A DNA stretch of 64,000 nt from an uncultured delta proteobacterium (GCA_963815115.1 CAWFFN010000009.1:1568001-1632000); one strand, 5' to 3'; shown: positions 1-64,000, numbered from the stretch's first letter. Translations and numbers: made by a program. Notes: generated by a model not told the origin, from the letters alone.

Positions 1-1536
1 GGCGGCGTCGTAGAGGAACGGCCGTCCCGCGACCACGGAGGACGGCTCCGGATTGTACAGCGGCGCCCGCTGGGTCTCCCCGTGGGTCCCGAGATCGACG
101 ACCGACACGGTGTTGTCGAAGCGGGTGAGGACGTAGAGCCGGTTGCGCGCCGAGTCGAGGACGAGGCCGCTCGGACCGCCGCCCGTCAGCGAGATGTAGC
201 TGGCGCTGTCGGCGACCGGGTCGAACGTGTCGCCCTCGAGTGCCGCGGTGCCGAAGACGCCGATCTTGCCGGAGCCGAACGCCGCGACGTACAGCGTGCC
301 GCCGTCCGGCGACACCGCCATGCCGACCGGCATCGAGAGGCTGTGGTCCTTGACTCCCGCGGGTGCGGGCAGCTGCGAGTAGTCGATGTGCTTGTTCAGG
401 TGACGCGGCGCCACGCCGCTACCGGAGAGGACGGTGATGCGCGATTCGGCGAGATGACCCTGCACGGTGCTGCCGCCGAAGATGCCCGGCCCCTCGAAGC
501 GGACCTCGTTGCGGGCTTCGGTGTTGGACACGTAGACCTTGCCGCTCACCGGATTGACGCTCATGTTGAACAGCGTCGTGCCGACGCCGCTGAACGCCGT
601 GCCCGGCACGAGCGAGGTCGCGTCGATCGCGAACACGTCCTCGTCGGGCAGGTCGAACTGGACCGCGGGACTCCAGTCGCGGCCGAGCGGATCCTTCCAG
701 GTCCCGGTCGCGGGATCGAAGCGCACGATCAGCCCGGTCTCCGGCGCGCGGGCGCCGGCGTGGTCGGTCCCCGGGCCCGGCAACCCGCCCGGCAGCGTGA
801 CGCCGTCCACGACGCACGGCGCGGCGGCCGTGAAGCCGTCGCACACCGCCGGCTCCGGGATCACGGTCGTCTGGTTGCCCGACTTGAAGACGGCGGCGTA
901 GACGGTCCCGCCGTTCGGGCTCACGGCCAGGGCGCGGGGCGTGTCGCCGAACAGCGTCACGATGCGGATCGGAGCGCCGCCGAACGCGGTCCCGGGCGCG
1001 TTCGCATCGAAGACCCAGACGTCGGCCCGGCCGACGCCGGGGGTGGTGAGCTGCGGATCGCCCGCTCCGGGCACCGCCGCCAGCGATGGATCGATCCGCT
1101 GCTGTCCCCGATGCGCCGTCGTGATGAACGCGCGGTTGCCACCCGGACCGGCGAAGACGATGTCGCGCGGCTCGTCGCCCACCAGCAGGGTGCGCACGAC
1201 GCGCGGCGGGTCGGCGGCGACGTCGACGACGCTGACGCTGTCGGAGAGGTGGTTCACCACCCAGACCTCGCTCGCCGACCGTGCCGCCACGGCCACGGGT
1301 TCCATGCCGACCGGTACCGTGGCTCGGTGCGTCAAGCCCGCGGCGCCGACGTCGAAGATCTCGAGCCGGTCATCCGGCGTGTCGACCGCGAACAGCCGCT
1401 TGCCGTCGGGAGACAGGGCGAGGGGCCGCACCTGTCCGCTCTCGAAGGTGACGAAATCCGCACCCCCTGCGGCGCTGGCGAGGAACGCGAGCGCAAGGGT
1501 GACGGGACCGAAGAGGCGGCGAATCGTTACCGGCAT
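1..1536 (-). CDS. Secreted YncE/YVTN-type beta-propeller protein; 3' end lies outside the window
   Basis: Absent from the ORF track because it runs off the edge. Manual translation from ATG 1536 (GGAGG at 1545-1549) gives [63 protein letters not shown]...[32 protein letters not shown], i.e. a signal peptide followed by YVTN-like blades. Confidence 0.8.
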
Positions 1537-1775
1537 CACGGGTACCTCCCTGCTGGTCGAAGGCTGGGCGTCCCGAACGCTACCCACCGGGGGGATGGCG
1601 TCAACGGAAACGGCGCAACTGGCAGTCCGAGCGTCCGAACGGTCGCAGGGCCGTCGCGTCCACGAGGCCTCGAGGGCCGGTCTTGGCGGCCTCGACACGC
1701 CTTTTTGCTTGACGACCGCCGGCGTATCCCGTACGCCCCGGAAGGTCACATCTCGCGTCGAGGGGGAGGGTCGAG

Positions 1776-4052
1776 ATGCGCCCCAGCGTATCCTGTATCG
1801 CGGCCTGTCTGGCCGTCGCCGTGCTCGCCCCACGCTCGGGGCTCGCCGGGCAGACCAAGGACCAGCAGTCCTGCGTCAACGACATGAACAAGTTCGGCGA
1901 GCGCGTCGCCAAGAGCCAGGACGGCGCCGGCCTTGACTGCATCAAGAACGCCGGCCGCGGGATCCTCTTCCGGCTCGGGATCCCGCCGCAGGCGCAGACC
2001 GCGCAGGCGTGCCTGACCAACGACGTCGGCGGCAAGGTCGCGAAGGCCACCACGAAGCTCCAGGAGCGCGACGCGAGCAAGTGCCTCGAGACGCCGGAGC
2101 AGCTCCCGCCGTTCGGGTACGCGGGCGCCGCCGCGACCGATGCCGCGGCACGTGCGGCCGCGCTCGGCATCATCGCGGGCCTCTTCGGAGCGGACCTCGA
2201 CGCTGCGATCGTCTCCGACGACGCCGACCAGGACGGGGCGCGCTGTCAGAGCGAGGTGGCGCGCTACACCACCGACCTCTTCGAGAGCATCTGGAAAGAG
2301 GCGCTCAAGGCCAAGAAGAACGGCCTCAGCGGCTCGGGGCGGTTGACCGGCAGCGATCCGCACGCCCCCGTCGGCTCGGCGGCCGAGCTCGCCGGCGAGC
2401 TGGTCGCGGCGATCCAGGGCGACGAGCGCGGCAAGATCGCCAAGGCGGCGCTCAAGCTGCACGACAAGACCGTGCAGCGCTGCACCGGGACGGTCACGCC
2501 GGTCGCGCAGATGTTCCTCGGCTCCTGCGGCACCGCGGCCACCCTCGACGACCTGGCTGCCTGCGCCGAAGGCGTCGCGCGCGGCGCGTTCTACCAGTCG
2601 CTGGCCGGCTTCGACGCGCTGACGTTCGACTGCGATCTCACCGACAACGGTGCCACCGACCTGTCCTGCGAATCGGCGGAGCTGCGCGAGCACGTGCTCG
2701 ATCGCCTCGGCTACGGGCCCGATGCCTGGTCGCGCGCCCGCATCCAGACGCTCGGCGTGCACGACTACATCGAGGAGCAGCTCTCGCCGCAGGCGATCGA
2801 CGACGCCGCGCTCGATGCGCTGCTCGCCGCCTTCCCGAGCTTGACGCAGACGTTCCTGCAGCTGCGGGCGAACTACGACAACAATCCCACCCCGCCCGTG
2901 CTGCCGCTCGCCAACATCGCCAAGGAGCTGAAGCAGGCGAAGGTGCTGCGCGCCGTGGCCACCCACCGCCAGCTCGCCGAGGTGCTGGTGGACTTCTGGC
3001 AGAACCATTTCAACGTGGCGGCGGGCAGCAGCCAGCGGACCAAGTACGACATCAGCCCGTACGACCGGCTGACCATCCGGCCCAACGTGCTCGGCACGTT
3101 CGAGGACCTGCTCCTGGCCGACGCGAAGTCGCCGGCGATGGGCGACTTTCTCGACAACCGGCTGAACAAGGTGAACGGCATCAACGAGAACTACGCTCGC
3201 GAGGTCCTCGAGCTGCACACCGTGAGCGTGAACGGGCCCTACACGGAAGCGGACATCCCGGAGCTGGCGCGCTGCTTCACCGGCTGGAAGGAGAACTACA
3301 ACAACGCGGACGCCTTCCAGTTCGCCGCCAACCTGCACGACCAGGGCTCGAAGACGGTGATGGGGGTCCAGATCCCACCCAACGGCGGGATGCAGGACGG
3401 CCTCACCATGATCGACTTCCTCGCCCATCACGCGAGCACCGCGCAGTTCATCAGCCGCAAGCTGACCATCCGCTTCGTCTCCGAGACGCCGCCGCAGCGG
3501 CTGGTCGACGAGGCGGCGGGGGTGTTCCTCGGCTCGGGCGGAGATCTCCGTGCCGTGCTCGAGACCATCTTTCTGTCGCCCGAGTTCCTGTCGTCGCCGC
3601 AGTACCGGCACGCCAAGTCGAAGCGGCCGCTCGTCTTCTACGCCAGCCTGGCGCGGGCGCTCGGCGCCGCTCCGGCGCAGCTCAACAGCAATCAGCTGCG
3701 CAACCGGGTGGCGGACATGGGCGAGGACCTCTACGACGCCGGCCCGCCGACCGGCTATCCCGACGTCTCGAGCTTCTGGTTCTCGCCCGGCACGGCCGTG
3801 AAACGTTTCAACGACGCGGAGGCCGCGAGCCGGGGCTCCTACGGGCTCGTGTACACGTATCCGATCAGCGGGGGCACCTCGGTCCAGGTGACGGATGCCC
3901 TGGCCGGCATGCTGTTCGTCGCGCCGGTCTCCTCGGCGACCCGCGATGCGACCATCGGCTTCCTCGACGTGCTGCCGGAGCCGGTGGCGACGAAGCGCGT
4001 CCAGCAGGCGGCCGCGGTGCTCCTCTCGAGCCCCGAGTTCCTGTCCCACTGA
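1776..4052 (+). CDS. DUF1800-family protein with signal peptide and Cys-rich N-terminal extension
   Basis: C-terminal ~450 aa carry typical motifs ([41 protein letters not shown]). The N-terminal ~300 aa are Cys-patterned and predicted helical. Confidence 0.85.
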
Positions 4053-4069
4053 GCAGAGGGAGAAGGGCG

Positions 4070-5272
4070 ATGATGCTCACGCGCAGACAGCTGCTCCACT
4101 CGACCGCCGTCGGCATGACGGCGTTCCTCCTCCCGCCCTGGCTGCGATCGGCGCGGGCCGCGGGCACCGATCCGGTCCTGGTGTCGATCTTCCAGCGCGG
4201 CGCCGCCGACGGGCTCAATACCGTGGTGCCGGCCGGCGATCCCTTCTACTACTCGAGCCGGGCGACCATCCAGGTGGCGCCGGGGAGCGAGCTGCCGCTC
4301 GACTCCTTCTTCGGCCTGAACCCCGCCTTCGGCGATCTCCTGGACCTCTACCAGGGGGGCGATCTCTGCTTCCTCCACGCGGCCGGCAGCACCGATGCGT
4401 CGCGTTCGCACTTCGATGCGCAGGACTTCATGGACCGTGCGGCGCCGGGCAACAAGTCGGTCGTCGACGGCTGGCTGAATCGCTACCTCGGAGTCGCCGG
4501 CCTGAGCGACCCGATCGCCGGGATCAGCATCTCGAACGCCACGGCGAAGTCGCTGGCCGGGGCGGCGCCCTCGCTCGCCTTCGAGTCGATCGCGGGCTTC
4601 ACGCTGACCGGCAACTGGGCGACCGAGCGACGGGCCGCGCTCGACGTCCGCTACGGCCTGCTCGCCGGCACCTTGATGGGTGACAAGGTGATCGACGCGT
4701 TCGAGGCCATCGATCTGGTGGACTCGGTCGACACCACGACCAGCGTGGTCTACCCGGCGGGCGACCTGGGATCGGCGCTGAAGGACGCGGCCGCGCTGGT
4801 GAAGGGCAACATCGGCGTGCGCGTCATCGCCATCAGCATCGGCGGCTGGGATCACCACACGAACCTCGTCGTCCAGCTGGGTGATCTCGGGATGGAGCTG
4901 GCGGGCTGCCTGAAGGCGTTCCACGACGACCTGGGCTCCGACCTCGGCCGCACGCTCACGCTCGTCATGACCGAGTTCGGACGGCGCGTCGATCAGAACG
5001 GTGGGGGTGGTACCGACCACGGCCATGGCGGGGTCATGATGGCCATGGGCGGCGGCATCGCCGGTGGCCGCGTGATCGTTCGCGACGGGACGTGGCCGGG
5101 GCTCGCGCCCGCGAACCGCTTCATCGGCCAGGACCTCCAGGTGACCACGGACTTCCGCGACGTGTTCGCCGAGGCGCTCGACCGCCACATGGGCACGGCG
5201 GTGTCGCAGCTCGGTCCGGTCTTCCCTTCCTACTCGCCGAGCGCTGCGAAGTTCCCGGGACTCTACGCCTGA
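4070..5272 (+). CDS. DUF1501-family protein with Tat-type signal
   Basis: Real start MMLTRRQLL lies inside track ORF 2009..5272. Motifs QRGAADGLN, SRSHFDAQ, GGWDHH, TEFGRR, GTDHGHG, TTDFRDV; usual partner of DUF1800. Confidence 0.9.
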   Translation: MMLTRRQLLHSTAVGMTAFLLPPWLRSARAAGTDPVLVSIFQRGAADGLNTVVPAGDPFYYSSRATIQVAPGSELPLDSFFGLNPAFGDLLDLYQGGDLCFLHAAGSTDASRSHFDAQDFMDRAAPGNKSVVDGWLNRYLGVAGLSDPIAGISISNATAKSLAGAAPSLAFESIAGFTLTGNWATERRAALDVRYGLLAGTLMGDKVIDAFEAIDLVDSVDTTTSVVYPAGDLGSALKDAAALVKGNIGVRVIAISIGGWDHHTNLVVQLGDLGMELAGCLKAFHDDLGSDLGRTLTLVMTEFGRRVDQNGGGGTDHGHGGVMMAMGGGIAGGRVIVRDGTWPGLAPANRFIGQDLQVTTDFRDVFAEALDRHMGTAVSQLGPVFPSYSPSAAKFPGLYA

Positions 5273-5301
5273 CGCTGCGCCGGGCTGAGGCGCCGCGATT
5301 C

Positions 5302-5320
5302 GCCGCCGGCGGCGGCTTTG
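5302..5320 (+). terminator. Possible weak intrinsic terminator
   Basis: GCCGCC-GGC-GGCGGC hairpin followed by TTTG, ~30 nt after the DUF1501 stop; U-tract is short. Confidence 0.3.
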
Positions 5321-5358
5321 TGTGGCCCCTTGAGCCCCCTCGATGTGTCGCCCGGACC

Positions 5359-5659
5359 CTGGAGCTTTCGGACATTTCATTCGCTGAGCGACTTCCAGCG
5401 AAACACCAAGGAACATCTACGTGAGATGGAACGGACGGGAAACCCGCGGGTGCTGACCGTCAACGGCAAAGCGCGGGTAGTCGTGCAGGATGCTCGGTCG
5501 TATCAGCGGTTGCTCCGGAAGGTCGAGGAGGCGGACGCCATTCTCACCCTGCGCGGCCGTCTTGCATCGCTTCGGCGGGAGAAAAAGGGTCGTGATCTCT
5601 TCGAGGTGCTTGAGGAGCTGGGGGAGGGGGAACGCGTGCGGCGGCCTCGGAGGAGATGA
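5359..5659 (+). pseudogene. Phd/YefM-family antitoxin with damaged N-terminus
   Basis: HSLSDFQRNTKEHLREMERTGNPRVLTVNGKARVVVQDARSYQRLL is Phd-like. The expected preceding LELSDI lies in another frame (extra T at 5375-5377) and no clear start codon remains. Confidence 0.7.
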
Positions 5660-5715
5660 GATATCGTGTTCGCCTGCATCCCGGCGGGTCGAAGGTCGGA
5701 GACCCCGAACGGTGA
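5656..5715 (+). pseudogene. Truncated RelE/ParE-like toxin remnant
   Basis: ATG overlaps the antitoxin stop (ATGA) and reads MRYRVRLHPGGSKVGDPER*. MRYRVRL resembles ParE/RelE N-termini but the frame closes after 19 aa. Confidence 0.4.
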
Positions 5716-5744
5716 CGACCATCCGTGCGGTGTATTTCGCAGCG

Positions 5745-6540
5745 CTAATCGAGGCCGTTCCACACCGGCGAGGCGCCCGCCGCCGGCATCGATCCTCTCT
5801 CGAACAGCGCGTCGGGCAGGTCGACCCCGTAGCGCAGATTGCTGACGACGATCTCGCTCGCGCCGCCGCTCTGCTTGTCCTGCATCTTGACCCGCGTCGC
5901 GACCGGCTGGCCGTCGATGGTGGTGACGTCCTGGAAGGTCTCCACCTTCCAGAGCTGACCCGCCGGGTCGTAGTAGTCGCGCTCGAGCGGCAGGCTGGTG
6001 GCGGGATCGATCCAGGCCACGATCTTCGAGTAGTACCAGGGACTCTCCGGCGTCTGCTCGATCTTGAAGGCGTCCTTGCCGGCGTGCTTCTCGCTGCCGA
6101 TCAGGCGGTACTTGTCGCGCAGGCTGACGAACCCCAGGTCGGCGTAGAAGAAATCGGACCCCAGCACGGGCTCGTAGGCTCCCGCGGGAGTGAGCGTCCG
6201 CACGCGCCGGATGGTGGGGATGTAGAGCGCCCGCTCCGGCGGGGTCTTCTTGTCGCCGTCGATCAGCAGGCTGGCGACGCCGCGCTCCTCCTTGGGGGTC
6301 AGCAGCACGGTCAGCATGCGACCCTTGCCGTCGATGTTCTTGCGGGCCTGGGCGAGCGTCCACTGCGTCGTGCCGCCGTCCTCGCCGCTGATCGAGAGCT
6401 TCATCTGCCGCAGGCTCGACTTCGGGGGCTCGAGTGCCTCCTTCATCTTGGCGACCAGGGCGGCGCCGTCGGGAGGCGCGGCGGCGGCGGTCCGGGCGGC
6501 CAGCGTCACGAGAGCCAGAGCGAGCATGCGAGTTCGCATG
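5745..6540 (-). CDS. Outer-membrane lipoprotein-sorting (LolA-like) protein
   Basis: Signal peptide; motifs LYIPTIRRVRTL, VLGSDFFYADL, YSKIVAWID, DYYDPAGQLWK, YGVDLPDALF. Start codon near 6540 or at 6551. Confidence 0.8.
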
Positions 6541-6602
6541 CAGGCTGCCATAGCTGGTCGGCCGCGAGGTTGACAAGCCGGACGGCAGGAGCCGTCGGGC
6601 GT

Positions 6603-7616
6603 TTACGTGCGCAGCGCGGGCACGATCTCGCGCGCCAGGCTGCTCACGGTGCCGACGCCGAGCTCTGGCGCCATGCCGGTCGAGCCGGCGATCACGTGGA
6701 CGAAGTCGAGGCCGAGGCCGGCGAGCGCGCGGAAGCGGGGCAGCGCCGCAGATGCCGGTCCGGCGATCGCGAACCAGTCGACGAAGTCGTCGCCGATGCC
6801 GGCAGTGTGGGCGACGCCGGTGCGCGTGTGGTCGCGCATGTCGTAGTGCGTGCGAAGGTACTCCGCGGCGCGGCGCAGCGGTGCGGGGAGCCGGTCGAGC
6901 GGGCTCCCCGGCAGCGCGGAGAAGCGCGCGAAGGTCGCCGCCGAGCCGCGCACGGCGTCGCGTGCGATCGCGACGTCGTCGTGCAGCACGCAGGTGACGT
7001 AGGCGCCGTAGCGCAGCGACGCGGGATCGCGGCCCGCCGCCTCGGCAGCCCGGCGGGCGAACGCCAGCTTCTCGCGAACGTGCTCGGGATCGGCGCCCAC
7101 GGCGAGGCAGACGCGGTCGGCGTGGCGCGCTGCGACCTCGATCACCCGCGGGCCCGTCGCGGCGACCTCGACCGGCACCTTCTCGACGCGCGCGTGCGGG
7201 AGCCACTCGAGGCGGCTCTCGAAGCCGTCGCGATCGACGGCGTCACCCCGGAGGTAGGACTGCACCGCCGCGACGTACCGGGCGAAGCGCGCCACCGGAT
7301 CCTGCGTCTTGCCGATGCGCTGCACCGAGGAATCGCCCCGGCCGATGCCGAGCACCGCCCGGCCGGCGCTCTCGACCTGGAGGGACAGCGCCGCCGACGC
7401 CGTCACGGCCGGGTCGCGCGTGACCGAGTTGGTCACGCCGGGACCGAGCCGGATGCGCGACGTCGCCTTCGCGGCGAGCATGAGCTGTCCCCACACCTCG
7501 GGCGCCAGGTTCTGGCTGTCGGGAATGACGAGGGTCGCGAAGCCGAGGTCCTCGACCATACGGGCGACGGCTTCCATCCGCCGCGGCCCGGGGATCATCA
7601 GGAGGCCGAAGTCCAT
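6603..7616 (-). CDS. LLM-class flavin-dependent oxidoreductase
   Basis: Start MDFGLL at 7616; motifs DSQNL, IRLGPGVTNSVTRDPAVTA, GRAVLGIGRGDS, VAATGPRVIEVAARHAD. Confidence 0.88.
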   Translation of the reverse strand: MDFGLLMIPGPRRMEAVARMVEDLGFATLVIPDSQNLAPEVWGQLMLAAKATSRIRLGPGVTNSVTRDPAVTASAALSLQVESAGRAVLGIGRGDSSVQRIGKTQDPVARFARYVAAVQSYLRGDAVDRDGFESRLEWLPHARVEKVPVEVAATGPRVIEVAARHADRVCLAVGADPEHVREKLAFARRAAEAAGRDPASLRYGAYVTCVLHDDVAIARDAVRGSAATFARFSALPGSPLDRLPAPLRRAAEYLRTHYDMRDHTRTGVAHTAGIGDDFVDWFAIAGPASAALPRFRALAGLGLDFVHVIAGSTGMAPELGVGTVSSLAREIVPALRT

Positions 7617-7714
7617 ACGCGTAGTGTAGCGCGCCCAGGTCGATCCCGTACAGCCGCGCGACGGTCGCCAGACGAGCTCGCGTGCGCTGCCCGTCGCTGA
7701 GCTGTGTCGCATAC

Positions 7715-8025
7715 GGCCGCCTTGCGCCGCTCGCTCACTTGGGACCGCGGCCTCGAGCTGGCGCAGCACGCCGCGTTCACCGTGGCCACCGAGGTGCAGG
7801 TCTACTTCTGCGATCCGCAGAGTCCCTGGCAGAGCGGCACGAACGAGAACACGAACCGCTTGCTCCGCCAGTACTTGCCCAAAGGCACCGACGTGGCCGC
7901 GCACTCCCAAGCCGCGCTCAACCGCATCGCGCACCGCCTCAATACGCGCCCCCGGAAAAACCTTGGCCTATCGGACCCCAGCGGATAGCTTCGCGGCAGC
8001 GTTGCGATGACCGGTTGAACCCGCA
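7715..8025 (+). mobile_element. IS30-family remnant: transposase C-terminus and right end
   Basis: RRSLTWDRGLELAQH...YFCDPQSPWQSGTNENTNRLLRQYLPKGTD...LNTRPRK is the IS30 DDE C-terminal region. It is degenerate near the end and followed by GTTGCGATGACCGGTTGAACCCGCA (8001-8025), which resembles an IS30 end. Confidence 0.85.
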
Positions 8026-8045
8026 CGACTTATCTGGCCCGCTCG

Positions 8046-8490
8046 ATGGTGGGCGCGATCGGCGGCGGCATCCTCTTCGGCGCGCTGTCGGGCCCCATCG
8101 GGCGGCGGCGCGCGATGGTGATCGCGCTCCTCGGGGCGCTCGCGGTCGTCCCGCTCTGGGCCTTCGCGCCGCATCCAGCCGCGCTCGTCGCCGGGGCCTT
8201 CCTCCTCCAGCTCATGGTGCAGGGTGCCTGGGGCGTCATCCCGGCCCACATCACGGAGCTGTCCCCGGACCAGGTGCGCGGCTTCCTGCCTGGCTTCGCC
8301 TACCAGTGCGGCGTCCTGGCCGCGAGCTCGGTGGCGTACGTCGAAGCGCTCCTCGCCGAGCGCACCAGCTACGCCAGCGCGATGGCCTCGGTCGCGGTCG
8401 TGGTGCTCTCGGTCGCCGCCGTGGTGGTGGCGCTGGGGCCCGAGCGCTCCGGCGTTGTGTTCGGGAGCGCACCTCATCAGAGGACGGCGA
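8046..8490 (+). pseudogene. C-terminal fragment of an MFS carboxylate/sialate:H+ symporter (SHS/JEN-like)
   Basis: GALSGPIGRRRAM and VQGAWGVIPAHITELSPDQVRGFLPGFAYQCG; only the last ~5 TM segments remain, bounded by the IS30 end and the IS630 left end. Confidence 0.75.
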
Positions 8491-9624
8491 CTAGTACACC
8501 GCCGTCCAGATTGAATCAACGTGACATCCCTTCGTCCAACATGGCATGGGACGAGGGGTGGAGGTGGTGGTCACGGCCAAGCAGCGGCGCGCGCTGACCC
8601 AGGTGGTGGCCCGAGCGGTGGCGCCGGCGCAGGAAGTGCGCCGGGCGCAGGTGATTCTGTGGAGTGCCGACGGCGTCGCAGGAGCGGAGATCGCTCGGCG
8701 GCTGCACGTGTCCGCGGAAGCGGTGTCACGGATTCGGCGACGGTTTCTCGATGGCGGCGTCGCGGGGCTCGCGACGCGGCCGAAGGCGGGTCGCAAGGAT
8801 CACGCCGTTCCCGCGCAGACGGTCGAGCGGCTGGTCGAGCTGGCAATGTCGCCCCGCCGGCCGGCCGGAGCCGGTGGACGACCCGCCTCCTCGCGACGGA
8901 GGTGGGGCTCACCAGCGGGTGCGTCTCCGACGTCCTGCGCCGCAATGACCTCAAGCCGCATCTGGTGCGCACGTACAAGGTGAGCCGTGATCCGAACTTC
9001 GTGGCGAAGGTCCGGGACATCGTGGGACTCTACCTCAATCCGCCCGAACACGCCGTCGTACTCAGCGTGGACGAGAAGACGTCGATCCAAGCGTTGGAGC
9101 GGACGCAACGGCCGCTGCCGTTACGCTCCGGGCGCGCCACGCGGCACACGCACGACTACAAGCGCCACGGGGTCGTCGATCTGTACGCGGCGCTGGAAGT
9201 GGCCACGGGTGAGGTCACGCATCGGCTGAGCGCCAGCCATACCGCGGCGGACTTCCTCGCCTTCATGCGGAAGGTCGTGCGCGCATATCCCGGCCGCGAG
9301 TTGCACGTCATTCTCGACAACTCGTCGACGCACGGCACGCCCGACGTCCGTGCCTGGCTCGCGGCGCATCCCTTGGTGCAGTTTCACTACACCCCGACGA
9401 GCGCCTCCTGGCTCAACCAGGTGGAGGGCTTCTTCGGCATTCTCGGGAAGCAGTCGCTCAGTGTGACGGACTTCCCGTCGAAGCAGGCCCTCTGCGAGCA
9501 TATCGGGGCTTACATGCGCGCCTGGAAGAAGAGCCCCACACCCTTCGCCTGGACCAAGCCGGCGCACGCAATCATTCGGTCACACCGTCGGATGCTTGAG
9601 CGTATCTCGACGGCGGTGCACTAG
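8491..9624 (+). mobile_element. IS630-family insertion sequence with intact ends
   Basis: Left end CTAGTACACCGCCGTCCAGAT matches the reverse complement of the right end CTAGTGCACCGCCGTCGAGAT at 19/21 positions. CTAG at both ends fits the IS630 TA/CTAG target. Confidence 0.9.
8546..9624 (+). pseudogene. IS630 transposase, frameshifted near 8850
   Basis: HTH N-terminus (RRAQVILWSADG...EIARRL) in frame 8546; DDE part (SVDEKTSIQAL, HDYKRHG, ILDNSSTH, ASWLNQVEGFF) in the -1 frame. Junction at TCGCCCCGCC. Confidence 0.85.
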
Positions 9625-9770
9625 GCACCTCCGGCCGCAACGATCGGATGCCGGGGCAACCCGGTGTTGCGGGGTCCTCGCCGTCTGCGAACCGCGCAAC
9701 TGGCCGGCATCACAGGACTTCGTCCCTCGGCACGCCGGCTGCTTCGTGACCGGCCCGGGAGGTACGACCA

Positions 9771-11080
9771 ATGACTCGCACTGCTCGATCGACCAACAGC
9801 ACCGTGGAGCGGCCCTTCGGCCGCAGACGTCTGCTCGGCGTGGCGGCGCTCTCGATGGCGCTCGTGCCGTCGCACGCCGCCCTGGGCGCCGGGAGAACGG
9901 CCACGATTGCCGGGGGCGCAGCGAATCAGGCCCAGTCCACAGCCACCCCACCCAGCATCGTCGCGACCACCGACGTCGTATTCGACGGCACCATCGTCAC
10001 CGCGAGCAACATCGACTCCTTCGCCAAGGACCCGGTGCTCGCCTTCGGTCAGGGCGTCGACGCCGACGGCCGCCCCATCCCGGGGGAGATGTGGGTCCTC
10101 GTCGCGAAGAAGGACAAGGCGATCTTCTACGAGCTCACCGAGGAGCATGCGTCGGGCAAGGGCTCGTATGCCGGCTACACCATCAAGGTGAAGACGGTGA
10201 CGACGCATCAGATCCTCAACTATGGGGTCGGAGAGGACGTGCCCGTGATCGGCAACGATGAGGATGCATTCATCCTGTCGACCACCGAGCTCCTCGTGAG
10301 CTCGAAGTTCCTCCCCGAGCCCCCCATGCAGTGCATGACCCCGAGCGGGCAGCCATGCCCGCCGAGCGTGTCGCTGGTGACCGCAGGCACGGTCGTGCAG
10401 GCGGCGAAGGTGCCCGCGTCGGAGTCGGCCGCGCGGGAGGCGGTGCTCCAGGTGTTCGACGCCGGCGGCACGCTGGTCCTCGAATCCCGCGCGCTGGCCA
10501 TCGCGGCGTCGTCCTCCTCGGGCGACTGCGCGGATTGGGCCGACAACCTCGTGAACAACGTGGAATCGTTCCAGGACGGGATGCTCGGCATCGGGCAAGG
10601 CACCAACAAAGCGCTCACCGCTCTCGGGGGGGCGCCACGGGCGCCATCTGGGGGGCGGCGGGAGGCGGAGGTCTCGGCTCGGCCGCTGGCGCGGCCGGCG
10701 GGGGCCTGGGAGGTGTCACCGCGGGCATCGCGTACAGCGACGAGGTCGTGGACCCGCTGACGAACGGCATTCACAACGCGGCGCAGGCCGTCACCAGCCC
10801 GGTGCTCCGGGTACTGGCGGACGGCGCCTGCGAGCTCGGAACGCTGGGCTCCGACATCCTTGCCGCCATCGAGGAGATCGACCTCGCGTCCGGCGAGATG
10901 GAAGACTGCGGCGGTGAGATGGTGTGCGACGCCTACGGCACGGAGCAGATCGGTTCGGTCGCGACGTCCGGAACCGACACCCTCCCCGACGGGACCACGG
11001 TGGAGTCCGTCACCGTCCAGCCGGTCGACGGGCAGGTGTGCATCGAGTCCCATGTCGAGTTCGCGTGCGCGACCATCTAG
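9771..11080 (+). pseudogene. Secreted hypothetical protein with glycine-zipper segment, split by a frameshift
   Basis: ORF 9771 has a signal-like start (GRRRLLGVAALSMALVPSHAALG). Coding-like sequence continues as GATGAIWGAAGGGGLGSAAGAAGGGLGGVTAGIA... in the -1 frame after the G7 run at 10626-10632. Confidence 0.6.
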
Positions 11081-11083
11081 CGC

Positions 11084-11215
11084 TTAGCCGTGACGCTTGA
11101 AGTACTGCACTGCGGGCTCGTGCTTCTCGGCCGCCTGCCGGCTGTCGAACGTCCCGAGGTTCTTGCGCTTGGCGGTCTGCCGATTCTTCTTCTGGGAGTA
11201 CAAGCAGATAGCCCT
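11084..11215 (-). pseudogene. Remnant of a small conserved basic hypothetical protein
   Basis: Manual translation LYSQKKNRQTAKRKNLGTFDSRQAAEKHEPAVQYFKRHG* resembles a ~50-aa family I recall (YRLYSRKK...RNLGTF...HERAVQYFKRH). The 5' end is replaced by IS30 sequence. Confidence 0.6.
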
Positions 11216-11342
11216 GCGGCGGGCGCGGACGGCGACCCGCACCGGGCAGCACCGCGGGCAGATCGTGAACGCGGTGTCGATCCGGGCGCGCCCGGCCGGG
11301 GTCGCCGATCGCGCGATGCCCGGCCACTGGGAAGGCGACTAG
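11215..11342 (+). mobile_element. Second IS30-family transposase fragment (internal part)
   Basis: RGQIVNAVSIRARPAGVADRAMPGHWEGD* is the IS30 segment leading to the first catalytic Asp, cut at GACTAG. Confidence 0.8.
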
Positions 11343-11364
11343 GTATGGCGGGAGCAGTACGCGG

Positions 11365-12471
11365 TTACTGCAGCAAGCCGAGGTCGATGCGGTAGAGCTC
11401 GGTGACGTTGTCGCACAGGATGGCGCGGCGCTGATCGTCCGTCAGCTGCGCGGCGTGCTCCGCGAGCATCGCCTGGGACCACGGCCAGGTCGAGTCGCTG
11501 TGCGGGAAGTCGTTGGCCCACATGAGGCGCCGCCAGTTGAGCATGTCGACGCTGCGGAAGGCGACCCAGTCGTCCTGGAAGGTGGTGTAGATGCACTCGG
11601 CGAACCATTCCGACGGCAGGCGCGTGAGCGCCTGGCCCGGCGGGAGCCAGTTCCGGTGCCGCTTCCACGCGTGGTCCATGCGATACATGTAGTGCGGCAC
11701 CCACCCGGCGTCGGCTTCCACGCACACCACGCGCAGCTTCGGATGGCGCTCGAACACGCCGCCCAGGACGAGCATGCCCATGATGTCCTGGCAGCCGCGG
11801 ATGACGGACAGGAACGCGTTCATGCGGGGTCCGCGGGTCGGGCTCGTGTCCCGCGTCGTCAGGATGTGGAAGGAGAGCGGCAAGCCCAGCGCGATCGCGG
11901 CCTCCCAGAACTCGTCGTAGGCCGGCGAGTCGTAGTCCTCGACGACCGGATTCCCCGGCATCATCGCGCCGCGCAGGCCGAGCGCCTTGATGGTCTCGAG
12001 ATCGCGGATGCCGTCCGCCGGCGAGCGCATCGGCGTCTGGCCGACGCCCAGCAGACGATGCGGGGACGGTGCGCAGTAGGCCGCGAGCCAGCGGTTGTAG
12101 GCGTCCATGCACGCCTGCTTGTAGTCGGCGTCACGATGGTTGCAGACCGCCATGCCGACGGTGGGATAGATGATCTCGGCGGCGACGCCGTCGCGATCCT
12201 GATCGGCGATGCGGGCCCCCGGATCCCACCCGCCGCGGTGGAGATCCTCGAAGCGCGTGCCCATCAGGCGAATCTCCTCGGCCGGCTTGCCGGCGGCGGC
12301 GACGATGCCGAGCGGGATCGGGACCTTCAGTCCCTCGATGACGTAGATGTCGCCCGTGCCCTCGATGTGCTGCACCCGTGGCGCGCGCTCGCGGAAGGCC
12401 GGGTCGATGTCCTGCCAGGCCTCGGGGGGCTCGGTGACGTGCGAATCGGCTGAGATGACGGGGTAGCTCAT
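11365..12471 (-). CDS. Amidohydrolase family protein (Amidohydro_2 type)
   Basis: ISADSHVTEP, DQDRDGVAAEIIYPT, GGVFERHPKLR, WANDFPHSDSTWP. Confidence 0.9.
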   Translation of the reverse strand: MSYPVISADSHVTEPPEAWQDIDPAFRERAPRVQHIEGTGDIYVIEGLKVPIPLGIVAAAGKPAEEIRLMGTRFEDLHRGGWDPGARIADQDRDGVAAEIIYPTVGMAVCNHRDADYKQACMDAYNRWLAAYCAPSPHRLLGVGQTPMRSPADGIRDLETIKALGLRGAMMPGNPVVEDYDSPAYDEFWEAAIALGLPLSFHILTTRDTSPTRGPRMNAFLSVIRGCQDIMGMLVLGGVFERHPKLRVVCVEADAGWVPHYMYRMDHAWKRHRNWLPPGQALTRLPSEWFAECIYTTFQDDWVAFRSVDMLNWRRLMWANDFPHSDSTWPWSQAMLAEHAAQLTDDQRRAILCDNVTELYRIDLGLLQ

Positions 12472-14153
12472 CGAGTCGCGCCTCCTCGCAGCAAGCGTCC
12501 GGGGAGTGGACCGTCCGGCTCGACGGCGTCACGCCCCTCGAGGCGGATGGGAACACCATTCACCACGACGGCACGGATGCCGAGCGCATCCGAGACCAGG
12601 CGGTCGGCGCCGGCTGGAAAGTCCCACACGCGACGCAGGGGGCTGCAGCTCACCGTTGCCGGGTCGAAGACGACGACATCCGCCGCGAGCCCCACGGCCA
12701 GTCGCCCGCGATCGCGCAGGCCGAAGACGGCCGCGGGCTGGCCCGTCAGCCGCCATACGCCATCCTCGAGGGCAAGGGTGCCGCGCTCGCGCACCCACGT
12801 GCCGAGCAGCTCGGTGGGGGCACACGCATCGCATAGCTGGCTCGCGTGCGCGCCGGCGTCGGAGAGGCCGAGCATGGTGGCCGGATGGGAGAGCAGCTCG
12901 GCGACGATCGCCGGGTCGGTGTTCAGGATGGCCAGGCGGAAGCGGGTCTCGAGTTCGCTCGCCAGCGCCAGGTCGAGCATCAGGTCGACCGGGTGCGTGC
13001 CGCGCTCGTCGGCGACGTCGCCGAGGCGGCGCTCGGCGAGCGCCGGGTCGGGCGGGTGCTCGGTGATCTGCATGTCGGCGAACCGTCCGCCGAGCGGTCC
13101 TGCCTCGGTGCGCTCGCGCAGCGCGCGCCGGAACGCCGGGTCGGCGTAGATGCGCCGCTTGCCCGCGGCGTCGGCCTGCGACACGGGCCGGAACAGCGAC
13201 ATGCTCTCGAGCGGGAAGGGCGCCTTCATCTGGAACTCGACCATGAGCGGCCGGCAGGAGACCTGCGGGATGACCGCGATGCCCTCGGCCTGCAGCGCCG
13301 ACGACTGCTCGAGGACGCCGCGGTGGCCGTCCGGGCCGAGCATGCCGCCGAGGAGCGCCGTCCACGTGACGGGCCGCGCCGTACGCCGGGCGATGTCGGC
13401 CAGCTCGCTCATGAAGAATCCGGGGCCGATCGTCGCCTGCATCACGCCGTGTCCGGTCTCGCCGAGGCAGCCGGCCAGCGTCTCGATCTCCGCCAGCGAC
13501 GCGGCCCGGCTGGGCACCGGACGGCCGGCATCGCCGACGTGCGTGGGCGACTTGGAGGTGGCGAAGCCGAGAGCGCCGGCGCGCAACGCGTCGAGGACCA
13601 GCGCGCGCATGGCCGCGACCTCCGCGTCGGTCGCCTCGCGCTCGGTCGCCTCCTCGCCCATGACGTGCAGCCGCACCGGCGTGTGGCCGACGAGCGCGCC
13701 GACGTTGATGGCCGTGCCGCGGCGCTCGAGCGCGTCGAGAAACTCGGGGAAGCTCTCGAACGGCCATTCCCGGCCGACGCCGGCGAGCAGCGCCTCGAGC
13801 GACATGCCCTCGACACGCTCGAGCGTGCGCAGGATCAGCTCGCGATGCGCCGGCCGCGTGGGCGCGACACCGAACCCGCAGTTGCCCATGACCACCGAGG
13901 TGACGCCGTGCCACGGCGAGATCGACAGCATGCGATCCCAGAACACCTGCGCGTCGTAGTGCGTGTGGATGTCGATGAAGCCCGGCGCGACGATGGCGCC
14001 CTCGGCATCGAGGGTGCGCGCGGCGGTGCCCGCCACGTCGCCGAGGGCGGCGATGCGACCGTCACGCACGGCGACGGCCCCGGGCGTGCGGGGTGCGCCG
14101 GTCCCGTCGACCAGCGTGCCGCCGCGGATCAGGAGGTCGTAGTGGTCGCTCAT
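12468..14153 (-). CDS. N-acyl-D-amino-acid deacylase family amidohydrolase
   Basis: Start MSDHYDLLIRGG; motifs PGFIDIHTHYDAQ, VVMGNCG, SDAGAH, RGRLAVGLAADVVVFDP. Confidence 0.9.
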   Translation of the reverse strand: MSDHYDLLIRGGTLVDGTGAPRTPGAVAVRDGRIAALGDVAGTAARTLDAEGAIVAPGFIDIHTHYDAQVFWDRMLSISPWHGVTSVVMGNCGFGVAPTRPAHRELILRTLERVEGMSLEALLAGVGREWPFESFPEFLDALERRGTAINVGALVGHTPVRLHVMGEEATEREATDAEVAAMRALVLDALRAGALGFATSKSPTHVGDAGRPVPSRAASLAEIETLAGCLGETGHGVMQATIGPGFFMSELADIARRTARPVTWTALLGGMLGPDGHRGVLEQSSALQAEGIAVIPQVSCRPLMVEFQMKAPFPLESMSLFRPVSQADAAGKRRIYADPAFRRALRERTEAGPLGGRFADMQITEHPPDPALAERRLGDVADERGTHPVDLMLDLALASELETRFRLAILNTDPAIVAELLSHPATMLGLSDAGAHASQLCDACAPTELLGTWVRERGTLALEDGVWRLTGQPAAVFGLRDRGRLAVGLAADVVVFDPATVSCSPLRRVWDFPAGADRLVSDALGIRAVVVNGVPIRLEGRDAVEPDGPLPGRLLRGGATR

Positions 14154-14312
14154 GGCCGCTCGGCACAGTAGGGCGACCACGTCGGCACGGTCAACCGTGA
14201 GCCCAGCGCTCGGGCCACACGCGGGCCGCACCGGTCCGGAAACGGCCCGCAACGGCTCGCGGCCCTCGGCCGAGCCTTGACGCCGGGGACCGTGCTCGGG
14301 TCCAATTCACCG

Positions 14313-15587
14313 ATGCGCGCCATTCTCGCCGCCGCCCTCGTCCTGTCGACCCTGGCGGCGATCGACCCGCCGATCACCTCCGCCAAGCCGCGAGGCCTGG
14401 CGGCGGTCGGCGACCATGCGCGACGCTGCGGCCGCCGCGAGCGGCGCCTGGGCGCGCTCGAGCGCCGCAGCCTGGCGCGCGCGAGCTGCGGCGTCGCCGA
14501 GGGCTGCACGCCGCGCGACCGGCGGCGATGGACCAAGGCGGCGAACGCGTTCGCCGACGACTGCGTCGCGATGAACCAGGTCCAGGTGCTGGGGACCCAC
14601 AACAGCTATCACGTCGAGCCCCGGCCGGAGCTCATGGCGGCGCTGCTCGCGTTCTCGCCCGTGTTCTCCGAGATCCAGTACACGCACCCGCCGCTGGTGG
14701 ATCAGTTCACCAACGAGGGCATCCGGCAGATCGAGATCGACGTCTACGCCGATCCGCAGGGCGGCCTGTACGCCCACCGGGAGGGGCTGGTGGTGGTCGG
14801 GGAGAATCCCGACTCGGACGATCCCGAGCTGCGGCAGCCCGGGTTCAAGGTGCTGCACATCCAGGACATCGACTTCGAGACCAGGTGCGTGACGTTCGTC
14901 GACTGCCTGCACGACGTGAAGGGATGGTCCGACGCCCACCCCGGTCATCTGCCGATCATGATCCTCGTGGAGGCCGAGGACGAGGTGCTGCCGCCGGTCA
15001 TCGACTTCGTCATCCCGATCCCTTTCGGTCCCGCCGAGTTCGATGCGCTCGACGCCGAGATCCGCTCGGTCTTCCCGCCCGAGCGGCTCATCACGCCTGA
15101 CGACGTGCGGCACGGCCTGCCCACGCTGGACGAGGCCGTGCGGACGCGCGGCTGGCCGACGTTGAAGGACTCTCGCGGCAAGGTACTCTTCTTCCTCGAC
15201 AACGGCGGCAAGCGTGACGTCTACCGGACGGGCCATCCGGTGCTCGAGGGGCGGGTCCTGTTCACCAACTCGGAGGCCGGCGCGATCGACGCGGCGTTCG
15301 TGGAGCAGAACGATCCGCTCGACGTGGACATCCCTGGACTCGTCCGGACCGGCTACATCGTGCGGACGCGGGCCGATGCGGACACCGAGCAGGCGCGCAG
15401 CGGTGACACGACCGACCGGGAGGCGGCCATCGCGAGCGGGGCGCAGTACGTCAGCACCGACTATCCCGTACCCGACCCCCGCTTCGGGACGGGCTACTTC
15501 GTCGAGCTTCCCGAAGGCCCGCCGGGCCGTTGCAATCCGGTGAACGCGCCCGTCGGCTGTCGCTCCGCGGTTCTCGAGCGTCCGTGA
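14313..15587 (+). CDS. Secreted Ca2+-dependent PI-specific phospholipase C-like protein
   Basis: Signal peptide; motifs NQVQVLGTHNSYH, GIRQIEIDVYAD, FKVLHIQDID, WSDAHPGHLPI, GAQYVSTDYP. Confidence 0.82.
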   Translation: MRAILAAALVLSTLAAIDPPITSAKPRGLAAVGDHARRCGRRERRLGALERRSLARASCGVAEGCTPRDRRRWTKAANAFADDCVAMNQVQVLGTHNSYHVEPRPELMAALLAFSPVFSEIQYTHPPLVDQFTNEGIRQIEIDVYADPQGGLYAHREGLVVVGENPDSDDPELRQPGFKVLHIQDIDFETRCVTFVDCLHDVKGWSDAHPGHLPIMILVEAEDEVLPPVIDFVIPIPFGPAEFDALDAEIRSVFPPERLITPDDVRHGLPTLDEAVRTRGWPTLKDSRGKVLFFLDNGGKRDVYRTGHPVLEGRVLFTNSEAGAIDAAFVEQNDPLDVDIPGLVRTGYIVRTRADADTEQARSGDTTDREAAIASGAQYVSTDYPVPDPRFGTGYFVELPEGPPGRCNPVNAPVGCRSAVLERP

Positions 15588-15611
15588 CGGCGTCCGGCGA
15601 TCGTGCCGGAG

Positions 15612-16985
15612 TCAGATCCCGTACATCGCCGGGTCGATCGCGTACGCCAGCCCGCGCAGCGCGTCGCCGCGACGGCGCCGCTCCGCGTTCGCCCGGGCGT
15701 GGTGCGCGAACGTCCGCAGCGAGGCCACGACGTCGGCGCCGGTGGTGTCGACGCCGAGGTGCTCGCGCAGCAGCGCCACACGCAGCGCACGGGCCGTCGC
15801 CGCATCCCAGAACGAGGCGTTCAGCTCCGTGTCGGCGTGGAACGAGCGCGTCATGAGGTTGGTCGATCCGATGGTCCCCCACGCGTCGTCGACCAGCATC
15901 ATCTTGGCGTGCACGTAGACGTCGTGCAGGCGCCCGGCATCGCCGGACGCGGCGAGGCCGGCGAGCGTGAAGCCGGGCTGCGCGCCGAGCGCCGCGAGGC
16001 CGGCGAAGAACGGCACGGCCCGCGGCTCCGCGCGTGCGGCGCGCACCTCCGCCATCGGCATGCCCGGGAGCACGAAGACCACCTCGACGCCGCGCGCGAC
16101 GGCGGCAGCGAGGCGCTCCAGCACCTCGACCGAGGCCAGGAACTGGTTCTCGATGTAGATTCCGTGCCGGGCGGCGTCGATCGCCGCCATGTACTGCTCG
16201 GCGACGCTGGTCTCGCCGCCATCGACGGCAAACGGTTCCGTCTCCGGGGCGGCCACGGCCGCCTCGTAGCGGCCGGCGCGCACCGTCCGCGTGATCTGCA
16301 CCGGCACCGGGCCGGCGACGCCGGCGAGCCGCGACGGAAACGGCAGGTCGTCGGCGCGTGCAGCATCCGGCCAGCAGCCGTCCGCGCACGCACGCTCGCT
16401 CGCCTCGTTCCAGCGTTGCACGAAGTTGTGCGCCACGTCGCTGGACGCGGGTCCCGCGACCTCGAGATAGAGGTCGTGCACGCCGGGATCGCCTGCGCGA
16501 GGCGGGTGGCCCGGCGGCACGAGCGAGCCGTGGTCGAGATTGATCCCTCCGACGAAGGCCAGCTCGCCCGCCGCGCCGGCGTCGATCACCCAGCTCTTCT
16601 GGTGGTGGCAATAGCGCGGCAGGTGGTCCCAGCGCGCCAGGAAGCGCGCGTGCCGGTCGTCGAGCCAGCCCCGCTCCTCGGCGGTCCCGGCAAAGTGCGC
16701 GGACCCGGGCATGAGGCGAGGGAGGTCGGGCTCGCGCCAGAAGAGGACGCGCACGTCGAGCCCGCGGGCCGCGGCCCGATCGAGGACGTCGAAGAAGCTG
16801 CCGCGGCCGTCGGGCATCTGGACCTCGCGATCGACGAACGCGACCGTGACCCGGACGCTATCGCGCGCCGTCTCGACCGCCTGGCAGATGCGGCGGAAGG
16901 CCGGCTCGCCGTCGATCAGGGGGCGGACGCGGTTGCCCTCCCGGAGCGGGTAGGCGCCCGAGCGGGCCGGCGGAACCGACGTCAT
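15612..16985 (-). CDS. Phospholipase D / cardiolipin-synthase-like protein
   Basis: Two HxKxxxxD motifs, HQKSWVID and HAKMMLVD, with GGIN and GSTN downstream. Confidence 0.88.
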   Translation of the reverse strand: MTSVPPARSGAYPLREGNRVRPLIDGEPAFRRICQAVETARDSVRVTVAFVDREVQMPDGRGSFFDVLDRAAARGLDVRVLFWREPDLPRLMPGSAHFAGTAEERGWLDDRHARFLARWDHLPRYCHHQKSWVIDAGAAGELAFVGGINLDHGSLVPPGHPPRAGDPGVHDLYLEVAGPASSDVAHNFVQRWNEASERACADGCWPDAARADDLPFPSRLAGVAGPVPVQITRTVRAGRYEAAVAAPETEPFAVDGGETSVAEQYMAAIDAARHGIYIENQFLASVEVLERLAAAVARGVEVVFVLPGMPMAEVRAARAEPRAVPFFAGLAALGAQPGFTLAGLAASGDAGRLHDVYVHAKMMLVDDAWGTIGSTNLMTRSFHADTELNASFWDAATARALRVALLREHLGVDTTGADVVASLRTFAHHARANAERRRRGDALRGLAYAIDPAMYGI

Positions 16986-16989
16986 CCCG

Positions 16990-17871
16990 TCACCGTGCCT
17001 TGTGCGATATGGCGATGGAACACGGAACCGTCACCTTGTAGCGGCGCGCGAAGCTGTCCTGGTTGACCGCGAGCCCCACGTGCCCTCGCGAGTCGATGAA
17101 GACGAGCGGTGTGCCGCGCGGCACGTCGCCGAAGGTGCGCGCCAGCGGCGCGTCGAGCGTGCGTCCCGCGAGGCGGATACCCACGCGATCACCAGGCGAG
17201 TAGCCCAGCTGCGCGAAGGTCGCGGCATCGACATCGGTGATCAGGTTTCCGAAGGGGCCGTCGATCGCCACCACCCGCCCGTGCAGGCCCTGGCCGTCGA
17301 CGGTCGCGGGCCGGAGCGCAAGGCGCACCGGCTCGGCGATCACGGGGCCGACCTCGGTCCAGTCGTCGCCGCGCGCGAGGTGCGCGGCAGCCGGGGCGAA
17401 GACGTCACGGCCATGGAACGTCGAGGACACCGCGGGTGCGCGCAGCCACGCGGGGTTGCTGATCTCGCGCGCGCCGTCCAGGCCGTCGCGCGCAGCGACC
17501 AGCGTGATGAGGCCGTTGTCGGGCAGCACGAACCATTGCCCGCGCGACGAGCGCGCGACCATCGCCTTGCGCGCGCTGCCGACGCCGGGATCGACGACGG
17601 CCAGGAACACCGTGCCGGGCGGATAGTAGGGTGCCGTGTCGGCGAGCAGGCGGGCGCCGTCCGCGATGGCGTAGGGCCGGACCTGGTGGGTGAGATCGAT
17701 GGTCCTGAGCCGGGGCTCGATCCCGAGCATCACACCCTTCACGACCGCCACCGCGTCGTCCCGGGTGCCGAAGTCGCTCAGGAAGACCACCAGCGGAGCT
17801 GGCGGTGGCGGCCCGGGCTCGGCGCGGGCGGAGCCGGCGAGCAGGGCCGCGAGGGCTAGGAACAGCAGCAC
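16990..17871 (-). CDS. SAM hydroxide adenosyltransferase (DUF62; fluorinase/chlorinase superfamily) with signal-like N-terminus
   Basis: SDFG, DLTH, AVVDPGVGSAR, PDNGL, SSTFHGRDVFAPAAA, IDGPFGNLIT. Confidence 0.88.
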   Translation of the reverse strand: MLLFLALAALLAGSARAEPGPPPPAPLVVFLSDFGTRDDAVAVVKGVMLGIEPRLRTIDLTHQVRPYAIADGARLLADTAPYYPPGTVFLAVVDPGVGSARKAMVARSSRGQWFVLPDNGLITLVAARDGLDGAREISNPAWLRAPAVSSTFHGRDVFAPAAAHLARGDDWTEVGPVIAEPVRLALRPATVDGQGLHGRVVAIDGPFGNLITDVDAATFAQLGYSPGDRVGIRLAGRTLDAPLARTFGDVPRGTPLVFIDSRGHVGLAVNQDSFARRYKVTVPCSIAISHKAR

Positions 17872-17958
17872 CTCGCCCCTATATCATCTCCCATCACGAG
17901 TCGGCTGCGGTTGTACCGCCCGCGAGCGGCGTGCTAACCCGACCGAGAGGAGATTCCC

Positions 17959-19155
17959 ATGCGCAAGATGCGTGAAGCGGTCATCGTCGCCACCGCCCGG
18001 ACGGGCCTCGCCAAGTCGTTCAGGGGTGCGTTCAACCAGACACGTCCGGACGACCAGGCCGCGCACGTCATCAAGGCGGTGCTCGCGAAGGTGCCCAAGC
18101 TCGATCCCGAGGAGATCGACGACGTGGTCGCGGGCACCGGCTTCCCGGAGGGCCCGCAGGGATTCAACGTCGGGCGCAACGTCGCCATCATGGGCGGCCT
18201 GCCGCATTCCGTCGCCGGCTCGACGGTGAGCCGGTTCTGTTCCTCCGGGCTCAACGCCGTCGCGGTCGCCGCCCACATGGTGGAGAACGAGGGCTCCGAC
18301 GCGGTGATCGCGGTCGGCCTCGAATCCATCACCATGCTGCAGAACGACTTCAACAAGACGAACCTGTTCAACCCCTGGCTCATGGAGCACTACAAGCAGG
18401 TCTACATGCCGATGGGGCTGACCGCCGAGGTGGTGGCCGATCGCTACAAGGTCTCTCGCGAGGCGCAGGACGAGTACGCGCTCGCTTCCCAGCAGCGTAC
18501 CGCAGCTTTCCAGGAATCGGGGAAGCACCGGGACGAGATCGTGCCGATGACCGTCACCATGGCCGTGACCGACAAGGCCACCGGTCAGACCACCCAGAAG
18601 CAGGTCACGATCGATCGTGACGAGTGCAACCGCCCCGAGACCACGCTCGACGGCCTCAGGAAGCTCCCGCCGGCGTTCAAGGAGGGCGGCACCGTGACGG
18701 CGGGCAACTCGTCGCAGTTCTCCGACGGGGCCTCGGCCGTGCTCATGGTGTCGGCCGACAAGGCCGCGTCGCTGGGCGTGCGGCCGCTCGGCACCTTCCG
18801 CGGCTGCGTCTTTGCCGGGTGCGAGGCCGACGAGATGGGCATCGGGCCGGTCTTCGCGGTGCCAAAGCTGCTCAAGCGCGCGGGGCTCACCGTCGACGAC
18901 ATCGACGTCGTCGAGCTGAACGAGGCCTTCGCGTCCCAGGTGGTCTACTGCCGCGACCGGCTCGGCATCTCGATGGAGCAGCTCAACCCGAACGGGGGCT
19001 CGATCTCCATCGGCCATCCCTACGGGATGACCGGCGCCCGCATGACGGGGACGCTGCTGCTCGAGCTGCAGCGCCGGCGCAAGCGCTGGGGCATCGTCAC
19101 CATGTGCATCGGCGGCGGCATGGGCGCCGCGGGCCTCTTCGAAGCAGCGCTCTGA
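17959..19155 (+). CDS. Thiolase (acetyl-CoA C-acyltransferase)
   Basis: RFCSSGL, NEAFA, GHPYGMTGAR, MCIGGGMG catalytic motifs. Confidence 0.93.
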   Translation: MRKMREAVIVATARTGLAKSFRGAFNQTRPDDQAAHVIKAVLAKVPKLDPEEIDDVVAGTGFPEGPQGFNVGRNVAIMGGLPHSVAGSTVSRFCSSGLNAVAVAAHMVENEGSDAVIAVGLESITMLQNDFNKTNLFNPWLMEHYKQVYMPMGLTAEVVADRYKVSREAQDEYALASQQRTAAFQESGKHRDEIVPMTVTMAVTDKATGQTTQKQVTIDRDECNRPETTLDGLRKLPPAFKEGGTVTAGNSSQFSDGASAVLMVSADKAASLGVRPLGTFRGCVFAGCEADEMGIGPVFAVPKLLKRAGLTVDDIDVVELNEAFASQVVYCRDRLGISMEQLNPNGGSISIGHPYGMTGARMTGTLLLELQRRRKRWGIVTMCIGGGMGAAGLFEAAL

Positions 19156-19173
19156 TCGGAGCGGCCGGGAGCG

Positions 19174-19584
19174 ATGGGGCGGGGGTACTGGCTCGTCAAG
19201 CAGGAGCCGACGAAGTACTCCTTCGACCAGCTGGTGGCGGACGGCGGCACGACGTGGGACGGCGTGCGCAACTTCCAGGCCCGCAACAACCTCCAGGCCA
19301 TGCGACGCGGCGACCGGGTTCTGTTCTACCACTCGGTGGTGGGCACGGCCGTGGTCGGCGTTTGCGAGGTGAAGCGGGAGGCGTATCCCGATCCGACGGC
19401 ACGGGAGGGAAGCTGGGTGGCGGTCGATCTCGCTCCGGTGAAGAAGCTCAAGCGTCCAGTGACCCTCGAGGAGATCAAAGCCGACAAGGCGCTGCGAACG
19501 ACTCCCCTGGTGCGGCAGTCGCGGCTGAGCGTCATGCCGATCGAGAAGACGGCCTTCGAGGCCATCGTGAAGCGGGGAGGTTGA
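19174..19584 (+). CDS. EVE domain protein
   Basis: YWLVKQEP, WDGVRNFQARN, GDRVLFYHS, YPDPT, RLSVMP. Confidence 0.92.
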   Translation: MGRGYWLVKQEPTKYSFDQLVADGGTTWDGVRNFQARNNLQAMRRGDRVLFYHSVVGTAVVGVCEVKREAYPDPTAREGSWVAVDLAPVKKLKRPVTLEEIKADKALRTTPLVRQSRLSVMPIEKTAFEAIVKRGG

Positions 19585-20234
19585 TGCGAAGCGCGGTGCT
19601 GGTGGCGCTGATGGTCCTCGGGGCGGGCGCCGTCGCGCGGGCCGGGGAGCTGGATCAGCTGCGGAGCGAGAACGCCCAGCTCCGCGCGCGCGTGCAGGAG
19701 CTCGAACGGGAGAACGCCCGCCTCCGTGGCGACGCGAGCCACGGGTTGTCCGCCGCACTGGAGCAGCGCGCGACGGCGGCCGTCGCGGTCGCGCCGGGGG
19801 CGGCGCCCGGCACCACGAGCATCACCACCGAGGCGAGCCGGCTCGAGGGGATCGGGGGCGGGAAGTCGCGCCACTGGATCAGCTGGCGTGGGGAGCGCGC
19901 TGCTGGCGGCGGGCGTCCGGACGCGGCTGCGCTCGTCATCGACACGTCGGCCTCGGGCAGCATCTATCGTGGCGTCTCGACGCTCCGGCTGGTCGTCGAC
20001 GGCACGCCGGTCGACTGCACGGTCGCCGACTACAAGACGGAGACGCTGCCCACCGGCCGCAATGGTACCGACCGCATCCAGTCGGAGCGCGTGACCGCGA
20101 ACGTCCCGGCGGCCGTCCTCGACCGGCTCGCAGGCGCGAGCGACGTCAGCGGCACGCTCGGCCCCACCACGTTCCACCTCACCCCGGAGCAGATCGCCGC
20201 GGCACGAGCGTTCGTGCAGCGGCTCGGGGTCTGA
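19584..20234 (+). CDS. Secreted hypothetical protein with N-terminal coiled coil
   Basis: ATG overlaps the EVE stop (TGATG); MRSAVLVALMVLGAGAVARA followed by heptads ELDQLRSENAQLRARVQELERENARL. Confidence 0.65.
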   Translation: MRSAVLVALMVLGAGAVARAGELDQLRSENAQLRARVQELERENARLRGDASHGLSAALEQRATAAVAVAPGAAPGTTSITTEASRLEGIGGGKSRHWISWRGERAAGGGRPDAAALVIDTSASGSIYRGVSTLRLVVDGTPVDCTVADYKTETLPTGRNGTDRIQSERVTANVPAAVLDRLAGASDVSGTLGPTTFHLTPEQIAAARAFVQRLGV

Positions 20235-20244
20235 TCGCGCCGCA

Positions 20245-21042
20245 TCAGCGCGCCTCGAACTTCGGCTGCCGCTTCTCCTTGAAGGCGGCAACCGCCTCGG
20301 CGTGGTCGCGGGTGCGGTAGAGGTACTCCAGCGCGTAGCCCTCGTGGCGGACCTGCGCGTCGAAGGTTGCGGTCAGGCCCTGGTAGAGGGCGCGCCGCGT
20401 GAGCGTGACCGAGAGCGGTGCGCACTGCGCGATCTCACGGGCGAGGGCGGCCGCCGCATCGCACAGCTCGTTGCCCGGGACGACGTGGTTCACCAGGCCG
20501 ATGCGCTCGAGCTCGCCGGCGGCGTACTGCTTGCCGGTGAACATGAGCTCGCACGCCCGGCCGATGCCGACGAGGCGCGGCAGGAGGAAGGTGGAGCCCA
20601 GCTCGGCCATCACGCCCATGCGCGGGAAGAGAAATCCCAGCTTGGCGTCGGCCGAGGCCAGGCGGATGTCGCACAGCAGCGTCATCGTGCAGCCGACGCC
20701 GAGGGCGTAGCCGTTGATGGCGGCGATGGTGGGCTTCGAGAGGTGCTCCATCAGGGCGGGGAACTCCTCGACCCGGCCCGGCCCGTCACCGCCCTCGGCG
20801 CCCGTACCCCCGCCGCCGCGGATCTGTGCGGCGAAGAAGTCCATGTCGGCACCGGCGCAGAAGGCGCGGCCCGCGCCGGTCAGGATGACGGCACGCACGG
20901 CGCGGTCGCGGTCGGCGTCGCGGAAGGCCTGGGTCATCTCCCGGCCCATGGTAGGGGTCCAGGCGTTCAGGCGCTCGGGCCGATGGAGCGTGATGGTGGC
21001 GACGCCGTCGGCCCGCTCGTAGCGGATCGTCTCGAAGTCCAT
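20245..21042 (-). CDS. Enoyl-CoA hydratase/isomerase family protein
   Basis: ITLHRPERLNA, LTGAGRAFCAGAD, KPTIAAINGYALG, AFKEKRQPKFEAR. Confidence 0.92.
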   Translation of the reverse strand: MDFETIRYERADGVATITLHRPERLNAWTPTMGREMTQAFRDADRDRAVRAVILTGAGRAFCAGADMDFFAAQIRGGGGTGAEGGDGPGRVEEFPALMEHLSKPTIAAINGYALGVGCTMTLLCDIRLASADAKLGFLFPRMGVMAELGSTFLLPRLVGIGRACELMFTGKQYAAGELERIGLVNHVVPGNELCDAAAALAREIAQCAPLSVTLTRRALYQGLTATFDAQVRHEGYALEYLYRTRDHAEAVAAFKEKRQPKFEAR

Positions 21043-21112
21043 GACCGACGTGTAGTGCGGCCGTAGCGGCGCCGTCAAAGTCCGGTAGCGCGGCGCGTTC
21101 GGCTCCCCTCGC

Positions 21113-21174
21113 TTGACAAGGCACGGATCGGCCTTTAGACCGCTGACCGATCGGTTTAGCCCGATCGGTCAGCG
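21113..21174 (+). promoter_or_regulatory. Sigma70-type promoter plus palindromic operator upstream of the mevalonate/hopanoid operon
   Basis: TTGACA (21113-21118), 17 nt, TAGACC (21136-21141), then a perfect 14-bp inverted repeat CGCTGACCGATCGG-TTTAGC-CCGATCGGTCAGCG (21141-21174). Confidence 0.7.
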
Positions 21175-21206
21175 CTGGTGGGGCGGAGGGGTACGGGCTG
21201 AAATTC

Positions 21207-22499
21207 GTGGAGGACCAGATGGCTGGGGTTGAACTGGCAAGGCGTCGTGGTGGTCCTGACCGTGAGGTCAGCAGGCCGGAGCCCGTGATGCAGAGAGACG
21301 ATCCGGGCAGCGCTGCAGGCTCCCGGATCTCCGGTTTCGGTCAGCTGGCTCGCGCGGATCGGCTGGCGCGGCTCACGGAGCAGGCGGCACTGGGGGCCGG
21401 CGAGGCGCGGGACCTGGCCGCCGGCGAGCCCCTCTCCTTCGAGGCCGCCGATCACGTCATCGAGAACGCGATCGGGGTGCTCGGCCTGCCGCTCGGGGTT
21501 GCGCTCAACTTCCGCATCAACGGCCGCGATCGCCTGGTGCCGATGGCGATCGAGGAGCCGTCCGTGGTGGCGGCGGCCAGCAGCGCGGCGCGCCTGGTGC
21601 GATCGGCCGGAGGATTCCTCGCCGACGCCGACCAGGCGATCATGATCGGCCAGATCCACGTCCTGCGCGTGCCCGACGTCGCCGGCGCCAGGGCACGCCT
21701 CGAGGCGGCCGCGCCGCGGCTCCTGGCTGCGGCGGACGCCGTTCATCCCGGGATGGCGCGTCGGGGGGCCGGCGCGCGCGCGATCGAGGTACGCGAGCTG
21801 GCCACCACGCCATGCGGCCCGGTCCTGGTCCTGCATCTCGCGGTCGACGTGGGCGACGCCATGGGCGCCAACGTCGTGAACACGATGGTCGAGGCGCTGG
21901 CTCCCGAGGTCGCATCGCTGACCGGCGGCGAGGTCCGGCTCTGCATCCTCTCGAATCTCGCCGATCGGCGGCTCGCGCGCGCGACGGCGCGGATCCCGTG
22001 GAGCCTGCTCGACAGGGCGACCTACGGTGGACGGCAGGTGGCGGAGCGGATCGTCGAGGCGTGGGCGCTCGCGGCGGCGGATCCGTATCGCGCGGCGACG
22101 CACAACAAGGGGGTCATGAACGGGATCGACGCCGTCGCGCTGGCCACCGGCAACGACTGGCGCGGCATCGAAGCCGGTGCGCATGCCTGGGCCGCGTGCC
22201 GTGGCGGCTACGGGCCGCTCACGATCTGGTCGCTCGACGGCGAGACCCTCTGCGGCGCCATCGAGCTGCCGCTCGCGGTCGCCATCGTGGGCGGGCACCT
22301 CGACCTGAACCCGCGCGCCCGGCTGTCGCTCAAGCTCATGGGCGCCGAGTCGGCGCGTGACCTCGCGGCCGTGATGGCCGCGGTGGGCCTCGCCCAGAAC
22401 TTCGCCGCGCTGCGAGCCCTCGTCACCGACGGCATCCAGCGCGGCCACATGGCGCTGCACGCGCGCGGGCTTGCCCTGCGCCAGCGAAAGGGCGCTTGA
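21207..22499 (+). CDS. mvaA: HMG-CoA reductase, class II
   Basis: ENAIG, PMAIEEPSVVAA, DAMGAN, ILSNL, ATHNKGVMNG, GIQRGHMALHAR. Start uncertain (21207, 21219 or 21287). Confidence 0.92.
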   Translation: MEDQMAGVELARRRGGPDREVSRPEPVMQRDDPGSAAGSRISGFGQLARADRLARLTEQAALGAGEARDLAAGEPLSFEAADHVIENAIGVLGLPLGVALNFRINGRDRLVPMAIEEPSVVAAASSAARLVRSAGGFLADADQAIMIGQIHVLRVPDVAGARARLEAAAPRLLAAADAVHPGMARRGAGARAIEVRELATTPCGPVLVLHLAVDVGDAMGANVVNTMVEALAPEVASLTGGEVRLCILSNLADRRLARATARIPWSLLDRATYGGRQVAERIVEAWALAAADPYRAATHNKGVMNGIDAVALATGNDWRGIEAGAHAWAACRGGYGPLTIWSLDGETLCGAIELPLAVAIVGGHLDLNPRARLSLKLMGAESARDLAAVMAAVGLAQNFAALRALVTDGIQRGHMALHARGLALRQRKGA

Positions 22500-24427
22500 T
22501 GCTGCAGGCCACTCCGGCAGCCGCTCCGTCCCTCGCGCGACGGCTCGACGACGCCATCGCCCGGGCCCAGACGCGACTGCTCGGGATGCAGCATCCGGAC
22601 GGCTACTGGCATGCGCCCCTCGAGGCGAACGTGGGGATGGACGCGCAGTACGTGATCTTCAACCGCTTCGTCGGCCGGCGGCGCCAGGAAACCGAGCAGC
22701 GGCTGGTGGCGCGCATGCAGGCGCTCCAGTCGGCGGACGGGAGCTGGCCGCTGTTCGCGGGCGGTCCCGGCCATCTCAGCACCACGATCGAGGCCTACTT
22801 CGCGATGAAGCTCGCCGGGCTGACGGCCGAGCATCCCGTGCTGCGCCGGGCGCGCGAGTTCATCCGCGCTCACGGCGGTCTCGAGCGCGCCGGCGTCTTC
22901 ACGCGATGCTTCCTGGCGTACTTCGGCCAGTTCCCCTGGTGGGGCCTGCCCGCGATGCCGGTCGAGCTGGTGCTTCTCCCGCCCTGGTTCCCGCTCAACA
23001 TCTACGCCATGTCGAGCTGGGCCCGGGAGACCGTGGTGCCGCTCACCGTGCTGATGGCGAAGCGGCCCCGGGTTGCCATCCCTCCCGAGTGTGGCGTCGA
23101 GGAGCTGTGGCTCGCGCCGCCGACGAGGCAGAGCGTGGGCTTTCCGCCCAGCCGCGAATGGCTCTCGATCCGCAACGGCTTCCTGGCGCTCGACTGGGTC
23201 CTGCAGCGGATCGGCCGCAGCCCGTGGAAGCCTTGGCGAGCGCGCGCGCTCGAGAGGGCGCAGGCGTGGATCCTCGAACGCCAGGACCGCAACGGCGGCT
23301 GGGGCGGCATCCAGCCTCCCATGCTCAACTGCGTGATGGCGCTGCACGCGCTCGGGTTCGCCGCCGATCATCCGGCGGTGGTGAACGGCATCCAGGCGAT
23401 CGAGGACTTCCTCGTCGAGCACGACGGCCAGCTCTTCTTCCAGCCGTGCGTGTCGCCGACCTGGGACACGGCGCTCGCCCTGAAGGCGCTCCTCGATTCG
23501 GGATTGCCCGCGCAGCACGAGGCCGCGGTGGGCGCGGCGGAGTGGCTCATCGAGAACCAGGTGTTCCGCCCGGGCGACTGGAGCGTGCTCAACCCGGACC
23601 TCGAGCCGGGCGGCTGGGCGTTCGAGTTCGCCAACGACTGGTATCCCGACACCGACGACACGGCGGTGATCTTGATGGTGCTGCGGCGGATCGCCGTCCA
23701 GGACGCGGCGGCGCGGCAGCGCGCGATCGCGTTCGGCACCAACTGGGTTCTCGGCATGCAGAGCAGGAACGGCGGCTGGGGCGCCTTCGACACCAACAAC
23801 ACCGCGGCGTTCCTGAACGAGATCCCGTTCGCCGACATGCGGGCGATGATCGACCCGCCGACCGAGGACCTGACCGGCCGCCTGCTCGAGCTCATGGGCG
23901 AGAGCGGCTTCGATCTCACCTACACCCGCGCCCGGCGCGCGCGTGCCTTCCTCGTCGCGACGCAGCGCGCGGACGGCGCCTGGTGGGGACGGTGGGGCGG
24001 CAACTTCGTGTACGGCACGTGGTCGGCGCTCGCGGGCCTGCGCGCCATCGGCGAGGACATCGATGCGCCGTACGTGCGTCGCGCGGCCTCCTGGCTGGAG
24101 TCGCACCAGAACTCCGACGGCGGCTGGGGCGAGACGCTCGCGTCCTACGACGACGAGTCGCTCGCCGGCCGCGGCGAGTCGACGCCCTCGCAGACGGCGT
24201 GGGCGCTTCTCGGGCTCCTCGCCGCGACGCGGGACGTCGGGGAGGCGGTCGGGCGCGGCGTCGAGCACCTGCTCGCCACGCAGCGCGCGGATGGCGGCTG
24301 GGACGAGGATCCGTTCACCGGCACCGGATTCCCGGGGCACTTCTATCTGCGGTACTGGATGTACCGGGACTACTTCCCGCTGATGGCCCTGGGCCAGTGC
24401 CGCGCGCGACTGGAGGAGGGACGATGA
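22499..24427 (+). CDS. shc: Squalene-hopene cyclase
   Basis: DxDD motif (YPDTDDTA), QW repeats (QHPDGYW, QSADGSW, QSRNGGWGAFD, QRADGAW, QNSDGGWGE), FTGTGFPGHFYLRY. Confidence 0.97.
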   Translation: MLQATPAAAPSLARRLDDAIARAQTRLLGMQHPDGYWHAPLEANVGMDAQYVIFNRFVGRRRQETEQRLVARMQALQSADGSWPLFAGGPGHLSTTIEAYFAMKLAGLTAEHPVLRRAREFIRAHGGLERAGVFTRCFLAYFGQFPWWGLPAMPVELVLLPPWFPLNIYAMSSWARETVVPLTVLMAKRPRVAIPPECGVEELWLAPPTRQSVGFPPSREWLSIRNGFLALDWVLQRIGRSPWKPWRARALERAQAWILERQDRNGGWGGIQPPMLNCVMALHALGFAADHPAVVNGIQAIEDFLVEHDGQLFFQPCVSPTWDTALALKALLDSGLPAQHEAAVGAAEWLIENQVFRPGDWSVLNPDLEPGGWAFEFANDWYPDTDDTAVILMVLRRIAVQDAAARQRAIAFGTNWVLGMQSRNGGWGAFDTNNTAAFLNEIPFADMRAMIDPPTEDLTGRLLELMGESGFDLTYTRARRARAFLVATQRADGAWWGRWGGNFVYGTWSALAGLRAIGEDIDAPYVRRAASWLESHQNSDGGWGETLASYDDESLAGRGESTPSQTAWALLGLLAATRDVGEAVGRGVEHLLATQRADGGWDEDPFTGTGFPGHFYLRYWMYRDYFPLMALGQCRARLEEGR

Positions 24428-25650
24428 GCGGCATCGACGTGGGGATCGACCAGATCGGCGTGTACCTGCCCCGGTACGTGCTTCCCCTCGACCGGCTCGC
24501 CGAGGCGCGCAAGGTACCGGTCGAGAAGATCCTCCTCGGCCTCGGCGCCCAGGCGATGGCGGTTGCGCCGCCGTGGGAGGATGCGGTCACCCTCGCGGCC
24601 AACGCCGCTGCGCGGGTGCTGCGCCAGGGCGAGATTCGCACCGACGAGATCGGTCTGCTCGTGGTGGCGACCGAGACCGCCGTCGACCATGCCAAGCCCG
24701 CCAGCATCTTCCTGCACGAGCTGCTCGGGCTGCCGGCGAGCTGCCGGACGTTCGAGATCAAGCATGCCTGCTACGGTGGCACGGCCGGCGTCATGCTCGC
24801 CGCCGACTGGGTGCGTGGGGGCGCCGCGCGCGGACGCAAGGCGCTGGTCGTCGCCACCGACATCGCCCGCTACGACATCGGATCGAGCGCGGAGTTCACG
24901 CAGGGAGCGGGCGCGGCGGCCGTGGTGGTCAGCGCGGCGCCGCGGCTGCTGCGCCTCGGGCCCGTCACCGGTGTCTTCGCGCGCAACGTGTACGACTTCT
25001 GGCGGCCCCTCGAGCGCCGCGAGGCGCTGGTGGACGGGAAGTTCTCTCTCCAGTGCTACCTCGACGCGCTCACCGGCGCCGTGGCCGACTACCGCTCGTC
25101 GCTCAACGGGCAGGGCAGCCGCTCGCTCCTCGAGCGCTTCGCGGCCTTTCTCTATCACACGCCGTTCCCCAAGATGGCTCACAAGGCGCACCGCCGGCTG
25201 GTCGAGCTGGAGGCGCAGGGGCTCGGCGAGACGGCGATGAACGAGCGCTTCGAGCGCAGCTGGACGACGCAGGGCGAGCCCGCGCTCGGCCTGGCCCGCG
25301 AGAGCGGCAACACCTACACCGCCTCGCTCTACCTGGCGCTCGCGTGGCTCCTCGAGCGCGAGGGGGCCACCCTCGAGGACCGGGAGCTGGCGCTGTTCTC
25401 CTACGGCTCGGGGTGCTGCGCCGAGTTCTTCACCGCCCGTCCCGTGCCCGGCAGCGCGGCGCGCGCGGCCCGCATCGGCGCGCAGGCGATGCTGCAGGCA
25501 CGCCGGGAGCTCACCGTGGCAGAGTACGAGGAGTTCGCGCGTGCCGCGGCCGGCGCGGCGCTGCCGCCCGAGGGCGGCGCCGGGTTCTGCCACCTCGCCG
25601 GCATCGAGGAGCACCGGCGGCGCTACCAGCGTGCGGGGCAGGCGCTGTGA
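24424..25650 (+). CDS. mvaS: HMG-CoA synthase
   Basis: RBS GGAGGAG; MSGIDVGIDQIGVYLP, TETAVD, EIKHACYGGT (catalytic Cys), DIARY, EFTQGAGA, DFWRP, YHTPF, GNTYTASL, FSYGSG. Confidence 0.93.
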   Translation: MSGIDVGIDQIGVYLPRYVLPLDRLAEARKVPVEKILLGLGAQAMAVAPPWEDAVTLAANAAARVLRQGEIRTDEIGLLVVATETAVDHAKPASIFLHELLGLPASCRTFEIKHACYGGTAGVMLAADWVRGGAARGRKALVVATDIARYDIGSSAEFTQGAGAAAVVVSAAPRLLRLGPVTGVFARNVYDFWRPLERREALVDGKFSLQCYLDALTGAVADYRSSLNGQGSRSLLERFAAFLYHTPFPKMAHKAHRRLVELEAQGLGETAMNERFERSWTTQGEPALGLARESGNTYTASLYLALAWLLEREGATLEDRELALFSYGSGCCAEFFTARPVPGSAARAARIGAQAMLQARRELTVAEYEEFARAAAGAALPPEGGAGFCHLAGIEEHRRRYQRAGQAL

Positions 25651-26507
25651 CCGAACCCACCATCGGCGAGGCCTACGCCTACTGCCGTGCGGTCACGCGC
25701 CGCAGCGGCAGCAGCTTCGCCCAGGCCTTCCGGCTGCTCGGACCGGAGCGGCGCGGGGCGCTCGATGCCGTGTACGCGTTCTGCCGCTTCGTCGACGACG
25801 TCGCCGACGACGCGACCCGGCGCGATCCCGCGCGCCTGCTGGGGCGCTGGCGGGGCGAGCTCGAGCGCGTCTACACCGGCGCGCCGGAGCATCCCATCGG
25901 CGTGGCGCTGGCCGACGCCGTGCGCCGCTTCGACCTCCCGCGGCGGCACTTCGCCGACCTGATCCGCGGCGTCGAGATGGATCTGGAGCGCCGCCGCTAC
26001 CAGACCTTCGACCAGCTCCACGAGTACTGCTACCTGGTCGCGTCGACGGTCGGACTGCTCTGCATCGAGATCTTCGGCCACCGTCACGCCGCGGCGTTCG
26101 ACTACGCGAAGGACCTGGGCGTCGCCTTCCAGCTCACCAACATCCTGCGCGACGTGCACGAGGACGCCGAGCGCGGCCGGCTCTACCTGCCGCTCGAGGA
26201 CCTCGCCCGCTTCGACTGCGCGGAGGACGAGCTGCTCGCGGGCCGCTACTCGCCGCGCGTCGCCGCGCTCATGGCGTTCGAGTGCGGCCGGGCGCGCGCC
26301 TACTATCTGCGCGCGCGCGGCTCGCTGGTGCCCGAGGATCGCCGTGCGCTGGCACCGGCGGAGGCGATGCGGCTCATCTACGAGCGCCTCCTGTCGCGCA
26401 TCGAGTCGCGGCGCTTCGACGTCTTCCACGAGCGCATCGCGCTGCCGGGGTACGAGAAGGTCGGCCTCGCGCTCGCCGCGTGGGGGCGGGCACAGCTTCC
26501 GGCCTGA
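25647..26507 (+). CDS. hpnD: Presqualene diphosphate synthase (squalene/phytoene synthase family)
   Basis: GTG overlaps the mvaS stop; SGSSF, YAFCRFVDDVADD, YCYLVASTVG, FQLTNILRDVHED. It lacks the HYENF start typical of HpnC. Confidence 0.85.
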   Translation: MTEPTIGEAYAYCRAVTRRSGSSFAQAFRLLGPERRGALDAVYAFCRFVDDVADDATRRDPARLLGRWRGELERVYTGAPEHPIGVALADAVRRFDLPRRHFADLIRGVEMDLERRRYQTFDQLHEYCYLVASTVGLLCIEIFGHRHAAAFDYAKDLGVAFQLTNILRDVHEDAERGRLYLPLEDLARFDCAEDELLAGRYSPRVAALMAFECGRARAYYLRARGSLVPEDRRALAPAEAMRLIYERLLSRIESRRFDVFHERIALPGYEKVGLALAAWGRAQLPA

Positions 26508-26508
26508 C

Positions 26509-27891
26509 ATGGCCGACGTCGTCGTGATCGGTGGCGGGTTCGCCGGGCTGTCCGCGGCGGTGGCGCTGGCGGACCGGGGGGTGCGCGTCACGGTCCTCGA
26601 GGCGCGGCCGCGCCTCGGCGGGCGGGCCTCCTCGTTCCGCGACGCGACCAGCGGGTCGGTGGTCGACAACGGCCAGCACGCGATGATGGGCTGCTACACC
26701 CGCACGCTCGCGTTCCTCGACCGCATCGGAGCGGCGGACAAGGTCCAGCGCCAGGCGAACCTGCACGTCGAGCTCGTCCATCCCCGTCTGGGCGCGGGCG
26801 CGATCGCCTGCCCGGCGTGGCCCAGCCCGCTGCATCTCGTGGGCGGTCTCCTGCGCTACCGCCTGCTGTCGCGTCGCGAGCGCTTCGGGGCGTTGCACGC
26901 AGGGCTCGAGTTGATGGCGATGCGACGGCGGAACGATCCGCGGCTCGCCAGCGCGACCGTCGGCGAGGTCCTCGCCGATCTCGGCCAGTCGGCCCACGCG
27001 TGTACCAGCTTCTGGAACCCGGTGGCGCTGGCGACGCTCAACGAGACGCCCGAGCGGGCGGCCGCCGGGCCGTTCGTCGAGGTCCTCGCGCGGGCCTTCT
27101 TCCGGTCGCGGGCCGACTCGCAGTTCGTGCTGCCGCGGGTGGGCCTGGGCGACCTGTACACGGACGACGCCCGGCGCTTCGTCGAGCGGCGTGGCGGGCG
27201 GGTGTGGATTCACGCGCCGGCGGCGTCGGTCGAGGTCGGCGACGGAGCGGTGCGCGCCGTCGCGCTGCGCGACGGCCGCCGGCTCGCCGCGGACGGGTGC
27301 ATTGCCGCCGTGCCGCCGCCGGCGCTCGAGCCCCTGCTGCCGCCCGCACTCCGGGCCCGGGCGCCGTTCACCACGCTCGGGCGGCTCGAGGCGTCGCCGA
27401 TCGTGAGCACGCACCTGTGGTTCGACCGGCCCGTGCTGCGCGGGGACTTCGTCGGGCTCCTCGGCACGACCACCCACTGGGCCTTCAACCGGAGCCGGCT
27501 GCTCGGCGAGTCGGGTGACGGCCAGTGTGTCAGCGCGGTCATCAGCGCAGGGCGTTCGGTGGTCGGCTGGGACAGCGAGCGCATCACCGGCGCCGTGCTG
27601 GCCGACCTGCACGCGCTGCTGCCGACGGCGCGGGCCGCGGTGCTGCGCCATGCGGTGGTGGTGAAGGAGAAGCAGGCGACCGTGGCGCCCACCCCGGAGG
27701 CCGAGCGCCTCCGGCCACCCGCCGTGACCGACCTCGCCGGCCTGGTGCTCGCCGGCGACTGGACGGCCACCGGGCTGCCCCCGACGATCGAGAGCGCCGT
27801 GGAGAGCGGGGACCGGGCGGCCGCACTGCTGGCCGAACGTCTCGGCGCGACCCCAGACTCCGTCTCGGGTCGGAACGGAAAGGGAGAATGA
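26509..27891 (+). CDS. hpnE: Hydroxysqualene dehydroxylase (FAD-dependent)
   Basis: VIGGGFAGLSAA, LGGRASS, DNGQHAMMGCY, ATLNE, KEKQAT, AGDWTATGLPPTIESAVESG. Confidence 0.9.
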   Translation: MADVVVIGGGFAGLSAAVALADRGVRVTVLEARPRLGGRASSFRDATSGSVVDNGQHAMMGCYTRTLAFLDRIGAADKVQRQANLHVELVHPRLGAGAIACPAWPSPLHLVGGLLRYRLLSRRERFGALHAGLELMAMRRRNDPRLASATVGEVLADLGQSAHACTSFWNPVALATLNETPERAAAGPFVEVLARAFFRSRADSQFVLPRVGLGDLYTDDARRFVERRGGRVWIHAPAASVEVGDGAVRAVALRDGRRLAADGCIAAVPPPALEPLLPPALRARAPFTTLGRLEASPIVSTHLWFDRPVLRGDFVGLLGTTTHWAFNRSRLLGESGDGQCVSAVISAGRSVVGWDSERITGAVLADLHALLPTARAAVLRHAVVVKEKQATVAPTPEAERLRPPAVTDLAGLVLAGDWTATGLPPTIESAVESGDRAAALLAERLGATPDSVSGRNGKGE

Positions 27892-27992
27892 CACTCGATG
27901 AAGAGTGCGGGCGTCGTGCCGCGGCCGGCGAAGCCGGCGCGGCAGCCGTCCCGGACGCCACACGCTCGCTCTTCTAGCGGAGGTCGAAGCGC

Positions 27993-28991
27993 ATGAGGTT
28001 TCCCGTCCACATCGCCACCGACATGATCGCGTGGCAGCTGCGGAACTGGTGGCGCGGCAACGCGCGCTATCCGTCCGTGCTGATGCTCGAGCCGCTCCAC
28101 ACCTGCAACCTCGCCTGCCTCGGCTGCTCGCCGGAGCGCTACAGCGGCGACCTGAAGGATCGCCTCTCGCTCGCCCAGTGCCTGGAGGCGGTGGACGAGG
28201 CGGGCACCCCGGTGGTGTCGATCTGCGGCGGCGAGCCGACCATCTATCCCGAGCTGCCCGAGCTGATCGACGCCATCGTGGCCCGCAAGCGCCACATCTA
28301 CCTGTGCACCAACGGGCTCCTGCTCGAGCGCTTCTACAAGCGTGGCCATCCCCACAAGCGGCTCTCCATCAACGTGCACCTCGACGGCATGCGCGCGACG
28401 CACGACCTGATCACCGACCGGGCCGGCACCTTCGACCGCGCGATCGAGATGATCAAGGAGGGCAAGCGGCGCGGCTACGCCGTGTGCACCAACACGACGA
28501 TCTTCCGTGAGACCTCGATGGACGAGATCGAGGAGATGTGCGAGCTGCTCACCGGGCTCGGCGTCGACGGCATGCTGATCTCGCCCGGCTACCACTACGC
28601 GGCCATCGCGGAGGATCGCTTCCTCCATCGCGACGAGACCCATCGCCAGTTCCAGCGCGTGCTCGCGCTGTCCAAGCGCTATCCCATCTCCTCGACGCCG
28701 CTCTTCCTCCAGTTCGCGGCCGGGCAGCGCGACTACCCGTGCACGCCGTGGGGGACCCCGACCCGCACCCCGAAGGGCTGGAAGGGGCCCTGCTACCTCA
28801 TCGAGGGCAAGTACTACGGGAGCTGGAAGGACTTCTGGGGCGGCGTCGACTGGGACTACTGGGAGTCGCGCCAGGACCCGCGCTGCCAGAACTGCTTCAT
28901 GCACTCCGGCTTCGAGCCGTCGGTCGTCCGCAAGCTCGGCGAGAGCCCGCGCGACGTGTGGACGATGGCGCGCTGGAACCTGGGCGCGTGA
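27993..28991 (+). CDS. hpnH: Adenosylhopane synthase, radical SAM
   Basis: YPSVLMLEPLHTCNLACLGC (CxxxCxxC), YLCTNG, CTPWGTPT, PCYL, DPRCQNCFMHSGFE. Confidence 0.92.
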   Translation: MRFPVHIATDMIAWQLRNWWRGNARYPSVLMLEPLHTCNLACLGCSPERYSGDLKDRLSLAQCLEAVDEAGTPVVSICGGEPTIYPELPELIDAIVARKRHIYLCTNGLLLERFYKRGHPHKRLSINVHLDGMRATHDLITDRAGTFDRAIEMIKEGKRRGYAVCTNTTIFRETSMDEIEEMCELLTGLGVDGMLISPGYHYAAIAEDRFLHRDETHRQFQRVLALSKRYPISSTPLFLQFAAGQRDYPCTPWGTPTRTPKGWKGPCYLIEGKYYGSWKDFWGGVDWDYWESRQDPRCQNCFMHSGFEPSVVRKLGESPRDVWTMARWNLGA

Positions 28992-29066
28992 TCAGGGGCG
29001 GCGCGCGTCCGCGCCGAGCCGGCGTGCGGCCCGACTGCCGGTTGCCGGAGGCGTCGCCTTCGCCCC

Positions 29067-29705
29067 TCAGCTCTTGAATTCCTGACCCGCTGCGGTCTTC
29101 TCCTTCAGCAGCTGCAGGAGCTTCTCCGGTCCCCCGCTGGCGACGATGTCCTGGAACTGGGAGCGGAAGTTGGCCACCATGCTGACCTGCTCGATGATGA
29201 AGTCGATCACCTTCCACTGCCCGTTGGTCTGACGGAGCCGGTAGTCGACTTCGATGTCGTTCGACCCGCCGCCGCGGAGTATCCTGCTCTGCACGGTCCA
29301 GTCGCCGTTCGGCTCCCGACGGTCGCCGACGATCGCGACCTTCTCGTTGCGGTAGTCGTCCAGCCGCCGGCCGTAGGTGGCCGCGAGGTGGTCCTGGAAC
29401 CTCTGCAAGAACTCCTGCTGCTGGGCGGGCGAGAATCGGCTCCAGTTGCGTGCCAGCACGAGACGGCTGAGGGTCTCGAAGTCGACGCTGCGGAGCACGA
29501 TGGCCCGCACCTTGTCCCGCCGCGCCTCCTTGCTGAGGTCCTTCTCGGCGAGCACGGCGAGCACCTGATCGGACGTGCCCTGCACCACCTCGCGCGGGGG
29601 CGGCTCGGCCGCGCCGGGGTGGGCCAGCCCCGCGAGGAGGAGCGCGCAGGCGAGCGCCAACCCCCGGCGGAGCTCACGGTACCGTGTAGAGTTCTTCATT
29701 CTCAT
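29067..29705 (-). CDS. mlaC: MlaC/Ttg2D-family lipid-binding protein
   Basis: Signal peptide; DFETLSRLVLARNW, VDYRL, WKVIDFIIEQVSMVANFRSQF. Confidence 0.88.
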   Translation of the reverse strand: MRMKNSTRYRELRRGLALACALLLAGLAHPGAAEPPPREVVQGTSDQVLAVLAEKDLSKEARRDKVRAIVLRSVDFETLSRLVLARNWSRFSPAQQQEFLQRFQDHLAATYGRRLDDYRNEKVAIVGDRREPNGDWTVQSRILRGGGSNDIEVDYRLRQTNGQWKVIDFIIEQVSMVANFRSQFQDIVASGGPEKLLQLLKEKTAAGQEFKS

Positions 29706-30489
29706 AGCTCGGGGTCTCCTCGGGAGTGAGCCGCTCCGTCCGGTCGTGCACCAGGGCGTCGCGTCGCTGCAGGTATGCGTTGCGCACGAACGTGTAGTAG
29801 TCGAGCGAGGCGGCCTTGGCCTCTTCCACGGCTTTCAGGAACTGCGCCCGGGCGTTGATCACGTCGACGACGCGGGCGCCGACCAGGATCCAGCCGTCGA
29901 TGAAGAACGGCGTGATCGCGGCCGCCGAGTCGACGGCGAGCGCAGGCGCGTCGCGCGCGCTCGAGGGCCCCAGCACCGGGAGCACGAGATACGGCCCCGG
30001 GGGCACGCCCCAGACGCCGAGCGTCTGGCCGAAGTCCTCCTCCTCGGGCTTGAGCCCGATCTCGCTTGCCGGGTCGAGGAAGCCGCCGGCGCCGAGCACC
30101 GTGTTGACGGTGAAGCGACCGACGGCCTTGGCGGCCGGGATGCCCTTTCCCTGCAGCAGGTTGTTCACCAGGTCGACGGGGAAGCGCAGGTTGCCGAAGA
30201 AGTTCGACAGGCTGTCCTGCACCGGCTGCGGCGCCACCGTGTGCCATCCGGTGGCGACGGGTGCGAGCACGTGGGTGTCGAGCCCGTCGTTGAACCAGAA
30301 AATCTTGCGATTGAACCCCATCCACGGGTCGTACTCCTGCGATCCCTGATTCACCGTCGACGGCTCCGCACCGCGCGCGGGAAGTGGAGACGTGGGCCGC
30401 GCAGGGGCCGCGGGCTCCTCGGCGCCGGCGAAGCGCGCGCTCAGAGCGGCCGCGATCAGCAGGGTTGCAAGCAACCGATGTCGACGCAT
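29674..30489 (-). CDS. mlaA: MlaA/VacJ-family protein
   Basis: Own start MRRHRLL with GGAGG RBS; DPWMGFNRKIFWFN, NNLLQGK, EDFGQTLGVWG, GPYLVLPVLGPS, DYYTFVRNAYLQRR. Confidence 0.9.
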   Translation of the reverse strand: MRRHRLLATLLIAAALSARFAGAEEPAAPARPTSPLPARGAEPSTVNQGSQEYDPWMGFNRKIFWFNDGLDTHVLAPVATGWHTVAPQPVQDSLSNFFGNLRFPVDLVNNLLQGKGIPAAKAVGRFTVNTVLGAGGFLDPASEIGLKPEEEDFGQTLGVWGVPPGPYLVLPVLGPSSARDAPALAVDSAAAITPFFIDGWILVGARVVDVINARAQFLKAVEEAKAASLDYYTFVRNAYLQRRDALVHDRTERLTPEETPSYENEELYTVP

Positions 30490-30503
30490 CGAACCTCCCA
30501 TCC

Positions 30504-30981
30504 TCATTGTTCGGACTTGTCCCCGTTGCCCCCGACGTCCGTGCTGTGCACGAGCTTGCCCAGCAGACGCTCGAGCAGGACGGCCGACTCGGTGAACGCG
30601 ATCGGGTCCCCGGACTTGAGCATGATCCTGCTCGCCGCCGAGCTGGAGCGAGATGTAGCGATCGCCGAGGAGCCCGGCCGTGACGATCGAGGCGGAGGTA
30701 TCCTTCGGCAGCCGCAGGCGAGGGTCGAGATCGAGCGTCACGTGGGCACGGTAGTCGTCACCGAGGCCGATCGAGCGCACCTGACCCACCTTCACCCCGG
30801 AGATCACCACCGGAGCTCGGGTCTTGAGCCCGCCGAGCTCGTCGAAGTCGGCGGTGAGCACGAAGCCGCCCGGCCCCTGCCGGGAAAGGCCGCCGACGGC
30901 CAGCGACAGGTAGGCGAGGGCAGCGAGCCCGAGGAGGACGAAGAGACCCACGAGCAGGTCACGGCCCGGCGATCGGCTCAC
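30504..30981 (-). pseudogene. mlaD: MlaD (MCE) protein, frameshifted by one extra base near 30625-30630
   Basis: VGLFVLLG...GGLKTRAPVVISGVKVGQV...TAGLLGDRYISLQLGGEQ; the expected tail MLKSGDPIAFTESAVLLERLLGKLV...* is in another frame and ends at 30504. Confidence 0.85.
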
Positions 30982-30985
30982 GCGT

Positions 30986-31762
30986 TCACACCCCCCACAG
31001 CGCGGTGATGAGATAGTCGGAGATCAGGACGCTCACCGACGCGACGACGACGGTGGCCGTCGTGGCGGCGCTCACCCCCGCGGACGTGGGCGCGCTGGTG
31101 TAGCCGCGAAAGGTGGAGATCCAGCCGACGAGCACCCCGAACACGCCCGCTTTCAGCAGGCTCCCGCCGAGGTCGTCGCGCAGGTCGAGGGAGGACTCGA
31201 GGCTCGTGAGGTAGGTGCCGCTGTCGACGCCGAGAAGCTTCACTCCCACCAACCAGCCGCCGAAGATGCCGCACACGATGAAGAGCGCCGTCAGCAGCGG
31301 CATCACCAGGATCATGCCGACCGCACGCGGCGCGACGACGTAGTCGACGGGATCGACGGACATCATGCGCAGGCCGTCGAGCTGCTGGGTGGCGACCATG
31401 GTGCCGATCTCCGCCGTCGTTGCCGAGCCGGCGCGGCCGGTCACCAGGAGCGCGGTCAGCACCGGGCCGAGCTCGCGCACCAGACTCAGGCCGACGACCG
31501 CGCCGAGCGACTGCGTGGCCCCGAAGCGTTCGAGCGTGTTGTAGCCCTGGAGGCCGAGCACCATGCCCACCGCCACTCCGCTGACGCAGATGATGAGGAG
31601 CGAGAGGACGCCCAGCTTGTAGACCTCGTCGACGACGTTGCGCAGCCGCCAGGGCGGAGTGACGGCATCCCGGATCACCTCGAGCAGAAACAGCGCCATG
31701 GAGCCGACGTCGGCAACGACCCGCGTCGTCGTGCTGCCGAGCTGGCGGACGGCCGCCACCAT
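30986..31762 (-). CDS. mlaE: MlaE ABC permease
   Basis: GMVLGLQG, RELGPVLTALLVTGRAGSA, AEIGTM, GVSAATT. Confidence 0.93.
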   Translation of the reverse strand: MVAAVRQLGSTTTRVVADVGSMALFLLEVIRDAVTPPWRLRNVVDEVYKLGVLSLLIICVSGVAVGMVLGLQGYNTLERFGATQSLGAVVGLSLVRELGPVLTALLVTGRAGSATTAEIGTMVATQQLDGLRMMSVDPVDYVVAPRAVGMILVMPLLTALFIVCGIFGGWLVGVKLLGVDSGTYLTSLESSLDLRDDLGGSLLKAGVFGVLVGWISTFRGYTSAPTSAGVSAATTATVVVASVSVLISDYLITALWGV

Positions 31763-32520
31763 CAGATCGCCTCCGGCAGCGCGTCGAGATCGGTGCTCAG
31801 GAACGCGCGCACGCGCGGATCGGTGCTGGCGCGCAGCTCGTCGGGGGCTCCCTGGAAGAAGCCGCCGGGGAGCAGCAGGAGCACGCGCTCGGCCATGCGC
31901 ATGGTGGAGTCGATGTCGTGCGACACCACCACGGTGGTGATGCCGCGCGCGCGGTTGATCTGCGTCAGCAGTAGCTCGATGCGCTTGGACGAGATGGGGT
32001 CGAGGCCCGAGAAGGGCTCGTCACACAGCAGCACGGCGGGGCTGCGGATGATGGCGCGGGCGAGGGCCACGCGCTTCACCATGCCGCCGGAGAGCTCCCC
32101 CGGCAGCAGCCCGTCGACGTCGCGCAGGCCCACCGCGTCGAGCCGGTCGTGCACCTCGTCGGCGATCGCCCGCTCGTCGAGGTCGGTGTGCTCGCGCAGC
32201 GGGAAGGCGACGTTCTCGAAGACGGTCATGGAGTCGAGAAGGGCGCCACCCTGGAAGAGCATGCCGACCTTCCGCCGGATGCGGAAGAGCTCGCGCTCGG
32301 AGCACCGGGTGACGTCCTCGCCATCGACGACGATCCGCCCGACCTGGGGGCGGATCAGCCCGGCGATCAGCCTGAGCAGCGTGCTCTTGCCGCAGCCGCT
32401 GCCTCCCAGCACCATGGAGATCCCCCCGACGGGAAAAACACAGGAGAGGTCCGTGAACACCGGCCGATCGCCGAATGCCATGGACACCTGCGAGAGCTCG
32501 ACGTGAGCGCCGGACTGCAT
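31762..32520 (-). CDS. mlaF: MlaF ABC ATPase
   Basis: GGSGCGKST, LFQGGALLDSMTVFENVAFPLREH, LSGGMVKRVALARA, DEPFSGLDP. Confidence 0.93.
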   Translation of the reverse strand: MQSGAHVELSQVSMAFGDRPVFTDLSCVFPVGGISMVLGGSGCGKSTLLRLIAGLIRPQVGRIVVDGEDVTRCSERELFRIRRKVGMLFQGGALLDSMTVFENVAFPLREHTDLDERAIADEVHDRLDAVGLRDVDGLLPGELSGGMVKRVALARAIIRSPAVLLCDEPFSGLDPISSKRIELLLTQINRARGITTVVVSHDIDSTMRMAERVLLLLPGGFFQGAPDELRASTDPRVRAFLSTDLDALPEAI

Positions 32521-32706
32521 GCGTGACGGTGCACCTTAGCAAGATCGGGTGCTGGCGCCAGCGCCGAACCGGACCGGCAGGAAAACGCGCGCGCCGCGAG
32601 CCGCCCGCGCGGGAGCCAGGTCCCGAGCGCCGAGACGCCGGGGACTCTGGGTTAGGGTTCGCTTCGGTACGCGACGGCATCACGCGCGTGCCGTCGATGA
32701 CCGGCG

Positions 32707-34077
32707 TCAGGCCGCGTTGGCGGCCGGGGTGGGGAGCCGGCGGGCGAGCGCCAGCGTCGCGAGCGCGGCTCCCAGCATGATCCCGAACGCCACGGCGAAT
32801 CCCGTCCGAGGCGCCAGGCTTCCGCTCTCGACCAGGGCGACCGCGGCTCCGCCGAGACCTGCGCCGAGCGCCACGCCGAGTACGTTCGCGAGCTGCATCG
32901 CGGCCGAGGCCGCACCCTCCGAACCGGCGCGCGCCTGCTCGATGACGGTCAGACTGATCGTGCTGTGGGCGAGGCCCATGCCGAGACCGACCACGGACCA
33001 GCTGGCGGCCGCCAGCAGCACCGGCGCGTCCTCTCGCGACGCCAGCAGGACGAGGACGATGCCGCACGCGATCAGGGCTGCGCCCGCGCCGACGAGCGAG
33101 CTGCGAGACCCCCGCTTCGCCGCCCGCGCCTGCACCCACGCGCCCGCCGTCCAGGTGAGGGAGGCCCCGCTGAGCGCGAGGCCGGCCACGGTCCCCGACT
33201 GCCCGCGGAACACGGTCAGGAAGAGTGGCAGCAGGGTCTCCGCCCCGAAGAAGGCGACGCTGACGACTCCCATCGAGGCGATCGCCGCCGGCAGACCCGG
33301 CCGGGCGCGCAGCGTGCCGTCGGGCAGGAGGTGTCGGAGCCCGGGAAGCACCGCCATGGTCCCGACGATCAGCAACCCCGCAGCCGGCAGGGCGCGGGCG
33401 TTCAACGCCAGGAGCACGAGCGCACTGCCTGCGGCGAGGAGCAGGGCGAAGCCGAGCGGCGCCGCGTCGCCGGGCTCGCCACGCGTGTCCTCTGGCCGCC
33501 CGAGTCGGCGGAGGGCGGGCAGGGTGAGCACGGCGCAGAGGAGGACGATCGGGGTCAGCCCGATGAACACGAGCCGCCAGCTCGCGTGGTCCGCGACGAA
33601 CCCCCCGATCCCCGGACCCACGAGACCGGGCACCACCCACGCGCTCGAGATCAGGGCGAGCATCCGGGGCCGGCGTTCCGCAGGGTAGCAGCGTGCCACG
33701 CTGGCGTAGATGACCGCCGAGAGCCCGCCCCCGCCGAGCCCTTGCACCGCGCGCGCCGCGATCAGCCATTCCATCGATGCCGCGGTCCCGCCCCCGAGGA
33801 GGCCGAGCGCGAAGAGCGGCAGGCCGACCGCGAAGGCGTCACCGGGCCCGCGACGGTCGGTGATCCGGCCCGAGAGGGTGATGCCGACGACGCTCGCCAG
33901 CATGAACGCGCTGAAGGCCCAGCCGTAGATCGCGAGCCCGCCGAGGTCCCGGACGGCGATCGGCATGACCGTCGTCACGGCGAGGCCGTCGAAGGCGATG
34001 CAGGCGACCGTCAGGAGCAACCCGGCGGTGAGTGGCCTGTCCGACGGTCCCGCCGGGGCCGCGGGAGCGCTCGTCAC
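32707..34077 (-). CDS. MFS transporter (drug:H+ antiporter-like)
   Basis: Many hydrophobic helices; AVTTVMP, YGWAFSAF, GRITDRRGP, ARAVQGLGGG. GTG start inferred. Confidence 0.85.
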   Translation of the reverse strand: MTSAPAAPAGPSDRPLTAGLLLTVACIAFDGLAVTTVMPIAVRDLGGLAIYGWAFSAFMLASVVGITLSGRITDRRGPGDAFAVGLPLFALGLLGGGTAASMEWLIAARAVQGLGGGGLSAVIYASVARCYPAERRPRMLALISSAWVVPGLVGPGIGGFVADHASWRLVFIGLTPIVLLCAVLTLPALRRLGRPEDTRGEPGDAAPLGFALLLAAGSALVLLALNARALPAAGLLIVGTMAVLPGLRHLLPDGTLRARPGLPAAIASMGVVSVAFFGAETLLPLFLTVFRGQSGTVAGLALSGASLTWTAGAWVQARAAKRGSRSSLVGAGAALIACGIVLVLLASREDAPVLLAAASWSVVGLGMGLAHSTISLTVIEQARAGSEGAASAAMQLANVLGVALGAGLGGAAVALVESGSLAPRTGFAVAFGIMLGAALATLALARRLPTPAANAA

Positions 34078-34196
34078 CTGACTCGCGTGCTGCACCGTGC
34101 CGCGGCAACCTACACGAGCGGCGGCGCTGTCGTGAGTCCCGTGTCGTCGTGGCGTGGCGGACCCAGCGCGCCGCGGCCGGGTCCGGAACGCGGCCT

Positions 34197-34697
34197 CTAG
34201 AACTGCACCTTGCCGCTGAACGAGCCGTCCAGGGAGACCGGTCCGTTCGGGTTGTCGCCCACGGGCTGCGCCGTCCCGGAGAACGACCCCGTCACGCGCG
34301 TACCGTCGAACGACTCGATCGTGACCTGCATCTCGCCGCTGTTCGCGAGCCAGCTCTTGATCGAGACGTGCCGGCCCGTCTTGGTCTCCAGGTAGCTGCC
34401 GCTGCACTGGGGGGCCGGCGCCGGCACGGCGAAGTTGGGGAGATAGATCGGGCACCCGAACCCGATGGTCCGCGCGACCCTTCCGGGGAGCACCGCCTTG
34501 GTGCCGATCACGATGAGACCGCTCAGGTCGTTGCTGATGGGCACCAGCCTGCCGCTCCACCTGAACGGCTTGCCGTTCACCGTGGCGGCGATGGTGTTCC
34601 TCTTCCTGCGTGCGGCCCCGGCGGGCGCGGGGATGCTCGCGGTCAGCACGCCCGCGAGGGCGATCATGGCCATCATCCTCGTCACGATCCTCGTCAT
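34197..34697 (-). CDS. Secreted beta-rich hypothetical protein
   Basis: RBS AGGAGG; signal peptide; ATVNGKPF...VTGSFSGTA...DGSFSGKVQF. Confidence 0.7.
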   Translation of the reverse strand: MTRIVTRMMAMIALAGVLTASIPAPAGAARRKRNTIAATVNGKPFRWSGRLVPISNDLSGLIVIGTKAVLPGRVARTIGFGCPIYLPNFAVPAPAPQCSGSYLETKTGRHVSIKSWLANSGEMQVTIESFDGTRVTGSFSGTAQPVGDNPNGPVSLDGSFSGKVQF

Positions 34698-34743
34698 GAA
34701 CCCTCCTGTGTCCGTGGGGAGATGCCCGGCGCGTCGGACCAGG

Positions 34744-37491
34744 TCAAGGTTTTCTGCCGGAGGACGGCGGGAGATGCTGGGATTTCGCGCGGGGGAGCGC
34801 GGTCACGATCCGATTGAGAGCGTCGGGCTCGACCGGCTTCGTGACGTGATGGTCGAATCCGGCGGTCCTCGTCCGCTCCCGGTCTTCCTCCTGGCCGTAT
34901 CCGGTCAGTGCCACCAGGAGGATGTGTTGCAGGCGCGCATCCTGCCGCACGCGGCGGGCGACCTCGTACCCGTCGATGCCCGGGAGACCGATGTCGACGA
35001 GCATGACGTCGGGCGGGGAGGTCCGCGCGAGATCGAGCGCGGTGGCTCCATCGTGGACCGTCCGGACCCGGTGTCCGAGCATCTCCAGCAGCATCGTCAA
35101 GGCCTCGGCGCCGTCCCGGTTGTCCTCCACGACCAGCACGCGCCGGTCACCTCGCTCTGCCGAGCGCTCCTCGGAAGCCGGGGCGGCGGTGCGCTCGACG
35201 CCGGGCGGGAGAACCGGAAGTCGCACGACGAACTCCGCACCCTTTCTGGGCCCGTCGCTCCGGGCCTCGACCCGGCCGCCGTGGAGCTCGACGAGCTGCC
35301 GCACGACGGTGAGCCCGATGCCCAGTCCGCCGTGGGCTCGGGCAACGCCGGGATCCGCCTGCGCGAAGAGGTCGAAGACATGCGGCAGGTGCTCGGGCGC
35401 GATCCCGACACCATTGTCCCGGACGCGCAGCACTGCGTCCCTCCCGTCCCGGGCGACCGTGATCTCGATGCGGCCGCCCGGCGCGGTGTACTTGGCTGCG
35501 TTCGAGATCAGATTCACCACCACCTGCTCGAGCCTCGTCGCGTCCCCTTCGACCTCCAGGCCGTCGGGCGCCGGTGAGAGCGAGAGATGGTGCGCGCGAT
35601 CCTCGACGAGCTGCTGCGTGCTTTCGACGGCTCGCTCGACGATGCTGGCGAAGCGCAGGCGCTGGGTGCGCAGCGTGATCTTCCCATGCGTGATCCGCGC
35701 AACGTCGATCAGGTCGTCGATGAGTTGCGCGAGCTGGTCCGTGCCACGGCGAACGATGTGGAGCGCGCGCTCTCGGCGCGCCGGGTCGAGCGACGCGGCG
35801 ACGGCCGCATTGCGCACTGCCGCCAGCGGATTGCGCAGCTCGTGCCCGAGCATCGCGAGGAACTCGTCCTTCGCCCGATTGGCGGCCTCCGCGTCGCGCC
35901 GCGAGCGACGTTCGGCGTCGTAGAGACGCGCGTTGTCGATCGCGATCGCGGCCTGGGCGGCGAACCCCACGACGACACGCTCCGCGTCCTCGGTGAACAC
36001 CCCGGGCTCGGGATGGCCGAGGAACAGGCCCCCGAACACCTCGCCGGAACGACCGACGAGCGGTACCGCGAGATAGCTCGTCACCGGAAGGTGACCCCGC
36101 GGCATCCCGTGGTGCGGAGGGTTCTTGCCGTAGCGCGGGTCCTTCCTGACGTCGTCGAGCCGCACCACGCGTTCTCCCGCGAACGTCGTCGCGAACAGGG
36201 CGGTGTTGCGCGGCATCCCGAGCTTCTCGAACGCTTCGCGCGGCGCCCCGGAGAGCGCGTAGAGCAGATAGTGGCCGCCTTGATCGTCGATGGCGTTGTA
36301 GAAGAACGCGCCGAACTTCGCGTGGGTCAGGCTCGTGGCGGCGTCGGTGATGGCCTGGAGCAGCTTCTGGGGGTCCAGCTCCGCGGAGAGCGCCTGGCCG
36401 ATCTGGTTGAGGGTGGCGACCATCGCGCGGCTGTGAAGAAGCGCCTCTTCGGACCGCTTCCGTTCCGTCACGTCGCGCGCGATCTTCGAGACCCCCACCA
36501 CGTCGCCGGACGCATCCCGGATCGGTGAGAGCGTCAGCGAGACGTGGATGCGCCGTCCGTCCTTGCACACGCGCCGGGTCTCGAAGTGCTCGATCCGCTC
36601 GCCGCGACGGAGCGCCGCGAGGGTCGTCTCGAGCTCGTCCGCGCCGTCGGCGGGGAGAAGACGCGCGATCGGGTGCCCGATCATCTCCTCGGGCGCGTAG
36701 CCGAAGAGGTGCTCGGCAGCGCGGTTCCAGCTCGTGACGACGCCGTCCAGGGTCTGGCTGATGATGGCATCGTTGGACGACTCCACGATGGCCGCGAGGC
36801 GCGTCCGCTCCGCGATCTCGGCGTCGAGCGCGCTGGCCCTCTGCTGGAGCCGGACGATCTCGCGCAGCCGCTCGTCCGTGCTGTCCAGCGCCGTATAGCT
36901 CTCGGCGGGGATCACGTGGGAGTGCGCTCCACAGATCTCGAGTACGCGAGAGCCGTCGCCGCCGTCGTGGAGGGTGGTCAACGGGTAGGCGCACAGGAGC
37001 GACAGCGGCAGGCTGGCGACGAGGTGGTTCCAGAGCTCCTCGAGGCGGAGGGCTGCGTCCGTCCTCCCCTCTGCCCATAGCAGCGCCACCATCTCTCCGA
37101 AGGCACGGACGCGAGCATGGCGCTCCGCGGCTCGCTCGACCACCTCTCCGACGACGTCGGCGAAGCGCGTCACATCCGGCGCCTCGTCGACCATGACCTT
37201 CGCCAGGGTCTCGGCGGCGTCCAGCTCGACGTAGCGGCCTTGCTCGCGGGCGACTGCCAGCTGCACCCCGCGCGCAGCGATGCTCTCCCGGAGACCCTCG
37301 AGATGCGGCCTCGTCGCGATGACGACGGCCGCCTCGCCAGCTCCGAGGCCGGCACCGATGAATCGTGCCGCCTCCGCCAGAAGGAAGGAGTCGCGCTCGT
37401 AGAACTGAACCAGATGCGTGCGGCGGTCGACGTCGGGCGCGCTCGAGCCCGCAATGCCCGTCGCAGGTTCCGAGACCGGACCGGTACTCAT
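34744..37491 (-). CDS. Hybrid sensor histidine kinase (MEDS-PAS-GAF-HisKA-HATPase-REC)
   Basis: MEDS (HLVQFYE, RAFGEMVALLW, LEELWN, LLCAYP), PAS (IVESSNDAII, SWNRAAE), GAF, H-box FLAMLGHELRNPL, NAAKYT, GGLGIGL, receiver (VVEDN, DIGLPGIDG, KP). Confidence 0.92.
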   Translation of the reverse strand: MSTGPVSEPATGIAGSSAPDVDRRTHLVQFYERDSFLLAEAARFIGAGLGAGEAAVVIATRPHLEGLRESIAARGVQLAVAREQGRYVELDAAETLAKVMVDEAPDVTRFADVVGEVVERAAERHARVRAFGEMVALLWAEGRTDAALRLEELWNHLVASLPLSLLCAYPLTTLHDGGDGSRVLEICGAHSHVIPAESYTALDSTDERLREIVRLQQRASALDAEIAERTRLAAIVESSNDAIISQTLDGVVTSWNRAAEHLFGYAPEEMIGHPIARLLPADGADELETTLAALRRGERIEHFETRRVCKDGRRIHVSLTLSPIRDASGDVVGVSKIARDVTERKRSEEALLHSRAMVATLNQIGQALSAELDPQKLLQAITDAATSLTHAKFGAFFYNAIDDQGGHYLLYALSGAPREAFEKLGMPRNTALFATTFAGERVVRLDDVRKDPRYGKNPPHHGMPRGHLPVTSYLAVPLVGRSGEVFGGLFLGHPEPGVFTEDAERVVVGFAAQAAIAIDNARLYDAERRSRRDAEAANRAKDEFLAMLGHELRNPLAAVRNAAVAASLDPARRERALHIVRRGTDQLAQLIDDLIDVARITHGKITLRTQRLRFASIVERAVESTQQLVEDRAHHLSLSPAPDGLEVEGDATRLEQVVVNLISNAAKYTAPGGRIEITVARDGRDAVLRVRDNGVGIAPEHLPHVFDLFAQADPGVARAHGGLGIGLTVVRQLVELHGGRVEARSDGPRKGAEFVVRLPVLPPGVERTAAPASEERSAERGDRRVLVVEDNRDGAEALTMLLEMLGHRVRTVHDGATALDLARTSPPDVMLVDIGLPGIDGYEVARRVRQDARLQHILLVALTGYGQEEDRERTRTAGFDHHVTKPVEPDALNRIVTALPRAKSQHLPPSSGRKP

Positions 37492-37690
37492 GGAGTGTCC
37501 CTCGGTGAGCGGAACCCGGATACCCGTTCGGTCCGAGGCTGACAAGGCTCATCAATGCGCCGTTGCCGGCCCGCACGCAACGCGTCGAGGGTCCCGGCCC
37601 GGATCGCGGGGAGGCGCGGCGAGCGACGTCGGAGAAGGACGAGCTCGCCGCGTAGCTTAGGACGGCTTGGCAGCGAGTGCCTCTTTTTCC

Positions 37691-37720
37691 TTGACAGTCG
37701 GCGATCTGGGCGAGTAGTCA
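37691..37720 (+). promoter_or_regulatory. Probable sigma70 promoter for the CREF-gene cluster
   Basis: TTGACA at 37691-37696 after a T-rich tract; TAGTCA 18 nt downstream. Confidence 0.4.
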
Positions 37721-37774
37721 CACCGGCTACGAAGATCCGGGGCCAGCAGGCCCAGGCATACGAAAGGCAGGCAA

Positions 37775-38464
37775 ATGCGATCCCCGTGCACTACTCGACG
37801 ACGTCACGGCGCCCGGCGCGGGACGCGGGCGTTGCGCGCGGGCGGCGCGCTGATCGTGGCTCTTGCGCTTGCGGCCGGGATGCGCGCGTCGCCGGCGCTG
37901 GCGCAGTGTTCGGACACCGACGCCGACGGCGTGTGTGACGACGTCGACAACTGTCCGGCACTCGCGAACCCGGATCAGGCCGATCTCGACGGCGACGACG
38001 TCGGGGACGCGTGCGATCCGAGCGACGCCGAGCTGAACGTCACCAAGCTCGAGATGGCGCGCGACTCGAGCGCCAACAACGACTCGAGCCTGTACCGCGC
38101 GAAGGGCGACTTCTTCACGAACCCGCCCACCGACACGCTGACCGCCGTCGCCGGCCTCACGGTGCACGTCGCGGACGCCCTCGGGACGGACTCGACGCAG
38201 GTGTGGACGCCCGCGGACTGCGCGAAATCGGCGCCCGGAAAGATCATCTGCGTCAGTGCCGACAGGAACGCCAAGCTCTCCGCCAAGGCCATCAAGGCCA
38301 CGCCGGCGGTGTTCAAGTTCACGCTGAAGGTCCGCCGCGTGGGGTTCACGGGGCCGTTCGACGGGCCGGTCCAGGTGACGCTGAGCAACGGCGCCATCGA
38401 CCGCTTCGGCATCATCATGGACTGCCGGGTGAGCAACAAGGGGCTCACCTGCCGCGAGTTCTGA
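37775..38464 (+). CDS. Secreted TSP3-repeat protein with conserved C-terminal CREF domain (1)
   Basis: Signal ending ASPALA; DTDADGVCDDVDNCPALANPDQADLDGDDVGDACD; ~145-aa CTD ending DCRVSNKGLTCREF. Confidence 0.85.
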   Translation: MRSPCTTRRRHGARRGTRALRAGGALIVALALAAGMRASPALAQCSDTDADGVCDDVDNCPALANPDQADLDGDDVGDACDPSDAELNVTKLEMARDSSANNDSSLYRAKGDFFTNPPTDTLTAVAGLTVHVADALGTDSTQVWTPADCAKSAPGKIICVSADRNAKLSAKAIKATPAVFKFTLKVRRVGFTGPFDGPVQVTLSNGAIDRFGIIMDCRVSNKGLTCREF

Positions 38465-38495
38465 GCGCCGTCAGCACGCGGCCTCTGGGGGAGCC

Positions 38496-39266
38496 ATGCG
38501 CAACGAGATCGCACGTCGACTGACCGGCCGCGGCGGAGCACGTCTGGTCGCGGGAGCCGTCCTGCTCGGCAGCTTGCTCGTGATCGCCGCCGTCTCCGTG
38601 GCCATCGCCTGCACCACCGACGCGCAGTGCGATGACGGCGACGCCTGCAACGGCGTCGAGAGCTGCAACACCAGCACCATGATGTGCGAGCCGGGCGTTC
38701 CCGCCGGCCCCGACGCGGACGGCGACGGGATCTGCGACGCCGGCGACAACTGCCCGACCGTCGCCAACCCGGGCCAGGCAAACCTCGACGGCGACGCGCT
38801 CGGCGATGTCTGCGACGATGCCGACGCCACCCTGAGCCCCACCAAGATCACCCTGCGGCGCAACAACGGCGGTCAGGGCGACAAGAGCGCGGCCAAGGGC
38901 AAGGGCTTCTTCGTCACCGCGCCGCCGGGAGACACCTTCAACGGCGCCGCCGGCTTCCAGATCCGCATCCAGGACGGCATCGGCCTCGACGTCACGCGCG
39001 GCTTCAGCGCCGCCGAGTGCGTGGCCGCCGGCACGAAGGTGAAGTGCAAGAGCACGGACAAGTCGCGCAAGGCGTCGCTCAAGGGCCTCGCGGCGACGCC
39101 GCAGGTGATCCAGTTCAGCTACGTGTTCAAGCGACTCGGCCTCGCGGGACCATTCAACGGGCCGGTGTCGGTGACCCTCACGCAGAACGGCAGCGCGATC
39201 GACCGCGCGGGAGTCGCGACGGACTGCCTGATCAAGCTGCTCGGGCTCGCCTGCCGCGAGTTCTAG
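38496..39266 (+). CDS. Secreted Cys-repeat/TSP3 protein with C-terminal CREF domain (2)
   Basis: Signal peptide; CTTDAQCDDGDACNGVESC repeat; TSP3; CTD ending DCLIKLLGLACREF. Confidence 0.85.
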   Translation: MRNEIARRLTGRGGARLVAGAVLLGSLLVIAAVSVAIACTTDAQCDDGDACNGVESCNTSTMMCEPGVPAGPDADGDGICDAGDNCPTVANPGQANLDGDALGDVCDDADATLSPTKITLRRNNGGQGDKSAAKGKGFFVTAPPGDTFNGAAGFQIRIQDGIGLDVTRGFSAAECVAAGTKVKCKSTDKSRKASLKGLAATPQVIQFSYVFKRLGLAGPFNGPVSVTLTQNGSAIDRAGVATDCLIKLLGLACREF

Positions 39267-39290
39267 CCGTCGTCGACGAAGGAGATCCCC

Positions 39291-41261
39291 ATGCGCGGCA
39301 CTTGCCGGACCGCCCTCGCAGTCGCCCTCGCCGCCCTCGCCCTCGCGGGCGCGAGCCGGCCGGCTTTCGCCACCCACTTCCGCTACAGCCACCTCAGCTG
39401 GTCCGTGGTCAGCGGCAGGACGGTCGAGTTCACCCTGCAGAGCAGCTGGCGGCGCAACGACACGCCGAGCTTCAATCCGTGCGTGAACCCGACCACCAAC
39501 GTCGTCGTTCCGTGCACCGGTGGCGACGGGCTGCCCGCACCGGGCGACATCATCCGTGAGGACATCGGCGACACGCGACTCGATTTCGGCGACGGCAGCC
39601 CCACCGTCGGCTCGGGGACCAGCGGCGGCCTGTTCTATCTCGTCACCTCGGTCGACCCGGCGAACAACTGGCTCTTCGGCCTGGCGCTCGACACGGCCGC
39701 GCTGCCGGTCATCGACACCACGATCCGGCACACCTACGCGGCGGCCGGCACCTACACGGCGTTCATCGCGTCGTGCTGCCGGATCCAGGCCAACGCACCG
39801 CCGAACGCCCACATCAACAATCCCGAGTTCGACTACCAGGTGCAGGCCGTGGTGGAGCTGGGCCAGGACAACGCCTCGGCGACGACGGCGCTGCCGCCGA
39901 TCGTCACCTGCGAGCAGAACAGCGTATGCTCGTTCCTGGTGCCGGCCACCGATCCCGACGGCGACACGCTCACCTTCCGCCTCGCGACGCCGTCCGAGGC
40001 CGACGGCGGGGCCTTCAAGCAGCCCGGCCCCCCGCAGGCGACGAACGGCGCCAGCATCAACCCGACGACGGGGATCTACACCTGGGACACCACCGGCGCC
40101 ACGCTCGGACCGGTGGGGCTGAACACGCTCTACTCGACCCAGGTGGTGATCGAGGAGCGCGACGCGATGAACAACGTCAAGGGCCGCGTCGCCGTCGACT
40201 TCTTCATCCAGCTCGTGCCGCACGTGAACCAGCCGCCCGTGTTCAGCAGCCCGGCCTGCAACTCCACCCTGACCCCGTCCACGGGCGTGCCCTTCTCCTT
40301 CAACGTGCAGGCCTCCGATGCCGACTCGGGCGACGTGGTCACCCTGAACGCCGCCGGCCTGCCCGCGGGCGCCAGCATGACCCCGCCGCTACCGACCACG
40401 GGCAATCCCGTGAGCAGCCTCTTCGGCTGGACGCCGCTGATCTCGCAGGCGGGCAACTACATCGTCACCTTCACGGCCACCGACCAGGCGTTGCAGCAGG
40501 CGCTGTGCTCGATCACCCTGGTGGTCAACTCGCAGTGCGGCGACGGCAATCTCGACCCGGGCGAGCAGTGTGACCCGGGCCCCGACGCCGCCAACGACTG
40601 CTGCACGATCGACTGCCAGTTCGAGACCGACGGGACGTCCTGCGGTGGGTCTCCGGTGTGCGGTGGGCCGAGCTCGTGTGCCTCCGGCGTCTGTACGCCC
40701 GGAGCCGGCGGGACCGACAGCGACGGCGACGGCGTGATCGACTGTCAGGACAACTGCCCGACGATCGCCAACCCGGGCCAGTCGGACATCGACGGGGACG
40801 GCATCGGCGACGTCTGTGACGCCGAGGACGCTCCGCTCACGGTGAACCGGCTCAAGATGAAGGGTAACGCGGCCAAGGGCTCCACGGTCGGCAAGGGCAG
40901 CTTCGTGTCGCTCCTGCCTGCCGATGCGCTCACCTCGGCGCAGGGCATCACCTTCCGCGTGCGCGACCGCCTCGAGTCGGACGTGCAGCACTCCTGGGCG
41001 AGCGCCGAGTGCGCCGTCACGCCGTCGAGCGGCCGCATCAAGTGCCTGAGCGCCGACAAGCGCTTCCGCGCGGACCTGAAGCCGGTGCCGAAGACGCCCA
41101 ACGCCGTGCGCTGGGCGTTCAAGATGAAGAAGCTCTCGCTGGTCGCGCCCTTCAAGTCGCCGATCAGCGTGACGTTGACCTACGGTGCGGGAATCGACCG
41201 CGTCGGGGTCATCCACGACTGCGCGGCGAAGAACGCGTCGATCGTCTGCCGCGAGTTCTGA
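39291..41261 (+). CDS. Large secreted adhesin-like protein (Ig/cadherin-like repeats, Cys-rich repeat, TSP3) with C-terminal CREF domain (3)
   Basis: RBS AAGGAG; signal ending PAFA; THFRY..LSW N-domain; ATDPDGDTLTF and ASDADSGDVVTL repeats; CGDGNLDPGEQCD; TSP3; CTD ending DCAAKNASIVCREF. Confidence 0.85.
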   Translation: MRGTCRTALAVALAALALAGASRPAFATHFRYSHLSWSVVSGRTVEFTLQSSWRRNDTPSFNPCVNPTTNVVVPCTGGDGLPAPGDIIREDIGDTRLDFGDGSPTVGSGTSGGLFYLVTSVDPANNWLFGLALDTAALPVIDTTIRHTYAAAGTYTAFIASCCRIQANAPPNAHINNPEFDYQVQAVVELGQDNASATTALPPIVTCEQNSVCSFLVPATDPDGDTLTFRLATPSEADGGAFKQPGPPQATNGASINPTTGIYTWDTTGATLGPVGLNTLYSTQVVIEERDAMNNVKGRVAVDFFIQLVPHVNQPPVFSSPACNSTLTPSTGVPFSFNVQASDADSGDVVTLNAAGLPAGASMTPPLPTTGNPVSSLFGWTPLISQAGNYIVTFTATDQALQQALCSITLVVNSQCGDGNLDPGEQCDPGPDAANDCCTIDCQFETDGTSCGGSPVCGGPSSCASGVCTPGAGGTDSDGDGVIDCQDNCPTIANPGQSDIDGDGIGDVCDAEDAPLTVNRLKMKGNAAKGSTVGKGSFVSLLPADALTSAQGITFRVRDRLESDVQHSWASAECAVTPSSGRIKCLSADKRFRADLKPVPKTPNAVRWAFKMKKLSLVAPFKSPISVTLTYGAGIDRVGVIHDCAAKNASIVCREF

Positions 41262-41319
41262 GGGGGACAACCGTCGGCCCGGCGTCCTTCGTGGCGCCGG
41301 GTCGCACGGGCCGATCGGC

Positions 41320-41511
41320 TCAGGAGCCGAGAGCGGGTTGGGGGACCGCCGCGCGCAGCATCACGGCGTTGAAGAGAGCCACCCAGGCGCCGTGGTCGAT
41401 GTAGCCTTCCAGGTGGTCCTCGCTCCAGCCGAAGGCGAGCTGGGGATCCTCCCAGACCTCGACCAGCTGTCCCTGGAGGAGGAGCCGGCGTCGCGGTGTG
41501 CTCGGGGTCAT
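41320..41511 (-). CDS. Small hypothetical protein (63 aa)
   Basis: GAGG RBS just after the upstream stop; MTPSTPRRRLLLQGQLVEVWEDPQLAFGWSEDHLEGYIDHGAWVALFNAV. Confidence 0.55.
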   Translation of the reverse strand: MTPSTPRRRLLLQGQLVEVWEDPQLAFGWSEDHLEGYIDHGAWVALFNAVMLRAAVPQPALGS

Positions 41512-41521
41512 CGGCGCGTCC

Positions 41522-41707
41522 TCAGGCGGCCGCGACGCGCGAGGGGCGAACGTCGCCCATCTCGAACTTGGCGCCACGGAAGTTGCCGCACAGCCTGACG
41601 GTTCCGGAGTTGACGAGGTGGACCACCGTCGCGACGACCTCCGAGTCGGTGCGGGCGTATGCGGAGACGGCGGTCACGAGATCGAGCAGCGTGCATTCGG
41701 CTGGCAT
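41522..41707 (-). CDS. Small hypothetical protein (61 aa)
   Basis: AGAGGA RBS; MPAECTLLDLVTAVSAYARTDSEVVATVVHLVNSGTVRLCGNFRG has protein-like composition. Confidence 0.6.
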   Translation of the reverse strand: MPAECTLLDLVTAVSAYARTDSEVVATVVHLVNSGTVRLCGNFRGAKFEMGDVRPSRVAAA

Positions 41708-41900
41708 CGTCGGTTCCTCTCTTGGGGGGCGACCCGTCGCCTCCTCTGACAGCACTACGCCCATCACCCGGTCCCGGATGTTCAGACGAGGAAAAGCCGC
41801 GAAATCGTGCACGGACGGTACCATTGGGCAGGGTCGCCGCCCGCAAGACGGGCGCGAGCCTCCGGCCCCGGCACGTGGTACGACCAGCCCGGGTGTCCCG

Positions 41901-42755
41901 GTGAAACGCCTCATCGTCACGGCCGACGACTTCGGCCTGTGCGAGCCGGTCAACGAGGCCGTCGAGATCGCGCACCGCGAGGGCATCCTCTCGACGGCCA
42001 GCCTGATGGTCGGCGGCGGTGCGGCGGACGATGCCGTGGCCCGCGCGCGCCGGCTCCCGCGGCTGCGGGTGGGCCTGCACGTCGTCGTCGTCGAGGACCT
42101 GCCGGTGCTGCCCCGCGCCCAGGTCGCGAGCCTGACGGACGATCACGGATATCTCTCCGGCCGCCTGGTCAGCTCCGGCGTGCGATTCTTCTTCAGCCCC
42201 GCGGCCCGGCGGCAGCTCGAGGCGGAGATCCGGGCGCAGTTCCAGCGTTTCGCGGCCACGGGTCTGGAGCTCGACCACGTCAACGCCCACAACCACATGC
42301 ACCTGCACCCGACGGTCCTCGGCATGATCCTGCGGGTGGGACGGGAGTTCGGGCTGCGCGCCATGCGCGTGCCGTGGGAGCCGCCGTTGATCTCGTGGCG
42401 CATCACCGGACGGGGGCTGGCGCCGAAGATGGCCGCCGCGGCCGGACTCGCGCCGTGGATGGCCGCGTTGCGCGCCCGGCTACGGCGCCGCGACATCCGG
42501 ACCAACGACCTGGTGCTCGGACTCGGGGCCACCGGCGCGATGGACGAGAGCACGGTGCTGCGGCTCCTCGAGATGCTTCCGGCCCGCCGCGTGGCCGAGA
42601 TGTACTTCCATCCGGCGACGCGCCGGTCGCCGGAGATCGACCGCACGATGCCGACGTACCGCCACCAGGACGAGCTGGCGGCGCTCACCAGCCGTCGGGT
42701 CCGCCAGGCGCTGGAGCGCCTCGCGATCCGCCCCGTGACCTTCAGGGAGCTCTGA
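41901..42755 (+). CDS. hpnK: Hopanoid biosynthesis-associated YdjC-family deacetylase
   Basis: KRLIVTADDFG, GILSTASLMV, VGLH, LDHVNAHNHMHLHPTV, EMYFHP, ELAALTS. Confidence 0.85.
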   Translation: MKRLIVTADDFGLCEPVNEAVEIAHREGILSTASLMVGGGAADDAVARARRLPRLRVGLHVVVVEDLPVLPRAQVASLTDDHGYLSGRLVSSGVRFFFSPAARRQLEAEIRAQFQRFAATGLELDHVNAHNHMHLHPTVLGMILRVGREFGLRAMRVPWEPPLISWRITGRGLAPKMAAAAGLAPWMAALRARLRRRDIRTNDLVLGLGATGAMDESTVLRLLEMLPARRVAEMYFHPATRRSPEIDRTMPTYRHQDELAALTSRRVRQALERLAIRPVTFREL

Positions 42756-42794
42756 GCCCGCCCCGCGACGCTCCCGGCGCGGTGGACGACACGC

Positions 42795-43520
42795 TCAGCG
42801 GTCGAGAAACTCGACCTTGCCCGTGCTCACGTCGTACATGCAGCCGGCGATGACGATGTCGCCCGACTGCTCCAGTCCTTTCAGGATCGGGCTCTTCTCG
42901 CGCAGCTCGCGCATCGTCTGGCGCACGTTCTCCCGGGCCGCGGCGTCCACGAACGCCTCGTTCTTGCAGTCGGGTCCTCCCGGGACGTCCTTCACTGCCG
43001 CGACAGCGGGCTCGATCTTGTTCAGCAGGCCGGTGATGTTGCCGAGCTTGACGTGCTCGCAGGCGCTCTTCACTGCACCGCACCGCGTGTGGCCCATCAC
43101 CAGGACGAGCTTGGCGCCGACGACCTTGGTGGCGTACTCGAGGCTTCCCAGCACGTCGGGGTTCACGACGTTGCCCGCCACGCGCGCGACGAACATGTCA
43201 CCGATGCCGGCGTCGAGGACGGTCTCGACGGGGACGCGGGAATCGATGCATCCCAGGACGACGGCGACGGGATGCTGCGCCGCCGCCGTGGCGCGGATGT
43301 CCTGCGCCGGGTCGCGCCGGCGCGGCTCGCCGCGCAGGAAGCGCTCGTTCCCCTCCTTGGCCTGGCGAAGGACGTCGGCAGGGGTCGGGGCCTGCTGGGT
43401 CTCACGGGTCACGGTGGGGGCCTCTGGTTTCCCTTGCGCTCGGGTGACGGCGGTGGAGAGCAGCGCCGCCGACAGCACGACGACGCGCCCCCGGTGCGCT
43501 CCGACGATGCGTTTCATCAT
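42795..43520 (-). CDS. Beta-class carbonic anhydrase, probably exported
   Basis: GNERF, CIDSRV, RVAGN, GSLEYA, GHTRCGA, YDVSTGKV; N-terminal signal-like segment. Confidence 0.92.
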   Translation of the reverse strand: MMKRIVGAHRGRVVVLSAALLSTAVTRAQGKPEAPTVTRETQQAPTPADVLRQAKEGNERFLRGEPRRRDPAQDIRATAAAQHPVAVVLGCIDSRVPVETVLDAGIGDMFVARVAGNVVNPDVLGSLEYATKVVGAKLVLVMGHTRCGAVKSACEHVKLGNITGLLNKIEPAVAAVKDVPGGPDCKNEAFVDAAARENVRQTMRELREKSPILKGLEQSGDIVIAGCMYDVSTGKVEFLDR

Positions 43521-43641
43521 GATTGGCGGGCGACCCTAGCACAAGCTCGATCATCGTCGTTAGCCCCAGCTCGAGAGCGCTGCCGGCCGCCGATCGAGTC
43601 GTGCCCCCCTGGCGGGGGTGTGGTAGGCATGTCGAAGGGCG

Positions 43642-44175
43642 ATGTGGCCGAGCCCGGGAAAACGCAATCGCGCGCCGTTGCTCGCGGCGCTCGCGCTGGC
43701 CGTGCCGGCGTCGATCTGCTCGGCCACGTGCCCTGCAAGCGACCTCGGAAGCTGCACGGCGCGGTGCGATGCCGGCGACGCCGCGAGCTGCGCGAGTCTC
43801 GGTGTCATCTACATGAAGGGCGGCCAGGGCGTCGGGCGGAACGATCGCCGGGCCGTGGAGCTCTTCCGCAAGGCCTGTGATGGTGGCAGCGGACAGGGAT
43901 GCACCAACCTGCGCGCGATGTACGCCCAGGGACGCGGCGTTGGCAGGCAGTACGACGACCAGGACGCCGAGCGCTACCACCAGCAGTGCGCTGCGGGAAA
44001 GGCCGCCGCGTGCGACGACCTCGGTCGCCTGGCCGAGGAAGGACGCGGCGTGGCGCGCGATCGGCGACAGGCCATCGAGCTGTACCGCAAAGCGTGCCAG
44101 GCCGGGAACGCCAGCGGCTGTCGCCACGCCTGCGCCGCGGGCGACGAGGCGAGCTGCAAGGGGCCGGCGCGCTAG
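43642..44175 (+). CDS. Secreted Sel1-like (Cys-rich) repeat protein
   Basis: Repeats SCASLGVIYMKG..GVGRNDRRAVELFRKACDGG and ACDDLGRLAEEGRGVARDRRQAIELYRKACQAG. Confidence 0.8.
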   Translation: MWPSPGKRNRAPLLAALALAVPASICSATCPASDLGSCTARCDAGDAASCASLGVIYMKGGQGVGRNDRRAVELFRKACDGGSGQGCTNLRAMYAQGRGVGRQYDDQDAERYHQQCAAGKAAACDDLGRLAEEGRGVARDRRQAIELYRKACQAGNASGCRHACAAGDEASCKGPAR

Positions 44176-44254
44176 CGTGTCGCGCGCGCCGTCGCCGCGG
44201 CGCCGAGCGAGCCGGCAATTTGAACGACGCGCTGCCAGCGTGGTAGCCGGAGCC

Positions 44255-45436
44255 GTGTCCGACATCCTCGACCGCGACCTCTTCCGGCGCATCCAGGATC
44301 GGGTGGCCGTGGTCGGCATCGGTCATCTGCCGTTCGCCAAGGACATCGGGCGTCCGATCGGCGACACCGCCGTCGAGGCGATCCAGCTGGCGCTCGCCGA
44401 CGCCGGACTCGAGGCCGAGGACCTCGACGGCATGTCGATGCTCGAGATGGAGGACACCCACGAGGTCTCCATCGCCCGCCGGCTCGGCGTGCGGCAGCTC
44501 ACCTGGTGGGACAAGATCTCGTACGGCGGCGGGGCGTCGAGCGCGACGATCATGCACGCGGCCGCCGCGGTCGCCAGCGGGCTGGCCACGGTGGTGAGCT
44601 GTCATCGCGCGCGCAACCGCGGCTCGAGGAGCTCGCGCCCGTGGTCGCAGGAGCGGGTGCTGGTGCGCGACGACAAGGCGCTGCATACCCCATGGGGGCT
44701 CATCCGTCCCGTCGACGTGATCGGCATGTGGGCACACCGCCACATGCACGAGTACGGCACGACGCGCGAGCACCTCGGCAACGTCGCGATCGCCGCCCGC
44801 CGTCACGCGCAGCGCAATCCCTTCGCGCTGATGCACGATCGTCCGCTCGACATGGAGACGTACCTCGGCGGACGCGTCATCGGCTATCCGCTGACGCTCT
44901 ACGACTGCTGCCTGGAGAGCGACGGCGCGCTCGCCTGCATCGTCACCACGGTGGAGCGCGCGCGCGACCTGCGCCAGAAACCGGTCCTGGTCCATTCCGT
45001 GGCCCAGGCGTCGGGGCCGAATCCGGTCCACCTCGCCAACTACAACAACTCGCCGACTTTTGAGACCACGTCGCGCTGGTGTGCGGAGCTGCTCTGGGCG
45101 CGCTCGGAGCTCAAGCCGCGCGACATGGGCTGCGCCCAGATCTACGACGCCTTCACGCCGCTCGTGGTGATGGGTCTGGAGGACTACGGCTTCTGCGCGC
45201 GCGGGGAGGGCGGGCCGTTCACCGAGGGCGGCCGGATCGAGATCGGAGGCGCGTTGCCCGTGCTCACCTCGGGCGGCGGCCTGTCCGAGGCCTACGTGCA
45301 CGGCTTCAACCTGCTGCTGGAAGGGGTCCGCCAGATCCGCGGGACGTCGGTCAACCAGGTTCCCGGATGCGCAGCGACCCTGGTGACCGGCGCCTCGGGC
45401 GTGGCAACCAGCGCCGTGGTGCTGCGGGCAGGGTGA
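44255..45436 (+). CDS. Ltp2-like thiolase-fold protein (SCP2-thiolase/aldolase type)
   Basis: VAVVGIG, AQRNPFA, LYDCCLESDGA, AQIYDAFT, TSGGGLSEAYVHG, RQIRGTSVNQV; no nucleophilic Cys at the GGGASSA position. Confidence 0.85.
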   Translation: MSDILDRDLFRRIQDRVAVVGIGHLPFAKDIGRPIGDTAVEAIQLALADAGLEAEDLDGMSMLEMEDTHEVSIARRLGVRQLTWWDKISYGGGASSATIMHAAAAVASGLATVVSCHRARNRGSRSSRPWSQERVLVRDDKALHTPWGLIRPVDVIGMWAHRHMHEYGTTREHLGNVAIAARRHAQRNPFALMHDRPLDMETYLGGRVIGYPLTLYDCCLESDGALACIVTTVERARDLRQKPVLVHSVAQASGPNPVHLANYNNSPTFETTSRWCAELLWARSELKPRDMGCAQIYDAFTPLVVMGLEDYGFCARGEGGPFTEGGRIEIGGALPVLTSGGGLSEAYVHGFNLLLEGVRQIRGTSVNQVPGCAATLVTGASGVATSAVVLRAG

Positions 45437-45440
45437 GGGC

Positions 45441-45878
45441 ATGGCCGAGTTCGTGCAGGACGAGCAGCCCCTCCACCCGGACTATCCGCTGCCCGACGTC
45501 GACGATCCGGTGATGCGGCCGTTCTGGGAAGGCGCGCGCGCCGGCAGGCTGATGCAGCAGCGCGACCGCGAGACCGGCGCGCTGCACTGGCCGCCGAAGC
45601 CGCTCTACTGGAAGGGCGGCGGCCGGCTCGAGTGGTTCGAGGCGAGTGGCAGGGGCCGCATCCACACCTGGGTGGTGGCGCACGAGCCCTTCCTCCCGGC
45701 CCTGCGCCATCTCCTGCCGCACGTCATGGTCGTGGTGACGCTCGCGGAAGGGCCACGCATCGTGGGCCACATGGTGCGCTGCCCCCCCGAGGCGATGCGC
45801 TTCGAGATGCCGGTGCGCGTCGTCTTCAAGCGACTCAGCGACCGGGTGACGCTGCCGGTCTGGGAACCCGATCGCTGA
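45441..45878 (+). CDS. DUF35 OB-fold protein
   Basis: PFWEGARAGRL, SGRGRIHTW, VTLAEGPR, MPVRVVF, LPVW; usual partner of Ltp2-like proteins. Confidence 0.85.
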   Translation: MAEFVQDEQPLHPDYPLPDVDDPVMRPFWEGARAGRLMQQRDRETGALHWPPKPLYWKGGGRLEWFEASGRGRIHTWVVAHEPFLPALRHLLPHVMVVVTLAEGPRIVGHMVRCPPEAMRFEMPVRVVFKRLSDRVTLPVWEPDR

Positions 45879-45880
45879 GG

Positions 45881-46447
45881 GTGCCGGACTTCCTCGTCCA
45901 CTTCGGGCCGATCGCGGTCTTCGTCGCCACGGCCGTCGAGGGCGATCTCGGGCTGATCGTCGGCGGCGTCGCCGCCCATCTCGGGCTCATGCATCCGCTC
46001 GTCGTCGGGATCACGGGCGCGCTCGGAGGCTTCTGCGGCGACGCGGTCTGGTTCGCCATCGGACGGCGCAGCGCCGACGCCATCCGCCGCAGTGCGGCGT
46101 GGCACCGCGTCGGTCCCACGGTCGAGCGCCTGGCGGCACGCTTCGGACCGCGTCAGATCCTGCTGGCGCGCCCGGTCTGGGGCACGCGGGTCGCCACCAT
46201 GCTGTTCTGGGGCACGCAGCGACTGGCGCCGGCCCGCTTCGCCGCGCTCGATCTTCCGGCGTGCACGCTGTGGGCGGTTCTCCTGGTGTCGCTCGGCTAC
46301 TACTCGAGCGTCAGCATCGAGGCACTGCTGGGGAAGGTCCGACGCGCGGAGGAGTGGCTGACCGTCGCGGTCCTGGTCGCGGTCGTCGCGGGAGTGTGCG
46401 GGCACCTTCTGCTGCGTGCTCGAGCGACCTCGCGGATCGAGAGATGA
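45881..46447 (+). CDS. DedA-family membrane protein
   Basis: FVATAVEGD, GDAVWFAIGR, LLARPVWGTR, FAALDL..CTLWA. Confidence 0.82.
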   Translation: MPDFLVHFGPIAVFVATAVEGDLGLIVGGVAAHLGLMHPLVVGITGALGGFCGDAVWFAIGRRSADAIRRSAAWHRVGPTVERLAARFGPRQILLARPVWGTRVATMLFWGTQRLAPARFAALDLPACTLWAVLLVSLGYYSSVSIEALLGKVRRAEEWLTVAVLVAVVAGVCGHLLLRARATSRIER

Positions 46448-46489
46448 GTCGCTGGTACGGCGCATCGCGCTCGTGCTAGCCCTCGCCGC

Positions 46490-47395
46490 ATGCGCGAGAT
46501 CGCCTCCGGCCTCCAGTTCCCCGAAGGTCCCATCGCCCTGCCCGACGGCAGCGTGCTCGTCGTCGAGATCATGCGCGGCACCCTGTCGCGGGTCGCCCCG
46601 GATGGCGGGATCACGGTGGTGGCGGAGACCGGCGGCGGACCCAACGGCGCCGCCTTCGGTCCGGACGACAAGGTCTACGTCTGCAACAACGGGGGCTTCG
46701 AGTGGCACCAGGTGGCCGGCTTCACCGTGCCTGGCGACCAGCCCGCCAACTACTGCGGCGGCAGCATCCAGCGCGTCGACCTCGCCAGCGGCCGGGTGGA
46801 GACGGTCTACACCGAATGCAACGGTCACCCGCTGCGCGGCCCGAACGATCTGGTTTTCGATGCGCACGGCGGCTTCTGGTTCACGGATCACGGCAAGATC
46901 CGGGCCCGCGAGCGTGACCGGGGCGGCCTCTACTACGCGCGACCCGATGGGTCGCTCATCCGCGAGGTGGTCTACCCGCTGGACTCGCCGAACGGGGTCG
47001 GGCTGTCGCCCGACGGAAAGCGCCTGTACGTCGCGGAGACCTTCACCGGGCGCGTGTGGCAGTGGGACGTCGTCGCGCCGGGTGAGGTCGGGTCGGGAAT
47101 GCCGCTCGCGCCCGGTGGCGGCACGCTCCTCGCGGGGCTCTCCGGATTCCAGCTACTCGACTCGCTGGCGGTCGACGGTCACGGCAACGTCTGCGTGGCG
47201 ACGCTGGTCAACGGCGGCATCACGGTGCTGTCGACCTTCGGCGAGGTGCTGGAGCACGTCGCGACCGGAGACCCGCTGACCACGAACATCTGCTTCGGTG
47301 GCCGCGACCTCCGCATGGCGTACGTGACCTGTTCCGGCACCGGACGTCTGGTTGCGTTCGAGTGGCCGCGCTCGGGTCTGCGGCTGAACTACTAG
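46490..47395 (+). CDS. SMP-30/gluconolactonase family protein
   Basis: GLQFPEGP, GGPNG, PNDLVFD, PNGVGLSPDG, DSLAVD, TTNICFGG. Confidence 0.9.
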   Translation: MREIASGLQFPEGPIALPDGSVLVVEIMRGTLSRVAPDGGITVVAETGGGPNGAAFGPDDKVYVCNNGGFEWHQVAGFTVPGDQPANYCGGSIQRVDLASGRVETVYTECNGHPLRGPNDLVFDAHGGFWFTDHGKIRARERDRGGLYYARPDGSLIREVVYPLDSPNGVGLSPDGKRLYVAETFTGRVWQWDVVAPGEVGSGMPLAPGGGTLLAGLSGFQLLDSLAVDGHGNVCVATLVNGGITVLSTFGEVLEHVATGDPLTTNICFGGRDLRMAYVTCSGTGRLVAFEWPRSGLRLNY

Positions 47396-47488
47396 CCAGC
47401 GGTGCCGGCGTCGCCCGGCACCGCATTGACGCTCTTCCGGCGCCGGTCTACGGTCGAGATGAATCGCACAGCCACGGGGAGGTCCATC

Positions 47489-48982
47489 ATGGGAGTCGCG
47501 GCACACGTCGAGCGGTCGGTCGAGCAATTCGTTGGTGCGCCGCTGCGCAGGATGCTCATCGACGGCAAGTGGGTCGAGGCGGCATCGGGGAAGACCTTCG
47601 AGACGCCGGACCCCGCTACCGGGAAAGTGCTGGCGCGAGTCGCGGAGGGCGACGCCGAGGACGTCGATCGCGCGGCGCGCGCCGCGCGCCGTGCCTTCGA
47701 CGAGGGACCCTGGCCGCGCATGGCGCCCGCCGACCGCGAGCGCCTGCTGCTGAAGGTCGCCGACCTGATCGAGGCGCACGGGCTCGAGCTGGCGCAGCTC
47801 GAGACCCTCGACAACGGCAAGTCACTCGGCGAGAGCCAGAACGTCGACATCCCGTCCGCGGCGGCGACGTTCCGCTACTACGCCGGCTGGGTCAGCAAGA
47901 TCACCGGCGACACGAACCCGACCGATCCCGCCTTCTTCAACTTCACGCTACGCGAGCCGGTGGGCGTGTGCGGTCAGATCATCCCGTGGAACTTCCCGCT
48001 GCTGATGGCCGCGTGGAAGCTCGCTCCCGCCCTGGCCTGCGGCAACACCTGCATCCTCAAGCCCGCCGAGCAGACGCCGCTGACGGCGCTGCGGCTCGGC
48101 GAGCTGCTCCAGGAAGCGGGTATCCCCGACGGCGTCGTCAACATCGTCCCCGGCTTCGGACCCACGGCGGGCGGTGCCATCGTGGGACATCAGCTGATCG
48201 ACAAGGTCGCCTTCACCGGGTCCACCGAGGTCGGCAAGGAGATCCACCGAGAGACGGCCCATACCCTCAAGCGCGTGTCGCTCGAGCTCGGCGGCAAGAG
48301 CCCGAACATCGTCTTCGCGGATGCCGACGTCACCGAGGCGGTGAAGGGCGCGCTGGTCGGCGTGTTCTTCAACCAGGGCGAGGTGTGCTGTGCCGGCACG
48401 CGCCTGTTCGTCGAGGAGAAGCTGCACGACCAGTTCGCGGATGCGGTGGCGAGCGCAGCCGGCACCATGAAGCAGGGCCCGGGGATCGACGCCGACACGC
48501 AGGTGGGGCCGCTGGTGAGCCAGGAGCAGCTCGAGCGCGTCACGGGCTATCTCGAGATCGGCAGGAAGGAAGGCGCGAAGGTCCTGACCGGCGGCGAGCG
48601 CAATACCAGCCCGGGGCTCGAGGGCGGCTACTTCGTCAAGCCCACGGTGCTCACCGGGGTGCGCAACGACATGCGCATCGCGCAGGAGGAGATCTTCGGC
48701 CCGGTCGTGGCGCTCATCCCCTTCAAGGACGAGAACGACGCCGTCCTGCAGGGCAACGACACGCACTACGGCCTCGCCGCCGGCGTGTGGACGCGCGACG
48801 TCTCCAAGGCGCACCGCGTGGCGCGCGCGATGCGCGCCGGTACGGTGTGGGTCAATTGCTACAACGTGTTCGACGTCATGGCGCCGTTCGGCGGCTACAA
48901 GCAGAGCGGCTACGGCCGCGAGCTCGGTCGTCACGCCCTCGATCTCTACACGCAGGTGAAGAGCGTCTGGATGCGGATCTGA
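47489..48982 (+). CDS. Aldehyde dehydrogenase
   Basis: [46 protein letters not shown]. Confidence 0.95.
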
Positions 48983-48983
48983 C

Positions 48984-49454
48984 ATGGCCAGGGTCGCGTC
49001 CTTCGGCGACGTCGCCGACGAGTTCCGCCGCCGCTGGGAACGTACCATCTGGGCCACCATGGCCACGGTCGGCCCTCGAGGGCGGCTGCAATCGCGTCTG
49101 GTGCACCCGCTCTGGGAAGGGGCGACGGGCTGGATCGCGACCGGCGCCGACTCCTTGAAAGCCCGGCACCTGAGGATCAATCCCTACACGTCGCTGACCT
49201 ACTGGGACCAGACCAACGAGCAGGTGCACGTCGAGTGTCGCGCCGAATTCGAGCAGCGAGTCGAGGAGAAGCGCCGCGTCTGGGACCTCTTCAAGCGCAC
49301 GCCATCCCCGCTCGGCTATGATCCGGGCCTGTTCTTCAAGGAGGGCCCCGAGGGCCGGTCCGTCGGGATCGTGCGGCTCGTGCCGTGGCGCGTCGAGTTC
49401 TGGTCGCTCACCGAGTTGGTGGCGGGCAAGCCGTCGCAGGTCTGGCTGGCATGA
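48984..49454 (+). CDS. Pyridoxamine 5'-phosphate oxidase-like protein
   Basis: MATVGPRGRLQSRLVHP, SLKARHLRINPYTSLTYW, PLGYDP. Confidence 0.8.
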   Translation: MARVASFGDVADEFRRRWERTIWATMATVGPRGRLQSRLVHPLWEGATGWIATGADSLKARHLRINPYTSLTYWDQTNEQVHVECRAEFEQRVEEKRRVWDLFKRTPSPLGYDPGLFFKEGPEGRSVGIVRLVPWRVEFWSLTELVAGKPSQVWLA

Positions 49455-50302
49455 ACGGCGACAAGACCGGCGGAGAAACCTACGAGACGCTGCGCGTGGG
49501 CGTCCACGGCGGCATCGCCCGCGTCACCATCGACCACCCCCCCATCAACCTCTTCGACGTCGCGCTGATGCGAGACCTGATGCGGGTGGGAAGCGCGCTC
49601 GAGACCGACCCGGAGGTGCGGGTCGTCGTCCTCGACAGCGCCAATCCGGAGTTCTTCGTCGCCCACGCCGACGTCGGCCTGATCCAGCAGCTCCCCGCCG
49701 AGCCGCCGCCCAAGCCCACCGAGCTCGGTTTCTTCCACGCCATGGTCGACCGCTTCCGCACCATGCCGAAGGCGACCATCGGCGTCGTCGAGGGGGTGGC
49801 CCGGGGAGGCGGCAGCGAGCTGCTGCTGTCTCTCGACATGCGCTTCGGCGCGCTCGGCAAGGCGGTGCTCGCCCAGCCCGAGGTGGCGCTCGGGATCATT
49901 CCGGGCGGAAGCGGCACCCAGCGCCTGCCGCGCCTCATCGGCCGGGCGCGCGCCCTGGAGGTCATCCTGGGCTGCGACGACGTTCCGGCCGACCTGGCGG
50001 AGCGCTACGGCTACTTGAATCGGGCCCTCCCGCCCAACGAGCTACGCCCGTTCGTCGATCGGCTCGCGCATCGCATCGCCTCCTTCCCCGCCGAGGCCAT
50101 CGCCCTCGCCAAGGAGGCCGTCAACGCGGCCGAGCGCCCGACCCTGGAGGGGTTGCTCGAGGAGGCCGACTGCTTCAATCGCGCCGTCGCGACGCCGGAG
50201 GCCCGGGCGCGCATGGCCCGCTTCCTCGAGCTCGGCGGCCAGACCCGGGAGGTCGAGCTGGATCCGCGCGGGCTGCTGGCGCGTATCATGGGCACGGTGT
50301 AA
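49451..50302 (+). CDS. Enoyl-CoA hydratase/isomerase family protein
   Basis: VTIDHPPINL, SANPEFFVAHAD, ARGGGSE, QPEVALGIIPGGSGTQRL. Confidence 0.9.
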   Translation: MNGDKTGGETYETLRVGVHGGIARVTIDHPPINLFDVALMRDLMRVGSALETDPEVRVVVLDSANPEFFVAHADVGLIQQLPAEPPPKPTELGFFHAMVDRFRTMPKATIGVVEGVARGGGSELLLSLDMRFGALGKAVLAQPEVALGIIPGGSGTQRLPRLIGRARALEVILGCDDVPADLAERYGYLNRALPPNELRPFVDRLAHRIASFPAEAIALAKEAVNAAERPTLEGLLEEADCFNRAVATPEARARMARFLELGGQTREVELDPRGLLARIMGTV

Positions 50303-50345
50303 CCAGAGCACCGGGGATCTGTTCCGGGGAGCAGAAAGAACGACA

Positions 50346-50660
50346 ATGCGCACGCCCATCCTCCTCCTTCTTGCCGGACTGGCACTGGCGGGCTCGCTGG
50401 TCCTGCCGGGCTCGGCTCGGGCCCAGCCGTGGTTCGGCGGCGGCGCCGGACTCGGCATCTCGTACGCCGGGGGCTATCCCTACGCGGCCGGATTCTACGG
50501 CGTTCCCGTCTACCCGGCGCCCGTCTTCGTCTCGCCGGTCTTTGTTTCGCCGATTCCGCCGGTCTACTGGCCCGGACTGGGTCCGCAGATCGCAGTTCGC
50601 TGGAACAGCTACTTCGATCCGCGCGACCAGCAGATCCGCGGCTACACCCTGCCGCGCTGA
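50346..50660 (+). CDS. Small secreted Pro/Tyr/Gly-rich hypothetical protein
   Basis: Signal peptide ending SARA, then YAGGYPYAAGFYGVPVYPAPVFVSPVFVSP. Confidence 0.5.
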   Translation: MRTPILLLLAGLALAGSLVLPGSARAQPWFGGGAGLGISYAGGYPYAAGFYGVPVYPAPVFVSPVFVSPIPPVYWPGLGPQIAVRWNSYFDPRDQQIRGYTLPR

Positions 50661-50935
50661 CGTAGCCGGACCAGGGTAGCGCCGAGGCCGCCGCGCTCCG
50701 GGGGGGCATCGCGGAACCCGGCGACGAGGGGGTGAGCCGCAAGGACCTGCTGCACGCGCGCCCGCTGCACCCCGCGCCCGCGGCCGTGGATCAGCCGGAC
50801 CTCGGTGAAGCCCGCCTTCTCCGCGGCCTCGAGATAGGATTCGACGACGGACGGGATCTCGGCCGGCGCGAACGGGTGCAGATCGATCGCGTCCTCGATC
50901 GGCACGACCACCGGCTCGTCGCCGGGCTCAGCCAC
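50642..50935 (-). CDS. Stand-alone Smr-domain protein
   Basis: PIEDAIDLHPF, EVRLIHGRGRGVQR, GGLGATLV. Confidence 0.85.
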   Translation of the reverse strand: MAEPGDEPVVVPIEDAIDLHPFAPAEIPSVVESYLEAAEKAGFTEVRLIHGRGRGVQRARVQQVLAAHPLVAGFRDAPPERGGLGATLVRLRQRGRV

Positions 50936-51788
50936 GTCCGCCGACCTCGTCGAGGAACCGGACGACCGCTTCCGTGAACGGGTCGTTGCGATCGCCGGCG
51001 ACCATGTGGCCGGCGCCGGTGACGTCGCTGTAGCGCGCATGCGGGACGAGGTCGAGGAATGCGCGCGCCCCGTCCTCGCTCACCACGTCGCTCAGGCGAC
51101 CGCGTACGAGCAGCGTCGGCACCCGCAGCGCCCGCGCCGCGGCCTCGAGCCGAGCCGTGTTCTCGGTCGCGCGCGGCCGGCCGCCGCTCATCAGGCGCGG
51201 GTCCCAGTGCCAGCGATAGCGGCCATCGGGCCCGAGCCGCAGGTTCTTGCGCAGGCCGTTGAGATCCTTCGGCCGCGGGCGGTGGGGAACGTACCCCGCG
51301 ACCGCGTCCGCCGCATCCTCGAGCGAGGCGAAGCCGTCGGGGTGCGCGCCCATGAAGCCGATGATGCGCTGCACGCCCTCCGGCTCGACACGCGGCGCGA
51401 TGTCGACCAGCACGACGGCCGACGCCGGCGGCTGCGCGCTCTCGCCCTGCGCGATCAGGATGGCGAGCCCGCCGAGCGACGCGCCCACCATCGCCGGCCG
51501 GGAGGGAAAATGGTGCGCGACGCTGATCACGTCGCCGGCCAGGACGTCGATCCCGTAGGCCCCATCGGGATCCCAGTCGCTGTCGCCGTGGCCGCGCAGA
51601 TCGAGCGCCACCGCGTGACGTCCCGCCTCGGCGAGCGCGGCGGCCGTCCCACCCCAGGCGTGACGGGTCTGTCCCCCGCCATGCAGCAGGAGAACGGGCG
51701 GGCTCCCCGGGTCGCCGTAGGCATCGCCGACGATCCGGAGGGGGCCCGCCTCGAAGACCACCCGGCGCGGCTCACCCACCGGCAGCAC
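50928..51788 (-). CDS. Alpha/beta hydrolase
   Basis: LLHGGGQTRHAW, DLRGHGDS, GASLGG, AGHMVAGD. Confidence 0.9.
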   Translation of the reverse strand: MLPVGEPRRVVFEAGPLRIVGDAYGDPGSPPVLLLHGGGQTRHAWGGTAAALAEAGRHAVALDLRGHGDSDWDPDGAYGIDVLAGDVISVAHHFPSRPAMVGASLGGLAILIAQGESAQPPASAVVLVDIAPRVEPEGVQRIIGFMGAHPDGFASLEDAADAVAGYVPHRPRPKDLNGLRKNLRLGPDGRYRWHWDPRLMSGGRPRATENTARLEAAARALRVPTLLVRGRLSDVVSEDGARAFLDLVPHARYSDVTGAGHMVAGDRNDPFTEAVVRFLDEVGGRG

Positions 51789-52482
51789 TCGCGTCGACGT
51801 CGGACAGCGGACGGGCCAGCACGTCGGGAATCCAGCGATGGAGGCGAGCGCGCAGGTGCTCTGCCGCCTCGGTGAGCAGGTGGCCCGCGCCCGGCAGCAC
51901 CTCCAGCTCGCCGGAGCCTGCGAGCGCCTGCACCGCCTGGCTCGCCATCACGGGCAGCAGCTCGTCTCGATCACCGTGCAGGAGAAGCAGCGGGCGCCGG
52001 AGCGCCGCGGCGCTCTCGCAGCCGGCCGACTGCGTGGACAGGGTCACCACGCCGGCCGTCATCGCGCGCAGGACGATCCCGGCGTTGACCGCGACCGCGC
52101 CGCCGAAGGAATGGCCGACGAGGACGAAGCGACGCCCCCCGTTGCGATGTGCGAGGTCGGTCGCGGCGGCCAGGTCGAGGACGCACGCCGCGAGGTCGTT
52201 GGGGCGGCGATAGCCGACCCGGATGGTGCCGATGCCCTCCGCGGCGAACGCTTCACCGAGCGCGTGGTAGAGGCCGCCGGCCGGGCCCAGCAGCCCTCCC
52301 ATGGCTCCTCCACACATGACGACGACCTGTGCGTTGCCCGGGTCGCCGTGCCACAGGAAGGTGAGCAGGCCTTCCAGCGTGTAGGCCTCGATGTGGCGCA
52401 GGCCAGGCATCACCACGACGTCCTGCTTGGCGAGCACACGCAGGCGATCCAGCGGGCGCTCGGCAGGGGCGTCGGCGGACAT
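51772..52482 (-). CDS. Alpha/beta hydrolase
   Basis: GHSFGG, LLHGDRD, GAGHLL. Confidence 0.82.
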   Translation of the reverse strand: MSADAPAERPLDRLRVLAKQDVVVMPGLRHIEAYTLEGLLTFLWHGDPGNAQVVVMCGGAMGGLLGPAGGLYHALGEAFAAEGIGTIRVGYRRPNDLAACVLDLAAATDLAHRNGGRRFVLVGHSFGGAVAVNAGIVLRAMTAGVVTLSTQSAGCESAAALRRPLLLLHGDRDELLPVMASQAVQALAGSGELEVLPGAGHLLTEAAEHLRARLHRWIPDVLARPLSDVDASAAGG

Positions 52483-52491
52483 GGGGCGCAC

Positions 52492-53937
52492 TCAGGCGTG
52501 AACGGGCGGACGGCGATCCGCCCACGGCCGGGCTTCCTCGAGCTGCGCGGCGACACGCAGGAGCAGGTCCTCGCCGTCGTAGGGCGCGACCAGCTGGATA
52601 CCGACGGGGAGGCCGGCCGGCGTCCAGTGCAGCGGCAGCGAGATGGCGGGCTGACCGGTGGTGTTGAAGGGAAGGGTGAAGGCGGCGAACGCGGTCGCCT
52701 TGAAGCCGGTGACCAGCGGGTCGAGAGCATCGGGCAGGAAGTGGCCGAGCAGCGGCGGCGGCTCCGGCAGGGTGGGCGTCAGCAGGAGGTCGAATCCGTT
52801 CTCCCACCACGCGGCGACGCGACGGGTGTAGCCATGCAGCCAGTGGATCGTGTCGAGCAGCTGGGGCGCCGGGCAGGCACGCCCGAGCTCGGCGAGCGCC
52901 CAGTTGAGCGGGTCGACGTCGTCGGCCGTGACCGCCCGGCCGGTGTAGGTCGTGAGCTGGTCCAGGAGCCACGCCGTGTTGGTCGCGTACATGGTGGAGA
53001 AGTGGCGCGCGACCTCCGGGTCGTCCAGGGCTTCGGGATGCGACTGATCGAGGTGGTGGCCGAGCGACGACAGCAGCGCGGCGGCGCCCTCGACCGCCGC
53101 GACGGCCTCGGGATGGGACGAGCCCATGCCGCCGGGCCGCTCGGTGTGGAATCCGATGCGGAGACGTCCCGGCGCCGCGCCGACCTCGCGGCTGTAGGGC
53201 CGGGCCGGCGGCGGAGCGGAGTAGGGGTCGCCGGGCATGCGGCCGGCAATGGCATCGAGCAGTCCCGCCGTGTCCCGTACGGTCCGCGTCACGACGCCCT
53301 CGCACACCAGGCCGTTGATGGAATCACCGAGGTCTGGACCGAACGACGTGCGGCCGCGGGACGGCTTGAGGCCCACCAGCCCGCACTCGCTCGCCGGAAT
53401 GCGGATGGATCCTCCACCGTCGTTGGCGTGCGCAGCGGCGACCAGCCCGGCAGCGACCGCGGCGGCGGACCCTCCGCTCGAGCCACCCGTCGAGTGGGCG
53501 AGGTTCCACGGATTCCGTGTCGGGCCGTAGGCGTCGGGCTCGGTGGTGGGCAGGGTGCCGAGCTCGGGCGTATTGGTGCGGCCGAGGATCACGAGTCCGG
53601 CAGCCCGCAGCTTCGTCGTCAGGTAGGAGTCGGACGGCGCGCACATGCGGGCGTCGCGCAGCACGCGCGTGCCGAAGTGGATGGGGTCGCCGGCGGTCGT
53701 ACACAGGAGATCCTTCACCAGGAACGGCACACCCGCGAAGGGCGCGCTGCCGCCCACCACCTCCTGTGCCTCCGCGCGCGCCGCGTCGAAGCGCGCGTGG
53801 ATCACGGCGTTCAGCTGAGGGTTGAGGCGCACGATGCGAGCGATGGCACGCTCGACCAGTTCGAGGGCGCTCACCTCGCCACGGCGCACGAGGTCCGCCT
53901 GGCCGGTCGCGTCGAGGCGCTCGAGGTCGTCCTGCAT
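52492..53937 (-). CDS. Amidase (amidase-signature family)
   Basis: [33 protein letters not shown]. Confidence 0.95.
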
Positions 53938-54037
53938 CGCGCCGACGCTACGATGGCGGTCGGACGAAGTCCAGCCCGAGCGGGCGCGTCAGGCGACGCC
54001 GTTGGTGTCGCGGTGACGGCTGCTCTATGAGAATCGC

Positions 54038-55120
54038 ATGGCGATCAGGATAGAGAGCCCCCAGAGTGAGGCCGCGCTCACCGACTTCATCCTCTTCCAC
54101 GATCGCGTCTACGAGAGCCGATCGGCGCGCTGGCCGTCCCTCGTCCCGCTCCTCCTGCCCGCGCTCGAGGGCAACGGCCCGTTCGCCCAGGATCGTCTCA
54201 TGCGTCCGTTCCTCGCGGTGCAGGGCGACCGTCCGCTTGCCCGCGCCGTCGCGATGATCGATCGGCGCTACCAGCGCCACTGGCGCGAGCCGCTCGGCCA
54301 TGTCGTGATGTTCGAGGCGTTGCCGGAAACGCGCGAGGCGAGCCGGCGAGTGATCGATGCGGCGTGCGAGTGGCTCGTCGAGCACGGTGCGGTCGCGGCC
54401 CGGGCGGGCTCGACGAGCGCCCCGATGGACATGCCGTTCCGTCTCGACGACGACGGCCTCCTGCCACCGATGGGCATGCGTCAGAACGCCGGCTACATGA
54501 ACACGCTGCTGAAGGACGCCGGCTTCGAGACCGAGCGCGGCTGGGTCGACTACCGCATCGACGTCAGCCCCGAGCTGATCGTGCGCTGGGAGAGCGCGCG
54601 GGAAGCGGTGCGCCTGGCGGACATCGACATCGTTCCGCTGAGCGACGTCCCGGAGAGCCGACGCGTTCCCGAGTTCACCGCGCTCTGGGACGAGTGTTTC
54701 GCCGAGCACTGGGGCGTCGCGCCCAGCACGGAGGAGGAGTTCGGGCTGTTCCTGGAGATCCAGAGCGCGACGGGTGTGCTGGAGACCTCGATGATGGCCT
54801 ACCGCGGCGGCCGGCCGATCGGGGTGCTCTGGGTCGCGCCCGAGATCTCGGCGCTCGCCGCGCTCGCGCCGGACCGCGTCCTCGGTGACGAGGAGAAGGT
54901 CAACTTCCTCGGGATCGGCGTCCGCCGGGAAGCGCGCGGGCAGGGCGTCAATCTCGCCATGGCCGCGACCGCCTACCTGACGCTCGCCGGCCACGGGGCC
55001 CGCTGTCTCAGCTATACGCTGGTCCTCGACGACAACTGGCCCTCGCGCCGCACGGCCGTGAAGCTCGGGGCGTACGTGTGCGCGTCCTACGTCACCTACC
55101 GCCGCAATCTCCGGTGCTGA
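54038..55120 (+). CDS. Tandem GNAT-fold acyltransferase-like protein
   Basis: FLAVQGDRPLARAVAMID, ACEWL, GIGVRREARGQG, VLDDN. Confidence 0.65.
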   Translation: MAIRIESPQSEAALTDFILFHDRVYESRSARWPSLVPLLLPALEGNGPFAQDRLMRPFLAVQGDRPLARAVAMIDRRYQRHWREPLGHVVMFEALPETREASRRVIDAACEWLVEHGAVAARAGSTSAPMDMPFRLDDDGLLPPMGMRQNAGYMNTLLKDAGFETERGWVDYRIDVSPELIVRWESAREAVRLADIDIVPLSDVPESRRVPEFTALWDECFAEHWGVAPSTEEEFGLFLEIQSATGVLETSMMAYRGGRPIGVLWVAPEISALAALAPDRVLGDEEKVNFLGIGVRREARGQGVNLAMAATAYLTLAGHGARCLSYTLVLDDNWPSRRTAVKLGAYVCASYVTYRRNLRC

Positions 55121-55172
55121 GCGCCTTCCGCTGGATCGTGAAAGGGACTAGGAGAGTCGGGGAGGACCCGTC

Positions 55173-55547
55173 GTGATCGCCCGCGGCATGAGCCACGTCT
55201 CGTTTCCCGTCCGTGACCTGGCGGCGTCGCTCGCCTTCTATCGCGACGTCCTCGGGTTCAGCGAACGGCCACGGCCCGATCTCGGCATCCCGGGCGCCTG
55301 GCTCCGCGTCGGCGAGGCCGAGGTGCACCTGATCGCCGGCGTCGGTGGGCTGCCGCTCGGGCAGCCGCCCCCGGTGCTGAACCCCGCCGCCCAGCACGTG
55401 GCGTTCCGCATCGACGACTACCAGGGCGCGGTCGACCGCCTGAAGGCACACGGTCTGACGGTGCTCGAGGCCGGCCCGGACGCCGGCCAGATGTGGGTGC
55501 AGGACCCCGACGGTCACATCATCGAGCTCATCGCCGTGGCGCGATGA
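55173..55547 (+). CDS. VOC/glyoxalase family protein
   Basis: HVSFPVRDLAASLAFY, HVAF, QDPDGHIIEL. Confidence 0.9.
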   Translation: MIARGMSHVSFPVRDLAASLAFYRDVLGFSERPRPDLGIPGAWLRVGEAEVHLIAGVGGLPLGQPPPVLNPAAQHVAFRIDDYQGAVDRLKAHGLTVLEAGPDAGQMWVQDPDGHIIELIAVAR

Positions 55548-56449
55548 GCGAGCCCGACCGGGCGCTCGGTCCGCACGTCACGCTGCTCGGCAGCAAGCTC
55601 GGCGGAAAGTATCCGGAGGGCCGCCCGCTCCTCGTGACCGGGCGGGAGGAGACGATGGTCATCGATCCGTCGCTCGCCCTGGTGGGACGTGCCGGCGGGG
55701 CGCCGCCCGCCGACCGCGTTCTCAACAGCCACTGTCACGAAGATCACGTGGCGGGGAACCACCTCTATCCGGACGCGCCGTGGCACCTGCCCGAGGCCGA
55801 CCTCGACGGCATCCGCTCCCTCGACGGGCTGATGGCCATCTACGGCTTCGACGGCCACACGGCGGCGGCCTTCGCGCGTGTCGTCGTCGAGCGCTTCCAC
55901 TTCACGCCGAGCGCCGACGCGCGCGGCTTCGCGGACGGCGAGGTCTTCGACCTCGGCGGCGTGCAGGTCCGGACCATCCATGCGCCGGGGCACACGCGCG
56001 GACACTCGATCGTCCACGTCCAGCCCGACGACGTGCTCTACCTGGGCGACATCGACCTCTCGAGCTTCGGGCCCTACTACGGTGACGCCTGGTCCTCACT
56101 CGAGGACTTCGAGCGCACGCTGGCGATGGTACGCGGGCTCCCCGCTCGCTGCTACGCGACCTTCCATCACGTCGGCGTCCTCGAGGACCGCGAGGCGTTC
56201 GTGGCGCGTCTCGACCGCTTCGCGGCCGTCATCCATCGTCGCGAGGAGGCGTTGCTGGCGTTCCTCGCCGAGCCCCGGAGCCTCGCCGAGATCGTGTCCC
56301 ACCGCTTCGTCTACCGCCCGCAGGACGCCGTCGCGTACGCCGACCCGGTCGAGCGCCGCAGCATGAGCCAGCATCTCGCGCGGCTCACCGCCGCAGGCCG
56401 CGTCGTGCAACCCGAGCCCGGACGATTCCGCGCGCGCCCGGCGGCCTGA
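55544..56449 (+). CDS. MBL-fold metallo-hydrolase
   Basis: SHCHEDH, PGHTRGH, GDID. Confidence 0.88.
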   Translation: MSEPDRALGPHVTLLGSKLGGKYPEGRPLLVTGREETMVIDPSLALVGRAGGAPPADRVLNSHCHEDHVAGNHLYPDAPWHLPEADLDGIRSLDGLMAIYGFDGHTAAAFARVVVERFHFTPSADARGFADGEVFDLGGVQVRTIHAPGHTRGHSIVHVQPDDVLYLGDIDLSSFGPYYGDAWSSLEDFERTLAMVRGLPARCYATFHHVGVLEDREAFVARLDRFAAVIHRREEALLAFLAEPRSLAEIVSHRFVYRPQDAVAYADPVERRSMSQHLARLTAAGRVVQPEPGRFRARPAA

Positions 56450-56553
56450 AGGCCCCGGCGGCGACGGCGCGCGCGCGAGCAAGGCGAGGCACGCAGCGCT
56501 GCCGCCGCCGGGGACTGCTCACGGCGTCACGCGGCCGCGGGACGGCGGTGTCG

Positions 56554-57795
56554 TCACCATCGGTCCGTGACGTCGGGCAGGCTGGTCGACGTCGTGCTCG
56601 ACGAGGAGGACGAGGAGGTCGAGGGTGCGGAGGACGACGAGCTGCTCGACGACGAGGACGAGCTGCTCGAGGAGGACGAGGACGACGAGGACGACGAGGA
56701 GCTCGATGAGGACGACGAGCTGCTCGACGAGGAGGACGAGGAGGAGCTGCTCGACGGCGCGGTCGTCGTGGAGACCGTGCTGGAGGTGCTGGGCTCGCTG
56801 GTGGACGTCGTCGTCGTGCTGGTGGTCGTCGTGGTCGGGCAGCACACCCCGGTGTTGTTCCGGTCCGAGCTGACGACGTCGCCCAGGTAGTGACCGCTGA
56901 GCGTGTTCGCATGGCCGAGCTTGAGGCTCCCGGCGAGCGAGCAGGCGTCGACCGTGAAGCGGCCGGAGCGGCCGAAGCGGATGTCACCCCGCTCGGTGAC
57001 GATGCGCAGGCCGCCACAGCCCGTGCCCACATCGGCCTCGTTGTTGAAGTACGCGTTGCCCCTGCCGGGGATCAGGACGGTCGCGGCCCCGTTGCTCGCG
57101 AACCGGACGTTCTTTCCCGCCCGGATGCCGCAGGCGATGCTCGTCCCACCGTCGATGATCACGGTGGCGCGGTCGTGGACGACGATCATCCCGTAGGTGC
57201 CCGCGGGCAGGTCGCACTGGCCGTTGCCGGTGACGGCGTCGTCCGCGCCGCAGTCCTGCCCTTCCTGCACCACCACGGGGTGGGCCGGGTTGCACGCGGG
57301 GAGCGGCAGCGTGACGCCGCAGGCGGAGGCGAGGTCGTCGAGATCGGGCACGCAGTCCGTGGAGCAGCTCGGCGCGCCGTCTCCGTCGAGGTCACCCACG
57401 ATCGGCGGTGCGAAGGGGGTGCTGCAATCGGCTGCGGGGCCGTCGTTCGCGATCATCGAGCACCCCGGATCGCAGCTCGCGGAGCCGTTGCGGAAGACCT
57501 CGAAGAACGAGTCGTTGGCGCAGAGCTGATCGCTGGCGAGCTGGCCCGGAGGGGCGATGCTGGCGTTCTTGAGCCGCAGCGTCCCGCAGCGGCTCGGGCC
57601 GCCGGGGCTCGGGCAGTTCACCCCGATGCTGCAGCCCGGTGCGGCGATCGCGAAATTTTTGAGATTGACACTCCGGACCCCCAGCACGAGGTAATGTGAT
57701 GGGTCACGATCGAGCTGTTGGAACGCCGCCGCGGCGCCGGCGAAGCAGGCGGCAGAGGCCAGGAGGAGGAGAAGGCGAAGGCCAGACGGGGACAT
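56554..57795 (-). CDS. Secreted Cys-rich protein with Ser/Thr-rich C-terminal tail
   Basis: RBS AAGGAG; signal peptide; about 20 Cys; DLPAGTYG beta-rich region; ~90-aa poly-Ser/Thr tail. Confidence 0.8.
   Translation of the reverse strand: MSPSGLRLLLLLASAACFAGAAAAFQQLDRDPSHYLVLGVRSVNLKNFAIAAPGCSIGVNCPSPGGPSRCGTLRLKNASIAPPGQLASDQLCANDSFFEVFRNGSASCDPGCSMIANDGPAADCSTPFAPPIVGDLDGDGAPSCSTDCVPDLDDLASACGVTLPLPACNPAHPVVVQEGQDCGADDAVTGNGQCDLPAGTYGMIVVHDRATVIIDGGTSIACGIRAGKNVRFASNGAATVLIPGRGNAYFNNEADVGTGCGGLRIVTERGDIRFGRSGRFTVDACSLAGSLKLGHANTLSGHYLGDVVSSDRNNTGVCCPTTTTTSTTTTSTSEPSTSSTVSTTTAPSSSSSSSSSSSSSSSSSSSSSSSSSSSSSSSSSSSSSSSSSSAPSTSSSSSSSTTSTSLPDVTDRW
56580..56835. repeat. Low-complexity repeat encoding poly-Ser/Thr
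   Basis: Recurrent GAC/GAG triplets and GAGCTGCTCGA units on the + strand. Confidence 0.85.
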
Positions 57796-57947
57796 TGCTA
57801 GGGACTCCTTTTTGAATGAAAAGCATGCTTGTCAATCCGTGGGCGTATTACCGCACCGGTCGCGCGTTTGGAAACGAAAAAGCTAAGGCTGGAAGCGAGC
57901 TGCGGGTTGCCTTATGAAGCGCGCGTTGGCGGCATGATGAGGGCAGA

Positions 57948-58838
57948 GTGAGGAGCCGGAGCGCCGTGGTGTGCCTCGGGTTGCTGGCGCTCGTCGTCGC
58001 GAGCCCACCGGTGCATGCCGAGGCGAGAGGCAGCGGATCTCCTGCGGCCGTCGACCCGCTCGATGCCGATACCGAAGCGTCGGTTCCGCGCGTCTGGGAT
58101 CCGCTCGAGCCGGTGAACCGCAAGACGCTCCGGATGAACGGCGTCCTCGACCGCTGGGTCTTCGATCCGGTGACCAACGCCTATGCGTTCGTCGTCCCCG
58201 GACCGGCACGGATGGCGGTCCGTCGCTTCCTGGTGAACCTCAACTCGCCCGCCGTCTTCGCCAACGACCTCCTGCAGCTCGCTCCGCTCGACGCGGCCGT
58301 GACCGTGACCCGCTTCGGGGTCAACTCCACGATCGGTATCGGGGGACTCTTCGATCCTGCCACCCGGCTCGGTCTCAAGGGCCATGCCGCGGACTTCGGC
58401 GAGACCCTTGCGCTCTGCGGAGTTCCGAGCGGCCCCTACCTGATCCTGCCCGCCCTGGGGCCGACGACGGCGCGCGACGGCACGGGCTATCTGGTCGACC
58501 TGTTCTTTCAGCCCTTGACGTATCTGCTGAGCCCGGCGCCGACGCTGCTCATCTACACGTCGATCCAGCAGGGCAGCGTGGGACTCGCTGCCAAGGATGA
58601 GCACGGGGAGGCGCTGCGCGCCCTCGAGGCGTCGTCCATCGACTTCTACGCCACGCTGCGCAGCGCCTACTATCAGGATCGCGTGGCGGCCATCCAGGCG
58701 CGCGGCGATCGCGGACCGCTCGCGCTCGCGCGGCGGACCCTACGGGCGCTCTCGCTTGCCCCGCCCTGCAGCGAGATCGGTGATCTTCCCGCGCACGAGG
58801 GTCGCCAGTGCGTCAAAGCCGTCGCGCTGGAGAACTGA
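57948..58838 (+). CDS. mlaA: Second MlaA/VacJ-family protein
   Basis: DPLEPVNR, ANDLLQ, RFGVNSTIGIGGLFDPA, DFGETL, GPYLILPALGPTTARD, DFYATLRSAYYQDR. Confidence 0.88.
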   Translation: MRSRSAVVCLGLLALVVASPPVHAEARGSGSPAAVDPLDADTEASVPRVWDPLEPVNRKTLRMNGVLDRWVFDPVTNAYAFVVPGPARMAVRRFLVNLNSPAVFANDLLQLAPLDAAVTVTRFGVNSTIGIGGLFDPATRLGLKGHAADFGETLALCGVPSGPYLILPALGPTTARDGTGYLVDLFFQPLTYLLSPAPTLLIYTSIQQGSVGLAAKDEHGEALRALEASSIDFYATLRSAYYQDRVAAIQARGDRGPLALARRTLRALSLAPPCSEIGDLPAHEGRQCVKAVALEN

Positions 58839-59363
58839 CGAGTAGTCGGAGCGCCGCAGCGCCAGCTCGCTCACCGTGCCGTTCAGGTAGACGTCGATGA
58901 TGCGCCAGGCGCCGCCCGTCTTCTGCAGGCGGTAGGAGAGCTCGACGTCGTTCGTTCCCGGCGAGACGACCTTCGTCTTCACCAGCTTGCTGTCGTTGAC
59001 GCTCGCGTCCTCGCCCAGGACGTCGAAGCGCTGTCCCGTGAACCGGTCGAAGTTGGCCGCGTAGTTCGCGATCGTGAACTCCGAGAACAAGTCGCGCCAG
59101 CGCGCCTGGTCGGCGGGGCTGAGCGACTTCCACCCGTTGCCGAGCGATTTCTCGGCCATGAAGTCGAAGTCGAAGACCTGGCGCATCACGGGCGCCAGCC
59201 GGTCGAATCGTGCCTGGTAGCCGGCCGCCTCGCCCTGCTTCATCGCGTCGAGCAGGGCGGCGTTCAGCCGGTTCACCACGGCCGTGGCCCCGGTGTCGTC
59301 GGCGCGGGCGACGGCCACCAGGGCGAGCGTGCCGGCGAGCACGAGTCCCCAGCTCCAGCGCAT
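58740..59363 (-). CDS. HpnM/MlaC-family lipid-binding protein
   Basis: RFDRLAPVMRQVFDF, TIANYAANF, WRIIDVYLNGTVSELALRRSDY, which looks closer to the HpnM subtype. Confidence 0.85.
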   Translation of the reverse strand: MRWSWGLVLAGTLALVAVARADDTGATAVVNRLNAALLDAMKQGEAAGYQARFDRLAPVMRQVFDFDFMAEKSLGNGWKSLSPADQARWRDLFSEFTIANYAANFDRFTGQRFDVLGEDASVNDSKLVKTKVVSPGTNDVELSYRLQKTGGAWRIIDVYLNGTVSELALRRSDYSSVLQRDGFDALATLVRGKITDLAAGRGKRERP

Positions 59364-59507
59364 CACCGACACCTCCGCAGTATCCAGAATTCGAGCCCCC
59401 TGCCGATGGTCGCGGACGCTTAGCACACCTTGCGGGGGCGGCGGAACGCCTCCCCGAGTATGGCGTGCCGGCAGCGACCGTCGAGCCTTGTTTCCGGGGG
59501 TGCTCGG

Positions 59508-60446
59508 TCAGGCCGCGCGCGAGGCCGCGAGCGCCAGGACGTCGCGGTAGCCCGGCGCCACGCAGGCGTCGTCGCCGAGGACGTGGCGGTCGCGCAGGAG
59601 GCGATGCATGCGCGCGAGGTTGTAGTGCGGGACCGTCATCAGGAGATGGTGCTCGAGGTGGTAGTTGACGTAGTTCGGAGCGATCAGCAGGCGCTCCCAC
59701 CAGCGTGCCAGCGTGGTGCGCGTGTTTCCGAGATCGGTCGCCGGGTCGAGGATCATGGCGTGCTCGGCGATCGAGCGGATGCGCATCACCAGGCTGTAGG
59801 TGGTGAGCCAGGCGGCCACCCAGAGCAGGTAGAGCACCGGGTGACCGCAGAGGATGAGCAGGCCGAGCAGGACGGCGTTCGTGATCACGACCCCGTGAAG
59901 CGCCTCGAGGCCGGCGTCGAAATTGCGTCGGACCCGGCCGCGCGAGCGACCCAGATCGCGGCGCACCGTCGCGCGGAATCGCTTCCATCCGGTCTGGCCC
60001 GAGAGATCGCGCCAGATCTTCCGGCGAAGGCTCAGCCGGGTGATGGGGAAGGGGTCGGCGAGCCCGAGATCGGGATCTTCCGCTGTCCAGGTCTTGGCGT
60101 GGTGCTGGAGGTGGTAGGGCCGGTAGGGCCGGAGGTCGCTCCAGATCGGAAACGCGCACAGCCAGTTGCCGACCCAGTCGTTCACCCGGCGGTTCTTGAA
60201 GAGCGTGCGATGTGCGGCCTCGTGCATGAGGACGGCGAGCCCGAGCTGCCGCGCGCCGATCACGAAGAGCGCGACGAGCACCGTGAGCGGATTCGGCCAG
60301 CGCGCTACGAGCGCGAACGACAGGCCGACCAGTGTCCAGTTGAACGCGAGCGAGCGCCAGCTCTTCCAGTCCTGCATCTCGAGCAGCGCGCGCATCTCGT
60401 CGCGCGACAGGGCCTCGTGCCAGCGCGGCGCGGAGCCTTCCATCAT
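59508..60446 (-). CDS. Fatty acid desaturase family protein
   Basis: His boxes HEAAH, HLQHH, EH and YHLEHH. Confidence 0.88.
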   Translation of the reverse strand: MMEGSAPRWHEALSRDEMRALLEMQDWKSWRSLAFNWTLVGLSFALVARWPNPLTVLVALFVIGARQLGLAVLMHEAAHRTLFKNRRVNDWVGNWLCAFPIWSDLRPYRPYHLQHHAKTWTAEDPDLGLADPFPITRLSLRRKIWRDLSGQTGWKRFRATVRRDLGRSRGRVRRNFDAGLEALHGVVITNAVLLGLLILCGHPVLYLLWVAAWLTTYSLVMRIRSIAEHAMILDPATDLGNTRTTLARWWERLLIAPNYVNYHLEHHLLMTVPHYNLARMHRLLRDRHVLGDDACVAPGYRDVLALAASRAA

Positions 60447-61294
60447 GCCTTTCCTCCTGCTGCGACACTCTGCCGGAGCTCTGCCGGTGTGCCCTGGCGT
60501 GGAACGACCCCGAAACGAGCGAGGAAGCGTGACCAGCACGCCCGCCCCGCCCGGTCGTAGCGGCGCATGGTCTCGAGCAGCAGCTCGCGCTCCCGCCCGG
60601 GAAGCAGCGCGTCCGGCAGCAGCGGGTCGAGGGCGAGCTGGCGGATGGCGTGTCCCCCGAGCTGGAACGACTCGACCATCGCCCGCGATTCCGGCAGCGC
60701 AGCCAACCGCCGCTCGCTGCGCTCCAGCGCGAGCCGCGCGCTGCGGTAGCCCGCGACCAGCCGGGCCGCCGGCCAGAGGTGCCGTGCTTCCGCGTCGGTG
60801 GCGGCGTCGAGGGAGCCGACGAGGAACACCGGCGCCTCGGGCTCTAGCCCGAGGGCGCGAAGGTGCGAGCGCACCTCGTCCACGCCGCGGGCCAGGTTGT
60901 CGGGTCGCACGGCCAGGCCCGGGCGCAGCTCCCGGAAGCCGAGCCAGTCGAGCGCGCGGGTGCGCCGGCGCAGCCGCGTGCGGTCGCCGCGTCCGAGGCC
61001 GGCGGTGTGCACGCCGAGCCAGCCTCCGCGCCAGGGCTGCATCCGCGCGGCCAGGTCCCGCCACGACGCGATCTGACGGGACACCGCCTCGGCGCGCGGG
61101 CCGAGACGATAGGCCCCGCGCTCGTCACGTGCGATCAGGCCGTCCGAGAGCAGGCGCGCCAGGGTCACGCGGACGCTGTTCTCGCTGATGCCGAAGAGGT
61201 CGCCGGCAGCGACCAGGGCGCGCACCGGCATGGCGCCGCGGGGAAGCGTCGACAGGAGATCGAGCACGAGGTGCCTGACCGTGGGGACTGCCAC
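60443..61294 (-). CDS. PaaX-family transcriptional regulator
   Basis: LVAAGDLFGISENSVRVTLARL, ERGAYRLG, WLGFREL, RPDNL, DPLLPDALL. Confidence 0.85.
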   Translation of the reverse strand: MAVPTVRHLVLDLLSTLPRGAMPVRALVAAGDLFGISENSVRVTLARLLSDGLIARDERGAYRLGPRAEAVSRQIASWRDLAARMQPWRGGWLGVHTAGLGRGDRTRLRRRTRALDWLGFRELRPGLAVRPDNLARGVDEVRSHLRALGLEPEAPVFLVGSLDAATDAEARHLWPAARLVAGYRSARLALERSERRLAALPESRAMVESFQLGGHAIRQLALDPLLPDALLPGRERELLLETMRRYDRAGRACWSRFLARFGVVPRQGTPAELRQSVAAGGKA

Positions 61295-61301
61295 GGTCAG
61301 G

Positions 61302-61331
61302 ACATTACATCCTCTAGTCAGGAAGCGTCAA
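61302..61331 (-). promoter_or_regulatory. Probable promoter giving a leaderless PaaX-like mRNA
   Basis: On the - strand: TTGACG, 18 nt, TAATGT, 7 nt, GTG start; no Shine-Dalgarno sequence. Confidence 0.55.
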
Positions 61332-61371
61332 GCAACGTAAGGTTTGTTCCGCGCGCCTCGCCCGGCCGGGT

Positions 61372-62577
61372 TCACGGGATGACGCCGCGCCCCTTGAGCG
61401 CCCCGATGCGCTCCCAGTCGTAGCCCAGCTCCAGCAGCACCTCCTCCGTGTGCTGTCCACACTCGGGGGACGCGCCGCCCGGTGCCCAGGCGGTGTCGGA
61501 GAAGTCGATCGGGGTCGCGACCATGCGTGCGGTGCCGCCCTCGGCGACCGGCACCTCCACCCAGCAGCCGGCCGCTTCCGCCTGCGGGTCGGCCGTTACC
61601 TCGGTGACGGTCTGCACCGGCGCCCACCACATGCCGGCGCGATCGAATGCCTGGCCCCACTCCGCCAGGGTGCGCGTCGCGAAGATCTCGTCCAGCAGTG
61701 CGACCAGCTCGCCCACGTTCTCGCGCCGCACCCGCATGGTGGCGAAGCGCTCGTCCTCGAGCCACTCCGGACGCTCGATGGCGGACAGGAGATCCGGCCA
61801 GTGGCGCTGGCCCTGGAGGCCGAGCAGCCAGAACCAGCGCTCGTCCTTGGCGCGGTAGGCGCTGATGACGGGATTCGGCGTCGAGGAGCGCGTCATCGGC
61901 GTCGCCGCGAGGCCGAGGCGGAGCGCGGCGTTGGTGTCCCAGCCGAGAACATAGACCCCGACGCGCAGCAGCGACGTCGTGACGAGCTGGCCGCGGCCGG
62001 TCCGCTCGCGCGCGAGCAGCGCGGCCGAGACGCCGCCCGCGAGGGTCATGCCGGCCGTGTGGTCGCCCATGGCGCCGCGCTGGAACGGCGGATCGCCCCC
62101 CGGGGGCGTGAGGGCTGCGGCGATGCCCGAACGCGACCAGAACGCGCCGATGTCGTAGGAGGGCCGGTCGGCATCCGGTCCGTGCATGCCGTAGCCGGTG
62201 ACCAGGCCGTACACGAGACGCGGATTGCGCGCCGCGAGGCGCGGCCAGTCGAGCTCCAGGCGTGCCAGCGCGGCGGGCCGCATGTTGCTGATGAACACAT
62301 CGGCGCGCTCGATCAGGACGTAGGCGACCTCCCGGGCCTCCGCGGTGGCGAGGTTCAGGACGACGCTTCGCTTGCCGCGGTTGTCGAGCTCGAAGGGCGG
62401 GTTCGCGGGCAGCTCGGCGCCGGCGGCGATGAGATAGAGGCCGCGAAACGGGTCCCCGTCGGGCGGCTCGATCTTCACCACGTCGGCACCCCAGTCGGCG
62501 AGCACGGCGCCGGCAGAGGGTCCGGCGACCCACAAGCCGAGCTCGACGACACGGATTCCTTCCAGCGGGCCGGCCAT
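61372..62577 (-). CDS. CaiB/BaiF family III CoA-transferase
   Basis: PLEGIRVVEL, GADVVKIEPPDGDP, NRGKRS, NPRLVY, GQHTEEVL. Confidence 0.93.
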   Translation of the reverse strand: MAGPLEGIRVVELGLWVAGPSAGAVLADWGADVVKIEPPDGDPFRGLYLIAAGAELPANPPFELDNRGKRSVVLNLATAEAREVAYVLIERADVFISNMRPAALARLELDWPRLAARNPRLVYGLVTGYGMHGPDADRPSYDIGAFWSRSGIAAALTPPGGDPPFQRGAMGDHTAGMTLAGGVSAALLARERTGRGQLVTTSLLRVGVYVLGWDTNAALRLGLAATPMTRSSTPNPVISAYRAKDERWFWLLGLQGQRHWPDLLSAIERPEWLEDERFATMRVRRENVGELVALLDEIFATRTLAEWGQAFDRAGMWWAPVQTVTEVTADPQAEAAGCWVEVPVAEGGTARMVATPIDFSDTAWAPGGASPECGQHTEEVLLELGYDWERIGALKGRGVIP

Positions 62578-62589
62578 GGCTTCCTCCTC

Positions 62590-63027
62590 TCAGGGCGCGA
62601 CGGGCGCGTCGTCGCGCAGGAAGAATTTCCCGCTCGAGCGCACCAGGCGCGTCCCCTCGTGGTGGATCTCCGCCTCCACCACCCAGTAGCGCGGGTGCGC
62701 TCGATCGCCGATCGCCGCGACGATCTCGAGCGGCTCCTCGACGGGACACGGGCGCTCGTAGCGCACGGTGAGCTCCCCGGTCATCACCCAGCGGTCGGTG
62801 AGCAGGTTCACCGCAGCGCAGGAGATCTCGTCGAGGATGGTCGCCACGATCCCACCATGCGCAACGCCCGGGGCGCCGTGGAACCGATCGGCGATCGTGT
62901 AACGCGACAGGATCCGCTCGCCCCGCCGGCGAAAGCGCAGCTGCAGTCCTGCCGGGTTCGAGGGCGAGCAGCCGAAGCAGCCGCCGTCCGCGGGAAAGCT
63001 GAGCTCGACGTCTTCGGGCACCGGCAT
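62590..63027 (-). CDS. PaaI-family hotdog thioesterase
   Basis: CFGCSPSNPAGL, HGGIVATILDE. Confidence 0.88.
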   Translation of the reverse strand: MPVPEDVELSFPADGGCFGCSPSNPAGLQLRFRRRGERILSRYTIADRFHGAPGVAHGGIVATILDEISCAAVNLLTDRWVMTGELTVRYERPCPVEEPLEIVAAIGDRAHPRYWVVEAEIHHEGTRLVRSSGKFFLRDDAPVAP

Positions 63028-63038
63028 CGTGCCGAAGC

Positions 63039-63737
63039 CTATGCCCCGGGGCCGCGGGACGAGGCAACCCCCGCGAAGCCCAGGTCGGCCGGTCGCAGCC
63101 CCACCAGCGAGTCGAGCACGACGTCGGCGGCGGCGACGCGCGCCCTGCCGAGCGCCCGATCGGGGACGGCGATCACCTGCATGCCCGCGGCCCGCGCTGC
63201 TTCCACACCCGCGGGCGCGTCCTCCACCGCGACGCAGCGGGCGGCGTCGACCCCGAGCTCGCGCGCGGCGAGCAGGTAGATGTCGGGCGCCGGCTTGCCG
63301 CGACCGACGCGGGGATCGTCGCCGGTGACGACGACGTCGAAGCCGGCGAACCAGCGTCCGTGGCGCTGCGTCTTCAGCTCGTAGAGGGGCCGGGCGGAGC
63401 TCGTCGCGACCGCCAGTGGGACGCCCGCGGCGCGGAGCGCGGCGGTGAGCTGCTGGGCCCCCGGCAGCGCCTCCGCGGTCGGCATGAGGGTGCGGAACAG
63501 TACCTCGCGTTCGCGAAGGTAGTCCTCGGGCGTGATCGGGAGGTCGAGCGCGGCCACCAGGTGGCGCGCCGAATCGCGCGCCGGCCGGCCGATCATGTCG
63601 GCCTTGACCGTCCAGTCGAAGCGCTTCCCGAAGCGGCCCACGATCTGCTGCGTGGCGTCCGTGTAGATCCGTTCGGTGTCGAGCAGGACGCCGTCCATGT
63701 CGAAGACGACGGCGGCGACGGGGCGCGGCAGCAGCAC
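63039..63737 (-). CDS. HAD-family phosphatase (HDHD1-like)
   Basis: VFDMDGVLLDTE, VATSS, GKPAPDIY, VEDAPAG. Confidence 0.88.
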   Translation of the reverse strand: MLLPRPVAAVVFDMDGVLLDTERIYTDATQQIVGRFGKRFDWTVKADMIGRPARDSARHLVAALDLPITPEDYLREREVLFRTLMPTAEALPGAQQLTAALRAAGVPLAVATSSARPLYELKTQRHGRWFAGFDVVVTGDDPRVGRGKPAPDIYLLAARELGVDAARCVAVEDAPAGVEAARAAGMQVIAVPDRALGRARVAAADVVLDSLVGLRPADLGFAGVASSRGPGA

Positions 63738-63744
63738 CGGCCGC

Positions 63745-64000
63745 TCACCGCCCGGTCCAGACCGGTCGTCGCCGCTCGAGGAAGGCGCGCTGCGCCTCGC
63801 GAGCGTCGTCGCTGCGGCGGAGCGGCCGGCCGAGCTCCTCCTGCCGGCGGTAGGCCTCGGCAAGCGGCAGCGGGAGAAGCTCGCGCACGCCCCGCCAGGT
63901 CGCTCGCACCGCCAGCGGCGCGTTGGCGGCGATGGCGTCTGCGGTCTCGAGCGCCGTCTCCATCAGATCGTCGGGCAGGACGATGGCGTTCACCAGCCCG
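63745..64000 (-). CDS. Enoyl-CoA hydratase C-terminus; 5' part outside the window
   Basis: IAANAPLAVRA...DAREAQRAFLERRRPVWTGR. Confidence 0.8.
   Translation of the reverse strand, partial: GLVNAIVLPDDLMETALETADAIAANAPLAVRATWRGVRELLPLPLAEAYRRQEELGRPLRRSDDAREAQRAFLERRRPVWTGR

Follow-up and report, generated by a model that had tools for sequence, protein, structure and literature searches.

In a 64-kb stretch of DNA (64,000 nucleotides; hereafter, the window), three adjacent genes of a Binatia-type bacterium code for exported proteins that all end in one module, consisting of a TSP3-type Ca-binding repeat and a C-terminal domain of 146-149 aa. The domain belongs to a large family that has no name in Pfam and NCBIfam and that forms the tail of very diverse passengers or of none. 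Binatia are widespread uncultured bacteria of soil and sediment. The earlier note on this DNA had described three co-oriented genes of 229, 256 and 656 aa sharing the TSP3 repeat and a C-terminal domain with four Cys and a terminal CREF; the ORFs, the translations and the alignment agree with this description. Its account of the gene contents, in which gene 1 is only the module, gene 2 adds a Cys-rich stretch and gene 3 adds an adhesin-like region, also stood (Table 1).

Table 1. Features of the three-gene cluster, with positions counted from the first nucleotide of the window.
Feature	Position	Strand	Description
Gene 1 (P0001)	37775-38464	+	229 aa; signal peptide, one TSP3 repeat and C-terminal domain, no other cargo
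Signal peptide, gene 1	37775..37903	+	residues 1-43; predicted Sec type, cleavage ALA/QC, by inspection
TSP3-type Ca-binding repeat, gene 1	37907..38017	+	residues 45-81; invariant motif columns; pLDDT 83-94
C-terminal domain, gene 1	38018..38461	+	residues 82-229; ends CREF; HMM E = 6e-69
Gene 2 (P0002)	38496-39266	+	256 aa; signal peptide, Cys-rich stretch, TSP3 repeat, C-terminal domain
C-terminal domain, gene 2	38817..39263	+	residues 108-256; ends CREF; HMM E = 7.5e-63
Gene 3 (P0003)	39291-41261	+	656 aa; adhesin-like, same C-terminal module
N-terminal passenger, gene 3	39372..40529	+	residues 28-413; SIBA-E_N-like and PKD-like region, He_PIG Ig-like domain
Cys-rich repeats and TSP3 repeat, gene 3	40530..40820	+	Cys-rich residues 414-472, TSP3 residues 473-510
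C-terminal domain, gene 3	40821..41258	+	residues 511-656; ends CREF; HMM E = 6e-69

The third-position GC of the frames of genes 1, 2 and 3 was 0.89, 0.90 and 0.95, respectively, as compared to ca. 0.70 overall, and the frames were thus taken as coding; the long antisense ORFs were rejected as high-GC artefacts. The genes are separated by 31 nt (genes 1 and 2) and 24 nt (genes 2 and 3). A promoter and terminator scan returned no sites, and Rfam gave no matches over positions 37300-41700. Word-based homologue searches gave 7, 6 and 4 matches. Orthologues of gene 1 (70-96% identity) have the same start and length, and six orthologues of gene 3 were 60-89% identical across the C-terminal region.

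Inspection of the N-termini predicted a Sec signal peptide in each protein, with a basic n-region, a hydrophobic core and cleavage sites ALA/Q, AIA/C and AFA/T in genes 1, 2 and 3, respectively. Residues 1-40 of gene 1 had pLDDT values below 55 in the full-length model. A Tat signal was rejected on inspection of the three sequences as the hydrophobic consensus is absent from the RR region, and a lipoprotein signal was rejected as the recurring A-x-A/C sites look more like sites of signal peptidase I than like a lipobox. In gene 2, the predicted signal peptide (residues 1-38) is followed by the Cys-rich stretch (residues 39-66), while the predicted mature N-terminus of gene 3 is THFRY. The passenger of gene 3 matched He_PIG (PF05345) at residues 315-412 with 27.4 bits, above the Pfam cut-off of 24. 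SIBA-E_N (PF24907) scored 27.8 bits at residues 99-189 (Pfam cut-off, 28.1), and the gene 3 orthologue P0011 carries PF24907 in the database's precomputed Pfam annotations. Big_9 reached 22 bits against the passenger (Pfam cut-off, 23.6), and the CGDG..EQCD repeat of gene 3 reached 15.9 bits against myxo_disulf_rpt, below the cut-off of 20.8. Relatives of the passenger by itself occur in MAGs of Nitrospirota and Chloroflexota, where the C-termini are different.

The TSP3 repeat, located at residues ca. 72-107 in gene 2, passed the Pfam TSP_3 cut-off (PF02412, 25 bits) only in gene 3 (29.9 bits), with genes 2 and 1 scoring just under it (24.4 and 21.6 bits); its core columns D..DNCP..ANP.Q...DGD..GD.CD are invariant in the three-way alignment. 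In the domain that follows, DA.L, KG.F, four Cys (C149, C159, C217 and C226 in gene 1 numbering), PF..P..VTL, IDR.G, DC and CREF are invariant across the three proteins. BLASTP between the paralogues gave E values of 1e-40 to 1e-48, and, as judged at the sequence level from BLASTP and the HMM, the similarity of the three C-termini is far beyond chance.

AlphaFold predicted the gene 1 domain alone as an all-beta fold of 12 strands (pLDDT 91.0, pTM 0.84), and the full-length model of gene 1 had pLDDT values of 83-98 across residues 41-229. In the model, C149/C159 and C217/C226 each lie on neighbouring strands, and these two pairs may form disulfides that staple hairpins. Foldseek searches of the PDB with both models gave no match at E ≤ 1e-3; the best neighbours were the archaellin globular domains 8rh5, 5z1l and 7ofq, which were non-significant (E of 7.9e-3 to 4.1e-2; TMq of 0.41-0.47; 7-9% identity). 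A PDB sequence search with the domain profile gave no match at E ≤ 10, and no Pfam or NCBIfam model matched the domain in the three proteins. The statement in the earlier note that the domain was unrecognised, thus, held in the Pfam, NCBIfam, PDB sequence and fold searches. The best scores in the ESM Atlas (0.88 and 0.85) were below the 0.9 mark and serve as leads only. Kinship with two further C-terminal modules that lack annotation, on neighbouring or related proteins (L004:14234-14833 and L011:11973-12572), was rejected because the hhalign probability was 0.6%. A complex prediction for two domain copies scored 0.00 against a mark of 0.42 and gave no answer.

With the E cut-off set at 1e-3, an exhaustive profile search found 675 representative clusters, of which 369 reached E ≤ 1e-10. 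Counts of position, tail and cargo rest on the best 150 of these 675 matches, in 145 of which the domain ends at most six residues from the end of the protein; three of the other five are fragments cut inside the domain. The domain is C-terminal in its relatives as had been anticipated, and the passengers ahead of it proved as varied as the cargo of the three genes had suggested. Among 68 long relatives, Pfam identified NosD/beta-helix passengers in 16 and several beta-propeller families, together with Disintegrin (5), DUF4215 (4), Calx-beta (2), ice-binding-like adhesive domains and He_PIG. NCBIfam assigned choice-of-anchor families I (5/68), Q (2/68 long and 1/81 short relatives) and D (1/68). 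The domain thus occupies the place where choice-of-anchor families would otherwise bear an anchor. Taken together, the passengers are of kinds characteristic of surface or extracellular proteins. On the other side, 29 of 78 complete representatives are cargo-free, in that no more than 70 residues separate the domain from the core of the signal peptide; the TSP3 repeat is missing from seven of the 29. The four Cys are 97-100% conserved in the domain family, as are G30, D53, P117 and R129.

From this architecture, we tentatively read the module as a Ca-linked docking or anchoring unit for extracytoplasmic proteins. The TSP3 repeat and the beta-sandwich would form a self-contained docking unit, by which such proteins are held on a ligand common to them in the envelope or extracellular matrix; this ligand may be a glycan or a receptor protein. 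With Ca bound, the TSP3 repeat would serve as a rigid stalk together with the Cys-rich repeats. Gene 3 would be an adhesin displayed through the module, and genes 1 and 2, as copies free of cargo, would occupy or organise the same docking sites. In favour of this reading are the size and C-terminal position of the family, its passengers and cargo-free members, the layout comparable to that of Myxococcus TraA and the small paralogue retained upstream of gene 3 orthologues. Two known systems resemble this arrangement. The thrombospondin signature domain (1ux6) has the same order of parts, namely Cys-rich (EGF-like there), TSP3 and a terminal beta-sandwich; however, the proteins described here have a single TSP3 repeat, Foldseek against 1ux6 gave a prob of 0.21 and a TMq of 0.15, and TSP_C (PF05735) had no Pfam match in genes 1-3. 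The dockerin-cohesin pair likewise has a Ca-binding loop repeat adjoining a beta-sandwich of ca. 150 aa, comparable to the docking role proposed here, but no Pfam match was obtained, no cohesin was among the best 50 Foldseek matches listed per query, and no partner scaffold was identified. As a separate observation, the conserved residues, namely Cys, Gly, Pro, a single Asp and a single Arg, seem to have a structural role rather than to form a binding site, which speaks against docking.

A broader reading, to which we give less credence, is that the module is the tag of an undescribed, Binatia-centred anchoring or sorting system, in which a folded domain of 146 aa, in place of a short peptide, would direct dozens of different exported proteins to one candidate receptor or outer-membrane translocon, with the cargo-less paralogues as regulators or building blocks. 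Gene neighbourhoods bear on the docking reading as well. Fifteen related loci were found with a full-length alignment of the gene 3 family, and these were thus retrieved through gene 3 rather than through the domain; a four-sequence domain alignment used as the locus query matched 159 stretches, none of which was confirmed. Those of the loci that bear the domain all belong to Binatia or to unclassified 'delta proteobacterium' MAGs. Against docking, no receptor-like gene is common to the neighbourhoods in the window and seven loci. No usher, chaperone, sortase, conserved translocon or peptidase was found among the 41 window ORFs and the 43 ORFs from the seven loci that were scanned. The co-occurring outer-membrane protein or peptidase that the earlier note proposed to look for did not appear as a conserved gene among these ORFs. 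Only L003 has flanking genes in common with the window (ABC ATPase and MlaC), and the position of the histidine kinase upstream in the window, next to the cluster, is not conserved. In L001, the cluster adjoins polysaccharide-export genes (Poly_export/SLBB and Wzz), in favour of docking; a sigma54 response regulator takes the corresponding position in L002 and L010, where the downstream ORFs were outside the scan. Against docking, the polysaccharide-export neighbourhood is missing from the window, L003, L004 and L005. A sorting system may exist, but no cognate machinery for it was found among the ORFs scanned.

It is unlikely that the domain acts in secretion or sorting proper, as a folded C-terminal beta domain that is read by an outer-membrane translocon (cf. 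the T9SS CTD and the T11SS cargo barrel) and possibly removed later. Its C-terminal position, a diverse Sec-exported cargo that overlaps that of known sorting tags (choice-of-anchor included) and an apparent restriction to one lineage, with the relatives of the gene 3 N-terminus in other phyla bearing other C-termini, would all fit such a function. However, more than one third of the complete members are cargo-free, and a mere export tag would thus find nothing to export there. Neither a flexible linker nor a conserved cleavage motif precedes the domain, as the disulfide-bonded TSP3 repeat directly adjoins it, and the scanned ORFs hold no conserved translocon, peptidase or sortase. The terminal residues also vary. 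The earlier note had taken an invariant CREF with a terminal Phe as the signal, and expected relatives to end in CREF, but this ending was found in only 22 of the 145 relatives whose domain is C-terminal, and the final residue among them was F in 39, P in 36, L in 22, R in 13 and Y in one. The related loci have tails such as CREL, CRER, CREK, CRQF, CKEF, CREAF and ..NCKE. The model places CRE within the last beta-strand, fixed by a predicted disulfide, rather than in a free tail. The CREF ending is formed, in one subfamily, by this strand and two further residues, and it is no sorting motif; conservation lies in the last strand with its predicted disulfide staple rather than in the terminal residues. 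With F last in 39/145, the ending does not behave as the beta-signal of outer-membrane proteins (terminal Phe/Trp).

The known C-terminal tags differ from the domain in several respects. The T9SS CTD (Por_Secre_tail, PF18962/TIGR04183) is likewise a folded beta-sandwich that ends many unrelated Sec-exported proteins, but T9SS CTDs occur in Bacteroidota hosts and differ in size from the domain of the Binatia proteins, which has ca. 146 aa, four Cys and a TSP3 prefix. Neither Por_Secre_tail nor any other tag model matched the three proteins at E ≤ 1. The T9SS tail model was absent from the 4 Pfam and 12 NCBIfam families of 81 short relatives and, for the 68 long relatives, from the first 25 families listed for each database (of 40 in Pfam and 37 in NCBIfam), and no T9SS core family (PorK/L/M/N, Sov, PorU/V) matched among the 41 and 43 ORFs scanned in the 64-kb window and the 22-kb loci. 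MYXO-CTERM and PEP-CTERM tags consist of a short motif, a hydrophobic transmembrane helix and a basic cluster, whereas the tail here is globular, hydrophilic and predicted to be disulfide-bonded; the last 40 residues of genes 1-3 hold beta-strands ending in ..DC......L.CREF and no hydrophobic helix, and the NCBIfam tag models were unmatched. LPXTG motifs were also absent from genes 1-3. Proteins with MYXO-CTERM or PEP-CTERM type tags share passenger families with the domain, e.g. choice-of-anchor and scytonemin ScyF-like PEP-CTERM proteins. Myxococcus TraA is described with a recognition domain, Cys-rich repeats and a C-terminal tag (PMC6372800), a layout that parallels the signal peptide, passenger, Cys-rich part and C-terminal domain of the module proteins.

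A periplasmic role is rather improbable. In such a role, the TSP3 repeat and the sandwich would bind either peptidoglycan or the outer membrane from its inner side, similar to the TSP3 linkers of OmpA-family proteins. The paper on TraA (PMC6372800) places TSP3 repeats in periplasmic linkers of OmpA-type proteins, e.g. TraB, beside the OmpA domain, and the products of genes 1-3 may, by this analogy, never reach the surface. The NCBIfam Omp28-related and MtsC models match 47/68 long and 36/81 short members in the TSP3 part only, and the NosD-like, YncE-like and TolB-like propeller passengers have periplasmic namesakes. On the other hand, other passengers are adhesin-like (He_PIG, ice-binding-like, Calx-beta, disintegrin and choice-of-anchor), and no OmpA or peptidoglycan-binding model in Pfam and NCBIfam matched the domain.

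The assembly model of the earlier note, in which the domain polymerises and the small-small-large layout represents a filament or surface layer with its major, minor and tip subunits, fared worse and is very doubtful. A small paralogue lies directly upstream of the full-length gene 3 orthologue in six of six loci (L001-L005 and L010), family members appear repeatedly to share contigs, as judged from equal lengths of the longest contig (P0067/P0068, P0059/P0144 and P0149/P0107), and the best Foldseek neighbours, albeit non-significant, are archaellin globular domains. Yet, only one small gene, rather than two, is present in L001, L002, L004, L005 and L010, and the large passengers of most relatives are enzyme-like or propellers, unlike filament subunits. 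The predicted sandwich is closed and complete in itself, with no missing strand, unlike chaperone-usher and sortase pilins, which have an incomplete Ig fold with a donor strand or LPXTG; moreover, no usher, chaperone or sortase was found nearby, and the window proteins lack the pilin-like N-terminal helix. A docking or anchoring domain is more likely than either a secretion tag or filament subunits. A recent local tandem duplication, which would leave the shared C-terminus of the three adjacent paralogues without special meaning and which the earlier note had named as the refuting alternative, is itself refuted by the 675 clusters elsewhere and by a tree in which each of the three window copies pairs with the copy at the matching position in L003 (support 88-98; gene 2 with L003:10130-10576 at 98/98 and gene 3 with L003:12135-12584 at 97/97), with 57-65% identity to this counterpart as compared to 35-41% to its window neighbours.

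Whether as the docking or anchoring unit proposed here or otherwise, the domain, present on at least 675 protein clusters, offers a handle on how Binatia display or retain adhesins, beta-helix enzymes and propellers. Defining the family would better annotate hundreds of proteins now called 'hypothetical' or merely 'TSP3 repeat' and would mark extracytoplasmic proteins in MAGs, while the TSP3 repeat and domain together (ca. 185 aa) are a concrete target for structure and ligand work. If a cognate receptor or translocon exists, it would join the few systems for C-terminal sorting and anchoring known in bacteria.

Genes 1 to 3, which encode P0001 to P0003, are co-oriented and separated by 31 nt (genes 1/2) and 24 nt (genes 2/3). 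Since their third-position GC is 0.89-0.95, they were taken as true coding frames in the window, whose G+C content is ca. 70%; long antisense ORFs were rejected as composition artefacts. By inspection, each N-terminus is basic and then hydrophobic, followed by an A-x-A site (ALA|Q, AIA|C and AFA|T). A three-way alignment confirmed the proposal of the earlier note that the products of this tandem share a TSP3 repeat and a C-terminal module ending in CREF: the TSP3 core is followed by a region of 146-149 aa (the domain), in which KG.F, four Cys, PF..P..VTL, IDR.G, DC and the terminal CREF are invariant. BLASTP between the paralogues gave E values of 1e-40 to 1e-48, and the similarity is therefore not due to chance.

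Positions in the window of the three genes and the divergent upstream gene
Feature	Position	Strand	Remark
Gene 1 (P0001, 229 aa)	37775-38464	+	ORF call
Gene 2 (P0002, 256 aa)	38496-39266	+	ORF call
Gene 3 (P0003, 656 aa)	39291-41261	+	ORF call
Hybrid histidine kinase (MEDS-PAS-GAF-HisKA-HATPase-receiver)	34744-37545	-	Upstream of cluster, divergent

No Pfam or NCBIfam model covers the last ca. 146 residues of genes 1 to 3. Elsewhere in the window proteins, Pfam TSP_3 scored 29.9, 24.4 and 21.6 bits (cut-off 25), NCBIfam myxo_disulf_rpt matched weakly, and the NCBIfam MtsC and Omp28-related models matched the TSP3 stretch only, far under their cut-offs. Gene 3 additionally matched Pfam He_PIG (27.4 bits; cut-off 24), SIBA-E_N (27.8 bits; cut-off 28.1) and Big_9 (22 bits; cut-off 23.6). 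A profile of the domain found no PDB sequence at E <= 10, and a full-text search of the literature found no description of it; it may have been published elsewhere.

The structure of the domain alone was predicted with AlphaFold2 from an alignment of 17 sequences (A5) taken from window and locus DNA alone. The model is all-beta with 12 strands (pLDDT 91.0, pTM 0.84). In a full-length model of gene 1, based on a 65-sequence alignment, the block from residue 41 to the end, TSP3 repeat included, had pLDDT values of 83-98. In this model, the strand of C149 (149-152) is next to that of C159 (156-160), and the strands of C217 (217-219) and C226 (223-227) are likewise neighbours; these Cys pairs may form two hairpin-stapling disulfides. 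The last strand is L-T-C-R-E, and CREF is thus the end of the fold rather than a free tail. Foldseek searches of the PDB with both models gave no match at E <= 1e-3; the top rows were archaellin globular domains, which were non-significant (E 7.9e-3 to 4.1e-2, TMq 0.41-0.47). Thrombospondin 1ux6 reached a Foldseek probability of 0.21 and TMq 0.15. The earlier view that the domain is unrecognised was thus borne out by sequence and structure comparisons alike.

An exhaustive hmmsearch with A5 over 1.84 billion representatives yielded 675 proteins at E <= 1e-3; at the stricter limits of E <= 1e-10 and E <= 1e-30 the numbers fell to 369 and 33. The family rules were drawn from the best 150 of the 675. 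Among these 150, no more than 6 residues follow the domain in 145, in agreement with the C-terminal placement that the earlier note had expected. P0091, P0131 and P0150 are truncated within the domain, and P0069 has an internal domain followed by a low-complexity tail. P0085 was rejected as a member since it matches profile positions 4-65 only, repeatedly. This protein is a 'tandem-95 repeat protein' of Vibrio alginolyticus (2889 aa) with 10 such stretches, an indication that the domain may resemble an Ig-like repeat unit in its first half; one short member also matches NCBIfam tand_rpt_95 (E = 0.0012). In an alignment of 151 domains, all four Cys are conserved at 97-100%, and G30, D53, P117 and R129 at >=91% each. 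In the 145 from the best 150, the last Cys lies 1-4 residues before the end in 143, and the residue after it is R or K in 113. At the final position, F was counted 39 times, P 36 times, L 22 times and R 13 times, and the endings CREF and C[RK]EF occur in 22 and 25, respectively. These frequencies, together with the position of CREF in the fold, speak against CREF as a sorting signal. A TSP3 repeat usually precedes the domain, with a Ca-loop or GD.CD motif immediately upstream in 67-78 of 134 full-length domains.

The passengers are diverse, as had been anticipated. Pfam matches in the 68 long members include NosD (16), Beta_helix (9), several beta-propeller families (4-5 members each), Disintegrin (5), DUF4215 (4), Dicty_CTDC (4), He_PIG (3), Calx-beta (2), and Ice_binding, pAdhesive_15 and FG-GAP (1 each); NCBIfam matches include choice-of-anchor I (5), Q (2) and D (1) as well as peptidases, and choice-of-anchor Q also occurs in one short member. 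C-terminal tag models were absent from the 4 Pfam and 12 NCBIfam families matched by the 81 short relatives, and from the first 25 of 40 Pfam and the first 25 of 37 NCBIfam families matched by the long ones. Stand-alone members were counted among 78 representatives with an M start, an N-terminal hydrophobic core and a complete domain. In 29 of these, <=70 residues separate the hydrophobic core from the domain, and 7 of the 29 have no TSP3 repeat either; the module is therefore often the entire mature protein. An export tag would then lack cargo, which favours a docking or anchoring module and makes it unlikely that this C-terminal domain is a folded secretion signal. That it is a periplasmic module appears somewhat less likely still.

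The filament model, in which the small-small-large layout reflects subunits of a filament or surface layer, drew no support from the genomic context and is improbable. The window scan covered 41 GC3-selected ORFs out of 48 listed, the others being genes 1 to 3, two overlapping ORFs and two that run antisense within gene 3; in stretches such as 24.4-28.0, 29.8-31.8 and 32.5-34.2 kb no ORF passed the filter, and these are hence unannotated. Among the 41 ORFs, no sortase, exosortase, usher, T9SS component or dedicated peptidase was adjacent to the cluster, and a search around it for promoters, terminators and Rfam elements was negative. Genes of ordinary metabolism are found in the window together with hopanoid genes and envelope genes (Mla and LolA-like), and YdjC-like and carbonic anhydrase genes lie downstream of the cluster. 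Isoprenoid/hopanoid genes lie on either side (21147-24427, 27978-28991 and 41373-42755), and the flanking genes there encode HMG-CoA reductase, squalene-hopene cyclase, a radical-SAM + DUF3463 (HpnH-like) protein and a YdjC-like protein. A lactonase-type beta-propeller ORF (1-1875, - strand) has its C-terminus beyond the window start, and propeller proteins occur among the family members; a DUF1800 protein of 780 aa is encoded at 1713-4052 (+ strand).

Besides close orthologues, word-based searches found a single further protein (31% identity), which comes from an NCBI 'Candidatus Binatia' MAG and also ends in CREF. A scan of GTDB-representative genomes with an alignment of the gene-3 family gave 15 loci, and the domain HMM was run over all ORFs of the window and these loci. 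In the window and L003 the domain occurs in three genes next to each other, in L001, L002, L004, L005 and L010 in two neighbouring genes (a small gene, then the gene-3 orthologue), and in L009 in one 984-aa protein. Every copy lies at an ORF end, with tails CREF, CREL, CRER, CREK, CRQF, CKEF, CREAF, ..NCKE and CRK, and each domain-bearing locus comes from a MAG with the label Binatia or 'uncultured delta proteobacterium'. N-terminal relatives of gene 3 from Nitrospirota, Dehalococcoidia and Ardenticatenaceae MAGs have different C-termini. T-H-F-R-[YH] directly follows the predicted signal-peptidase site (A|THFR) in 7/7 gene-3 family members, an unusually fixed mature N-terminus seen in gene 3 (window 39372-39390) and in relatives P0011-P0016 and P0031. 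The gene-3 orthologue at L010:10099-12649 is split across overlapping frames (10099-11691 and 11021-12649), reflecting either a MAG-assembly frameshift or a pseudogene. Proteins at L004:12668-14833 and L011:10041-12572, the latter gene-3-like in its N-terminal part, carry a different unannotated beta-rich C-terminal module ending in '..C-W-x-A-x-Y..'; it was rejected as a relative since hhalign against the domain profile was not significant.

The locus context scan covered 43 ORFs among 127 candidates from seven loci. Flanking genes are common to the window and L003 only, and the histidine kinase was not found beside the cluster in L001-L005 or L010. Large co-oriented secreted proteins with Dicty_CTDC Cys-rich repeats are encoded immediately upstream of the domain genes in L001 (926-9717), L002 (2701-9704) and L010 (2901-4649), and in the two largest the repeats are followed by a terminal tail that is basic and probably helical. 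Downstream are Poly_export/SLBB (Wza-like) and Wzz genes in L001, a sigma54 response regulator, where the scan ended, in L002 and L010, and a MacB-like permease and wax-ester synthase in L004 and L005. The scanned ORFs of the window and seven loci contain no common partner gene such as a specific outer-membrane protein or peptidase. Plain local duplication is refuted by the 17-domain tree, in which each window copy pairs with its positional counterpart in L003 (support 88/96, 98/98 and 97/97), and the paralogues are therefore older than that split.

These observations describe a large and unnamed family of beta domains that are strictly C-terminal, probably contain disulfides and are carried by exported proteins whose passengers are exchangeable. 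What stands of the earlier interpretation is an undescribed, strictly C-terminal domain with diverse cargo; the CREF signal and the filament subunits do not. The evidence for a new domain family is solid, and its general kind, C-terminal modular domains of exported proteins, is already known. According to PMC6372800, TraA has the order variable domain, Cys-rich repeats and MYXO-CTERM, and TraB combines TSP3 repeats with OmpA. Since a rigid connection links the module to Ca-binding and Cys-rich stalk elements and the module occupies the anchor position of 'choice-of-anchor' and TraA-like architectures, we tentatively suggest that the domain may act as a docking or anchoring module.
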